Below are positions 1-64,000 of a stretch of 64,000 bases of DNA, in pieces. Position 1 is the first letter of the stretch; each line of letters opens with the position of its first letter. Under the pieces are notes generated by a model, which was not told the DNA's origin, did no database searches, and worked only from the letters and a program-made list of their open reading frames with translations. Source of the stretch: Octopus sinensis (taxonomy: Eukaryota). Position numbers and translations under genes: made by a program. The DNA is taken from assembly GCF_006345805.1 (NCBI RefSeq), contig NC_043024.1, forward strand, positions 15,686,001-15,750,000, read 5' to 3'.

Positions 1-198
1 TCGGTGTGCATTCAAAGCAATGATTAGTAAATTCACGAAACCAGTATGCTTCTGGATCTCTTTAACAATTCGTATTTTATTACTTTTATTCCTACCTCAG
101 TTCATCTAACTGTATATATCCATTGTTACTTTTCATAAAAAGCCTTTACTTTTTTTGATTTCCAATGTGCATTTTCACTTATTTTTCTTCTTACTTTC

Positions 199-246
<48 letters not shown>

Positions 247-658
247 GTATGTATGTATCATTAATTAAATATATTCTGTTAGAATATTATACACTGAATT
301 TATAATGAGTGTTCTTTGTATAAAATGCCAAAAATATTAATACTATAAAGTATTTAGACATTAATACGAGCGATTATATATACTGTATTTTGAAATAATA
401 GCATGAAATTCAGTATCAAACAATTTCTCACAAAGATCTATATATGTCTAAAATAGTATTGCATTATAATATACATATAAATATATGAAACGTGACAGCT
501 TAAAAATGTGTTAGTTAATGCATGTTACAATCGTTTCACGAAAGTATTGTCATTATAATGGAATCCATTGTTGATACACATTGATAGACAATACTTCTGC
601 TCATCAGAGATAAAGAAGATAATTTTTTTTATAATATATTATAATTTTTTTATAATAT

Positions 659-830
659 AGGCGCAGGAGTGGCTGTGTGGTATGTAGCTTGCCTACCAAC
701 CACATGGTTCTGGGTTCAGTCCCACTGCGTGGCATCTTGGGCAAGTGTCTTCTACTATAGCCATGGGCCGACCAAAGCCTTGTGAGTGGATTTGGTAGAC
801 GGAAACTGAAAGAAGCCCGTCGTATATATG

Positions 831-862
<32 letters not shown>

Positions 863-1089
863 CGTGTATGTTTGTGTGTCTGTGTTTGTCCCCCTCGCAT
901 TGCTTGACAACCGATGCTGGTGTGTTTACGTCCCCATCACTTAGCGGTTCGGCAAAAGAGACCGATAGAATAAGTACTGGGCTTACAAAGAATAAGTCCC
1001 GGGGTCGAGTTGATGGACTAAAGGCGGTGCTCCAGCATGGCCACAGTCAAATGACTGAAACAAGTAAAAGAGTAAAAGAGAAAAAGAGT
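659..1089 (+). mobile_element. SINE family A (tRNA-like head, CORE-like ccttgggcaagtg, internal (TA)n(TG)n, AAGAGT tail), full length
   Basis: A box TGGCTGTGTGG, B box-like GGTTCAGTCCC. More than 20 related copies in this window. Confidence 0.9.
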
Positions 1090-1595
1090 ATATCAAATGT
1101 TGCTTTAAAATTAGAAAAATATATGAGAAAGAATTTTTGAAAATGGATTAAAATTTACTGATTTAGATTTAAGCAGGTTGACTTCAATAATAACATTAAG
1201 TTTGTATTTATATCCTTGGTAAGTTCATCTCAGTAATCCGTGACTGGTTTTGATTTGGTTGGAAAATTTCAAGTTTTTATGTATATATCCTTGTTAAATT
1301 CATCTTGGTAATCCATGACAATTTTGTGTAAACAGTACCTTATCCCGCATTCCATATTTGAGATGTAGACGGTTGATTCTGGTTGTTTTTTTAATACAAT
1401 ACTATTTTAGACATATATATCTTTGTGAGAAATTTTGTTTGATATTGAATTTCATGCCATTATTTCAAAATACTGTATATATATATATATATGTGTGTGT
1501 GTGGTGTGTGTGTGTGTGTGTGCATGTGTGTGTGCATGTGTGTGTGTGTATACATATATGTGTACATATATACAAATATATATGTGTGTGTGTGT

Positions 1596-1627
<32 letters not shown>

Positions 1628-3483
1628 TATATATATGTGTATATATATATATACATATATATTCATATATATGTGTATATATATATACATATATATGTGT
1701 ATATATATACATATATGTATATATATACATATATATATATGTGTTTATGTATATTTGCAGTAATATGTAGTCATCCAGCTTATGCTAGCAGTGATGTGAT
1801 AAAAGTAGATGTTGAATGAATAAACATACGCACACACACACATGTATCTGTGTATGTCTGGATACATACATACATACATACATACATACATACATACATA
1901 CATACATACATACATGTGTAGGTTTCTGTGTGTCTGTATAAAGCATTTATATATGCATATTCATTCATATATGCATATGCATAAATATATATGTTTGTGT
2001 GAGTGTTCATATATACATATAGATATATATATATATATATATATGTATATATGCACACATGCACATATATGTATATATATATGTATGTATGCACACACAC
2101 ACACACATATATGTATATGTATGAGATTGTTCAGTTTTATTCCAAGATATCTTGCCAATAGAGCAAGAGCTGGTTTCTAACCTAGATCCAAGACTCCTTC
2201 ATTGGAATTTCAACATCAACAACAGGGTATTTTTTGTATGTATGTATGTTTCTATGTATGTATATGTGCAGATTTGTATGTTTTTTTTTAAGTATGCCTT
2301 CTCATGGATATACTTGTGTATCTAGACATGTTCATATATATTTAAATGATGAACTTCTGGAAAGTTTTACAGATTTTTACAGTCCCAGTGATGGATTGAA
2401 TCTGATGTCTTCAAATCAGCTTTCTCCTTCCTGGTTTTGAAAAGCCTAATTTCTCAAGATTGGTATTTAGGCAGTGTGTTTCATATCCTGTATGTATGTA
2501 TGTATGTATACTCACTCTCATAGCTATATATAAATGTAATATTTAGTTATGGTAATCAATAGAAATAATAGAAAACAGCAAAACATTTCCTGCTGGCTGG
2601 TAGGCAGGCTGGTCGAGAATCAATATTATTATTAGAGTTAAAATTATTGATCATGTCAGAGTTGAGCAAGACTTCATATATCATCATCGTGCCATATTCT
2701 TGTGTAAATCGGTTGAAATACTCTAAACGTATCAACCTCATCAAAGGGAAGTAACTCTCTAGACAAAAACAAAACAAAAAGAAAAATAGGTTAATACACA
2801 AATCAATACAGACAGATCAATACCGTGAATACCAAACTAATTACATGAATCAATATAAAGGACTAAAACTTCTTGAAGGTTCTACCCCAGCTTGGCTAAA
2901 GGCCAATGACTGATGCCAGTGAGTGAATAAAGAATAAAGGAATATAATTGGTTAATTTCCTAGAATGTGGTTGGATCCAATCCAAGAATCCAGTATTAGG
3001 TGCTAGAACAGTGTTGATTGTAATCGATTAGTTATTGATTTCGACCCATCTTCAAAGATTCTTATCGATTTGGGATCCCTTTTTGAACCACGTTGAAGAA
3101 TATGTTCCATAGTTTTAATTAAGTCTGCAAACAAAAAATGGAAAATCTTACGCTTCTCCTCTTTCAACTCCTTTCCTTTATTAGGCTGCGACCATCCAGG
3201 GGCAATGCTTTGTATGGTCGCAGTCGATGGTATTGATCCCCAATCACCCCTCACCTCGCCCAGTGCTTATTTTGAAGTCTATAACCCATCAATATCTATT
3301 TGTGGTGCCACTAAATTACAACGCATAACGGATGCACCGTGTTCTTTCTTTTTTTCTTTAAGAAACACCAATATGCCAATATTAAGACAAAGAGACAAAC
3401 ACCTAAATGTACACATGCATGCACGCATACATGCACACGTGCGTATTTATGCATACTGGATGGCAGCGCTAAGCAGTGGTCTT

Positions 3484-3796
3484 TTTGTATCTTTTATCTT
3501 TCTTGTTTTAGTCATTAGACTGTGGCCATGCTGGGGCATTGCCTTGAAGAACTTTTGAGTCAAATGAATCGATCCCACTAGTTAATTTCCTGCTAAGCCT
3601 GTTACTTATTCCATTAGACCCCTTTGCTGAACTGCTAAGTTACAGGAACCCAAACACACCAACACATCAGATTCACTTACAGGATTTTGGTTGGCCCAAG
3701 GCTATAGAAGACACTTGCTCAAGGTGCCATAAGTGTGATGGAACCTCAAACAATGTGGTTGGGTGGCAAGCTTCTTACCATACACTCACTTGTGTG

Positions 3797-3844
<48 letters not shown>

Positions 3845-4290
3845 TACACACACACACACATTTATATATACATACATATATATATATATATATACACACA
3901 CAACAGGCTTCTTTCAGTAACCATCTACCAAATCCACTCACAAGGCTTTGGTCAACCTGAGGCTATAGAATAAGACACTTGTCCAAGGTAGCACGCAGTG
4001 GGACTGAACCCAGAACCATGTTGGTGGTAAGCAAGCTACTTACCACTCAGCCACTCCTGTGCCCGTATTTTTATCAACAACTATATGAACTCACAGGTCT
4101 TCAACCTGTAGCTAACTTGAGTGCCAACACACGAAACTCTTGGACCTTGAGTCATTCTGTTACTTCTGCTAAATATTAGTAAACACACACACACACACGA
4201 CCAGCTTCTTTTGGTTTCTGTCTATGAAATCCACTCTCAAGGCTTTGGTCAGTCCAAGGCTATTGCAGAAGACACTTGCCTAAGGTGCCA
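3484..4290 (-). mobile_element. Cluster of degraded or partial SINE A copies (3484-3790, 3901-4067, 4198-4290)
   Basis: Reverse-complement matches to family A head and tail. Confidence 0.8.
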
Positions 4291-4291
4291 A

Positions 4292-4441
4292 GGTTTTAGC
4301 AGTTCCAATATGCTTGGACCATATTTGTACCTGTAAGAAAGCCATTCACTAGAGCAAGAAATTCTATCTATGACAAAGGAAAGTGAATGGCTTTCTTATG
4401 CATTCACATATGCTCCAAACATATTGGAACTAGTAATAACC
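4292..4441. repeat. Inverted repeat, about 55-bp arms with 31-nt spacer (MITE-like)
   Basis: 4296-4350 is complementary to 4382-4436 at roughly 80%. Confidence 0.8.
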
Positions 4442-4452
4442 ATGTATATATA

Positions 4453-4757
4453 TGTGGAGGCTCAATGGCCCAGTGGTTAGGGCAGCAGACTCATGGTTGT
4501 AGGATCGCTGTTTCGATTCCCAGACCGGGTGTTGTGAGTGTTTATTGAGCAAAAACACCTAACGCTCCACGAGGCTCCGGCAAGGGGTGGTGGCAATCCC
4601 TGCTGTACTCTTTCACCCCAACTTTCTCTTACTCTTACTTCTGTTGGCCTACTTGCTTAGCCAGCGGGGTGGCGTCATTTGAAGGCTAAAGCAATGCAAA
4701 GCGCATTGTGACCAGCAATGTGTAACAACATCTGATAGCCTGGTCGGTCACGGTGAT
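4453..4757 (+). mobile_element. tRNA-headed SINE family E (variant 3' half)
   Basis: Head TGGCCCAGTGGTTAGGGCAG...GTTTCGATTCCC is shared with 45186 and 50266. Confidence 0.85.
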
Positions 4758-5567
4758 ATATGTATACATCTTTATCTTCATTGTTTTAACATCCACTTGT
4801 CTGTGCTTGCATGGCTCAGATTACATAACATTTGTAGAAATATTACGCAATCCTGCACCCCACTTCATCAGTGCTCTGCAATTAATGGACACGTGTAAGT
4901 GTATGTGTGTATATGTTTTTGTATTTCTGTTTGTTCCTTCCACCGCTTGACAATCAGCGTTGGTCATATCTCAGTAGTTAGGCAGAAAGATACCAATAGA
5001 ATAAGAACTAGAGTTAAAATCAGAAACAGGATCAATTCACCTGACTAAATCATTCAAAGTAGTGCTCCGGCATCACTGCAAACCATTGACTGAAACAAGA
5101 AACAGATTAAAAGAAAGAATAACTATTTTGCAGTTTGTTTTTGAACACTATTTTAACGCTATTTGAATTTGTTTATAGCTAATATATTATCCTCAGCAAA
5201 CTAATTTGTTTTGTTTGTTTTACATAATTTTAAGAGAGATGAATCAAATGTTTTGCGATTTTGATCATAAACAAACACATATTACTCAGGCTCTAAATAA
5301 CTGTTTCTAAGCATATATAACTTAAAACACATGTACATGCACACACTTAAACACACACATATAAAGAACACACATGGGATTTAAAATTTATCTATATATA
5401 TATAAGTAACACATGGGATTTAAAATTTATGACAGCTGTTTTGTTAGAATTTTACTGATGTATTCATAGATTACGTCATAACATATAAGCCATCATTTTC
5501 AGGTAAAATTTTAATCAGGCATCAAACAGGTGAGATAATACATCAATCATATATCTTGTTGGATCTA

Positions 5568-5737
5568 TACTCTTTTACTCTCTCTTTTACTTGTTTCAGT
5601 CATTTGAATGTGACCCTAGGACTTATTCTTTGTAAGCTTAGTACTTATTCTAGCAGTGTCTTTTGCTGAACCGCTAAGTTACGGGGATGTAAATACACCA
5701 GCATCGGTTGTCAAGCAGTGTTGGGAGGACAAACACA

Positions 5738-5783
<46 letters not shown>

Positions 5784-5941
5784 CATATATACAATGGGCT
5801 TCTTTCAGTTCCATCTACCAAATCCACTCACATTAGAAAGGAAAAAGAAAAAAAAACACACTAAACTGTTATTCAGTGGGACTGAACCCGGAGCCATGTG
5901 GTTTGTAAGCAAGCTACTTACCACACAGCCACTCCTGTGCA
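5568..5941 (-). mobile_element. SINE family A
   Basis: Reverse-complement match to family A. Confidence 0.88.
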
Positions 5942-5957
5942 TTTATTTATTTATAAA

Positions 5958-6798
5958 CAGGGTGCAGTAAATAAACTTTCATCTAAATTACGCAAAAATG
6001 AAAATAACACTGGCATTTCATTTTAATATATATATTTACCAAAATTATATTAAAATATCTTGAAATATTAAAGAGTAAATCTATTCAATAAAATTGCTGT
6101 TGGCTTCAACCATGGCCTCCAGACAACTTCAGAATCTCCTGCAACTCCAGAAGATGGTCTCCTTGTTTAAACTGGTGAATGCTGTTACAAGCCGTTCCTT
6201 CAGTTCATCTTTGGTGCTACAAGGAGTTTTGTTGGTCTCTCGCTCAACTGCACCCCATACATAATAATCAAGGGCGTTGCAGTCTAGGGAGTTAGGTGGC
6301 CAGATGTTAGGAGTGATGTGGTGGCAGAAATTTTCTCACAGCCATGACTGGGTTCTCCTGCTTGTGTGGCATGGTGCAGAGTCTTGTTGCCAGACATAGG
6401 GTCTTCCAGCAGCCAGCTGCTTGACTCAGAGCAGCACTACATCCTCCAAGCACTTGATGGAGGCCTCTGTGTGAAGATGATTGGATGTATAGCATCACCA
6501 TCACTAATGATCACTCCAAACACCATCATGTTGACTGGATGTTTGATTTTTATCACTCTTGGTACATATTTTCAGATTGCACTTTCCTGAGATTGACACC
6601 CAAATACTCTGAAATGTTCGTATTGGAGCTTCTGTCGTTTCCAAATTTCTGGATGAGTTAATTGCATCATGGTGCAGTTATTCTTACTGATGGTGCCCAA
6701 CTGACCCTACTATACAGTGTAGTCAACAAAATCAAAAACAAACAATGCACATGCAGGAAATTAAAAATATATAGCGACAATTTACCCATCACTCCCTG
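5958..6798 (-). mobile_element. Degenerate maT/DD37D (Tc1-mariner superfamily) transposon remnant
   Basis: Minus strand reads KHPVNMMVFGV...YVWQQDSAPCHT...IWPPNSLDCNALDYYVWGAVE with 37 residues between the 2nd and 3rd D. Internal stops. CAGGG...CCCTG-TA ends. Confidence 0.85.
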
Positions 6799-6822
6799 TA
6801 TATAGATAAAATGGTGTATAGT

Positions 6823-7157
6823 GAAGGTGCATGGCTCAGTGGTTAGAGTGTCAAGCTGATGATCGTGAGGTTGTGAGTTCAAATCCCAGACCGGGCTGCA
6901 TGTTGTGTTCTTGAGCAAGACACTTTATTTCACATTGCTCTAGTTCACTCAGCTGTAGAATTGAGTTGTTACATCACTGGTGCCAAGCTGTATCGGCCCT
7001 GTGCCTTTCTCTTGGATAACAATGGTGGTGTGGAGAGGGGAGGCCGGTATGCATGGGCGACTGCTGGTCTTCCATAAACAACCTTGCCCGGACTTGTGCT
7101 TAGGAAGGTGGCTTTCTAGGTGCAATCCCATGGTCAGTCATGACCGAAGGGGGTCTC
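6823..7157 (+). mobile_element. tRNA-headed SINE family F (CORE-like ttcttgagcaagacact)
   Basis: A box TGGCTCAGTGG, B box GTTCAAATCCC. Inverted copies at 24178 and 24578. Confidence 0.88.
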
Positions 7158-7171
7158 AACAGGTGTGTGTA

Positions 7172-7204
<33 letters not shown>

Positions 7205-7440
7205 ATTTGTGTATGTTTGTATATACTAGTCTTGACAGTATACTTATTGTAAACAAGTATCACTGTCATACAATCAATGTCATGCATTTCCAATATCCTG
7301 TGGAAACTTGTCTGTTTAACAGGAAATATAACTTTACTTGGAAGCAGGTGTGGGTTGGTGACAAGAAATGCATCTGGCTTGTTAAGAATCTGCTTCAACA
7401 GATTCCTCCTGACCCGTGAAATAATTGGAAAGTGAACAGT

Positions 7441-7851
7441 AGGTGCAGGAGTGGCTGTGTGGTTAGTAGCTTGCTTACCAACCACATGGTTCCGGGTTCA
7501 GTCCCACTGCGTGGCACCTTGGGCAAGTGTCTTCTACTATAGCCTCGGGCCGACCAAAGACTTGTGAGTGGATTTGGTAGACGGAAACTGAAAGAAGCCT
7601 GTCGTATATATGTATATATATATATGTGTGTGCGTGTGTGTTTGTGTGTCTGTATTTGTCCCTCTAACATTGCTTGACAACCGATGCTGGTGTGTTTATG
7701 TCCCCGTCACTTAGCGGTTCGGCAAAAGAGACCGATAGAATAAGTACTGGGCTTACAAAGAGTAAGTCCCGGGGTCGAGTTGCTCGATTAAAGGTGGTGC
7801 TCCAGCATGGCCGCAGTCAAATGACTGAAACAAGTAAAAGAGAGTAAAGAG
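7441..7851 (+). mobile_element. SINE family A, full length
   Basis: Matches 659-1089. Confidence 0.9.
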
Positions 7852-7859
7852 TAAATACA

Positions 7860-7909
7860 TATATGTATGTGTGTTTGTTTATATATATGTGTGTGCATGT
7901 ATGTGTGTG

Positions 7910-7947
<38 letters not shown>

Positions 7948-8190
7948 TGTATGGATATATATATGCATATATATATGCATGTATGGATATATATATATGC
8001 ATGTATGGATATATATGCATGTATATATATATGCATGTATATGCATGTATATATATGCATGTATATATATGCATGTATATATATATATGCATGTATATAT
8101 ATATGCATGTATATATATATGCATGTATGGATATATATATATGTGCGTGTGTGTACATATATATGTATGTATTATACATATGACTGTGAA

Positions 8191-8222
<32 letters not shown>
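7860..8222. repeat. Compound (TA)n/(TG)n/ATATATGCATGT microsatellite
   Basis: Direct inspection. Similar tracts at about 1470-2120, 43170-43685, 51980-52100 and 60240-60500. Confidence 0.95.
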
Positions 8223-8223
<1 letters not shown>

Positions 8224-8662
8224 AGCAGCCAGCTGGCAACTTTTTTCATCTTATAAGGGTAAAATAGTCAATCTTTCTACTGTTTTCACAACTATACTCT
8301 GTTCAAAATGTATTTTCTTGTCTCTAATATGTGTGTGTGTGTATTTTAGAATTAGACACTTGAAGCTTTTAGCCTTTGCTTTCTTCTTACTTTAAGATGA
8401 AAGAATTCAGTTACTTTGATCTTTTCCCAAACACAGACAATTCTTTTATCCTTTGTAAGTGATGTCACTACCATCTTTTTCAATATGTTCATCCTCTCTC
8501 TTCGCTTTTATAGTCATCTTGCTTATTGCCATCATCATCATTTTCATTACCATCTTCTCTCAATTCTGTTTCCATTTCTTGCCGAGTGTCTTCTTGACAC
8601 CTAGGGCAGAGAAACACGCTGTATACATTGGTAGGCCATTAAAATAAACACCAAATTGTCCA

Positions 8663-8703
<41 letters not shown>

Positions 8704-8704
<1 letters not shown>

Positions 8705-9228
8705 GTTTTTTTCCTTCTTTCTTCAAATTTTCTTCCGTTCTCGCCGAGTGTTTTCCATACACCTAGGGCAGAGAAGGGCATTGTATGCATTCCCAGATTA
8801 CACGCGCAAATTCACAGATAAAATATGTAATTAAAAATTAATAAATAAATAAATTCATGGATGGATGTTATTTTCACAGCGATAGTGCTCTTCTCAGTAC
8901 ATGAGCCGTTCCAGTTAATACAATTTTTTGCACTTCCTATAGGGATGGTAAGCCTGGAATCATTTTCAAATAGGTTTCAGTACCTTTTTTTACCATTCCT
9001 AGAGATCCTACAATCACTGGTACTGTAGTCGCCTTGAGATGCCACATTTTTTCAATTTCTATTAGCAGGTCTTTATACTTACTAATTTTGACAAATTCTT
9101 TCGCCGGTATATTGTGATCACAGGGAATACTCATGTCAATTAATAAACACATCCCTTTTGTCTGATCTTTTATAATAATATCCGGTATATTAGCTTTTAT
9201 AGTCCTGTCGGTCTGCATGGGGAAGTCC
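8704..9228 (-). mobile_element. R4/Dong-clade non-LTR retrotransposon 3' end (restriction-like endonuclease domain + 3'UTR + (AAT)n)
   Basis: IPDIIIKD...CLLIDMSIPCDHN...KYKDLLIEIEKMW...VPVIVGSLG, then past one stop EVQKIVLTGTAHVLRRAL. Flanked on both sides by (ATT)n. Confidence 0.88.
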
Positions 9229-9253
9229 CATTATCATTATTATTATTATTATT

Positions 9254-9728
9254 GAGTGAGAGAGCAGTTCATGCCATCAAAGTGACACTGGGGTAAAATA
9301 TACGAAGCCCAATATACCCATCATGACTACCCGTCTGATAAAGGTACACCAGGCACATGCATCACAACCATATGTGCGCGACATGGTGATCTCATATCAA
9401 GATAAACAGCACATGACCTTGCAGGTGGGGCCCAGTTAGAATTTTCTTCAGGTTGAGTAGTCCATCCTGCTCAAACGGTCCCTGAATAAGGGTTGTTTAA
9501 GGATGTTGAAAGAACCACGCATGTTTCCAAGAATCCCTCTCAACACATGGCTATGATGCTCCCCCACTACTTCTGCTCATGATCAGAGATGCACATATTC
9601 GTCAGCCACTAAGGGACATGCTCAACTGGTTAAGGTCAAACAACTGACAAGCAAATCTGTGGTATTGAGCGATATTTGCTGTAGCCCATCTTTTATACCA
9701 AGACAAAACAATGTACATGATACACTCC
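9254..9728 (-). mobile_element. Family C non-coding retroposon (5'-truncated), ends ...ctctcactc(AAT)n
   Basis: Six or more copies in the window, always abutting ATT/ATC tracts. Confidence 0.85.
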
Positions 9729-9729
9729 A

Positions 9730-9757
9730 TATTATTATTATTATTATTATTCTTATA

Positions 9758-9790
<33 letters not shown>

Positions 9791-9878
9791 CATCATCATT
9801 ATTATTATTGTTATTATTATTATTATTATCATTATTATCATTATTATTATCATATTATTATTATTATTATTATTATAT
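9730..9878. repeat. (ATT)n microsatellite
   Basis: Direct inspection. Confidence 0.97.
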
Positions 9879-9879
9879 T

Positions 9880-10345
9880 TCTGCGAGGTTTCAGTCTTGT
9901 TTGCTCTGGTTGATCTGTGAGAGCAGGCAGCAACCTGTTATCAGAGGTCATCACAGGTCTCCTTCCACAAATTGTAAGCTTTGATACATGGATGTTAACT
10001 TATTGAGGAAGATACTCAACACCCAAAAACCAATCTCAAAATCCTAGCTGTCCCCAATAGAACAGATTTTGGGGCCTGCTCTGCCCTAATTTCAATTCTT
10101 ATTTCTCCAACATATTTCTTGAATCTGGTTGTTAGTGCTCTGAATTCCCCGACAACAATTTGGATATCAGTTACTCTCCTCATTGCCCACATTCTTGCAA
10201 CTTCATCTTTTAGTGGTCTATATTTTACCATCTTTTCCAGCTTTTTGTCATCTTTGCATGCATTTCCAGAAATGGTAATAATCTTGGTTTCCTTTTTTCT
10301 TTATCCACCACACCAATGTCTGGTCTTCAATCATTGACTAGGGAG
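9880..10345 (-). mobile_element. Second, divergent R4/Dong-clade 3' end
   Basis: RPDI.VVDK...KYRPLKDEVARMW...IVVG...KSVLLGTARILRLV with frameshifts. The 3'UTR ends in (AAT)n. Confidence 0.85.
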
Positions 10346-10582
10346 TCACGTTGGGTTGTAAAATCATCTTCATCAACATCCTCATCATTACTGAGGTTGA
10401 TGTAATTGGCTAGCCCCTTCCCCAAAATTTCAGGCCTTGTGCCTCTAGTAGACGAAAGACCGAGACCTCTGGAGATATGCTGTGACTACGAAGACCTGAC
10501 AAATAAAGTGAGTTCATGGCTGTATCCTACACCAGTTTTGCATAACCAATCCAGCCCCAGCTTGGATTGTAGAGCAATCTGC

Positions 10583-10930
10583 TGTGCTTGAGGAGACCTA
10601 CGGAGTCAAGTACATCAAATGGAAATTGTAGTTGTGATACCTGTGCCGGTGGTACATAAAAAGCACCATCCAAACGTGGCTGATGCCAGCACCACTTTGA
10701 CTGGCTTCAGTGCCGGTGGCATGTAAAAAGTACCCACTACACTCACGGACTGGTTGGCGTTAGGAAGGGCATCCAGCTGTAGAAACATTGCCAGATCGGA
10801 CTGGAGCCTGGTGCAGCCCCCTGGCCTCCCAGACCCCAGTTGAACCGTCCAACCCTTGCTAGCATGGAAAACGGATGTTAAATCCTCATTATCATCATCA
10901 CCATCATCAACATCATCATCAGCATCATCA
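10583..10930 (+). mobile_element. Family D retroposon (ggttggcgttaggaagggcatcc...ccatgctagcatgg...gacgttaaa(TGA/TCA)n)
   Basis: About 12 copies or fragments in the window share this 3' end. Confidence 0.85.
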
Positions 10931-10941
10931 TCATTATTAGT

Positions 10942-11503
10942 ATTGAGTGAGAGAGCAGTGCATGCCATGAAAGTGACACTGGGGTAAAATATACGAAGCC
11001 CAGTATACCCATCATGACTACCCGTCTGATAAGGGTACACCAGGCACATGCATCACAACCATATGTGCGCGACATGGTGATCTCATATCAAGATAAACAG
11101 CACATGACCTTGCAGGTGGGGCCCAGTTAGAATTTTCTTCAGGTTGAGTAACCCATCCCACTCAAAAGGTCCCTAAATAAGGATTGTTTAAGGATGTTGA
11201 ATGAACCACCCATGTTTCCAGAGGTGAACTATTCAAACCCCAAAGAATCCCTCTCAACACATGGCTATGATGCTCCCCCACTACTTCTGCTCGTGATCAG
11301 AGACGTACATATCATCAGCCACTAAGGGACATGCTCAACTGGTTAAGGTCAAACAACTGACAAGCAAATCTGTGGTATTGAGCAGAATATTTGCTGTAGC
11401 CCATCTTTTATACCAAGACGAAAACAATGTACATGATAACACTTCCAGTCAGTTAAGATCAGAAGCCATGAGAGCTACTACTGCCTAGTACTTCGTCAGG
11501 GCA
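10942..11503 (-). mobile_element. Family C retroposon, full length
   Basis: Matches 36465-37023 in reverse complement. Confidence 0.88.
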
Positions 11504-11950
11504 TTCATCATCATCATCATCATTATGAATGCAGTGAGCTGGCAGAATTGTTAGCACTCCAGGCGAAATACGTTGCAGTATTTCACCTGTTGCTATGTTC
11601 TGAGTACAAATTCCGCCGAGGTGGCAATGATGATGGTGGAGAGGAGGGCGGTGGAGGTGGGTGCTGTTGATGATGGTAGTTGCGATGATGGTGGAGGTGC
11701 CGGTAGAGATGGTGATGTTGATGATGACGGGGGGGGGGGGGGGTGATAATGATGATGATAGCAGTTGTGATAGAAAAGGTGGGAGTAGTGGTGATAGTAA
11801 CACTAAATGCAAGAACAGTTTGTCAGACACCATTCCTTCCACCCATTCTAAGAACAATTCCAAAGTACAGTCAGGTCATTCTGGGCATTGTCATTTCAGA
11901 AATAAAGCAATAAAGATTTCTTACATTGGCACTGGGCCAGAAACATTGGT

Positions 11951-11974
11951 GGGAGGAAGGGGGTGGGGGCAGGG
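11951..11974 (+). other. Canonical G-quadruplex motif (GGG-N5-GGGGG-N-GGGGG-N2-GGG)
   Basis: Four tracts of 3 or more G with short loops. No evidence of function. Confidence 0.5.
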
Positions 11975-12699
11975 CCAAGTTAATTAACGAGAGTTTAATC
12001 AGTTTAGTTGCTGTGAGGAGGGTCTAAGGTTGGATACTTCAGGTTGTTACAGTTTGTCTGAGAATGAGGAAAATACAGAGAGAGAAAGAGAGAGAGAGTG
12101 AGAGAAAGTGATGAAGAGTTACTTGGAATGGAGATAATGGTTAAACTCTACATTCTTCAAAACTGGTGAACTTAGTGGGGAGGGGAGGTAGAAAGACAGA
12201 GAGGTAGATAGATAGATAGATAGATAGACAGGTGGATAGATAGATAGATAGATAGTAAGAGTGAGAGAAAGTGATGTTTGGAATGGTTAGATTCTGCAGT
12301 TTGTTGAACTTAGGAAGAGAGACAGACAGACAGACAGATAGATAGTAAGAGAGAGAAAGAGAAAGTGATGTTGTCACTTGGAATGGAGAAAAATGGTTAG
12401 ATTCTGCATTCTTCAAAACTGCTAAACTTACCAAACTCCGCTGCAAATTAATTCTTGCTGACATAAACACCATCATTAATTTCAATGAATTCTTGATTTT
12501 ACCAAAGTTAATTAAAGGCCAATGCACGGAGAAATGGTGAAGGTACATGGCCTAATGGTAAGAGAGTTACGTTCATGATTGCAAGATAATGGGTTCAATT
12601 CCTGGACTGGAAAGTGCATTGCAGTTTTGAGAAAAACATTTTTTTATTTCACATTGCTCCAGTTCACTCAGCCGTAAATGAGTTACCCTTCATGTCTCT

Positions 12700-12880
12700 T
12701 GCCTACAAGCACCACCATCACCTCCACTAACACCACCATCACCACCACCACCACCTCCACTACCACCACCATCACCTCCACTATCACTTCCACCATCATC
12801 AACACCACTGCCTCCACAATCACCTCACCCATCATCACTTCCAACATTTTCTCCACCATCCCCTCCATTATCATCTTATC
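12700..12880. repeat. (ACC/ATC)n low-complexity tract; similar tracts at 25170-25400 and 63855-64000
   Basis: Direct inspection. Confidence 0.9.
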
Positions 12881-13256
12881 ATCAGAACTGGGTCCCTAGA
12901 CATGTGAGGCCCCTGGGCAAATCAGTGCACTGGGCCCCTAGACCCATGAGGCTCCTGGGCAAACTACCCAGTGTGCCCATGTCTTAAGGCAGTACTGGGT
13001 GACCCTATCCTGTACCCTTCTTGTATGCTTTAGTCACAGGACCATTTTCTGCTGTTTGACCCATAGTGCCTTTGATGTGTACTACCACTCTGAGCTAGGG
13101 AGCATTTGAGCGTGGTGACTAAGGATAAATCCATAATCTCCAAAGATCCTGACATCCTGGGCTGAAGTCCCACCACTGTATATAGTTTAATGCTTTGGCC
13201 AGGATAAGTTGATTAATTCAAAGGTTTTAATGCATAAATCCATAAACCATTTTATT

Positions 13257-13622
13257 TATTATCTCCACCTAAGCGAAGGCGGAGGTATTGTTTTCAGTTG
13301 TGTTTGTTTGTTTGTTTGTTGACATGATATCTCAAGAACCGCTGGATGGATTCAGATGAAACTTTCAGAGATGTTTGGCCTCATGACTGACATAAACTGA
13401 TTAGATTTCAGGATTAATCCAGTACCAGACAAGGATTCTAGATTATTTTCCTGCTTTTTTTTACTTAATTTCTGAGAGCAGTCAGGTTTGTTTTTAGTAT
13501 TCTCATTTGTGAAAGCAGTCGAGTTTATTTCAGATATTCTCCTTTTAAAAATCATCTCTGGCTAATCATTGAGAGGACATTGGTGTTGATTTGGTACAAG
13601 TTTGTGCTCTCTGAGTACTTTT
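13257..13622 (+). mobile_element. Helentron-associated non-autonomous element (HINE-like)
   Basis: 5' hairpin ctccacc-taagcgaa-ggcggag, GTTT microsatellite, 3' ..gtgctctctgagt. A second copy lies at 57727. Confidence 0.6.
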
Positions 13623-14817
13623 GCTTTTATATTTGTTCTACAAATTTTTGATTTGAAATAATGTGTTGAAACTGGGGGGGGGGTGTTTTGGGAGGGTCAT
13701 CTTGCCAATTATAACACACACACTGGTTATGGTTCACTTCAGTTTTATTATCAATTAATTAGATAAATTAGATTATTTGATTGTTAGTCTATTGACTATT
13801 CTGTCAAGGATCTTTTGTTATAGTTTGTGACCTTATTGATAATGACGTGTCCCTCATACACATTGCCTATGTTGGCATACACTTCTTCTTTTAGCTTCAT
13901 TCCAGAATTGAATTTACCATTTCTGTTATCCACGAATCACTCTTGGAGGGTTCAACAGAATGTTGTAAAGATTTAATCCAAAGACAGATGGATAGATCCT
14001 GAAAACAATATGCATCCATCACTGATGAGGTTTGGATATTTCGCCAACAGTGACTTGTCAGAGCATTTCATGACTCACTGCTAGTCATAGCCATCTTGCA
14101 TTTCATTTGGATGAAGTTTTTACACCATACATCTGTATTGAGTTCTTCATTGGTTTATGTTACTGTTTCTTGGGACTCTTTTCTATAAACACGTGTCTGT
14201 AATTGTGTATAGAATTATACTAAGTCTTTAAAAAATACACATTATCTTAGCTTTGTTTTATTTTGTAATAGTATTATATATTACCAAGTATCATAGTTTT
14301 TTTGTCATATACATATATATGTATACACATGCATGTATATACATATGCATGCATGTGTGTATATGCACATAAGAAGGAGAAGAAATTTATCATAGACAAA
14401 TGCAAAAATATTTACATTTTTTGTTGTTAAAATATACTACTGGTTTCAATCTCTTTTAAGGCACTTAAGTCATGCTGAAATAAAAGGGGCAATAAAATGA
14501 AATAAATTAAATTAATCTTTTATATCATGTCTGGAAGTTTATGTTTTTCTTGCTAAAATCACAGAGGGCTGATTTTTTTTTTTTTCGTAAGAAGATCATG
14601 TGGCTTTCTAGAACTAGTATCAGAAAGATATTTTAAATTTGTTTACTTTTTCATTTCAGCATGACTAAATTGCCTTTTTAAGCAACTGAAACCAGTAACA
14701 TATTTTGATATTTCTTGATGAAATTCTCGAAGCATTTTCTTCTTTTCCTTTAATGTAAATTTACTTGTGTGAAGCTTTCTAACCTTTTCAATAGGTGGAC
14801 AGACTGACAGATATATA

Positions 14818-16221
14818 ACACTGTGTAATACGATATTTGTCCTTGAGTAACAATTGCTATTTCCTATTTGCTTACACTGAGAAAGTATGAGCTAGAGTGC
14901 ATTCCCCAAAACTCTTGACACCCTAGGTATGAAAAATTGCTTATAGTTCCTTCAAGCATTGCTTTTCTTATGTTTTTTCAAACTCCAAAGATGCAGATTG
15001 TTGATTACTAAGGGACATGCTCAAGTGGTTAAGGTCAAGTAACTGACAAGCAAATCTGTGGTATTGAACAGAATATTTGCTATAATGATATTTCTGCTTC
15101 AGCAACTCAGCGCTGAATCTGTCTGAAATGGAATGGAAAATAGGTCAGTTTCAAAACATTGGCATCCAGATCAGAAAAGCAAAGTTTGAAGGGAAGAACA
15201 GACATTTCTTTTGATTTGTAGATAGAAGCAAATACGAAATAACACTTACCGACCAAAGACAAAGAAAACTAAAATATTTTTTACACAGTATAATCTGTGT
15301 ATATGTGTGTGTGTTTACAGATAGGTGAACAAGCAAAGAAGGTGGTGAGCTGGCAGAATCGTTAGGGTGCCGGGCGAAATGCTTAGCGGTATTTCATCTG
15401 CCTTTATGTTCTGAGTTCAAATTCCGCCGAGGTTGACTTTGCCTTTCATCCTTTTGGGGTCGATAAATTAAGTACCAGTTATGCACTGGGGTCGATGTAA
15501 TCAACTTAATCCCTTTGTTTGTCCTTGTTTGTCCCCTCTGTTTAGCCCTCTGTGGGCAATAAAGAAATAAGATAGGTGAACAAGCAAAATAAAGTTGTAC
15601 TCAGTACATTTAGTCAGAGTTATAAGTATTTAATAAGTTTATTCAGCTTCGCAACACATAAAGGTTCGTAGATTTAGATGGGGGTCTACATCTTTCAGAT
15701 ATCATCAGATGTTTGAGTCAGTAAAATTAATTTGGTAACACTTTGTAACAACATTTTTCTTTGTCTTTGGTCAGTAAGTGTTGTATTTCCTATCTACTTC
15801 TATTTAGAAATCAAAGGAAATCACTACTATTCCCTTCAAACATTACTTTTGTCGCTTTGGACATCAATGTTACGAAACTTACCTATTTTCCATTACATTT
15901 CAGACAGATTCAGCACTGACTTGCTGAAGCAGAAATATCATTATAGCAAATATTCTGTTCAATATCACAGATTTGCTTGTCAGTTGCTTGACTATAACCA
16001 TTTGAACATGTTCCTCAGTGGCTGACGATATGTGCATCTCTGATCACGAACAGAAGTAGTGGGGGAGCATCATAGCCATGTGTTGAGGAATTCTTTGGGA
16101 TTTGAATAAATCTAAGAAAAGCAAAGTTTGAAGGGAATATTGGCCATTTTTCATACCCTTTAGGGATAAGCAAATAGGAAATAAGTCATTACCCAAGGAC
16201 AATAATCATGTTACACAGTGC
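14818..16221. repeat. Foldback: about 450-bp composite inverted arms around a spacer containing a SINE B
   Basis: 15005-15290 is complementary to 15738-16022. Outer segments 14818-14975 are complementary to 16110-16221. Confidence 0.85.
15338..15569 (+). mobile_element. SINE family B, tail type i, with 19-bp target-site duplication
   Basis: TSD agataggtgaacaagcaaa at 15319-15337 and 15570-15588. tRNA-like head with GTTCAAATTCC, core gactttgcctttcatcctttcggggtcgataaa. Confidence 0.92.
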
Positions 16222-17433
16222 AATGGCTTTCAGGTAAGAATATTGAGGGAAGGGGATTCTGTTAGTTCAAGAATGTGAATAGTTTTAAAATATGGCTGTG
16301 CCAAAAAAATTTATATGATTCCATGTTGCAGAGGGGACAGTCTGTTACACAGTGTTGTGGAAGGATTCCAACCAATCCCAGGGGACTAAAAGTGGATTAT
16401 CTCATTGTTATACAACAAAGAACTGTGAGCAATTGACAGTTCATGTTGGTAGCAGTTCACTGTGATCCCTCTGTATAGAGCATTGAGTCTTGTATAATAG
16501 TAATAGTAGTACGTTATGTATATACTGTCTTCCTCCCTGCTTTGTTATATATCCAATCCAAGGATATTATTTATTATTTTTTTATGTGGCCTTTTCAAAC
16601 CTAGCCAGGCTCATGGGCCCAGTTTCCCCGGTTTCTGTGGCTTACGTGTCCCCCTCCCCCAGTTGGATTGGACACCAGTCCATCCCAGCATTACTCAAGT
16701 AACAGGAAGAGAGAGCGAGAGAGGAGATGGTGGTGAAGACGTGTCAAGGCGTATCTATGACTGACGGGGTGGGGTGTGGGGTTCACAAGTGAAGTGGCAC
16801 AGGATGGGTTGGAGCCAGTGGGCACCAAAGTTCGCAAGAGTGCAAACCAAGAGTTGGTGATTGAAGCCAAGTCATAAATCTCCTCAACAATTTTCACAGA
16901 ATTTTTGAAAATTTCATTTTATTTTCACACACACACACACATATATATAAAGACAAAAAATGTGTATATATATATATATACACTCACAGACATACATTTT
17001 CTTGTCTTTCCTTTTGCATCTTCAGTTTGAATCAGTCTTCCGCAGTCTTGATTTCATTCCTAATCATTCCTTTAATTACATTTCCAATTTCGAGTCTTTG
17101 AGTCTTGTAAAGTCTCCAGAGCAGTAACCTCTTCTTTTTAGAGGCTGCAAAAAAAAAAAAAAAAAAAAAAAAAAAGATAAAAAAAGAAGAAAGATAAAAG
17201 GATAAAAACAAAAATGAAAGTGTGTTTCTGCTTGAGATGCTTACAATTGTGAAGATTTAAAAATCACAAAAACAAGAAAAATAACAACAACAACAACAAT
17301 AATAATAACCATAATAAAGTTAGTTTGGTATTGCTTATGGTAAACAACTGCAGGGGTTTGATATTAATCATCTGTGTACAGTGTTAGGCAAGTGAATGTG
17401 TGTGTATACACATATACATACATATGTATACAA

Positions 17434-17478
<45 letters not shown>

Positions 17479-18532
17479 CATAAATACTATATACATGTAT
17501 ACATACTTATATATATGTATATATATATATACACACATATATACATAAATACATATATACATGTATACATACTTATATATATGTATATATATATACACAC
17601 ATATATATATGAATATACATATATTTATATACATGCATTCTCTATGTATGCACATACACATGTATGCGTGTGTATATATGCATGTATACAGGCACACACA
17701 TTCACACATGTGTGTGTTTGTCTTTGTTTGACTTATTCATCTGGCTGTGTACACAGAAGATCATTTCATTCTTCCACTTCAAAGACTGACGGCGGCAACA
17801 ACTGTCCATTTCAGAGGAAAATATTTTCTTTCCATCTTTCTTTCTTTCCTTCTTTCTTTCTTTTTCAAAAAATGATTCAAAGATATGAAAATAACTAAGT
17901 TATAAAGTAATAGAATCTTCCATTGGTTTTAATGTTCTCTTTGGGAATTGTTCTAGAGCTGCCGAAATCTCTTGAATGCATTAACTGTGCAAAACTGGCA
18001 CTGAAAGAAAAATAGAAAAAGGAGGAAGAATATTCATAAAAATCAATCATTTTTTGTTCTGTTGAAATTATGGTTGCAGAGGAAAGGAATATGAAGGTGT
18101 GTGGGGAAGCCATGGCATCAGAATATTCGGCAAAAGTTTCTTTGTCTTCCTAAGCTTCTCATTTCTGGTTTTGTAGTTCTGTAAATATATGAACTTGGTT
18201 AAAGGAGATTTAGACTCACCTCTGTCAGGGACTCTAGGACTCATAGTGTATCAGTGATTTGAAACCAAACTGCTAGGTAGCCAGACAAACATCACAACCT
18301 AACCACATTAGTTTCACATGATCCGTCTCTTAAGCAACAAATCAGCTTCAAGCCATTGTGTGATTGAATTTTTTTGAATTTTCTCTTTGTGTCCTGTAAA
18401 AAGGTGGGTTTTAGTGGTAATCGCAGAATGTTGAGGCAGCCATATATTGTATTTTCATTTGTGTCACATCGAATCGATTAAGACAAATGGCTGATAGTAA
18501 ACAGAAATTTTCATCACCATTTTAAATTTTTT

Positions 18533-19040
18533 TATCTTTTATCTTGTTTCAGTCATCAGACTTCAGCCATGCTGGGGCACCACCTTGAAATGATTTGACC
18601 CCAGTCTGGTACTTAATCTATCAGTCTCTTTTTCCAAACCACTAAGTTACAGGGATGTGAATACACCACCAAGTGATGGTGGGGGACAAACACACACACA
18701 CACATGCACACATAAATGACTAACTTCTTTTAGTTTACATCTACCAAATCCCTTTCCAAGACTTTGGTTGGCTGGAGACTACAGTAGAAGACACTTGCCT
18801 AAGATACCACACAGTGGGACTGAACCCAGAACCATGTGGTTGGGAAGCAAACTTCTTACTACACAGCCATATCTGGGCAATTGACCAGATGTCATGACTG
18901 GAAAATAATTGCCTAGATGTGGCTGTGTGGTAAGTAGCTTGCTTACCAACCACATGGTTCCGGGTTCAGTCCCACTGCATGGCACCTTGGGCAAGTGTCT
19001 TCTACTATAATCTCTGGCCAACCAAAGTCTTGTGAGTGCC
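18533..19040. mobile_element. Two SINE A copies in opposite orientation (18533-18872 minus, 18918-19040 plus 5' half)
   Basis: Family A matches. Confidence 0.82.
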
Positions 19041-20261
19041 ACAGATTGCTGTATCAGTATGGTTGTTGTATACCGCAAGCATTATGTCTCTCCCAGGGTG
19101 TTATTATTACTATTAGTATTTGTAAAAGACCAACACATTGAAAAGTCTAAGTGCCCCAGTCCACTCAGCTGTAAACGGGTCCCAGCGATAGCTGTGCAAG
19201 TTAACCCTGCAATAGACCAATGTCTCACTCAGGGGTGAGGGTTGAGTAATGTCACTCACATGCCATGGGAACAAGGTTAATCGTTCATGAGTGTTATCAG
19301 TTAATTCTTCATATGGCCTGAGAAATACATTTTTAGTCATCCCTTCAGACCAGCTGACAACAACACCTGCCACAACAGTAGTTTCCATTGTGTATCGGTG
19401 AATGAAATTACAATGCTCAATTTCTAACTGAACTGGGCATTGGTCTGTCGCTGGGTTAATTTGCCCAGATGTTGCTGAAACTCTTTTGGAAATGAGTGAA
19501 CTGGAGCGACATGAATTGAAGTGTTTTCCACAAGAACTCAATGCACTGCCCTGTCTGGGAATTGAAATCATATTCTTACAATTGTGAATATAACATTCTT
19601 ACCACTAGGCCATATGCCTTCTCTCAGCTATTTCTGGGACCCATTTATAACATGAAATGAAGTGTTTTCCATAAGAACTCAATGCACTGTCCTGTCTGGG
19701 AATTGAAACCAGGGAACTAAAAAGAAAATGGAGTTTATGAATCCTGGGATCCGTAAGATTTAAGTGAACCTTGTTCCCATGGCATGTAAGTGACTGACAT
19801 TACATTACTCAAGCCGCCACCCCTAAATGAGACATTGGTCTGTTGCAAGGTTAATTTGCCCAGCTATTGCCAGAACCTGTTAACAGCTGAGTGGACTGGG
19901 GCAAAATGCGATGAAGTGTTTTGCTCAAGAACTCAATGCGCTGCCCTGTATGGGAATTAAAACTGCAATCTTACAGTCCTGAGCACATCGTCCTAACCAT
20001 TAGGCCATGTGCCTTCTTCCATCTATTGCTGGAAACCATTTACAGTTGAGTGGACTGGTGCAGTGTGAAATGAAGTGCTTTCTTCAAGAACACAATACAA
20101 TGCACCACCCGGTTGTGGAATCAGAACCATGCAACTGTAAAGAAGTTGGGGTTTCAGTCTCTGATCAGTCCTGTAACTCATGAAGACAGTGTTTAACTCA
20201 GTGAACAAAAAACTAAGATTACCATTCTTGGCACCATTGAACAGGGTTCTGGTCCATTGTA

Positions 20262-20828
20262 TTGGGTTGTCCGGAAAGTTCGTGCCGATTTTTAAAGGAA
20301 AGAAAAAGGTCAATAAATACTTGCCATTACATTTTTAATCAACCAAATATGAACCATTTTGTTGTACAATGCATCTCCATCTTTCCTTTAACTTGAAAAT
20401 ACCCCCCTTTCCAGAATCAATGTGGTTTCATGGCAAAGAATTCATCAAGGTATCTTTTTATGTCATCCAAGGAATTGAAATTTTTACCATTAAGACTATT
20501 CTGCAGAGACCTGCATAAGTGGAAATCCGAAGGAACAATATCTGGTGAATATGGAGGGTGGGGTAACACATCCCAGCCGAAATGCAGCAATTTTTGTCTG
20601 GTTCCCAAAGCATCAAGTGCCGAAAATGAACTTTCTTATCTTCCATTTTAAAGGGTTACAGAATTAACACAGGTTATAGGAACATAAACCTTCTTCCACG
20701 AAAAGATAGCTTAAACTGTGTTCTAAATGGAGATGTAGTCAAATCCTATTTTATGGACTCAACCACGTTCTAAAACAAGTCGAAAGGTAAGCTACTATAA
20801 ATTGGCACAAACTTTGTGGACAACCCAA
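20262..20828 (-). mobile_element. Internally deleted mariner element
   Basis: TIRs ttgggttgtccggaaagttcgtgccgatt / attggcacaaactttgtggacaacccaa with TA TSD. MEDKKVHFRHLML N-terminus is joined to the WDVLPHPPYSPDIVPSDFHL C-terminus. Confidence 0.93.
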
Positions 20829-22415
20829 TAGAATTGTGTTGACTTGCCTGGCCATTCTAGAACTGGTTTCTAGTTGGTTAAACTGGAGTAACATGAAAAG
20901 AAGTGTTTTGCTCAAGAATATAAAGCACTGTTCAGTCTGCACATTGAAAACATGGAGCTGAAAAGGTGGGACGTAGGTCCATTATGAGCCCTACAACTCA
21001 TAAAGTTTGAGCAACCTCAGTTTTCATGGCACATGAATAACTGACATTACAACACTCAATTCTACCCTTGACTGGGCTGCTGGTCTGTCGCAGGGTTAAC
21101 CTGCCCAGCTATTGCCGGAACTGATTTCCAGTAGAGTGGACTGAAGCAATGTGAAATGTGTTTAGCTCAAGAATGCATTGCAATGCACTGACTCATCTGG
21201 GAACATCTACATGGTCATTTGGCCTGCTAAAAATAGCAGCAAAATAAACATCATTACCAACCCCTGTACATTACTGTGTCGAGTCCTAGAACTTGTAGGG
21301 CCCGATTTTCATGGCAGATAAGTGACCCAGATCACAACATTCCACCCTCAACAGGATGCCAGTCCATGGCGGGGGTGGGGGTGGGGGTCATTCATTTACA
21401 GATGGGTAGGGGTTGAATGGACTGGAGCAATATGGAATGAAGTATTTTGCTCAAGAATGCAATGCACTGCCTGATCTGGGAACATCTATGTGGCCATTCG
21501 GATTGCTAGAAATAGCAGCAAAAATTATCTGAGTTCCAAGAAGTATAGTACCAGTTACTCAGTTTCCATGGTGATTGAGTGATCGAGATTGCAACATTTC
21601 TCCCTGAATGGAACACTGGTCCCTTGCAGGGTTACTCATTTTTGCCAGCTGAGTGGACTAAAGCAACATAAAATGAAGTGTTTTGCTCAAGAACACAATG
21701 TACCATCTGGCCTGAGAACACAGTAGTGTACAGGAGTTGGTAATGATTTTTTGCTGCTATCTCTAGCAGTCTGAATGACCACATAGCTGTTCCTGTGTCA
21801 AGTCCTAGAACTCATAGGGCCCGGTTTTCATGGCAGATAAGTGCCTCAGATCACAACATTCCATCCTCAACAGGATGCCAGTCCATGGCAGGGGTCGTTC
21901 ATTTACAGCTGAGTAGTGGTTAAACGGACTAGAGCAACATGGAATGAAGTTTTGCTTAAGAACACCAATGGACTGACCCATCTGGAAATTGAAATCATGC
22001 AACTGAAAAAATGTACCTGGGACTTGGGTCTGTGATGAGCTCTAGGACTCCTGAGGTTAGAGTTTAACTTGGTGTAAAAGCAACTAAGATGACCATTTTT
22101 CTTACCAATGAATGAGATTCTGGTCCATTGTAGTGTTGCGTGAACTTGCCCAGCTGTTGTTGGAACTGATTTGGCACATTGAAAGCACCAGGCACACATT
22201 TTAAAGTGGTTGGCATTAGGAAGGGCATCCAGCCATAGAAACCAAGCTGAATCAGATTGGGACCCGGTGCAGCTGTCCTGCTTGCCAGCTCTGGTCAAAC
22301 CGTCCAACTCATGCCAGCATGGACAATGGACATTAAATGGAACAACATGAAATGAGATATTTTGTTTAAGAATATAGCATGTCACCTGGTCTGAGAATCG
22401 AAACTATGAAACTAT

Positions 22416-22607
22416 AGGTGTAGGAGTGGCTGTGTGGTAAGTAGCTTGCCTACTATCCACATGGATCTAGGTTCAGTCCCACTGCGTGGCACTTTGGGCA
22501 AGTGTCTTTTACTGTAGCCTCGGGCCGACCAAAGGCTTGTGAGTGGATTTGGTAGATGGAAACTGAAAGAAGCCCATCATTTATATGAATATATATGTGT
22601 ATATATA

Positions 22608-22659
<52 letters not shown>

Positions 22660-22862
22660 ATACGTTTGTGTGTCTGTGTTTGTCCCCCCAGCATCGTTTG
22701 ACAACCTATGCTGGTGTGTTTACATCCTTGTAACTTAGTGGTTTGGCAAAAGGCACCAATAGAATAAGTACTAGGCTTACAAAGATTTGCTCGACTAAAG
22801 GCAGTGTTCCAGCATGGTCACAGTCAAATGACTGAAGCAAGTAAAAGAGAGTAAAAAGAGTA
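22416..22862 (+). mobile_element. SINE family A
   Basis: Family A match. Confidence 0.88.
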
Positions 22863-23080
22863 AACTGAAAAGAAGAAAGTGGTATTTAAGTTAGTCCTTA
22901 ACCCTAGGGCTCATAAGGTTTTAGCTCACCTGGTTTCCATGGCATATAAATCTGAGATTACAACACTCGATCCACCCTCCCCAGAATGCACAGAGATAAC
23001 TTCTCAGCTGTTATTAGAACCCATTTACATTCGAATGGACTTGAGTGACATGAAATGAAAAATTTTACTCAAGAACATAT

Positions 23081-23474
23081 AGGCGCAGGAGTGGCTGTGT
23101 GGTAAGTAGCTTGCTTACCAACCACATGGTTCTTGATTCAGTCCCATTGCGTGGCACCTTCGGCAAGTGTCTTCTACTACAACCTCAGGTCGACCAAAGA
23201 CTTGTGAGTGGATTTGGTAGACGGAAACTGAAAAGAAGCCCGTCATGTATATGTATACATATATGCGTGTGTATGTTTGTCCCCCCCACAACATCGCTTG
23301 ACAACCGATGTTGGTGTGTTAATGTCCTCGTAACTTAGCAGTTCGGCAAAAAAGACCGATAGAATAAGTACTAGGCTTTCAAAGAATAAATCCTGGGGTC
23401 GATTTGCTCGACTAAAAGTATTGCTCCAGCATGGCCACAGTCAAACGACTGATACAATTACAAGAATAAAGAGT
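23081..23474 (+). mobile_element. SINE family A inserted into a unit of the SINE-F-related cluster
   Basis: The cluster motif breaks at ...caagaacatat and resumes ...aacacaacacgatgc. Confidence 0.88.
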
Positions 23475-23577
23475 AACACAACACGATGCACTCTATGATC
23501 ATGTGATTTTGTGTGCAACTCCCTGACCATTAGGGTCCATGTGCCTTCTCTCAGTTATTGCTGGAACTATTTTTATA

Positions 23578-23940
23578 ATTGACTGGAGGAAGACTGAGGA
23601 CTTGATGGGGATTTTGGGGTTGGAGGAATAGGTGGGACGGCTGGCAAGGGCGAATGGAGTGTGGTGGTATGGACATGTGTTGAGGAGGGATGAGGAGCCT
23701 GTTCTGAGGAGGGTGCTTGAGTTTGAGGTAAATGGACCACGAAAGTGAGATAGACCAAGGAAAACATGGAGGGGACAGGTGGAGGAGATTGGGAGGGTTG
23801 GCTTGAGAAGGGAGGATACCCTAAACCAGGTAAGATGACAAGATGGTGGTTGCTATGGCATTGAAGTAGATCCAGCCACCCCCGTTAACGGGGACAAAAC
23901 CCAGATTTAAAACATGATGATGATACTGATGATGATGATG
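23578..23940 (+). mobile_element. RTE-clade LINE 3' end with (GAT)n tail
   Basis: WYGHVLRRDEEPVLRRVLEFEVNGPRK*DRPRKTW...VGLRRED, a typical RTE ORF2 C-terminus. Confidence 0.85.
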
Positions 23941-24177
23941 GACTGGAGCAATGTAAAATGCACTGCCTTATCTGGGAATTGAAATCGTGACCTTACAATC
24001 CTGTGTACAACACACTAACCACTATGACACCCTCCTTCTCCCAGTTATTATTTGAGCACATTTATAGTCGAATGAACTGAAGCAATGTGATATAGAAGTG
24101 TTTTGCAGAAGAACACAACACAGTGACCATTCTGGGAATTGAAACCATAATCTTATAATCACGAGGGCAGAAAAAAA

Positions 24178-24910
24178 GGGAACCCTTCAGTCATGAATGA
24201 CCATGGGATTTCACCTAGAAAGTTACCCCCTGAGGCACAAGTCTGGGCAAGGTTGTTTATGGAAGGCCAGCAGTTGCCCATGCATACTGGCCTCCATTCT
24301 CCACGCCACTGATGTTATCCAAGGGAAAGGCAAAGGGGCCGATACAGTTTGGCACCAGTGATGTCACAACTCATTTCTACAGCTGAATGAACTGGAGCAA
24401 CCTGAAATAAAGTGTCTTGCTCAAGAACACAACACACAGCTCAGTCCGAGATATGAACTCACAACCTCACGATTGTAAGCTCGATGCTCTAACCACTAAG
24501 TCATGTGCCTTGACCACATCAGTGTAATTGACAGATAAATTAGGAATATATATATATATAATATATATATTGCTGAGACCCCCTTTGGTCATGACTGACC
24601 ATGGGATTACACCTAGAAAGTTACCCTCTCAGGTACAAATCCAGGCTAGGTTGTTTATGGAAGACCAGCAGTCGTCCATGCATACCGGCCTCCCCTCTCC
24701 ACGCCACTGATGTTATCCAAGGGAAAGGCAAAGGGGCTGATATAGCTTGGCACCTGTGACATCGCAACTCATTTCTACAGCTGAGTGAACTAGAACAATG
24801 TGAAATAAAGTGTCCTGCTCAAGAACACAACATAGCCCGGTCTAGGAATCAAACTCACAACCTCACGATCATAAGCTCGACACTCTAACCACTGAACCAT
24901 GCGCTTTCAC
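24178..24910 (-). mobile_element. Two tandem SINE F copies (24178-24511, 24578-24910)
   Basis: Reverse-complement match to 6823-7157. Confidence 0.88.
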
Positions 24911-25687
24911 AATCACGAGGGTAACACCCTAACTATTACTCTGTGCGCTTTCTCTCAGCTATTGTCAAGACTCATTTACAGCTGAGTGAACTGGAACAGC
25001 ATGAAATGAAGCATTTAGCACAAGAACACAATGCACTGCCCTGTCTTGGAATCGAACCTGTGTTCTTACAGTCATCAGTACAACACCCTTAACCATTAAA
25101 CCACACTCCTTCTCCCAGCTTTTATTTGAACACATTTATAGGGGAGTGGACTGAAGCAACATGAAATAAACTACCGCAATCACCACTACCACCACCAATA
25201 GTGCTACATCTGCTACTACTACTACCACCGCCACCACTACTACTAGTGCTGATAGCTTACACCCCACTACTACTACTACTACTACCACCACCATGATGGT
25301 TATGATGACAACTACCACCACCATCACTACTACGACGGCTTACACCCCCACTACTACTACCACCACCACCACTACTAGTACTACTATTACTACTACTTCT
25401 GTTGCTGCAGTAGGAGATAAGCAAATGAAGGCGCTTCTACATGGTCAGTCAATAAGCTAGAAATAATAGCTAAATCTCCCTCAAAAATCACACATTAAAT
25501 TATAAAAATAAATGACACATTAGATAACATAGTCAAAGTAGAATGCCTAAAGGAAAACAGGGGGGATTGTCATGACTGAAATCTCCTTGAATCATATCTG
25601 TAGGGGCCTAAACAACAAGACATGGGTGAAAAGATATTTACCAGAATCCCATAATTTTTTACCCAATCTTTAACTTACTCAGATATG

Positions 25688-26812
25688 CTTCCAGTGGGTG
25701 TATATATTTCAGTTTCAAGAGGATGTATAACTCTTTTCTGAGAATGTGTATTATTCTTTTTCAACAAGTTGTATAATTCTTCTTCGAAAGGTTGTATAAT
25801 TCTTCTTCCAGTGTGTGTATAATTCTTCTTCGAAAGGTTGTATAATTCTTCTTCCAGTGTGTTTATAATTCTTCTTCCTGAAGATGTACAATTCTTCTTC
25901 CAGTGAGTGTATAACTCTTCCAATGAATGTATAATTTTTTTACCAGACTTTGTATGATTTTTGTCCCAGAGTGTGTTTAATTCTTCTTCAAGGGTCTGTT
26001 TAATTCTTTCACCAGTGAGTGTATAATTATCCTTACAGAGTGTGTATAATTTTTCTCCTAGAGAGTATATCATTCTTATTCCTAAGAACATATAATTTTT
26101 CCTCCAGAGAGCATGTATAATTGTTCTTCCAGAAATTGTATAATTTTTCTCCAAGAGGGTGTATACAATTTTTCCACAAAGGCTATACAATTCTTCCACA
26201 GAGTGTATAATTCTTTTTCCACTGTATGTATAATCCTTCTTTAAGAGCATATATAATTCTTCTTCCAGTGAGTGTATAATTGTTTTTCCTGAGAGTGTAT
26301 GATTCATCTTCAAGATCTGTAATTATTTTCAAGTGTGTGTATACATATTTTTACAGAGCATGTATAATGTCTTCTATAGAGAGTGTATGATTTTTCTCCC
26401 ACAGAGGGTGTATAATTATTCTTCAAAAGACTGTATAAACCTTTCACAAAGCATATAATTGTCCTTCCAGAGAGAGTATATAAGAGAGTGTGTAGTTCTT
26501 TAAAAAAGAGTGTATAAGTCTTCTAGAAAGTATAAACACTCTTCAACAGAGTGTATAATTTTTCTGGAAAGTGAATATTTTTCCAGAAGGTGCATAAATC
26601 TTTTGCCAGAATGTGTATAATTCTTCTTCTAGAGAGAGTGTATATATCTTATTCAAGAGGGTGTTTTATTCATCTTCAAGAGAGCATATACATTTCTTCC
26701 TCAAGAGAGTGTTTAATTCATCTTCAAGAGAGTGTATATAATTCTTCTTCAACAAAGAGTGTACAATTCTTCTTTAAGAGGGTAAATAATTCTTCTACTT
26801 GAAGAGAGTATG
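25688..26812. repeat. Degenerate 23-bp minisatellite (about ccagagagtgtataattcttctt), roughly 45-50 units
   Basis: gtgtataatt recurs about every 20-25 nt. This explains the 23-aa periodicity of ORF 25675-26313. Confidence 0.9.
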
Positions 26813-27215
26813 AATATAAAATGCAGAATCTGGTCTACAAAATTACAGGAATATCAGAGAGAAAGAGAGAGAGAGAACAAACCTTATATGCTATACACTG
26901 TATTTCATTTATTATTTCTCATCTGTTTTATACGAGGCTTTTTATGACCAGTGGCATTGTTAGTTCTTGGTCTCCAATGAGCCAATCACTGGTTGGCTGG
27001 AATTTATGATGGTGAGAGTGACAAGGAAATGTCTGTGCATTTTGCTGAGAATAAATATCACACAGGGTATTTTTGTTCAAATGCACAGGTTTATCAGATT
27101 TCTTGTTGTTATTTATATTTTACATCTGTACCGTTACACCCGCCACACACACATTTCTGTGTGTGTGTGTGTGTGTGTATAATTTACAATTATATATATA
27201 TATATATATATATAT

Positions 27216-27817
27216 AGGCGCAGGAGTGGCTCTGTGGTAAGTAGCTTGCTAACCAACCACATGGTTCCGCGTTCAGTCCCACTGCATGGCATCTTGGGCA
27301 AGTGTCTTCTACTATAGCCTCAGGCCGATCCAAGCCTTGTGAGGGGATTTGGTAGGCGGAAACTGAAAGAAGCCTGTCGTATATATGTATATATATGTGT
27401 TTGTGTGTCTGTGTTTGTCCCCCTAGCATTGCTTGACAACCGATGGTGGTGTGTTTATGTCCCCGTCCCTTAGCGGTTCGGCAAAAGAGACCGATAGAAT
27501 AAGTACTGGGCTTACAAAGAATAAGTTCTGGGGTCGATTTGCTCAATTAAAGGCGGTGCTCCAGCATGGCCGCTGTCAAATGACTGAAACAAGTAAAAGA
27601 GTATATATAACTATATATAATGACATGCATTATATATAGTTGTCTATATAGGTGCATGCGTGGCTGTGTAGTAGGAAGCTTGCTTCCCAACCACATGGTT
27701 CCAGGTTCAGTCCCATTGTGTGGCACCTTGGGCAAGTGTCTTCTGCTATAGGCTTGCGCCAACCAAAGCCTTGCGAGTGGATTTGGTAGACAAAAACTGA
27801 AAGAAACCTGTCATATG

Positions 27818-27869
<52 letters not shown>

Positions 27870-28015
27870 TATATATATATGTCTCTGTATCTGTGTTTTT
27901 ATCCCACTACCACCACTTGATGGCTGGTGTTGGTTTGTTTACCTCTTAGTGGTTTGGCAAAAGAGATTGCTAGAATGAATACTAGGCTTCAGCAAATAAG
28001 TTCTAGGGTTGATTT
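27216..28015 (+). mobile_element. Two tandem SINE A copies (27216-27603 young, 27650-28015 degraded)
   Basis: Family A match. Confidence 0.88.
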
Positions 28016-28019
28016 GTGT

Positions 28020-28890
28020 GATGGAACACCTCGAGAATTACGTTAAGGGTTTGTGTGTCTGTGGAGTGTTTAGCCACTTGTATGTTAATTTTACCAGGTG
28101 GCTGTTTGGCTGATCAGATCAGCTAGAACCCTCATCATCATAACTGATGGAACATCTCGAGAATTACGTTAAGGTTTGTGTGTCTGTGGTGTACTCAGCC
28201 ACTTGTACATTGATTACAAGTGCTTGCTTTTCTGTCGATTGGATCAACAGGAACCTTCGTCATAACTGATAGTGCTGGTAGAACAGTATGAGGTGTTCCA
28301 GGTTTCTGTGAAATGGTGTTAAGAATGGCACCCACCTGTAGATACCTAAGTAGAAATTGGAACATGGTGCAGCTCTCTGGCTTGTTTGTTCATGTGGAGC
28401 CATACAGCCCATGTCAGCATGGAAAAAGGGATGTTAAATGATGATGATATATACATTATATGTTATTGCATAATAAATAAATATATATATGGATATGTTT
28501 ATACATAACATACAAGAAATAGACTCCCTCATATGTCAGGGGACCAAAAATTCTGGTGGTTTTGCTGTTTGAGAAGATACGTCAAGCTGAGTAAAATCGC
28601 AGTTGTCCTTGCATATAGGTATGTCCCCTGCAACCCTCTTCAACTGATCGATCGTAGTCTTGTGGGCTCATGGATGCTGGTTCCAGGTAAAAAAACACTT
28701 ATACTGGTGCCTCGTAAAGACACCCATGCTGGAGCTGCATAAAAGTACCCAGTAAACTCTGTAAAGTGGTTGGCATTAGGGAAGGCATCCAGCCACAGAA
28801 ACCATGCCAAAATATATATGGAACATGGGCAGCTCCTGTCAAACTGTCCAACCCATGACAGCATGGAAAATGGGCGTTAAATGATTATGA
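28020..28890 (+). mobile_element. Tandem SINE E tail fragments (28020-28280) and family D 3' fragments (28330-28445, 28735-28890)
   Basis: Matches to the 45186 tail and to the D tail. Confidence 0.7.
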
Positions 28891-29846
28891 TGATTATACA
28901 CACACACACACATATACTAACAAAGCAGGTTACATAATTAATGATTTTGAGTAAGGCTCCATTGACCTCTAGTCATCATTTGTGCATGTTTACATCCAAG
29001 ATGACCTCTGTAAAACAGCTGTTGAGGATGTGAGATGAGATGTGCCCACTCACCATTTTGGAAAATCAAATTTTTTGTTTCTAAGGAAAAATATTCTTAA
29101 TGCAGGGCAAGAGGTCATGGCTGAAAGAGTTATATCACGTGATATGAGAAACGATAAAAAAATTGTTAAACTGTAAATAAAAGTATGAAAGGAGAGGAAA
29201 ATAAAAATAAAGTGAGAAGAAAAGTGTGAGGGAGAAAGAAAGCAATAAAGGCTGAAAGAACTATCAGAAGGAGAGAGGGAAGAAAGAAGAGAGGAATGCT
29301 GAAGAAGAAGAAAGAATGGAATGAAGAGGTTGGACAAAGGTCAAACAAGAAGCAAATGTGGCAACTGTGCTATGGTAGCTTAGACAAGTAGCAGAGGAAG
29401 TATTTCTTCTTGTGCAAACAAGGTACAAAAGTCTCAAACTTAGAATTCAGTTATAATCCATGTTAATGAGTATTAGTCTCTTTTCCATTTTATATTGGTT
29501 TATTATCCACACCAAATCACACACAATATATACAGTACATTTTACATACAAGATATCATATATATAACGTAAATATATAGTACATTATATGTAATATATA
29601 TGTGTGTATACATTATATTTATATAACATATAATATACATCTTATATAAAATAAAACTGGTTCTCCTCTGGTCAAGAGTTCTGGATGAGCCTTCCTCATG
29701 GCAGGAAACCCAGATGAGGCAGCAGCAACAAACTTGCTCATTTATATACTCTATTACATACTAGAGTACTTCCCGTCAAACTACAGTATCTTTTGAAGTA
29801 TACCTTTGTGACCATGGGGCACAGTCATTATATATATATATCTATA

Positions 29847-29897
<51 letters not shown>

Positions 29898-30176
29898 GGA
29901 AAATACCCCGAAACATGTCTGCAGATGCCTGACCAGCAAAGGGAAGCGGCTGACCTTCCCTGTTCAAAGGTTATAATGGACACAGGTTTGTGTGTCATAT
30001 AGCTAGCTAGAGGCGATGACCTCTTGGAGCTAATCAACGGCAGCTTTTGTCCTATATTTATGGACTGCCATATTAGCTTGGCGATAACTATTAATATTCT
30101 GTACCACTGCCGTAGTCTCCTTTAGAGAGACTTAGAAATAATAATATTTCTATTATATATATATATATATATATAC

Positions 30177-30292
30177 ACTGCCAGATCAGACTGGGTCTGA
30201 TGCAGCCTCCTGGCTTCCCAGACCCCAGTCGAACTGTCCAACCCATGCTAGCATGGAAAGCGGACCTTAAACGATGATGATGATGATGATGA
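30177..30292 (+). mobile_element. Family D 3' fragment
   Basis: ccatgctagcatggaaagcggac..(GAT)n. Confidence 0.85.
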
Positions 30293-30888
30293 TACACACA
30301 CACACACACATACCTTCTTGCGACAATGTAAACTTTCATTTAATCTAGACTTCCTTGGTTCTACTCGCTAAGAAACATATGTAGCGCAGATCTTATCTAT
30401 TCCATTACTTAGCTCTTGTATTCTTAATTGCACACCCAGCAACCCTGGTCACCTACCGTGAAATATAAAAAGAACTTTTTTCAGTTTATCATACTTCGAT
30501 AAAAAAAAAATGCACAACCTTCCGTCTCAATAAACCACTATTGTCCCTGAAAGTTGTTTTTTATATTTACTACGGATTGCTTTAAGCTAACTTTCTACCT
30601 ATACCTTGATCCTTGGATCTTTGTATATATATATATCTTAGTCAGTCAGTGGAAGAACTTCACTACCTCATATGTTCTTAAAATTTAAATCCACATCTTT
30701 GTCTGTATATCTACCTTCTCTATAATGTTGCCACTTGATTTGAAAATTTTTGTATTAATAGAAAACCTCTATAATTGGCTGATGAGTACTCAGCATCTTA
30801 AATCTGTTGTAATACTTACAACATTTAATAAAATGATGTAGTACAAAATGATCGTACCAAATTACCGGAGTCATTCTTGTTGCTTATT

Positions 30889-30965
<77 letters not shown>

Positions 30966-31629
30966 GATAGATAGATATATATATATATATTAAAATAATA
31001 AGGGTGAAAAATTGAATGTTAATTTGATTAATATCAATTTAAAACCAGTGGTCTAGCATATAGAAAAAACTGAAGATTCAGAAAAATTATATTACATACA
31101 TATAAGAGCATCATCCCCCTTATATGTATGTAATTATATATATATATATTATATATATATCTATGTATGTATGTATGTTTGTGTATTTATCAACATAGAA
31201 ACATGCATACATAAACGCGCTCACACATACACACAGACTAAGAGGAGGGATATAATGTCCATGCAGATACCGAATTTCTCCATGTAAAATACCAAGGCTG
31301 GTTCCTTCAGATGGTGCTTTTATGGTAAATTTCCTTTAACCTCCATCTGATGTTACAGTTTTTTCCTGGTTACATAAAGTGTAAAGTACAATATTGATAA
31401 TAAGGAGAAAGAAGAATTTGAACATTCAAACTTTGTTTATTTACAGTAGGTTTATTCATGATAATTTTCTGATACATTTTCATTCACATTAATTGCATAT
31501 TGTTGCATATTTATATGCACCGATTTATGCATTATTAGTACAATCTCTTCAGTGTGTATAAATATGACTTTGTTCAAACTGGAATTTTCCTCCTCTATTA
31601 GTTTGAATTAAGCTTGGTAGTAGTATGAC

Positions 31630-31996
31630 TAATAATAATAATGAAATTATTGTGTACATTGCTCAGGTGCACTAAAACTCATCAAAGGTGCATATACAGT
31701 ACATAGAATTATATGCAAAAGTCAGACAAGCGAACAGTGTATGAGTCATGATATACATGTGTGCATGCATATAGAAGCAGAGATATCAGGTGTAGTGTTG
31801 GCAAATTTCAGGAATCATGGAAGTTTTGAAGGATGCAATGTCTCAGCAACTAACAACTGATGCAAGCAGTTTGTTCCATGTCGCAGCAACTCTGAGTGTG
31901 AAAAGATGTTTCCAAAAGTCATGGGAGCTGTGTTGTTTTCTGACTTGGTAGGCATGCCCACATGTGTTAGACACATGGAGTTCAAAAATGTGCTCG
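31630..31996 (-). mobile_element. CR1/L2-clade LINE 3' end
   Basis: TCGHAYQVRK...KHLFTLRVAATWNKLLASVV...SFK matches the CR1 C-terminal pattern TRGH..KL..FF..RV...WN.LP..VV. Confidence 0.8.
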
Positions 31997-32490
31997 GGGG
32001 GTTCCTCCCTGGTCAATGTCTCAACTTCTTCAAGTATCACTTGAAAAGGAAAGTGAGAGTAGAGAGGAAAGTTTTGTCTAGTGAATGCTTCAAAAAAAGA
32101 TGGGTGAATGTAGCAAGGATGGCACGTATGAATAACGAAGCCACCTTGAGCATAATCCTATGAACCTGGAAAAATTTAAAACAGAGAGTTACTTACTTGC
32201 AAATAAATGTGTTAACATGTGACATTATTGACTGAGGTTACCATGGTCTTTTCCGTAGGCTTTTCTTTCCATGGATAAACCTCATCTGCTTCCCTCTTTA
32301 CACTTTACATCATGACATTTCTGTGATACATGATTCCTATTGATCGTGTTTTTTTTCTTTCTTTCCTTTTTACGATCCCTTTTGATTGAAAACCTACCCC
32401 ACTTTTTTTTCTCTCCCCAAAAAGAAAAGCTCTACTTTCTAATTTGTCCTGTCTGTGTTCAGCCCTGTGAAGCTAATAAACAAACATAAT
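31997..32490 (+). mobile_element. Probable L1/Tx1-like LINE 3' end with 3'UTR
   Basis: FFKYHLKRKVRVERKVLSSECFKKRWVNVARMARMN* followed by a T-rich UTR and ...agccctgtgaagctaataaa. The clade call is from motif recall only. Confidence 0.6.
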
Positions 32491-32683
32491 AATTTTGTGG
32501 GTGTTTACCAAGTCAGTTGCCAGACATCAGGGCTTCGATATATCAATGCCCAGAGAAGCAAAGTGTTCAGTAAACCCTGATGTTTATCGGTGAGCTGCTT
32601 TCCACAACTGATTGTTTGAGTACTGTTCAGCATTTTCACCTTTATATATATCATCATCATCATCATCCTCATCATTTAATGTC

Positions 32684-33070
32684 AATGCACGCCGGGCAAC
32701 ATGTTTAGCTGTATTTCGTCTGCTGCTATGTTCTGAGTTCAAATTCCACTGAAGTCAACTTTGCTTTCCATTCTTTCAGGGTTGATAGATTAAGTACCAG
32801 TTACGCACTGGGATCGAAGTAATCGACACATACCCTCCCAAAAATTTCAGGCCTTGTGCCTATAGTAGAAAAGATTACTATTATTATCAATATCATTATT
32901 ATTATTTTCACCCATGTTTACGTTCTGAGTTCAAATTCTGCCTTGGTTGACGTTGCCTTTCATCCTTTCGGGGTCAATAAAATAAGTACCAGTTTAAGCA
33001 CTGGAGTTTAACTGTCATCAGCTTACACCCTCTCCCAAAAATTGCTGGCCTTGTGCCAAAATTTGAAACT
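32684..33070 (+). mobile_element. Two 5'-truncated SINE B (tail type ii) copies directly upstream of the 33125 acceptor
   Basis: Core and ...ggccttgtgcc tail. Confidence 0.82.
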
Positions 33071-33124
33071 GTTATTATATAAAGATTTCTAAACTAATTC
33101 CCTTTCTTTTCTCTTTTTTTCCAG

Positions 33125-33460
33125 GTCGACATAAAAGTTTCAAATTACGTCTCCCATCTATTAGAAAAGATTTTAGGGCCCCTAAGACAATTAGCGGGCT
33201 CCAAGATCCAGAAAATCCTCCTATTCTCGAAGAATCTGTACCTCTTAACCAAATTTCCACTCCTGATTCAACAGTTCCACATCAGACGTCGCCATCAAGA
33301 AAGAAGATTGAAAGCCTACAATCTGACTCCAGTAGCCTACTTGAACCTAAGTCTCATCTGGAGGATCACAGTGAGCTGAGGAGAGCCTCCTCGTTAGAGG
33401 GATTAACTCAGCACCAATCGCTCGATGCTGATGACAAGATTCGGACTAATAGTGAGCCAC
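33125..33460 (+). CDS. KCNH2: ERG-type K+ channel internal exon, proximal N-terminus (GRHKSFKLRLPSIRK...ELRRASSLEG...TNSEP)
   Basis: Pyrimidine tract + ccag acceptor ending 33124, GTAAGT donor at 33461, 336 nt, phase 1-1, open frame. GRHKSFKLRLP aligns to hERG GRAKTFRLKLP and RRASS to the hERG RRASS PKA motif. The symbol denotes the ERG orthogroup. Confidence 0.9.
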
Positions 33461-34344
33461 GTAAGTTGACTAGTTCTCTAAGTCTACAAAAAAAATAATA
33501 AACGCAAAAAAAATTAACATTATTTGATATATGTTTAATGAAAATATATTTTGGCTACCTTCATATTTATCTGTACCTATGTATCTGTCTGTCTATCTCT
33601 CTCTCTCTGTATATATATATATATATATATCCTTTATACTGTATCAAACTTTCATGCATTTATTTGAAAAGTTAAGGCAGTTATTAAAAATTGAAACCCA
33701 TCAATGACTTTTGGGACACTGTATATATCTATGTGTGTGTGTGTATATACTTTAGTCAAAAGTAGCAGAAATATAACAAAAGCTGTTACTCGGAGTTTCA
33801 TGTTCCCGTTAACAAAACTGTCCGACAAACGGGATCGTGAAACTCTGAGTAACGGCTTTTGTTATATTTCTGCTGCTTTTAAATAAAGCATATTACTCTA
33901 CCTCTGGTGTTTGAGTACTCTATCTTTTCCACCTTGTTTCACATTTATGTGCTTACTCCGGTATATATATATATATATATATTGTGCATGGGGAGAGTCA
34001 TGTTATCTTAATGCTTTATTATCTAACACACTCACTGGTTTGATTTCCACTCATTTATTGTTTATTTTTTTTCTTACAAAATTTTTTTTGTCTTTTGCAA
34101 CTTTGACAATGGATAAAGGCAACGAAAATTTTGGAAGAAAGAATAAAAATAATAAATGAATGGAAATCGGACTGGTGTGTGTGTGTGTGTTAGATAGTAA
34201 GCATTAAGACAATATAACTCTCCCCAGACACAACATAATTTGCTTCAATTCATGTATTCATATAAAGAATATTGCAAACCAGATACAAAAACGAAATTGT
34301 GTGTGTGTGTGTATGGTCACTCAGGTTTTTGTTGGAGATAGTAT

Positions 34345-34785
34345 GTAAGCATTGCATATGTAAAGTGCCAAGCTGGTTGTTGTGCTTTCATAACAGTGAG
34401 GTACTAACAATATGAAACGTATCAGGTGTTGAAGCCATCCTCATCAAAATACAGCTAAGATGGTCAGGTCATCCCTCACATATGAGTGATATCAGAATTC
34501 CAAAGCAACTTCTCTTAGGCCAATTCCCAAAAGGGAGGTCTGTTGGAAGGACCCATTTGTACTTCAATGACAAACTGAAAGACAATCTGAAGTGAGACAA
34601 CATTGCCTTTTCTTCCTGGTTCCTGGGAAAGCTAAGCATCAGAACGCAGAACCTGGCACCAATCCTGCTTCTTCTCGGTTCAAAGACCTGACCGAGTCAA
34701 CTCCAATATTGGCACCAACTTCGTGCAAGCATGAAGGCACATTGGCAAAATGCTGCTCTTCTAAATGGATAATAAAATGTTTGTT
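34345..34785 (+). mobile_element. RTE/BovB-type LINE ORF2 C-terminal remnant
   Basis: VEAILIKIQLRWSGHPSHMSDIRIPKQLLLGQFPKGRSVGR...DKLKDNLK. Confidence 0.85.
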
Positions 34786-34793
34786 ACACAGTA

Positions 34794-35265
34794 TACTCTC
34801 TTTTACTTGTTTTAGTCATGTGACTGTGGCCATGCTGGAGCACCACTTTTAGTCGAACAAATTGACCCCAGGACTTATTCTTTGTAAGCCTAGTACTTAT
34901 TCTATCGGTCTCTTTTGCTGAACCTCTAAGTTACAGGGACATAAACACACCAACATTGGTTGTCAAGCTGGCTGGAATGGCAGTCTGTCGTAGGAATACT
35001 TCAGGCCTTGTACCTAAAGTAAAAAAGAATATTTTATCATCCCTAAGGCACCAAGCTTGGCAGAATTGTTAGTATGCTGGGTGAAATACTTGGTGGAATT
35101 TCGTCTGTCTTTATGTTCTAAATACAAATTCCACCAAGGTTGACTTTGCCTTTCATACTTTCAGGGTTGATAAATTAAGTACCAGTTGCATATTGGAGTT
35201 GATCTAATTGACTGGTCTCTCCCCTCCCAAACTTTTGGGCCTTGTGCCTAGAGTAGAAAAGAATA
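34794..35265. mobile_element. SINE A tail half (minus, 34794-34968) and SINE B type ii (plus, 35048-35265)
   Basis: Family matches. Confidence 0.82.
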
Positions 35266-35589
35266 TTATGTATATATTCTTATATATTCTGTTTCAAATA
35301 TTATACTTATAATATGTTTGCTGGTGTATTTCTTATTCAGTTTGAGAATTCCGATAATGATACTAACAACAGTCTGTCTGATTAGAAACTGAGAGTAATC
35401 AATAAGCAATTTATATTGATTTATCAATAGTTGTGAGGTGGGTCTATGGAATTGTACTTTGAGTTTTATCTAAGAAATCAATTATGCTAAGGTCCTCTTG
35501 GACAGATTGTTAATGGTATTTTGTATGATACTGCCATGCAGCACTGAAATAACAAAAGAAAAAAATATTAGCTGTATTGATAATAATAA

Positions 35590-35921
35590 TAATAATAATT
35601 CTTTGTGCATCAGGCACAGGGTCTGAAATTTTGGGGTAGGACCATAGTCAATTACATTGACCCCAATGTTCAAATGCTACTCATTTTATCGACCCTGAAA
35701 GCGTATATTATTATTCTTTTCTACTCTAGGCACAAGGCCTGAAATTTTGGGGGAGGGGGCCAGTCAATTAGATCGACCCTAGTACATAGCTGGTACTTAA
35801 TTTATCAACCCCGAAAGCATGAAAGGCAAAGTTGACCTCGGAGGAATTTGAACTCAGAACGAAATACTGCTAAGCATTTTGCTTGGCATGCTAGCCACTC
35901 TGCCAGCTCGCCACCAGGATA

Positions 35922-35952
<31 letters not shown>

Positions 35953-36420
35953 TTTACTATTAAGGCATCAAGCTGGCAGAAATATTACTCTGCCATAATT
36001 GGGATAATAATTCTTTCTACAGTAGGCATGGGGCTGGAAATTTTGGGATAGGGAGCTCGTCAATTACTTCAACCCCAGTGTCTAACTGGTACTTATTTTA
36101 TCGACTCTGAGAGGATGAATAGCAAAGTTGACCTCACTGGAATTTGAACTCAGAACATAAAGATGGATGCAATGCTGCTAACCATTTTGTTTGGTGTACT
36201 AGTGATTCTCCCAACTCACATCTTTGTATTAATGATGATGATGATGATATAATAATAATAATAATAATAATAAGTCTTTCTACTATAGGCACGAGGCCTG
36301 AAATTTGTGGGGAGGTATTAGTCGATCACATTGAGGGGGGAGTTGATCACATCACTGGTGCTTATTACATTGACCCTGAAAGGATGAAAGGCAAAGCAGA
36401 CCTCAACCGAATATGAATTC
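35590..36420 (-). mobile_element. Stack of SINE B type ii copies or fragments in minus orientation separated by (ATT)n
   Basis: Repeated reverse-complement core gaaaggcaaagttgacctc..gaatttgaactcagaac. Confidence 0.82.
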
Positions 36421-36428
36421 AGAAGTTC

Positions 36429-36462
<34 letters not shown>

Positions 36463-36464
36463 GA

Positions 36465-37023
36465 GAATGCCCTGATGCAGTACCAGGCAGTGACTCTCAT
36501 GGCTTCTGATCTTAACTGATTGGAAGTGTTATCATGTACATTGTTTTGTCTTGGTATAAAAGATGGGCTACAGCAAATATTCTGCTCAATACCACAGATT
36601 TGCTTGTCAGTTGTTTGACCATAACCAGTTGAGCATGTCCCTTAGTGACTGACGATATGTGCATCTCTGATCACGAGCAGAAGTAGTGGGGGAGCATCAT
36701 AGCCATGTGTTGAGGGGGATTCTTTGGGGTTTGAATAATTCACCTCTGGAAACACGGGTGTTTCATTCAACATCCTTAAACAACCCTTATTCAGGGACCT
36801 TTTAGAGTGGGATGGGCTACTCAACCTGAAGAAAATTCTAACTGGACCCCACCTGCAAGGTCATGTGCTGTTTATCTTGATATGAGATCACCATGTCATG
36901 CACATATGGTTGTAATGCATGTGCCTAGTGTACCCTTATCAGACGGGTACTCATAATGGGTATACTGGGTTCCGTATATTTTACCCCAGTGTCACTTTGA
37001 TGGCATGCACTGCTCTCTCACTC
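36465..37023 (+). mobile_element. Family C retroposon, full length, between (AAT)n tracts
   Basis: Starts tgccctgatgcagtaccaggcagtg and ends gcactgctctctcactc-aataat. Confidence 0.88.
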
Positions 37024-37333
37024 AATAATAGTAATAACAATAGTTTCAAATTTAGGCACAAGGCTAGCAATTTCAGGGGAGGGGGTAAGTTGATTACATC
37101 AACCCTAATACTGAACCATTGTTATTATTATTATAATTATTATTATTATGGCAGAGTCATTCAGAATACCTTTAATGATCTATCCAAGAGGACCCTAACA
37201 TAATTGATTTTGTAGATAAAACTCTAAAAGTACAATCCCTTGGACCCACCTCACCACTACTGATAAATTCATATTGAACTGGTACTTATTTTATCAACTT
37301 TCAAAAGGTAAAAATCACCCTCAGCATATATAT

Positions 37334-37566
37334 AAGGCGGTGAGCTGGCAGAAACGTTAGCACACCGGGCGAAATGCGTAGCCGTATTTCATCTGCCGTT
37401 ACATTCTGTGTTCAAATTCCACCGGGGTCGACTTTACCTTTCATCCTCTTGGGGTCGATTAAATAAGTACCAGTTAAGTACTGGGGTCGATATAATTGAC
37501 ATAATCCGTTTGTCTGTCTTTGTTTGTCCCCTCTGTGTTTAGCCCCTTGTGGGTAGTAAAGAAATA
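37334..37566 (+). mobile_element. SINE family B, tail type i
   Basis: Matches 15338-15569. Confidence 0.9.
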
Positions 37567-37612
37567 AATATATATATATATATATATATGTATCACATAT
37601 GTGTGATATATA

Positions 37613-38652
37613 TTGCATCATCTCATAAATAATGCAGTTTTTTTATACTTCTTTTATTTTTCAAAATTAAGATAAACAAAGTTCTTTGTTAATATAAGAT
37701 ATACTCTCCTTCATTTTCTACAATGCTCTTCCATCTATCTGGTAGATTCGCAAGGCGCCTCTTCCAAAATTCACTTGTCCATGACAAAAAATACTCCCCC
37801 AGTACTGTTCTGACCTTGTCTTCAGAATTCATATATTTTCCATCCAAGTGGTTTTGAAGACTGCTGACTAAATGATAATCAGATGGGACAATGTCCGGTG
37901 AATATGGTGGGTGGGGCATCGTTTCTCATTGAACCTGCTCCAGCCTTTGGAATGTCATCCTCACTGTATCTGGCTGAGCATTATCCTGATGCAGGAACAC
38001 TTTTCATCTTGAAACTAAAGCTGGTCGTTTTTCTTTTAGCGCTGACTAAAGCTGCTCAAGCTACTTGCAGTAGATCTCTTTTGTTATCGTTTGGTTTGGT
38101 CTTAAAAGTTCGAAGTGGACTAAACCTTTCATAACCCACCAAACAGATAACACCTTACGTGGGTGCAGACCTTCTTTAGCCTGGGGTGCCACTGTTTCTC
38201 CTTTTCTTGCTCACCGTCTTTGGCACTTGACATTTTTATAGAGAACCCATTTCTCATCAACAGTCACTATTCAGCCCCCAAAAGATTCATTTGTGAGACA
38301 TGACAGCAAAGAAAAGCACACATTCACTTTCTGCATGCAATTAGACTCAGAAAGTTTGTGAAGGACCTATTGACCCGATTTGCTGAATTCTTCTGATGGC
38401 ATGCTGCTTACACTTACTATTCCTTGCATTTACCATTGCATTGCTGCATTTATTGAACTCCTAAAGAAAAATATGCCAAATGAATAACTGTTAAAATTGA
38501 ACTGCACTCTTCAAAACCTGCACTAAGAATAAGTACAAGGTAAAATTACTGCTTGCTTTTATAGCAAATTGATGCAGGTAGTTTATCCCATCCCCCTCTA
38601 ACTTTTAGTTCATGCAATTGAAAAAAACTGCATTATTTATGGAATGACACAA
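37613..38652 (-). mobile_element. Degenerate mariner transposon (about 1.04 kb) ending 120 bp before the 38773 exon
   Basis: About 31-bp TIRs (..cataaataatgcagtttttt). VTVDEKWVLY, LHPRKVLSVWW, LHQDNAQP and PHPPYSPDIVPSDYHL motifs, with stops. Confidence 0.92.
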
Positions 38653-38772
38653 TGTGTGTGTTTGTGTGTGTAAGTTAATCTCTAAATGTATGTTTTTTTT
38701 TCCTATATGTCAACATTAATTGCCTCCCTTTATCATTATTCTATTTCTTTCTGTTTTGTTATATATTTGCAG

Positions 38773-38975
38773 CTCTAGCTAACCATGTTAGGTCCAATTT
38801 TATCAGTCAAGCTTCAAGTGACTCTGAACTAGCCAAACATAAAACAAAAGGTTATGATGACAGTATTGGCAATTTAATGGATGCCAAGAAAGACATAGAC
38901 GGTGTTTTATCGACAACTAAACTTCTACCCAATGTTCAGAATATGAAACAAAATGTTACAGAAAAATTAGGACTT
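38773..38975 (+). CDS. KCNH2: ERG channel exon (LANHVRSNFISQASSDSELAKHK...QNVTEKLGL)
   Basis: tttgcag acceptor, GTAAGT donor at 38976, 203 nt, phase 1-0, in frame with the previous exon. ASSDSEL matches hERG STSDSDL and NVTEK matches hERG HNVTEK. Confidence 0.93.
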
Positions 38976-39250
38976 GTAAGTATATCAGGACATTTTCTCT
39001 TTTGTGTTTAATTTGGATGGATGTGTGTGGCATAGGGGGCAACTGTGTGTGTGTGACTATTACATAATAATAATAATAATAATAACAATAATAATAATAA
39101 TCCTTTCTACTATAGGCACAAGACTTGAAATTCTGGGGTTTGGTGACATTACAGTGATCCCAGTGCTTGCCTAGTACTTGTTTTCCCAACCCTGATACAC
39201 ACACATATGTGTGAGTATATATATACATACATACATATATGTATTGATAT

Positions 39251-39450
39251 ACTCTCTTTACTCTCTTTTACTTGTTTCAGTCATTTGACTGTGGCCATGC
39301 TGGAGCACCGCCTTTAGTCGATCAAATCGACCCGGGACTTATTCTTTTTGTAAGCCCAGTACTTATTCAATCGGTCTCTTTTGCCGAACCGCTAAGTGAC
39401 GGGGACATAAACACACCAGCATCGGTTGTCAAGCAATGCTAGGGGGACAA

Positions 39451-39481
<31 letters not shown>

Positions 39482-39653
39482 CATATATACGACAGGCTTC
39501 TTTCAGTTTCCGTCTACCAAATCCACTCACAAGGCATTGGTCGGCCCGGGGCTATAGCAGAAGACACTTGCCCAAGATGCCACGCAGTGGGACTGAACCC
39601 GCAACCATGTGGTTGGTTAGCAAGCTACTTACCACACAGCCACTCTTGCGCCT
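39251..39653 (-). mobile_element. SINE family A, full length, young
   Basis: Reverse-complement match. Confidence 0.9.
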
Positions 39654-39665
39654 ATATATATACAT

Positions 39666-39729
<64 letters not shown>

Positions 39730-39847
39730 AGAGAATTCACAAAAAGCAAAAGATGAAAACTGGTGGTGTAGACAACAAACAGATGTATTCGTATAACATT
39801 CGTGAGTGATATATAAATATATATATATATACATACACATACATATA

Positions 39848-40216
39848 TCATCATCATCATCGTTTAACATCCATTTTCCATGCTAGCATAGGTTGGACGG
39901 TTCAACCAGGGTCTGGGAAGCCAGGAGGCTGCACCAGGCTCCAGTCTGATCTGGCAGTGTTTCTACAGCTGGATGCCCTTCCTAACGCCAACCACTCCGT
40001 GAGTGTAGTGGGCGCTTTTTACATGCCAGGGGAGGCTGGCTGCAGCCACGATCGGTTGGTGCTTTTTACGTGCCACCAGCACGGAAGCCAGTCAAGGCAG
40101 CACTGGCATCGGCCACATTCAGATGATGCTTTTTACGTGCCACCAGCACAGTTATCACAACTACAATTTCCATTTGATTTTTATTTTGATGTTGTTGTAC
40201 TTGACTCAATAGGTCT
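39848..40216 (-). mobile_element. Family D retroposon
   Basis: Reverse-complement match. Confidence 0.87.
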
Positions 40217-40217
40217 C

Positions 40218-40261
<44 letters not shown>

Positions 40262-40928
40262 ATACATACACACTCACAGACATATATATGCTTCCCTCTT
40301 TCTCCCCATATATATATGTGTGTATGTATACATGTATATGGGAAATGTGATAGAAGTTAGATACACACATATGTGTGTGTGCCCATTACAAACAAATATG
40401 TGTGTACGTGTATGTATGCATGCACATATACATGTGTTTGTGTCTGATTATGTGTGTTTGTGTATGGCTTTAGATAGACAGATAAACTGATAGCTAAATA
40501 TAAGGAAACAGAAGTTTACCATATTTTTCTCTTCACAAGCGAATACAAGTTGTAGGAAACATTCTATATTTATCAAAGAAATCTAAAGAAAAACACGCAA
40601 CAAGAACAACAATGCCAAAAAAAAACAAAAAAGAAGACCATTTCCAAAGCTTCCAAAAGCCTTTCGGTGAAAATTGTTACATGTTTACTTTCGGCATCCT
40701 CTTGCATTTTTGTTTGCCCTTGTTTTTTTTGTGTTTCTTTTCATTCTTGGTTTGGTTGTTTCTCATTGCTTGAACCAATATTCAAGAAGCAACTCATGAG
40801 TGAATCTTAACAAACAAAGGAAAGAGAAAACTTTATCCAGTCAGGCTTTCTATTAGGACGGTCTCTGTGGCTTGTTTATCAATGGAAATCATGGAATACA
40901 TTTTCTGATTCAATGATAATCTGTTGAA

Positions 40929-41238
40929 GAAGGCGGCGAGCTGCCAGAAACGTTAGCATGCCAGGTGAAATGATCAGCAGTATTTCGTCTGTCTTTATGT
41001 TCTGAGTTCAAATTCTGCTGAGGTCGACTTTGCCTTTCATCTTTTCAGGGTCGATAAATTAAGTACCAGTTGCATACTGGGGTTGATCTAATTGACTGGC
41101 CCTGCCTCCCCAAAATTTTCAGGCCTTGTGCCAAGAGTAGAAAAGAATCATTAGTACGCCAAGGTTGACTTTGCCTTTCGTCCTTTTGGGGTCAATAAAT
41201 TAAGTACCAGTTGCATACTGGGGTCAATCTAATTAATA
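40929..41238 (+). mobile_element. SINE B type ii plus an adjacent core fragment
   Basis: Family B match. Confidence 0.85.
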
Positions 41239-41882
41239 TCTGTACTTATATGTGTGTGTGTGTGTGTATATATATATGTGTGTGTGTATGTATGTGTGTG
41301 TGTATGTATATATATATATATACATATATACACAAGCAAAAGGCCCCCCCCCCGTCCAATGGATAGCACTGAGTTGTCAAACATTTAAACCAAATTTTCT
41401 CAAAACATCTTGTCCGACCGTCCCTTAGGCCTCCCCTTTTAGAAACACTGATTTAACCTAAATTTGAGACACCAGCAAAAGAAGAAATAAAGACAGACTT
41501 TTTTTCTATTCCAAAGAAAAACGATTTTATTCACACAGATATGCAACCAAAGAGTTTAAAGTACCAGTAATGTTAAGGCTGTTGACTGGGAGAACACAAA
41601 TATGGTTTAAACAGTTCTTTTCATTAAAAAATAATTAAGCATGCTTTTATTTCAATAAAATTTTTGGTTTTGTTAAACGAAGTTAAGGCAAAAAAATACT
41701 TCTTGAGAAACCAAATAGTCTTTCCTTTCTTCATGCCACGTTTGAAGAAAATATCTCTTTTGCATCTTACTTTTTTGGTCTCTTAATTATACTGCACTTT
41801 GTGGCATTATTTCAAGCTGGCCAGCTTTTTTTGCGCAAACTGCACGTGCATTTTTCTCGTGTACATCTAGTATCGATCATAA

Positions 41883-42095
41883 CAGTTAATGTACTTGTGC
41901 ATACAAATGCATGTTCCCACGGCTTTATCGATTGCATTCTCACCTGGAATTGATTTTTGCAATTTTCTCAAGACTTATACACGCCCTGATACTGTCAGTA
42001 TCTACATATCAAATTTGAGCGCAATCAGATGGAGGATGCTCGAGATCCTAGAAGACGCACACACAGACAGACAGAACAGATTTTATATAATAGAT
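41883..42095 (+). mobile_element. Possible Helitron-type non-autonomous end (caaatttgagcgcaatc...cacagacagacag...ttttatataatagat)
   Basis: Resembles ACAG-microsatellite-bearing Helitron derivatives. Single copy here. Confidence 0.4.
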
Positions 42096-43171
42096 ATGTA
42101 TGTGTGTGTGTATGTATATACATACATATATATATATGTATAATATGTGTGTGTATACATATATATAATGCATGCTTCTTTGAGTTTCCATTGACCATAT
42201 CCACTCAACAAGGTTTTGGTTGGTCCAGGGCTATATTACAAAACACTTACCCCAGGTGCCATGCAGTGGAACTGAACATGAAGCCTTGTGATTGGGAAGC
42301 GAGCATCTTAATCACCCACCCACCCATGCCTGCTCCATGGGATAATATCTAGTACCAATGATTTTTATCAGGCAGAGGTATTATCCACAGTGGTGTCTCT
42401 CTGTTGAAGTTATTGGTAGCGTCTCTATATCCTTAGAGTGCCGCAAAACCCAAGCACACCAATTTTTATTGGGATATCTTAGCAGAATAGACCCACCTTC
42501 CCACTTAAAGAATGTGATAACACTCAAACCTATTCAAACCGGTCTTTCAATTCACTTACACTCCAGCACTTTAACCACATAGCCAATGGAATGTAGAAAT
42601 AATACTTATAATAGAATCACATTAGGGGAAAATAATTTTACGGGATTTGATTCTGTGAATGGCAGAGAAGATAACTTTATAGAAGCTCTTGTAATTGGCT
42701 AAGAATACAATCATATTTTACTTCGGCATTGGAATTCATTTCAAATGAATGGATTCGGTGGAAGAATAATTATTGATGATTCCAAATAACTGGGAAGGAT
42801 TCACTGGATTCAATACAGTATGACTTTTATGGAATACTTTATCCTCATTTCAAACCTGGCTAATTTCCAGAGTTGTTTTTATGCAGCTTACGGCTTGTTT
42901 CTTCTTAAAAGGATTCACTACTGTGTTCTGATGCAACAGAATGTGTGAGCAAGCCAATGAATGTGTGCTGCTGGTGGTGGTGGTAGTGGTGGCAGTGGGG
43001 CAATAATAATGCGTATATTAAACGCAATGCAAACAGCGGTATTCTTCACGCACAAAAGCTATACATTGGCTTTTATATTCTCAAGAATCACAGGAAATGG
43101 TTGACAAATTTCGGTATTGATGGAAACTCAATGTTTGAAACGTGATTCCTGTGTTTATTATGGTTAGAAGC

Positions 43172-43206
<35 letters not shown>

Positions 43207-43989
43207 TGTATGTGTGTGTGTATATATATATGTTTGTATGTGTGTGTGTATATATATATGTTTGTGTGTGTGTGTGTGTGTATATATAGTTTGTGTGTGT
43301 GTTGTGTATATATATGTTTGTGTGTGTATATATATGTTTGTATGTGTGTATGTATATATGTTTGTGTGTGTGTGGTATATATATATATGTTTGTATGTGT
43401 GTGTATATATATATTTGTGTGTGTGTGTATACATGTTTGTATGTGTGTGTGTATATATATATGTTTGTGTGTGTGTATATATATATGTTTGTATGTGTGT
43501 GTGTGTATATATGTTTGTATGTATGTGTGTGTGTATATGTTTGTATGTATGTGTGTGTATATGTTTGTATGTGTGTGTCTGTGTATATATGTCTATGTGC
43601 GTATATATGTTTGTCTGTGTGTGTATGCATATACATATCTGTATGGGTGTGTGTATTTATATGTATGGGTGTGTGTGTGTGTATATATTTTGGGGTTTTT
43701 ATTTATTTTTTCCTGGATTCATTACATTGGGCTGTGGCCATGCTGAAGCACCACCTCCAATAGTTTTTCTTTACCTATTTCTGTGTAGCACTTAATTCTG
43801 TCAACCTCGTTTTATTAAATGGCTAAGTTTCCCCTTGATATAAAAGGACCACAACTCAATGTGCTGTTTTATGCTGGTATAAACACAAACACACGGGTTT
43901 GTGTGTGTGTGTGTGTGTGTGTGTGATGTTGGATTCTCTCGTTGAAAACAACAAAATGAGTGTTTCATAAAAAAAATAAAAAAACCCAG

Positions 43990-44180
43990 ATGTTATGTTC
44001 TATGGACAAGCGTGAGTCTGTTGAGGCCTGATGGTGCCTTGCAAACCATTTTGGCAAATGGAACAAGTTGTGGACTCGGTTTGCTGGAGTTCATGTGGAT
44101 CAACTGCTACATGTTTTCTTGAGTGGACCGCAAGGCCTGCTTTGCTCCATGTCATGAAACCACAACAAGTAAAGTATTTA
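43990..44180 (-). pseudogene. Degenerate two-finger C2H2 fragment, probably a LINE ORF2 C-terminus
   Basis: ..SKAGLAVHSRKH...TCSICQ.VCKAPSGL..L.LVH with a frameshift. Confidence 0.55.
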
Positions 44181-44972
44181 GGCACAAGGTGTAGTGGTTA
44201 GGATGTTGCTCTTACAATTGTGAGATCATGGTTTCAATTCCTAGCCTGGGTGGTGTGTTGTGTTCTTGAGCAAATGTCTTCTAGTATAGCTTTGGCTAAC
44301 AGAGCCTTATGAATGAATTTGGTAAATGGAAACTGAAAGAAGCCTGTCATAGTTTGTATGTACATATTTATGTGTGTGTTTTGTGTCTGTATTTGTTCCC
44401 TGCAACTGCTTGAGAAATGGCAGTCAAGAGACTTATAGAGTGAGTATTAGGCTAAAAAATACAAGTCCTGGGGTTGATTTGTTTGAGTTAAGAACCCTTC
44501 AAGGCAGTGCCCCAGCATGGCCGCAGTCTAAATGACTGCAGCAAGGGAGAAGATAAAAAGATTAAAAAAAGACGTGTGTTTGGGGGGGGGGCTATCCAGG
44601 GAAATACTATTATCAACGGTGTGTAAATATATAACCCCTTCATTTGTGCCTAGTTTGATAAGTGCCGACCATGAAACTCTCAGCCCTTGAGTCACTCTGC
44701 TAACTTCTTGTGACTATTAATACTCACATACATATGTATATACATACACACACGCACACATATTCGTACATACATACACACACATACACACGTAAGTACA
44801 GACATGCATACAATCTCACACACATACATATATATACACACACACATACATACATACACATACATATATATACACACATATACATATACATACACATAGA
44901 TACATACATACTTAAGTGCCAACATGCAAAACACTTGGACCATGAGTCGCTTTGTTACTTCTATGAAATATT

Positions 44973-45180
44973 CTTTTCTACTCTAGGCACAAGGCCCGAA
45001 ATTTTTAGGGACGGGGGGCAGTCGATTAGATCGACCCAGTGCGCAACTGGTACTTAATTTATTTACTCTGAAAGGATGAAAGGCAAAGTCGACCTTGGTG
45101 GAATTTGAACTCAGAACATAAAGACGGATAAAATACCACTAAGCATTTTGCCCGGTGTGCTAACGCTTCTGCCAGCTCAC
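44973..45180 (-). mobile_element. SINE B type ii
   Basis: Reverse-complement match. Confidence 0.87.
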
Positions 45181-45185
45181 TAAAT

Positions 45186-45573
45186 CTGGAAGCACTCCGT
45201 TGGTTATGACGACGAGGGTTCCGGTTGATCCGAATCAACGGAACAGCCTGCTCGTGAAATTAACGTGTAAGTGGCTGAGCACTCCACAGACACGTGTACC
45301 CTTCACGTAGCTCTCGGGGATATTCAGCGTGACACAGAGAGTGACAAGGCTGGCCCTTTGAAATACAGGTACAACAGAAACAGGAAGTAAGAGTGAGAGA
45401 AAGTTGTGGTGAAAGAGTACAGCAGGGATCACCACCATCCCCTGCCGGATCCTCGTGGAGCTTTAGGTGTTTTCGCTCAATAAACACTCACAACGCCCGG
45501 TCTGGGAATCGAAACCGCGATCCTATGACCGCGAGTCCGCTACCCTAACCACTGGGCCATTGCGCCTCCACAA
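45186..45573 (-). mobile_element. SINE family E, full length, with 10-bp TSD
   Basis: TSD ctcactaaat at 45176-45185 and 45574-45583. tRNA-like A and B boxes. Confidence 0.92.
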
Positions 45574-45769
45574 CTCACTAAATATTCACAAATATTAATA
45601 AAAATATACATATGCTCATATTTTGAGTTTTATTTTTCCTATTTGCATCAACACACACACACATATATGAGTGAATGAACAAATAACAGAAGAGTACTCA
45701 ATACATTTATTGGGTGTTACATGTAGGGATCAAAAAAGTTTTGATTCATGCATAAGAATATATATATGT

Positions 45770-45802
<33 letters not shown>

Positions 45803-45803
<1 letters not shown>

Positions 45804-46205
45804 GGCGCAGGAGTGGCTGTGTGGTAAGTAGCTTTCATACCAACCTCATGGTTCTGGGTTCATTTCCACTGTGTGGCACCTTGGGCAAGTGTCTTCTACT
45901 ATAGCCTCGGGCCGACCAAAGTCTTGTGAGTGGATTTGGTAGACGGAAACTGAAAGAAGCCCGCCATATATATGTATATATATATATATGTGTATGTGTG
46001 TATGTGTTTGTGTGTCTGTGTTTGTTCCCCCACATCACTTGACAACCGATGCTGGTGTGTTTATGTCCCCGTAACTTAGCGGTTCGGCAAAAAGAAAACG
46101 ATAGAATAAGTATGAGGCTTATAAAGAATAAGTCCGGTGGTCGATTTGCTTGACTAAAGGCGGTGCTCCAGCATGGCCACAGTCAAATGACTGAAATGAG
46201 TAAAG
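45803..46205 (+). mobile_element. SINE family A, full length
   Basis: Family A match. Confidence 0.9.
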
Positions 46206-46216
46206 TAAGTAAGTAA

Positions 46217-46256
<40 letters not shown>

Positions 46257-46267
46257 GTGTGTGTGTG

Positions 46268-46298
<31 letters not shown>

Positions 46299-46319
46299 AC
46301 GTGTGTGTGTGTGTATGTG

Positions 46320-46350
<31 letters not shown>

Positions 46351-46413
46351 TGGTAAAACGGTAAGATAACAAAAGAAAGAAAGAGACCTCAATATTATGT
46401 AAATAGAGGAATT

Positions 46414-46651
46414 TATCTGTAAAATATATGTGACAATTATTCAATAGCCAAGATAAAACTCTGAGTTTCAGATGCTGAGGTGGAAATCCACACCACCGTC
46501 TCTTCGGTTATCTGGCCAGCTGAAAAATGCTATCTTTTTTCAGATGGCCAGATAACCGAAGAGATGGTGTTGTGGATTTCCACTTCGGCATCTGAAACTC
46601 AGAGTTTTTATCTTGGCTATTGAATAATTGTAACATATTATTTTATAGATA
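46414..46651. repeat. Near-perfect inverted repeat, about 115-bp arms with 8-nt loop
   Basis: 46414-46527 pairs with 46536-46651. Confidence 0.95.
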
Positions 46652-46791
46652 TATATGTATATATATATATATATATAAAAGTAGGTCCCGGGTTGAGTCG
46701 GGGTTAACCACAGTAAGTAAGGTACTCAATACATGTCAGAGTAAAATTAATTTATTTTAGAAAGGAACTTCTACAGGACTAGAACTGTTTC

Positions 46792-46855
<64 letters not shown>

Positions 46856-47003
46856 ATAGCAAAATTATCAATTTATGATCAGTTATGCTCTCTCTCTCAC
46901 AAACATACAAACAATATATATTATGGATTACATCATTCTCATCTGCTTGTATGTGTGTCTGTATAAAGATCTAGATAGATAAGCACATAGATTTGTGTGT
47001 ACG

Positions 47004-47081
<78 letters not shown>

Positions 47082-47559
47082 CATATATATATCTACATAC
47101 TTTGTTTCCATTTTAATGATTATACTAAAATGTTTGTGACTATAAATATGCTGGTTATTAGAATTTCTCAAATGTGTCTTCAGGGTTGGTAGTGCCAGAG
47201 ATTCCATTGCAAGAATATAAGCTGAAAAAAAAAAAAGATTTAAAACTATTTTTAGAAACATTTGAAAAAATCTCTTTCTATGTTCTTTTGTGAAGCAAGT
47301 CTTCTGTTTATTGCAATTACATCACTGTTCATTTTGTCTCTCTGTCTGTTTGTCCCTCTATCCATCCATTTATCCTTCATTCCATCTGTCTGTCCATCCA
47401 TTTATGTTTCTAGTTATCCACTTGTCTATTTATCTCTCTCTCTCTCTCTCTTTATCTATTTATTTATATTCATCTATCTGTCTGTCTATCTCTCTTTCCA
47501 TCTATCTATTTATCTCTCTCTCCCTCTGTCTGTCTGTCTCTTTCAATCTTTCTATCTCT

Positions 47560-47646
47560 CTACGTATCTAACTATCTCTCTGTCTATCTGACTATCTTTC
47601 TGTCTATCTGTCTGTCCAGCTATCCACTTCTCTATCTGTCTGTCTG

Positions 47647-47742
<96 letters not shown>

Positions 47743-47790
47743 GTCTGTCTGTCTGTCTGTCTATCTGACTATCTATCTATCTATCTGTCT
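47560..47790. repeat. (CTAT)n/(CTGT)n microsatellite within a longer CT-rich tract (about 47330-48290)
   Basis: Direct inspection. Confidence 0.93.
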
Positions 47791-47983
47791 GTCTGTCTAT
47801 CAATAAATTAAGTACCAGTTATGTACTGTGGTCGATGTAATCGACTTAATCCGTTTGTCCTTGTTTGTCCCCTCTGTATTTAGCCCCTTATGAGTAGTAA
47901 AGAAATCTATCTATCTATCTTCCCATCTATCTGTCTATCACTCTGTCTAATGTATTTGGTCAATCTGTCCTGTCTGCCTACCT

Positions 47984-48033
<50 letters not shown>

Positions 48034-48376
48034 TCTCTTTGCCTATCTGTCTGTCTCTTTTTTCATCTATCTCTCTGTTTCTCTGTGTATCTATGTATCT
48101 GACCATCCATTCCGCCCCCTATCCGTCACTCTATCCATCCACCCCACATTCTGTCCCTTCTGTTCATGTCTATGCCTGTCTATCCATATATCCATTTTGC
48201 CTACCTATCTACCTGTCCATCTGTCCTTCCTTCTCTCTCTCTATGTATCTGTCTGTTTGTCTATCTGCTTCCTTCATTCTTTCTTTTTCCTTTCTTTCAC
48301 ATCATATATATTGTAATGTATTGTAATATATGTCTACCCCAGTATGTATAATATATATGCATGTTTGTAGCCATTT

Positions 48377-48436
48377 GGGTCTGACGAGTTGCCTATGCAG
48401 CTAAGCGCTTTACAGGTGTGAAACCAGTGGTCACTC
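48377..48436 (+). ncRNA. Type I hammerhead ribozyme-like motif (degenerate)
   Basis: CTGACGA 48381-87, GAAA 48420-23, stem III CC/GG, GTC 48430-32, stem I GGGT/ACTC. Stem II is imperfect. Confidence 0.35.
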
Positions 48437-48652
48437 TCTGACCAGTCATAACAATCAATCCTCTAAATATATATGTATGTATATGTATATATGTACATGT
48501 ATGTATATGTATGTATATAACTTTGATAGGTTTCAGCCAGTATAGGCCCAGGCCATGTCTAACTCAGTAGCACCATATATGTATGTATATGTATTTTTGT
48601 GTATCTGTGTGTATGTATGTGTGTGTGTGTATGTATATATATATGTGTGGTA

Positions 48653-48694
<42 letters not shown>

Positions 48695-48698
48695 CGTG

Positions 48699-48915
48699 GA
48701 GAACCAGATCAGATTGGAGTCAGCTTCACCAGACCTCAGTCAAATCGTCCAACACATGCTAGCATGGAAAGCGGACGTTAAACGATGATGATGATATATG
48801 TATGAAGGTGTGTGGTCTAATGGTCGACCTCGGCGGAATTTGAACTCAGAACGTAGCGACAGACGAAATACCGCTAAGAATTTCGCATGGCATACTAACA
48901 TTTCTGCCAGCTTGC
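48699..48915. mobile_element. Family D tail (plus, 48699-48795) and SINE B head (minus, 48826-48915)
   Basis: Family matches. Confidence 0.8.
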
Positions 48916-49096
48916 AGCTTTATACATTTATATATTTACATATGCACACACTCACACACACATATATATGTAACATATACACACATCAGAGATGTCTTTT
49001 CATCATATGTCTATGTACTAAGACATTTTGTTTTTGTTTTTTTCTCTCAATATATATCACATTTTAAATTTCAATATTTTCTCTTTTTTCTTTTAG

Positions 49097-49141
49097 ATAT
49101 TCAGGCGTGGAGTCAAAAATGGCACAAATGGAGTAGATGAG
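49097..49141 (+). CDS. KCNH2: Candidate 45-nt in-frame exon of the ERG gene (IFRRGVKNGTNGVDE)
   Basis: ttttctcttttttcttttag acceptor, GAG|gtaaga donor, phase 0-0 matching both flanking exons, no stop in that frame. No hERG homology and no transcript evidence. Confidence 0.65.
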
Positions 49142-49419
49142 GTAAGATTCTGGTTCTTTTGTATTCTACAAAAAATGTTTCCTTTTTCTTTATTATTTTT
49201 TGTTTTAATTGTCCCCACTGCCCTTGGGAAACCCAGGTCAATTGATCAACCCAAGTATTACAAGCTGAAAGGACTTTGAGGTCGATCCATCAGCCCGATG
49301 AAACAAACGTTGGGAATGGTTGGTTTTAAAGTGTAATAGCCAATCAGAGATCATCTTTTAGTATATTTATTTTTTTGTTTTGTTTTGTTTTTTCACAGAA
49401 GATTTCATAATACCCTTTT

Positions 49420-49612
49420 ATTCTTTTATATGTTTGTCATTTGACTGTGGCCATGCTGAAGGGCTTTAGATGAAGAAATCGACCCCAGGACTCATTTGTT
49501 GTAAGCCTAGTGCTTATTCTATCGGTCTCTTTTGCTGAACTGCTAAGTTATGGGGACATAAACATACCAACATCAGGTGTCAAGTGATGATGGGGCAAAC
49601 AGACACACACAC
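49420..49612 (-). mobile_element. SINE A tail half, 280 bp downstream of the 45-nt exon
   Basis: Reverse-complement match. Confidence 0.82.
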
Positions 49613-49978
49613 ACATACATAAATATATATATGTATATATATATATATATATATACTACACAGTAATCCTTCACCATATCACGGTTTATTATTGAAGCTT
49701 ATGTCAGTTCCTCTGTGGTGTTGTTTTACATTTATAATAAAATAAATATAAACAAATTAGAAAAATAATACAAAAAGATATACAGTACAGTAATTGCGTC
49801 AAAGCTGAAGTTAAGCCACAATATTTAATGCTCTCTGTTATATTTATATTAAAAATTTTTTAAATTACTGGAGTTTAGGGAGCAGTTATTTTAAAACATA
49901 TGCTATTTCAAATTGGCTAATTCATTTGAACTTATCCGCTTGATCTGTTGTAAATAATAGAAGGTCTAATTATTAAGT

Positions 49979-50197
49979 CAGTGGTTTTCAACCAGGGTTC
50001 CGCAGAACCTTAGGGTTCCGCCAGTACAGTCCAGGGGTTCCACAAGAAGTTATAAAACTGCTAAAATCGGCAGTAATTTTTAATTCTCCTGTGCAGATAT
50101 GTGTGCATAAGACTATTAAATTATTGCACAGAGGTTCCTCGAGCCAGTGGAATGTTTCCTTGGGGTTCCACTCCAGCAAATGGTTTGAAAAGCCCTG
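49979..50197. mobile_element. hAT (Charlie/Buster-type) MITE
   Basis: TIRs cagtggttttcaacc / ggtttgaaaagccctg and a perfect 8-bp TSD TATTAAGT (49971-78, 50198-205). Confidence 0.92.
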
Positions 50198-50265
50198 TAT
50201 TAAGTAAATAAATCATATTAGTCTTTCATGTTAACAATGTATATCTTAAATTAAACATATACATA

Positions 50266-50638
50266 TTGGAAGCACTCCGTCGGTTACAAACGACGAGGGT
50301 TCCGGTTGATCCGAATCAACGGAACAGCCTGCTCATGAATTAACGTGTAAGTGGCTGAGCACACCACAGAAAGTGTCCTTATTATAGTTCTCGGGATATT
50401 CAGCGTGACACAGAGGGTGACAAGGCGGCCCTTGAAATACAGGTACAACAGAAAACAGGAAGTAAGAGTGAGAGAAAGTTGTGGTGAAAGAGTACAGCAG
50501 GATCACCACCATCCCTACCAGAGCCTCGTGGAGCTTTAGTGTTTTCGCTCAAAACACTCACAAACACCTGGAATCGAAACCGCGATTCCTATGACCGCGA
50601 GTCCACTGCCCTAACCACTAGGCCATTGCGCCTCCACA
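50266..50638 (-). mobile_element. SINE family E, full length
   Basis: Matches 45186-45573. Confidence 0.9.
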
Positions 50639-51152
50639 CCCACATATATCTACATACTCTCACAGAACATCACATTACACACATACACAGTCCTACCTAC
50701 AATCCACATACACGCACACATATACACATCCAAACATACATACATACACACACACATACCCATACACACATGTACATACACATACATTCCTACATCAACA
50801 TATACAAATACCTACAAAATTAACTCTATAAATAAGTTTAGGTCTACAATTGAACAAATAAGCTAGATATGAGTTAAATAATTATGTTCCTAACATTTTT
50901 ATTAAATAAGAACACAAAACAACAATTTATCCATATCCACAAACATACTCGTAAAGATACATTCAATTCTCTATATGTATCGCTATTCGACAAACACACA
51001 TATCTATACATAACCACAGACAACACAAATTTATACATACACACATATGCACATGCATTTATAAATATACCCATACATCCACATGCATAAACTAGTACCT
51101 ACATATATTATAATATATTCTCCACCATATTATTATAAATACATACACATAT

Positions 51153-51318
51153 AGGCGCAGGAGTGGCTGTGGTAAGTAAGTAGCGTGCTAATCAACACAT
51201 GGTTCCAGGTTCAGCCACTGCGTGGCATCTTGGGCAAGTGTCTTCTGCTATAGCCCTGGGCCGACAATACTTATGAGTGGATTTGGTAGACGGAAACTGA
51301 AAAGAAGCCTGTCGTATA

Positions 51319-51363
<45 letters not shown>

Positions 51364-51555
51364 GTCCCCCTAGCATTGCTTGACAACGATGCTGGTGTGT
51401 TTACGTCCCCGTCACTTAGCGATTCGGCAAAAGAGACCGATAGAATAAGTACTGGGCTTACAAAGAATAGTCCCGGGGTCGATTTGCTCGACTAGAGGCG
51501 GTGCTCCAGCATGGCCGCAGTCACATGACTGAAACAATTAAAAGAGTAAAGAGTA
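51153..51555 (+). mobile_element. SINE family A flanked by a 92-bp direct duplication
   Basis: 51061-51152 matches 51571-51662 with one mismatch. Confidence 0.88.
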
Positions 51556-52018
51556 TATGCATATGCATATATAAATATACCCATACATCCACATGCATAA
51601 ACTAGTACCTACATATATTATAATATATTCTCCACCATATTATTATAAATACATACGCATATGTATATATATATTCTCTAAGAGTCCTTATATACATACA
51701 TTTACACGTATACATAAACTAAACCAAATACTATGCACATACAAACCTACTTTATATCCCTAAACCTAACCCTAATACATATACATATGCATATACATAC
51801 AAACATATACAGGTATATATGGAATATACATATATGTACACATGTATATATAACCCCACAGGTAATTATATATCCCAATCTAAATGAGTAAAAACAGAAA
51901 ATCAATATAAGTATAAGCTAGACTACATGCATATATATACATACATGTACACACACATACATACGCACACATACATACCTATATATATATTATATATATA
52001 TATATATGGTGTGTGTGT

Positions 52019-52106
<88 letters not shown>

Positions 52107-52661
52107 ATGTATGCTGTGCGTGAGAAGACCCGGCAAGACTAGTGAGGCCATAACCCGTGTGGCCCCTACTGGGACGTAGTCAGTCCACATGTGTACCTTC
52201 CTTCTTGTGACATTTGTGAAGACTGTTGAGGCAAGTGAAAATCAAACCAAATCAAAATAGATGAACAATCAATGGAATTTGTACCTTTGTGGTACCAGTG
52301 CCGGTGGCACATAAGAAAACCATCCAAACGTGGCCGTAGCCAGTACGGCATCAACTGGCCTCTGTGCTGTGGGCATGTAACAAACACCTTCCGATCGTGG
52401 CCGTTCGCCAGCCTGTCTGGCAACTGTGTCGGTGGCACATAAAAACACATCCGAGCGTGGCCGTTCGCAGTCATCTGGCACCTGTGTCGGTGGCACATAA
52501 ATCACCCACTACACTCTCGGGGTGGTTGGCATTAGGAAGGGCATCCAGCTGTAGAAACACTGCCAGATCTGACTGGCCTGGTGAAGCCTTCGGGCTCCCC
52601 AGACCCCAGTTGAACCGTCCAACCCATGCTAGCATGGAAAGCGGACGTTAAACGATGATGA

Positions 52662-52665
<4 letters not shown>
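52107..52665 (+). mobile_element. Longest family D copy, with internal ~50-60-bp tandem units
   Basis: Repeated gtg(t/c)cggtggcacataa..ccatccgagcgtggccgt units, then the D tail. Confidence 0.87.
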
Positions 52666-52701
<36 letters not shown>

Positions 52702-53810
52702 AGAGTTTATGAAAAAACAAAAGACGAAGACAGGTGGTGTACAAAACAAGCAGATGTATTAGTATAACGCATATATATATATATATATATATAGATATAT
52801 AGATATATATATACACATATATACATACACATACATACATATACATATCATCACATACACAAATCTACACTATGATCTATCCATAAGATCTAATATACAT
52901 AATTAATAACATAAAATAATAATAATTGAAAACTAACACATACATGTACATAAATACATACATATATCCATCTATACATATACGAATCCAAAAGTGTACT
53001 CAAGTGGGTGTGTACATGCACACATACTTTATACAGAACTTTATACTAAATAACAAGTGTAAATATATATCAATATACATGAACAAATGGATATATCTAC
53101 AAACAAAAACAAGTACATCAAGAACATACATATATGTACACACATATCGACACCTATGTATATAAACTTATTCACATACATTGTATATGTATGCAAATAT
53201 GTTTATATATATATATAGGTGTCGAGCAAATCGACCCCAGGACTTATTCTTTGTAAGCCTAGTACTTATTCTATTGGTCTATTTTTCCAAACTGCTATGT
53301 TCTGGGGACGATGGATATAAGTATGTATACCTATATTACATATGTGTGTGTATATGAATATAAGTAAATATATACCTATATTACAAGTGTATATACAAAT
53401 ATACACACTTACATTTACATATTTACATATTACCACACTCATTCAGCTACACACACACAACACATATATGCATATATGTACATACATATGTGTATACACT
53501 TATACATGCATATACATACATACACACATTATATATATATTCATACTCACTCATAGAAGATATATAATTGATTTCTATACATAGAAATTTACTGAATTTT
53601 GGAATTAATTTCACAGAATAAAAACATTTCATAAAGCAATTTCCATTTAATATTTTCAATGTTACCATTTTTAGAAGAATGTACTTTTCTCTGGAGTTCA
53701 TTTCATTATTTTTTTTCATTCTTTATTTTTCTATATCTTAATATAGCTTTTAATTATCATCATCATTATCATCACCATAATCATCATCATTATCATTACT
53801 ATTTTTTTTA

Positions 53811-54625
53811 AGGCAGCGAGTAGGCAGAATCCTTAGCATGCTGGGCAAAATACTTTGTGGTATTGTGTCCATCTTTATGTTCTGAGTTCAAATTCCACTG
53901 AGGTCAGCTTTACCTTTTATCCTTTCCAAGTACTAGTTGAGCAATAGGGTCAATGTAATTGATTTAAACCCCCTCCCCCAAAATTTGAAACCATTATCAT
54001 TGTTATTATTATTGAGTAAGGGAGTAATGCATACCATTAAAGTGACACTGGGGTAAAATATACGAAGCCCAGTATACCCTTCATAACTACCCGTCTGATA
54101 AGGGTACACTAGGCACATGCATTACAACTATATGGCCGCGACATGGTGATTTATATCAAGATAAACAGCGCATGACCTTGCAGGTGGGGCTCAGTTAGAA
54201 TTTTCTTCAGGTTGAGTAGTCCATCCTGCTCAAAAGGCCCTTGAATAAGGTTTGTTTAAAGCAAATTAAGGTGAAATATTTGCTGTAGCCCATCTTTTAT
54301 ACCAAGACAAAACAATGTACATGATAACACTTCCAGTCAATTAAGAGCAGAAGCCATGAGAGCCACTGCCTGGTACTACATCAGGGCATTTATGGAGCAG
54401 AATATTTGCTGTAGCCCATCTTTTACACCAAGATAAAATATGTACATGATAACACTTCGAATCAGTTAGCAGAATTGTTAGCATACCAGGCAAAATGCAT
54501 AACAGCATTTTGTCCGTCTTTACATTCTGAGTTCAAATTCTACTGTGGTCGACTTTGCCTTTCACCCACTTGGGGTTGATAAATTAGATACCAGTGGAAC
54601 ACTGGGGTCAATGAATTTGAGCTTT
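53811..54625. mobile_element. SINE B (53811-53990), internally deleted family C (54013-54388, minus) with partial duplication, SINE B (54475-54625)
   Basis: Family matches. Confidence 0.8.
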
Positions 54626-54651
54626 GTGACTTTAGTTAAAAGAACTATTAT

Positions 54652-54985
54652 TATTGTTGAAGATGTTACACTTTACCCATTATTGTGATGTTGTAGACTG
54701 GAGATTTTGAGTACCAGGAGGTTTTCACTGTCTTTCAAGTCACAACAAGGACCTCAGACAAACAATACTTTATGCAATATGCATGCAGTTCCAAATGATG
54801 CCAATTTTTGCAATATGTGAAGATTGCAGGCTATTTCTAAAGTGCGCAGATGTTTCTTCAGGTTGGATCATATCAAACCCAAGAACAACTTCTATGTTTG
54901 ACTCTTGCAGTTGCCACATCTTGGCGATGTCATCTCTCAGATCTCCATATTTGTGGACCTTTTCTCTTTTTTTTCTTCCATAGTA
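54652..54985 (-). mobile_element. Third divergent R4/Dong-clade 3' end
   Basis: EKVHKYGDLRDDIAKMWQLQESNIEVV...LKKHLRTLEI...LQKLASFGTACILHKVL, with 3'UTR ending (AAT)n. Confidence 0.82.
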
Positions 54986-55166
54986 TTGTATACCTTGTGT
55001 ACTTCCCTACTTTTAATGAATACTGTATATGCTTTTCTTTTGGTTTTTATTACCATTTCATTATATGTAAAATCCCACACTTTATGTCTGTCTCTGTATT
55101 GTCTCACTCATCTTTTGCCCTGGTGGCAAGTAAAGAAAATCATTATTACTATTATTATCATTATTG

Positions 55167-56108
55167 AGACAGCGAGCTGGCAGAAACATTAGCACCAGGC
55201 GAAATGCTTAGCAGTATTTCATCTGCCACTACGTTCTGAGTTCAAATTCCACCGAGGTCAACTTTTGCCTTTCATCCTTTTGGGTCGATAAATTAAGTAC
55301 CAGTGAAGTCAATGTAACTGACTAGTCGTCTCCCCATTAAATTTGAGGTCTTGTGCTTCCCATAAAATGGATCATCATCATCATCATCATCATTATTATC
55401 ATCATTATTATCATTATTATTATTATTATTATGGCGTCGAACTGGCAGAACTGTAAGAACTTAGCAGCATTTTGTCTGTTTTACATTCTGAATTCAAATT
55501 CTGCCAAGGTTGACTTTTGGAGTCAATGAAATAAGTACCAGCCGAGCGCAGGGTCGATGTGATTGACTAGTCCCCTCCCCCCAAATTTCGAGCCTTGTGC
55601 CTATAGTAGAAAGAATTATTATTATTATTATTGAGTGAGACATCAGTGCATGCCATCAAAGTGACACTGGGGTAAAATATACCCAGTATACCCATCATGA
55701 CTACCCATCTGATAAGGGTACAGTAGGCACATGCATCAAAAACCATATGTGCATGACATGGTGATCTCATATCAAGGTAAGCAGCACATGACCTTGCAGG
55801 TGGGGCGCTGTTAGAATTTTCTTCAGGTTGAGTAGCCCATCCCGCTCAAAAAGTTCCTGAATAAGGATTGTTTAAGGATGTTGAAAGAACCACCCATGTT
55901 TCCAGAGGTGAATTATTCAAACCCCAAAGAATCCCTCTCAACATACGGCTATGATGCTCCCCCACTACTTCTGCTCATGGTCAGAAATGCACATATCGTC
56001 AGCCACTAAGGGACATGCTCAACTGGTTACGGTCAAACAACTGACAAGCAAATCTGTGGTATTGAGCAGAATATTTGCTGTAGCCCAACTTTTATACCAA
56101 GACAAAAC
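55167..56108. mobile_element. Two SINE B type ii (55167-55370, 55431-55615, plus) and family C (55633-56108, minus)
   Basis: Family matches. Confidence 0.83.
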
Positions 56109-56112
56109 ATTA

Positions 56113-56173
<61 letters not shown>

Positions 56174-56302
56174 CCTTATTATTTCCCTTAAGTGAATACG
56201 CCACATATCATTACCAAAATGTAATTTTCCACAATTAATCCTATCCTCTACTACCCCCCACACGCACACACTACATTCCAGTAGATAATTCCAGTAAGAA
56301 TT

Positions 56303-56310
56303 TATAAAAG
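56303..56310 (+). promoter_or_regulatory. TATA box-like TATAAAAG upstream of a candidate alternative first exon
   Basis: Canonical octamer in a non-repeat island, 50 nt before ATG 56353. The motif is common by chance in AT-rich DNA. Confidence 0.25.
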
Positions 56311-56352
56311 TGCACAAGGAATGGAGTGGTGCAGAGTGGAGAGGTGCATGGT

Positions 56353-56385
56353 ATGGTGCAGGGGTTCGATAGATTCGTTGCTGCA
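56353..56385 (+). CDS. KCNH2: Candidate alternative first coding exon (MVQGFDRFVAA) splicing onto VLSLGADV
   Basis: ggtATGg context, in-frame TAA at 56305, phase-0 GTAAGT donor at 56386. Purely predicted. Confidence 0.3.
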
Positions 56386-56677
56386 GTAAGTAGCATGGTA
56401 GACAGTTTTAAGTGTAAAACAGTGTTTTCTGAAATTATAAGATGTCGCACATTCCATTAACTTTGTCCCTTGGCGGTAGTCAGACGAACGGTTCTCCACC
56501 ATTCAATTAATTATACAGCCTTCCACTCCCCATGGCCACCCCCCACTGCCACCACCTTCACTGTTATCTCCGTATCTCCTCTGTGGGTGGGTTTTATATA
56601 TTTATAAACCTGCTCTACCCTCATCTCCCTCTTTCTCATTGCTTGAGTGACAGGGTTTGTATTCGTTTTAATTGGAT

Positions 56678-56712
<35 letters not shown>

Positions 56713-56968
56713 ATTTCCATATATACTCACATATACACAGGTACACGCACACATACAATATGCACGTGTATATATATATATATATTATATATATATATAT
56801 GCATACACACATATATATCTGTATCAACACAGAAGCACACACAATATTCAGTACTATTTTAAGTTTGTGAACACTTTTGTTCAAAAACAAGAGCATCATA
56901 TAATGTGTGTGTGTGTCTGTGTAGATAAATATATATATTTGTATACGTGTAGGTTTATATATGCGTGC

Positions 56969-57006
<38 letters not shown>

Positions 57007-57183
57007 TAATAATAATATTAGGGAGTAAATCCAAACTTACAGGGAAAAATTAGATTTAGGATTTTTATCTCTAATTTAATATATTTATATATATATATAT
57101 GTATATATATGCATGTTTGTGTATATAAATATATGTACACATGTATGTATATAAATATGTGTCTATGTGTGTGTGTGTATATA

Positions 57184-57668
57184 TACTCTTTTACTCTTTT
57201 ATTTGTTTGAGCCATTTGACTGTGGCCATGTTGGAACATTGCCTTTAGTCGAGCAAATCGACTCTGGGACTTATTCTTTGTAAGCCCAGTACTTATTCTA
57301 TCAATCACTTTTGCTGAACCGCTAAGTTACACTAAGTTACAGAGACGTAAAGGATTTAAATTTCAGGTATGTGGATGCATGACAAATAGGCTTGTCCCAT
57401 GGACTCATGGATCTTCTCATATCCTACCTTGTCATGAAGGCAGTGAGGTGGTAGAAGCGTTAGCACGCGGGGCGAAATGCTTAGCGGTATTTCATCTGCT
57501 GTTACGTTCTGAGTTCAAATTCTGCCGAGGTCGACTTTGCCTTTCATCCTTTCGGGATCGATAAATTAAGTACCAATTACACACTGGGGTCAATGTAATC
57601 GACTTAATCCCTTTGTCTGTCCTTGTTTGTCCTCTCTGTGTTTAGCCCCTTGTGGGTAGTAAAGAAAT
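57184..57668. mobile_element. SINE A tail (minus, 57184-57330) and SINE B type i (plus, 57441-57668)
   Basis: Family matches. Confidence 0.85.
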
Positions 57669-57726
57669 GAGATAGATTTGTCCTATAGACTCATGAAAAT
57701 TTGTCATAGGCAACTGAGTCAAACTG

Positions 57727-58095
57727 TTATTACCTCCATCTTAGCGATGGTGGAGGTATTGTTTTCAGTTGTACTTGTTTGTTTGTCCATGGATAAGATA
57801 TCTCAAGAACTGCTTAATGGATTTGGATGAAACTTTCAGGGATGTTTGTCCTTGTGACTGGCACAAACTGATTAGATTTTAGGATTGATCTGGTATCAGA
57901 CAAGGATTCTGGATTATTTTTCCGTTTTTTTTACTTAATTTTTAAGAGCAGTTGGGTTCATTTTTAGTATTCTCATTTGTGAGAGCAGTCGAGTTTATTT
58001 CAGATATTCTCATTTTAAAAATCATCTCTGGCTAATGGTTCAGAGGACGTTGGTGTTGTGTTGGTGGAGGTTTGTGCTCTCTGAGTGCTCTTATT
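57727..58095 (+). mobile_element. HINE-like element, second copy
   Basis: acctccatc..gatggtggaggt 5' hairpin and ggtggaggtttgtgctctctgagtgc 3' end. Homologous to 13257-13622. Confidence 0.62.
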
Positions 58096-58146
58096 TGTTT
58101 TTGTGTCTTTATTTATAACAAAATCAATTTTAACATAATATATATA

Positions 58147-58181
<35 letters not shown>

Positions 58182-58182
58182 G

Positions 58183-58480
58183 CACACCTTTCAATGCCAT
58201 GTATGCCAGAAAGTTTGCAATTCTAACGGAGGCATCAAAAGACATTTTAAGATCCACAAACCTCAGAACTTATCGGCAGCTCTTGGTGGTCCAAATCAGA
58301 TGAGCAATGTATGTGGGTGTCTTTCAGAACATTGTCTGGTTTAAAAAGCCACATCAGATGCCATGATGGTTCAAAGGTGTTGGTACAGGAGGTGGTCAGA
58401 TTCTGCATAAGGAGTAGACAACAATCCAACCATCCCAGTATGGAAAGTGAACGTTAAACAATGATGATAATGATAATGAT
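58183..58480 (+). mobile_element. LINE 3' end encoding two C2H2 fingers and ending in a family-D-like tail
   Basis: FQCHVCQKVCNSNGGIKRHFKIH and (frameshifted) NVCG..FRTLSGLKSHIRCH, then tccaacc..ccagtatggaaagtgaacgttaaacaatgatgat. Confidence 0.7.
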
Positions 58481-58797
58481 TTATTAACTACTAACCTAAC
58501 GATGATATATTAACTACTAACGATTAACCCGAGCAAGCAAATTCATTCTTTAGACTATTACTAGTCAGGAAATCATAAAGTGGCACAAACAGGTGACTTT
58601 TGGAATGTTTTAAATGTGTAATTCGTGTATATTCACCTGATAAAAACCGTTTTTTTTTTCCACATGATGTTATATCTCTGTTCATCAATTAAAAAGTTTC
58701 TTGGAAACAGCTGTAGTGAATGACTCATTATTAATCTGTTGTTATACACATATGTATTTACATATTTTTCATCGTTATTGTTTTTCTGCTTTTGCAG

Positions 58798-59229
58798 GTA
58801 CTTTCTCTTGGAGCTGACGTCATTCCAGAGTACAAACTGCAATCATCTCGCATCCACAGGTGCACAATTCTTCATTATTCTCCGTTCAAAGCTGTTTGGG
58901 ACTGGATTATTCTTCTCCTTGTGATCTACACAGCAATATTTACTCCCTATGTTGCAGCTTTTCTTTTAAGTGAGGAACGTAAAAAGGAAGCTTATCAGAG
59001 CGTGCAAAACTCTTATCAAGATCCTCTCACCATTATAGACCTTATTGTCGATGTGATGTTTATCATCGACATTCTTATCAACTTCCGTACCACGTATGTC
59101 AATAAAAACGATGAAGTAGTCAGCCATCCAGGGAAAATTGCTGTTCATTATTTTAAGGGTTGGTTTCTCATTGATGTGGTGGCAGCCATCCCATTTGACT
59201 TGTTACTGTTCGGTTCAGAAACTGATGAA
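58798..59229 (+). CDS. KCNH2: ERG channel exon encoding pre-S1, S1, S2, S3 ([15 protein letters not shown]...FKAVWDW...[11 protein letters not shown]...[28 protein letters not shown])
   Basis: Near-identical to the hERG exon 6 peptide. tttgcag acceptor, GTAAGT donor at 59230, 432 nt, phase 0-0. Confidence 0.98.
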
Positions 59230-59381
59230 GTAAGTACAAGCACATATGCATATGTGCTCATACATGCACATACTTGCACCACACGTATGCACATAGATAC
59301 ATATGTATGTAGATACATACATGCATAGAAATAAAATACATGTGCACACACACACACACATACACACTACACTGATGTACT

Positions 59382-59431
<50 letters not shown>

Positions 59432-59448
59432 CACACACACACAAATAT

Positions 59449-59831
59449 ACTCTTTTACTTGTTTCGGTGATTTGACTGTGGCCATGCTGGAGCACCGCCT
59501 TTAGTCAAGCAAATTCTTTGTAAGCCTAGTACTTATTCTATCAGTCTATTTTGCCAAACCGCTAAGTTACAGGGACATAAACACACCAGCATCAGTTGTC
59601 AAGCGATGTTGAGGGGACAAACATATACACACACATACATATATATACACACACACACACATACATACGACGGGCTTCTTTCAGTTTCCATCTAATAAAT
59701 CCACTCACAAGGCTTTGGTTGGCCCGAGGCTATAGTATAAGACACTTGCCCAAGGTGCCACGCAGTGGGACTGGACCTGGAACCATGTGGTTGGTAAGCA
59801 AGCTACTTACCACACAGACACTCTTGCGCCT
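59449..59831 (-). mobile_element. SINE family A, 220 bp downstream of the S1-S3 exon; an inverted tail fragment lies at 60046-60098
   Basis: Reverse-complement match. Confidence 0.9.
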
Positions 59832-60260
59832 ATATATATATATATGAAAATATACACACATATACATGCTGATACATTCCAGCATAGAACAAAATGTGTA
59901 CACACACACACATATACACACTATACACAGATATGTACTTATATATGTATATGAAAATATACACACATAAACATGCAGACACATACAAGCATACATGCAT
60001 TGATATGTACAGACAAGCAGAGATTTAAAGTACATGTATACACATAGGCGGTGCTCCAGCATGGCCACAGTCAAATGACTGAAACAAGTAAAAGAGTATA
60101 TACATTCACATATGCATATACACAATACACACAAGTATGTTCTTACTCATGTATATACACAGATATACATAATGCACATAACTGTGTTGCATGTATACAC
60201 ATAGATATATATGTATATAGATACATAAAAGCATTGAAATATATATACAGGCACAGTCAT

Positions 60261-60309
<49 letters not shown>

Positions 60310-60804
60310 CATACATATATGCATACATGCACACACACACACACACATGAAAGCACATATATACACATATACATACAGACTGACAGATCCACACACCCAC
60401 ATACATATACATACATGCATATATACGAATATGTATATGCACATACACACATGCAAAAATGCATACATATACATTCACACAGACACACACATGTATATCT
60501 GTGCATCCATGTCTTTACTTTTGAAATATTTCATTATTATTATTGTTGTTTATGTTATATATATATGATGTTCTGTGTTCAATTCTTGCCAAGGCCAGCT
60601 TTGCCTTTCATCATTCCAGGGTTGATTAAATAAATTACCTGTGAAGTATTGATTCACTTTGATCGACTACCCCCCCCCACACACACACACACTGTCCCCC
60701 ATCCCAGTTTGAGACCTTGTGCCAAAGTATGAAATTATTATTACTACTACTACTACTACTATTATTATTATTATTATTATTATTATTATCATTATTATTA
60801 TTAT

Positions 60805-60945
60805 TATTATCCTTTTCTTTTGATTTTGTTTCCATTTCTTGCTGAGGGTCTTCTTGACATCTAGGGCAAAGAAACTCACTGGATAGATTTGTAGGCCATT
60901 AAAACAAAATACACCCCATTGTTCATTTGCAAAGTCATGTGGTAG
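60805..60945 (-). mobile_element. Dong-type 3'UTR fragment next to (ATT)n; sister copy at about 8550-8660
   Basis: Shares gccgag/gctgag..tcttcttgaca(c/t)ctagggca.agaa, also present in the 3'UTR of 8704-9228. Confidence 0.6.
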
Positions 60946-60987
60946 AAAAAAAGAGTAAGAAAGAAAGAAAGAATAAAAAATTTTTAA

Positions 60988-61903
60988 AATCATCATCATC
61001 ATCGTTTAACGTCTGCTTTCCATGCTAGCATGGGTTGGACGATTTGACTGAGGTCTGGCGAACCAGATGGCTGCACCAGGCTCCAGTCTGATCTGGCAGT
61101 GTTTCTACAGCTGGATGCACTTCCTAACGCCAAGCACTCCGAGAGTGTAGTGGGTGCTTTTATGTGCCACCAGCACGAGAGCCAGTCAGGTGGTACTGAT
61201 GGATAAGAATTTAAAAAAAAAAAAAGAAAACAAAGAGAATATCTGGGTAAAAAAGGAAAGAAAATTCACAGCCACAATGCTATTATCAATATGTGTGATG
61301 TACCAGTTAAAACAATCTTTGGAATTTCTTGCATGGTAAACCAGGGATCACCCTCAAATAATTTTCAGTTATCATTGTTATTATTGAGTGAGAGAGTAGT
61401 GCATACCACCAAAGTGACTCTGGGTTACAAATATACAGAGCCCAGTGTACCCATTATGCCTAACCGTCTGATAAGGGTATACCAGGCACGTGCATCACAA
61501 CCAAATGTGCGCGACATGGTGATCTCATATCAAGATAAACGGCGCATGACCTTGCAGGTGGGGCCCAGTTAGAATTTTCTTCAGGTCGAGTATCCCATCT
61601 CACTCAAAAGGTCCCTGAATAAGGGTTATTTAAGGATGTTGAACGAGGCACTCATGTTTCCAGAGGTGAACTATTCAAACCCCAAAGAATCCCTCTCAAC
61701 ACATGATCAGAGATGCCTATGTCATCAAGGACTAAGGGACATGCTCAACTGGTTAAAGTCAAGCAACTGATAAGCAAATCTGTGGTATTGAGCAGAATAT
61801 TTGCTGTTAGCCCATCTTTTTTACCAAGACAAAACAATGTACATGATAACACTTCCAGTCAGTTAAGACCAAAATCCATGAGAGCCACTGCCTGGTACTG
61901 CAT
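60988..61903 (-). mobile_element. Family D (60988-61200) and family C (61385-61903, with internal deletion)
   Basis: Family matches. Confidence 0.84.
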
Positions 61904-62031
61904 CAAATTGAGAAGTGGTGATGAGTGACAATTCTGTAAATAGTAATAATAATAATATTTAAGCTTAAAGCTTATAAGCAATCACCATGTATTGACTAAC
62001 GAAAATAGACTAATATTGAGGCATATAAGCC

Positions 62032-62156
62032 CTTAACAGAAAAAAAGTGGGTTTTCTGTATGCATGGCATTTGAATCTGCACTCCTTATATTCATGAATA
62101 TAAGAGGTGTAGATTCAAGTCCTATACAAACAGAAAACCCACTTTTTCCTGTTAAG
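62032..62156. repeat. 125-bp spacerless imperfect palindrome
   Basis: Centre ttatattca|tgaatataa; the arms are about 85% complementary. Confidence 0.92.
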
Positions 62157-62162
62157 CCTCCC

Positions 62163-62360
62163 CTGACACCTGTGCCGGTGGCATGTAAAAAGCACCCACT
62201 ACACTCACGGAGTGGTTGGCGTTAGGAAAGGCATCCAGCTGTAGAAACACTGCTAGATCAGACTGGAGCCTGGTGCAGCCTCCTGGATTCCCAGACCCCG
62301 GTCGAACTGTCCAACCCATGCTAGCATGGAAAATGGACGTTAAACGACAATGATAATGAT
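62163..62360 (+). mobile_element. Family D 3' part
   Basis: Family match. Confidence 0.88.
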
Positions 62361-62361
62361 T

Positions 62362-62752
62362 CTGGGGGGCTGACGATCATGGTAGGTCTTCCATTTGCTC
62401 ATCGTCTTCCAGGGATGTTTTTTCCACTTTTTAAGCACCCGTGCCCCTCAGAACATTGCATACAACCCATTGCCTCATGGCTGTAAGCTTGCTGAAGCAT
62501 GGTTAATGTCTCTGTAGCAGATTTCCCAAGTTTAACACGAAATTCACGGCTCTTTGTTCTTTTCCATGAGAAAATCACAAACTACAACATACATCTGATC
62601 ACAAAAATACAAATTTCACATCTTGTGAAGTACATACATAGATGTCACTTGGCATACTGCCTCATGAAGGTCACTGCTGGCTCTCACTGTGCTGCCATCT
62701 GTTGGTGCATTACAGAACTAGTCCAGGAACTTTTTTATACCACTGCCTATTT
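62362..62752 (-). mobile_element. Mariner 5' fragment (HTH region)
   Basis: EQRA..F.VKLGKSATETLTMLQQAY..EAM...LKSGKTSLEDDE. Confidence 0.78.
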
Positions 62753-62789
62753 GTTACCAGCTTTTCTTGTGTGCTTGTGTGTCTCTGTA

Positions 62790-63500
62790 TCATCATCATC
62801 ATTTAACATCCGTTTTCCATGCTAGCATAGGTTGGATGGTTCAACTGGGGTCTGGGAAGCCAGGAGGCTGCACCAGGCTCCAGTCTGCTCTGGCAGTGTT
62901 TCTACAGCTGGAAGCCTTTCCTAACGCCAACCACTCTGAGACTGTAGTGGGTGCTTTTTATGTGCCACCAGTACAGGGCCCAGAGGAGGCTGGCAAACGG
63001 CCACAATCGTTTGGTGCTTTTACGTGTCACCGACATGGATGCCAGTCAGGCGGCACTGGCATCTGTCACGTTTGGACGGTGCTTTTTACGTGTCACCAGC
63101 ACAGGTATCTTAACTACAATTTCCATTCGATTTTTATTTTGATGTTAATGTACTTGACTCAATAGGTCTCCTCAAGAACAGCGGGTCACTCTACCATCCA
63201 AGGTTAGCACAGCAGGCCGTCCTGCAAGCCATGAACTCACTTCATTAGTCAGGTCTTTACAGTCACACCATATCTCAGAGGTCTCGGTTTTTGTCATTTC
63301 CTCTGTGAGGCCCAATGTGCCACCAGCACAGGTATCACAACAACAATATCCATATGATTTTTATTTTGATGTTGTTGTACTTGACTCAGTAGGTCTCCTC
63401 AAGCAAAGCAGGTTACCCTACAATCAAAGGTAAGCACAGCAGGCCATCCTGCAAACCATGAACTCACTTCATTTGTCGGGTCTTCGAAGTCACAGCATAT
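62790..63500 (-). mobile_element. Family D copy with tandemly duplicated 5' segment
   Basis: 63070-63310 is repeated at about 63315-63490. Confidence 0.82.
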
Positions 63501-64000
63501 GTTATTGGAATATTTTATATATGGATTAATACAGTGTTGCTAATGGCTTCTTGACAAAATTAAAACAAAAACAGATAAGCCCAATTAATTATCAGTCAAT
63601 CAATTAATCAATTTAAAACTTGTGACCTTCAATGATAATCTTCTCTCTTGTGAATTTACAAGATGAGTGGCTGGTTGCCTGTCATGCATGGTGGTTTTGA
63701 AGTGTTACAAAAGCCCAAGGACTCTGTGAAAAGCCCCTCTTAATGATGACATTAAGAATCTTAAGAATTTCAGGAAAAAGAAGAGAAAGAAAGAAAAAGA
63801 GTTTTGTATTGTCTGGTGAAACGAAGAACTTTTATGTGATAGAAAATTACAGCCACCACCACCACCATCATCATCATCATCAGTGTTAGTATCATCACCA
63901 CCACCACCGTCATCATCATCATCAATATCACCACCACCACCATCATAATCATCATCACTCTCACCACCACCATCATTATCATCACCACCGTCACCACCAC

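What the first reader, a model, noticed from the sequence alone, without database searches (positions are those of the whole stretch)
49077..49147. 45-nt in-frame exon inserted exactly at the NVTEK|VLSLGADV junction of ERG
Seen: strong acceptor (ttttctcttttttcttttag), GAG|gtaaga donor, 15 open codons (IFRRGVKNGTNGVDE), and phase 0-0 like its neighbours. Known: in hERG this junction is continuous (exon 5/6 boundary), and the segment just before S1 (KIKER region) tunes activation gating. Inference: this is a lineage-specific cassette or constitutive microexon adding RR/K and DE charges at that spot, or the second exon of an internally initiated isoform. It is bracketed by inverted SINE A copies (45803+ and 49420-) that could loop it out.
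Basis: partly seen in the sequence, partly recalled or inferred. Interest (0 to 1): 0.75.

Follow-up and report, generated by a model that had tools for sequence, protein, structure and literature searches.

The report
Conserved 45-base ERG channel microexon
A 45-base stretch in the middle of a 20-kb intron of a mollusc (presumably cephalopod) ERG potassium-channel gene is very probably a real, conserved mini-exon that adds 15 amino acids just ahead of the voltage sensor. It is an ordinary kind of feature, and RNA data are still needed to show when it is included.

Summary
Window 49097-49141 (+) is a 45-nt open, phase 0-0 segment (IFRRGVKNGTNGVDE) with an 18/18 pyrimidine tract plus AG and a GAG|GTAAGA donor. 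It lies between the ERG exon ending ...NVTEKLGL (38975) and the S1 exon starting VLSLGADV (58798).

It is more than chance. In 128 kb (both strands) it is the only non-repeat candidate of this quality. In genomic contigs of a deeply diverged relative (L010/L011) the orthologous intron is 3.4 kb instead of 19.8 kb. The only alignable island there is this exon: 41/45 nt identical, AG and GT kept, three synonymous changes and one N/S change. Synonymous sites of the two flanking exons are saturated (pS 0.71-0.83), against 0.29 in the microexon.

Two gastropod orthologous introns hold no counterpart, so the exon looks lineage-specific.

Best reading: a genuine coding microexon that lengthens the flexible N-linker before S1, most likely a regulated cassette. 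No transcript data were reachable, so alternative versus constitutive use is unresolved. The inverted-SINE looping idea is not supported. This is a new member of a known kind, of moderate interest.

The parts
38772..38975 (+). ERG N-linker exon, ending ...LLPNVQNMKQNVTEKLGL (phase 0), followed by the donor GTAAGT at 38976-38981
   Evidence: Translation. It is orthologous to ...NMKQNVSEKVAQ of gastropods and ...HNVTEKVTQ of hERG. It is conserved in L010 657-857 at 76% nt, pN 0.079.
49077..49096 (+). 3' splice site of the microexon: 18/18 pyrimidines followed by AG
   Evidence: The AG and a T-rich tract are kept in L010/L011. There is no TGC motif in the 50 nt upstream in either species (printout).
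49097..49141 (+). 45-nt microexon, IFRRGVKNGTNGVDE, phase 0-0
   Evidence: It is single-copy in the window. The orthologue is L010 2379-2423 / L011 2399-2443 = IFRRGVKNGTSGVDE: 41/45 nt identical, with 3 synonymous third-position changes and 1 N/S change. It is the only alignable island in the intron.
49142..49147 (+). 5' splice site GTAAGA (exon side GAG|)
   Evidence: L010/L011 have GAG|GTGAGT. Similarity stops after position +6.
58798..59229 (+). ERG exon encoding the pre-S1 segment and S1-S3 ([15 protein letters not shown]...FGSETDE), acceptor ...ttttgcag, donor GAA|GTAAGT
   Evidence: 75% identical to hERG 377-520 by tblastn. phmmer against PDB hERG chains gives E 2.7e-70. Pfam Ion_trans. 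Helices predicted at residues 112-146, 159-183 and 194-224 of the 227-aa construct.

Best explanation
Window 49097-49141 is a genuine protein-coding microexon of the ERG (Kv11-type, KCNH2/6/7-like) potassium-channel gene. It is spliced between the N-linker exon (...NVTEKLGL) and the exon that starts VLSLGADV and encodes S1-S3. Inclusion inserts 15 residues (IFRRGVKNGTNGVDE: three basic, two acidic, three glycines) into the cytoplasmic linker between the eag/PAS domain and the voltage sensor, about 28 residues before the S1 helix. Skipping keeps the frame.

Shown: the exon anatomy, its rarity by chance, its conservation, and purifying selection at both protein and nucleotide level.

Inferred:
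- It is most likely a regulated (alternative) cassette rather than constitutive. My split is cassette ~0.55, constitutive ~0.3, other ~0.15.
- Its effect would be to lengthen this tether and change its charge, and so shift activation/deactivation gating. This is by analogy with the electrostatic effect of the KIKER cluster and of proximal N-linker deletions in hERG.
- It arose in the lineage of the window species after the split from gastropods.
For: Anatomy: an 18/18 pyrimidine tract plus AG, GAG|GTAAGA, 45 nt, the only open forward frame, phase 0-0 with both neighbours, and an in-frame TAG immediately upstream.

Rarity: it is the only non-repeat candidate of this quality in 128 kb, and it is not part of any repeat.

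Conservation: between the window (38-60 kb) and L010, blastn and tblastx find exactly three islands: the upstream exon, this exon and the S1 exon. Exon identity is 41/45 nt, AG and GT are kept, and flanking intron identity is 46% ungapped, about background. Nei-Gojobori values are pS 0.29 and pN 0.03 for the microexon. The flanking exons have pS 0.83 and 0.71 (saturated) and pN 0.08 and 0.009. Third-position differences are 3/15 against 98/207, Fisher one-sided p=0.034. Reduced synonymous change is a known hallmark of regulated exons (my own knowledge).

Position: the insertion point equals hERG Q376|V377, the exon 5/6 junction. The region is predicted without regular structure, at low confidence. 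Charge changes in the nearby hERG N-linker shift activation V0.5 by tens of mV (PMC7580876).

Lineage specificity: there is no homologue and no strong in-phase candidate in the 48.5-kb and 29.8-kb orthologous introns of Gigantopelta and Elysia. No cassette appears in about 250 ERG proteins.

No non-coding RNA signal: no Rfam hit on the exon and fold z-score 0.55.
Against: No transcript evidence of any kind was obtained. The three protein searches returned no cephalopod-like mRNA-derived ERG sequence with or without the insert. The search tool appears to list only targets up to about 1.75 times the query length, so long annotated isoforms were out of reach.

Conservation rests on one other lineage: two closely related assemblies, L010 and L011, of unknown species. 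They could in principle be a paralogue rather than an orthologue.

The third-position pattern does not by itself fix the strand. One antisense frame shares the same wobble positions and is also open. The strand call rests on the splice signals and on frame compatibility with ERG.

The excess of synonymous conservation is based on 15 codons.

Strong splice sites, and the loss of the otherwise universal ...KVAQ end of the upstream exon (here ...KLGL), fit constitutive inclusion as well as regulated inclusion.

The gating effect is purely inferred, and the AlphaFold fragment model is poor (mean pLDDT 53).
Confidence: 0.6

Rival explanations
1. It is a constitutive exon. In this lineage every ERG mRNA contains the 15 residues, so the pre-S1 linker has been permanently remodelled.
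For: The acceptor and donor are very strong and the exon is deeply conserved. The upstream exon has lost the ...EKV[AT]Q end that is otherwise invariant from flatworms to mammals. It ends ...EKLGL in both the window and L010. The microexon ends ...GVDE, restoring a V-x-[EQ] residue pattern next to VLSLGADV. phmmer even aligns RGVKNGTNGVDE with hERG ERTHNVTEKVTQ.
Against: Synonymous divergence far below that of the neighbouring constitutive exons is more typical of regulated exons. The Q/E at exon ends is largely explained by the AG|GT splice consensus. Similarity of the microexon to the upstream exon end is no better than shuffles (p about 0.2). There are no RNA data.
Confidence: 0.3
2. It is used only as the second exon of an internally initiated, PAS-less (ERG1b-like) transcript whose first exon lies elsewhere in the 10-kb upstream half of the intron.
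For: This intron is the classical site of ERG1b-type alternative first exons. Examples are mammalian 1b (P0067), insects, horseshoe crabs, and gastropods. The gastropod case is the Batillaria model P0002 and a homologous ATG-containing exon in the Elysia intron, L015 ...23665. The anchored similarity of the microexon to the last 15 residues of hERG1b (RVRRAVRISSLVAQE) is nominally unusual (p about 0.005, uncorrected for 11 comparisons).
Against: tblastx and blastn find no second conserved coding island in the intron between the window and L010. The gastropod 1b-like exon ends are not significantly similar to the microexon. Nothing prevents the canonical upstream donor from using this acceptor.
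Confidence: 0.07
3. It is not an exon. It is either a conserved non-coding element (intronic enhancer, splicing regulator, small RNA or antisense feature) or a chance pseudo-exon.
For: There is no transcript evidence. One antisense frame is also open and equally conserved. Only one other lineage was compared.
Against: The conserved block is bounded exactly by the AG and by GT[AG]AG. Its frame and phase match ERG. Differences fall at third codon positions. There is no Rfam family on it and no thermodynamic structure signal. The antisense strand has no conserved splice signals (L010 lacks an AG on that side). The chance expectation is low.
Confidence: 0.05

Closest known systems
ERG1b-type alternative first exons (KCNH2 exon 1b in intron 5; analogous exons in insects, horseshoe crabs and gastropods)
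   Same: They lie in the same intron and join the same acceptor, giving ...|VLSLGADV. They change what lies N-terminal of the voltage sensor and thereby tune ERG gating kinetics.
   Different: 1b exons carry their own promoter and start codon and replace the PAS/eag domain. The element here has no Met codon, has an in-frame stop just upstream, and has a conserved acceptor. It is therefore an internal exon that adds 15 residues and removes nothing.
Centruroides sculpturatus KCNH6-like isoforms X1/X3 versus X2 (XP_023211953/55 vs XP_023211954)
   Same: A short in-frame insertion (17 aa, VRFLTDRWRNVSQRYNQ) at exactly the same protein position, between ...GEKVAQ and VLSLGADV.
   Different: It is made by an alternative downstream 5' splice site that extends the upstream exon by 51 nt (L013 7936-7986, CAG|GTACGT vs CAG|GTAACG), not by a separate exon. 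The sequence is unrelated, and the support is a gene model only.
Neural microexons controlled by SRRM3/4 (eMIC domain)
   Same: Short, frame-preserving, deeply conserved, with nucleotide-level constraint, and lying in a surface or linker region of a neuronal membrane protein.
   Different: 45 nt exceeds the strict limit of 27 nt. The UGC motif expected next to the 3' splice site is absent in both species (printout). Tissue specificity is unknown.
hERG proximal N-linker charge cluster KIKER (K362-R366)
   Same: A cluster of charged residues a few residues N-terminal of the exon 5/6 junction that tunes activation electrostatically (PMC7580876). The microexon places RR, K and DE at the corresponding place.
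   Different: KIKER is part of a constitutive exon and is vertebrate-specific. The window gene has NMKQNVTEK there. No functional data exist for the microexon.

Membership tests
ERG / Kv11 (KCNH2/6/7, unc-103, sei) channel gene | S1-S3 segment homologous to ERG rather than to EAG/ELK | tested here: met
   phmmer against PDB gives hERG chains at E 2.7e-70, versus KCNH1/KCNH5 at about 1e-29. tblastn gives 75% identity to hERG 377-520. Pfam Ion_trans.
ERG / Kv11 (KCNH2/6/7, unc-103, sei) channel gene | Conserved N-linker motif NV[ST]EK... immediately before the exon starting VLSLGADV, with a phase-0 intron at that point | tested here: met
   The same intron position is seen in scorpion, Gigantopelta and Elysia loci.
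ERG / Kv11 (KCNH2/6/7, unc-103, sei) channel gene | eag/PAS domain, GFG pore and CNBHD in the same gene | not testable with these tools
   Those exons lie outside the 64-kb window. Only N-linker exons and the S1-S3 exon are present.
Internal coding microexon (cassette or constitutive) | Functional-looking 3' and 5' splice sites, length 3n, open frame in phase with both neighbours | tested here: met
Internal coding microexon (cassette or constitutive) | Cross-species conservation confined to the exon and its splice sites, with a coding-type substitution pattern | tested here: met
Internal coding microexon (cassette or constitutive) | Length limit: at most 51 nt (broad definition) / at most 27 nt (strict definition) | tested here: inconclusive
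   45 nt meets the broad definition and fails the strict one.
Internal coding microexon (cassette or constitutive) | Presence in mature mRNA (junction reads, cDNA) | not testable with these tools
   No RNA-seq was available. Protein searches returned no transcript-derived sequence from the lineage. The metagenome DNA scan was empty.
Alternative cassette exon | Both inclusion and skipping isoforms exist | not testable with these tools
   Only indirect evidence: low synonymous divergence.
SRRM4/eMIC-dependent neural microexon | UGC-containing enhancer between the polypyrimidine tract and the AG | tested here: not met
   No TGC in the 50 nt upstream of the AG in the window or in L010 (printout).
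ERG1b-type alternative first exon | Own start codon, with the reading frame entered without an acceptor | tested here: not met
   There is no ATG in the exon, the in-frame codon just upstream is TAG, and the AG/pyrimidine tract is conserved.
Exonised transposable element (SINE-derived exon) | The exon sequence belongs to a repeat family | tested here: not met
   Window 49040-49200 has no other copy in the window. The nearest repeats end at 48926 and start at 49476.

The most novel reading that the evidence does not exclude
The microexon marks a lineage-wide (coleoid or cephalopod) remodelling of the ERG pre-S1 linker. The ancestral ...EKVAQ|VLSLG junction has been replaced by ...EKLGL + IFRRGVKNGT(N/S)GVDE + VLSLG. 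The exon's unusually low synonymous divergence would then reflect an embedded regulatory RNA element for splicing control or A-to-I editing. The single amino-acid difference between the lineages is an A/G change, AAT(N) vs AGT(S) at 49128, the kind that editing mimics. Alternatively, the exon is the internalised remnant of an ancient ERG1b-type exon end (RR.V[RK]......V.E).
Probability: 0.15. Interest if true: 0.5.

Novelty: new member of a known kind. Interest (0 to 1): 0.35.

Why it matters
ERG channels set repolarisation and firing adaptation. Their gating is known to be tuned by what sits between the eag/PAS domain and the voltage sensor: ERG1a versus 1b, the KIKER charges, and proximal-linker deletions.

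A conserved, lineage-specific 15-residue charged and glycine-rich insert at exactly that point gives a simple, directly testable handle on how this lineage may diversify ERG currents by splicing. It is also an annotation point, because a 45-nt exon in a 20-kb repeat-rich intron is easily missed.

It does not reveal a new mechanism. Alternative exons at this junction are common across animals.

Tried and rejected
1. Transcript evidence through protein databases. Three homologous-protein searches and one exhaustive representative search gave no mRNA-derived ERG from the lineage. The listed targets never exceeded about 1.75 times the query length, so full-length annotated isoforms were probably excluded. 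The exact look-up of the window's own S1-exon ORF found nothing.

2. A degenerate DNA scan of JGI metagenome contigs for the exon gave 0 hits.

3. Non-coding RNA: Rfam gave only a sub-threshold mir-297 match in a CA-repeat at 48919-48984. The fold z-score was 0.55.

4. Editing-complementary or looping RNA: the best duplexes between the exon and +/-1.5 kb of intron are no better than for shuffled exons, in the window and in L010.

5. Inverted-SINE looping: rejected as a specific mechanism.

6. Origin by duplication of the upstream exon's 3' end, prompted by the phmmer alignment: not better than shuffles (peptide p about 0.2, nucleotide p 0.07).

7. Homology to gastropod 1b-like exon ends: not significant.

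8. The scorpion 'cassette' turned out to be an alternative 5' splice site.

9. Species identification of the window and of the Logan runs through paper searches for run accessions and for the SINE sequence gave nothing. Literature searches for cephalopod ERG isoforms or microexons gave nothing specific.

10. The AlphaFold2 fragment model was too poor for a fold search.

Full report
**What is there**

- A 20-nt tract TTTTCTCTTTTTTCTTTTAG (49077-49096) precedes a 45-nt segment (49097-49141) that translates to IFRRGVKNGTNGVDE.
- The segment is followed by GTAAGA, and the exon side of the donor is GAG.
- The other two forward frames contain stops.
- The in-frame codon just upstream is the TAG of the acceptor, so the frame can only be entered by splicing.

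The gene context was checked as follows.
- The exon at 38772-38975 ends ...LLPNVQNMKQNVTEKLGL|GTAAGT. This is the orthologue of ...NMKQNVSEKVAQ in gastropods and ...HNVTEKVTQ in hERG.
The coordinates 38975, 49097, 49141 and 58798 are right, and all junctions are phase 0.
- phmmer against PDB sequences gives hERG at E 2.7e-70, against about 1e-29 for KCNH1/5. Pfam gives Ion_trans. The gene is an ERG-type KCNH channel.
- The taxon could not be verified. Named best relatives are molluscan: Batillaria, Sinanodonta, Elysia, Gigantopelta. The closest relatives are unnamed Logan genomic contigs.

**Is it more than chance?**

I enumerated all AG...GT[AG]AG segments of 21-150 nt that are open, of length 3n, and preceded by at least 14/18 pyrimidines.
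- The 19,822-nt intron has two in phase 0. The other one (39281-39349) lies inside a SINE copy.
- Over the whole window on both strands there are four. Three are copies of the same SINE-derived ORF, and only the candidate has at least 17/18 pyrimidines.
- The candidate region is single-copy in the window.

**Comparative evidence, the decisive result**

A short junction query retrieved P0121, the prokaryote-style ORF call over the upstream exon in another organism. Its contigs L010 (4.9 kb) and L011 carry the upstream exon, the S1 exon and the whole intron between them. That intron is only 3.4 kb there, against 19.8 kb in the window.

- tblastn of the 15-mer finds IFRRGVKNGTSGVDE at L010 2379-2423 and L011 2399-2443.
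- blastn of window 38000-60000 against L010 gives exactly three hits: the upstream exon (77.5%), window 49057-49146 (81% over 90 nt) and the S1 exon (82.5%). tblastx gives the same three and nothing else.
- In the alignment the exon is 41/45 identical. The AG and GT[AG]AG are kept and similarity ends at donor position +6. The 50 nt on each side are 46% identical ungapped.
- The four differences are GGA/GGT, GGC/GGA and GTA/GTC (synonymous) and AAT/AGT (N/S).

The Nei-Gojobori estimates show how deep the comparison is.

| Exon | pS | pN |
|---|---|---|
| Upstream exon | 0.83 | 0.079 |
| S1 exon | 0.71 | 0.009 |
| Microexon | 0.29 | 0.029 |

Synonymous sites of the two flanking exons are saturated, while the microexon's are not. 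Third-position differences are 3/15 in the microexon against 98/207 in the flanking exons (Fisher one-sided p=0.034). The element has therefore been kept, in frame and with its splice sites, over a divergence at which everything else in the intron has been randomised. It is more constrained at the nucleotide level than its constitutive neighbours.

Three caveats apply.
- The species of L010/L011 is unknown.
- Paralogy cannot be formally excluded, although no second ERG-like ORF of this lineage appeared in the searches.
- One antisense frame shares the same wobble positions and is also open. The strand assignment therefore rests on the splice signals and on frame compatibility with ERG.

**Lineage specificity**

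Among about 250 ERG proteins retrieved, PAS-containing forms from flatworm, annelid, gastropods, arthropods, amphioxus and vertebrates all read ...EKV[AT]Q|VLSLGADV. The window and L010 share ...EKLGL instead.

The orthologous introns of Gigantopelta aegis (48.5 kb) and Elysia chlorotica (29.8 kb) contain no match to the peptide beyond 4-6 residue chance hits, and no strong in-phase candidate. Over that evolutionary distance a negative result for 15 residues is weak, but it points the same way as the EKVAQ to EKLGL change.

**What is known at this junction**

In KCNH2 the first five exons encode the N-terminus. ERG1b starts from a promoter and a single exon in intron 5, replacing exons 1-5 (PMC9113952).

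The retrieved proteins show that such alternative N-termini joined to VLSLGADV are widespread.
- Primate and amphibian 1b: ...RVRRAVRISSLVAQE|.
- Insects: ...RKE|.
- Horseshoe crabs.
- The gastropod Batillaria.

I also found the homologous ATG-containing exon inside the Elysia intron, ending ...RYNRRRSAIAE|gtaagg at L015 23665.

The only internal insertion at this point is in the scorpion Centruroides: isoforms X1/X3 against X2, 17 aa. Its locus shows that this is an alternative downstream 5' splice site, not a separate exon. The present element differs from all of these. It has no start codon and has a conserved acceptor, so it is an internal exon.

**Mechanism**

Shown: inclusion adds 15 residues (net charge +1; RR, K, D, E; three Gly) at the position equivalent to hERG Q376|V377, about 28 residues before the predicted S1 helix. 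Skipping preserves the frame.

An AlphaFold2 model of the 227-residue three-exon construct is poor (mean pLDDT 53). It predicts S1-S3 helices and no regular structure for residues 1-106, including the insert. This fits a flexible linker but is not strong evidence.

Inferred: in hERG, charge changes in the KIKER cluster a few residues upstream shift activation V0.5 by tens of mV, and deletion 141-380 shifts it by about -20 mV (PMC7580876). A charged, flexible insert here would plausibly retune activation and deactivation.

Regulated inclusion is favoured by the nucleotide-level constraint. Constitutive inclusion is favoured by the strong splice sites and by the decay of the ...KVAQ motif in the upstream exon. 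I put cassette at about 0.55, constitutive at about 0.3, internal-promoter-only use at about 0.07 and not an exon at about 0.05-0.08.

It does not look like an SRRM4/eMIC-type microexon. It is 45 nt long, and there is no UGC near the acceptor in either species (printout).

**The SINE idea**

The ~330-nt SINE at 45780-46110 (+) does have an inverted partial copy at 49513-49652 (-). But there are about 20 copies in both orientations in the window. The relative's 3.4-kb intron has no inverted repeat of 40 nt or more and no alignable SINE. Exon-to-intron duplex energies are no better than for shuffled exons. There is nothing specific here.

**Verdict**

The core interpretation, a real lineage-specific in-frame microexon at the pre-S1 junction of ERG, is strongly supported by comparative genomics. 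Its mode of use and its effect remain to be shown by RNA and electrophysiology. In kind it is ordinary: a new member of the class of short conserved exons in ion-channel linkers, at a junction already known as an isoform hot spot. No description of it was found in the searchable literature.

Noticed in passing
window 38964-38975 (and L010 846-857): The upstream exon ends ...EKLGL in the window and in the relative. Every other PAS-containing ERG retrieved, from flatworm to human, ends ...EKV[AT]Q or a near variant. This is a lineage-specific change of an otherwise nearly invariant motif, right next to the microexon's insertion point.
   Followed up: partly
window 49128 (second base of codon 11 of the microexon): The only amino-acid difference between the two lineages is AAT (Asn, window) against AGT (Ser, L010/L011). 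This is an A/G difference of the kind that A-to-I editing mimics in coleoids. No local or +/-1.5-kb complementary structure was found.
   Followed up: partly
window 39281-39349 (+); also 22781-22864 (-): Copies of a SINE carry an AG...GTAAG-bounded open 3n segment (SFDCGHAG...). The copy at 39281-39349 is 69 nt and in phase 0 within the same ERG intron, so it is a potential exonisation site. It is not conserved in L010.
   Followed up: partly
window 45780-46110 and about 19 other places (e.g. 633-974, 7440-7744, 27194-27503, 39362-39666, 51134-51449, 59532-59853): A SINE-like family of about 330 nt (starting GGCGCAGGAGTGGCTGTGTGGTAAG...) with an internal microsatellite has about 20 copies in both orientations in 64 kb. 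Long (TA)n/(CA)n-type arrays fill much of the introns.
   Followed up: partly
window 38976-58797 versus L010 858-4296: The orthologous intron is 19.8 kb in the window and 3.4 kb in the relative. In two gastropods it is 29.8 and 48.5 kb. The difference in the window is largely repeats.
   Followed up: no
L015 about 23,300-23,665 (Elysia chlorotica, intron before the S1 exon): An unannotated ATG-containing exon ends ...RYNRRRSAIAE|gtaagg. It is homologous to the N-terminus of the Batillaria model P0002 (...RFNKRRSAVVE|VLSLG). Gastropods therefore appear to have an ERG1b-like, PAS-less isoform from the same intron as mammals.
   Followed up: partly
L013 7936-7986 (Centruroides sculpturatus KZ495923.1): The 17-aa insert of KCNH6-like isoforms X1/X3 arises from a second 5' splice site 51 nt downstream of the canonical one (CAG|GTACGT vs CAG|GTAACG). 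This is a different route to an insertion at the same protein position.
   Followed up: yes
proteins P0320, P0326, P0328 (teleost kcnh6a): Teleost KCNH6a models read ...EKVTQVTQ|VLSLGADV (P0326: ...EKVTHVTQ|). This is a 3-residue repeat of the junction motif at the same spot.
   Followed up: no
window about 33121-33540 (+): A further ERG N-linker exon (PGRHKSFKLRLPSIRKDFRAPK...), matching hERG 157-170 and Elysia KLRLPSIRRD. Its exact boundaries were not determined. No PAS-domain exons lie in the 33 kb upstream.
   Followed up: no
window 48919-48984 (-): A sub-threshold Rfam match to mir-297 (32 bits against a gathering score of 90) falls in a CA/TA-rich low-complexity stretch. It is almost certainly chance.
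   Followed up: no
tool behaviour: the search for homologous proteins listed only targets up to about 1.75 times the query length (395 aa for a 227-aa query, 1018 for 582, 70 for 68). This probably hid full-length ERG isoforms of the lineage.
   Followed up: partly
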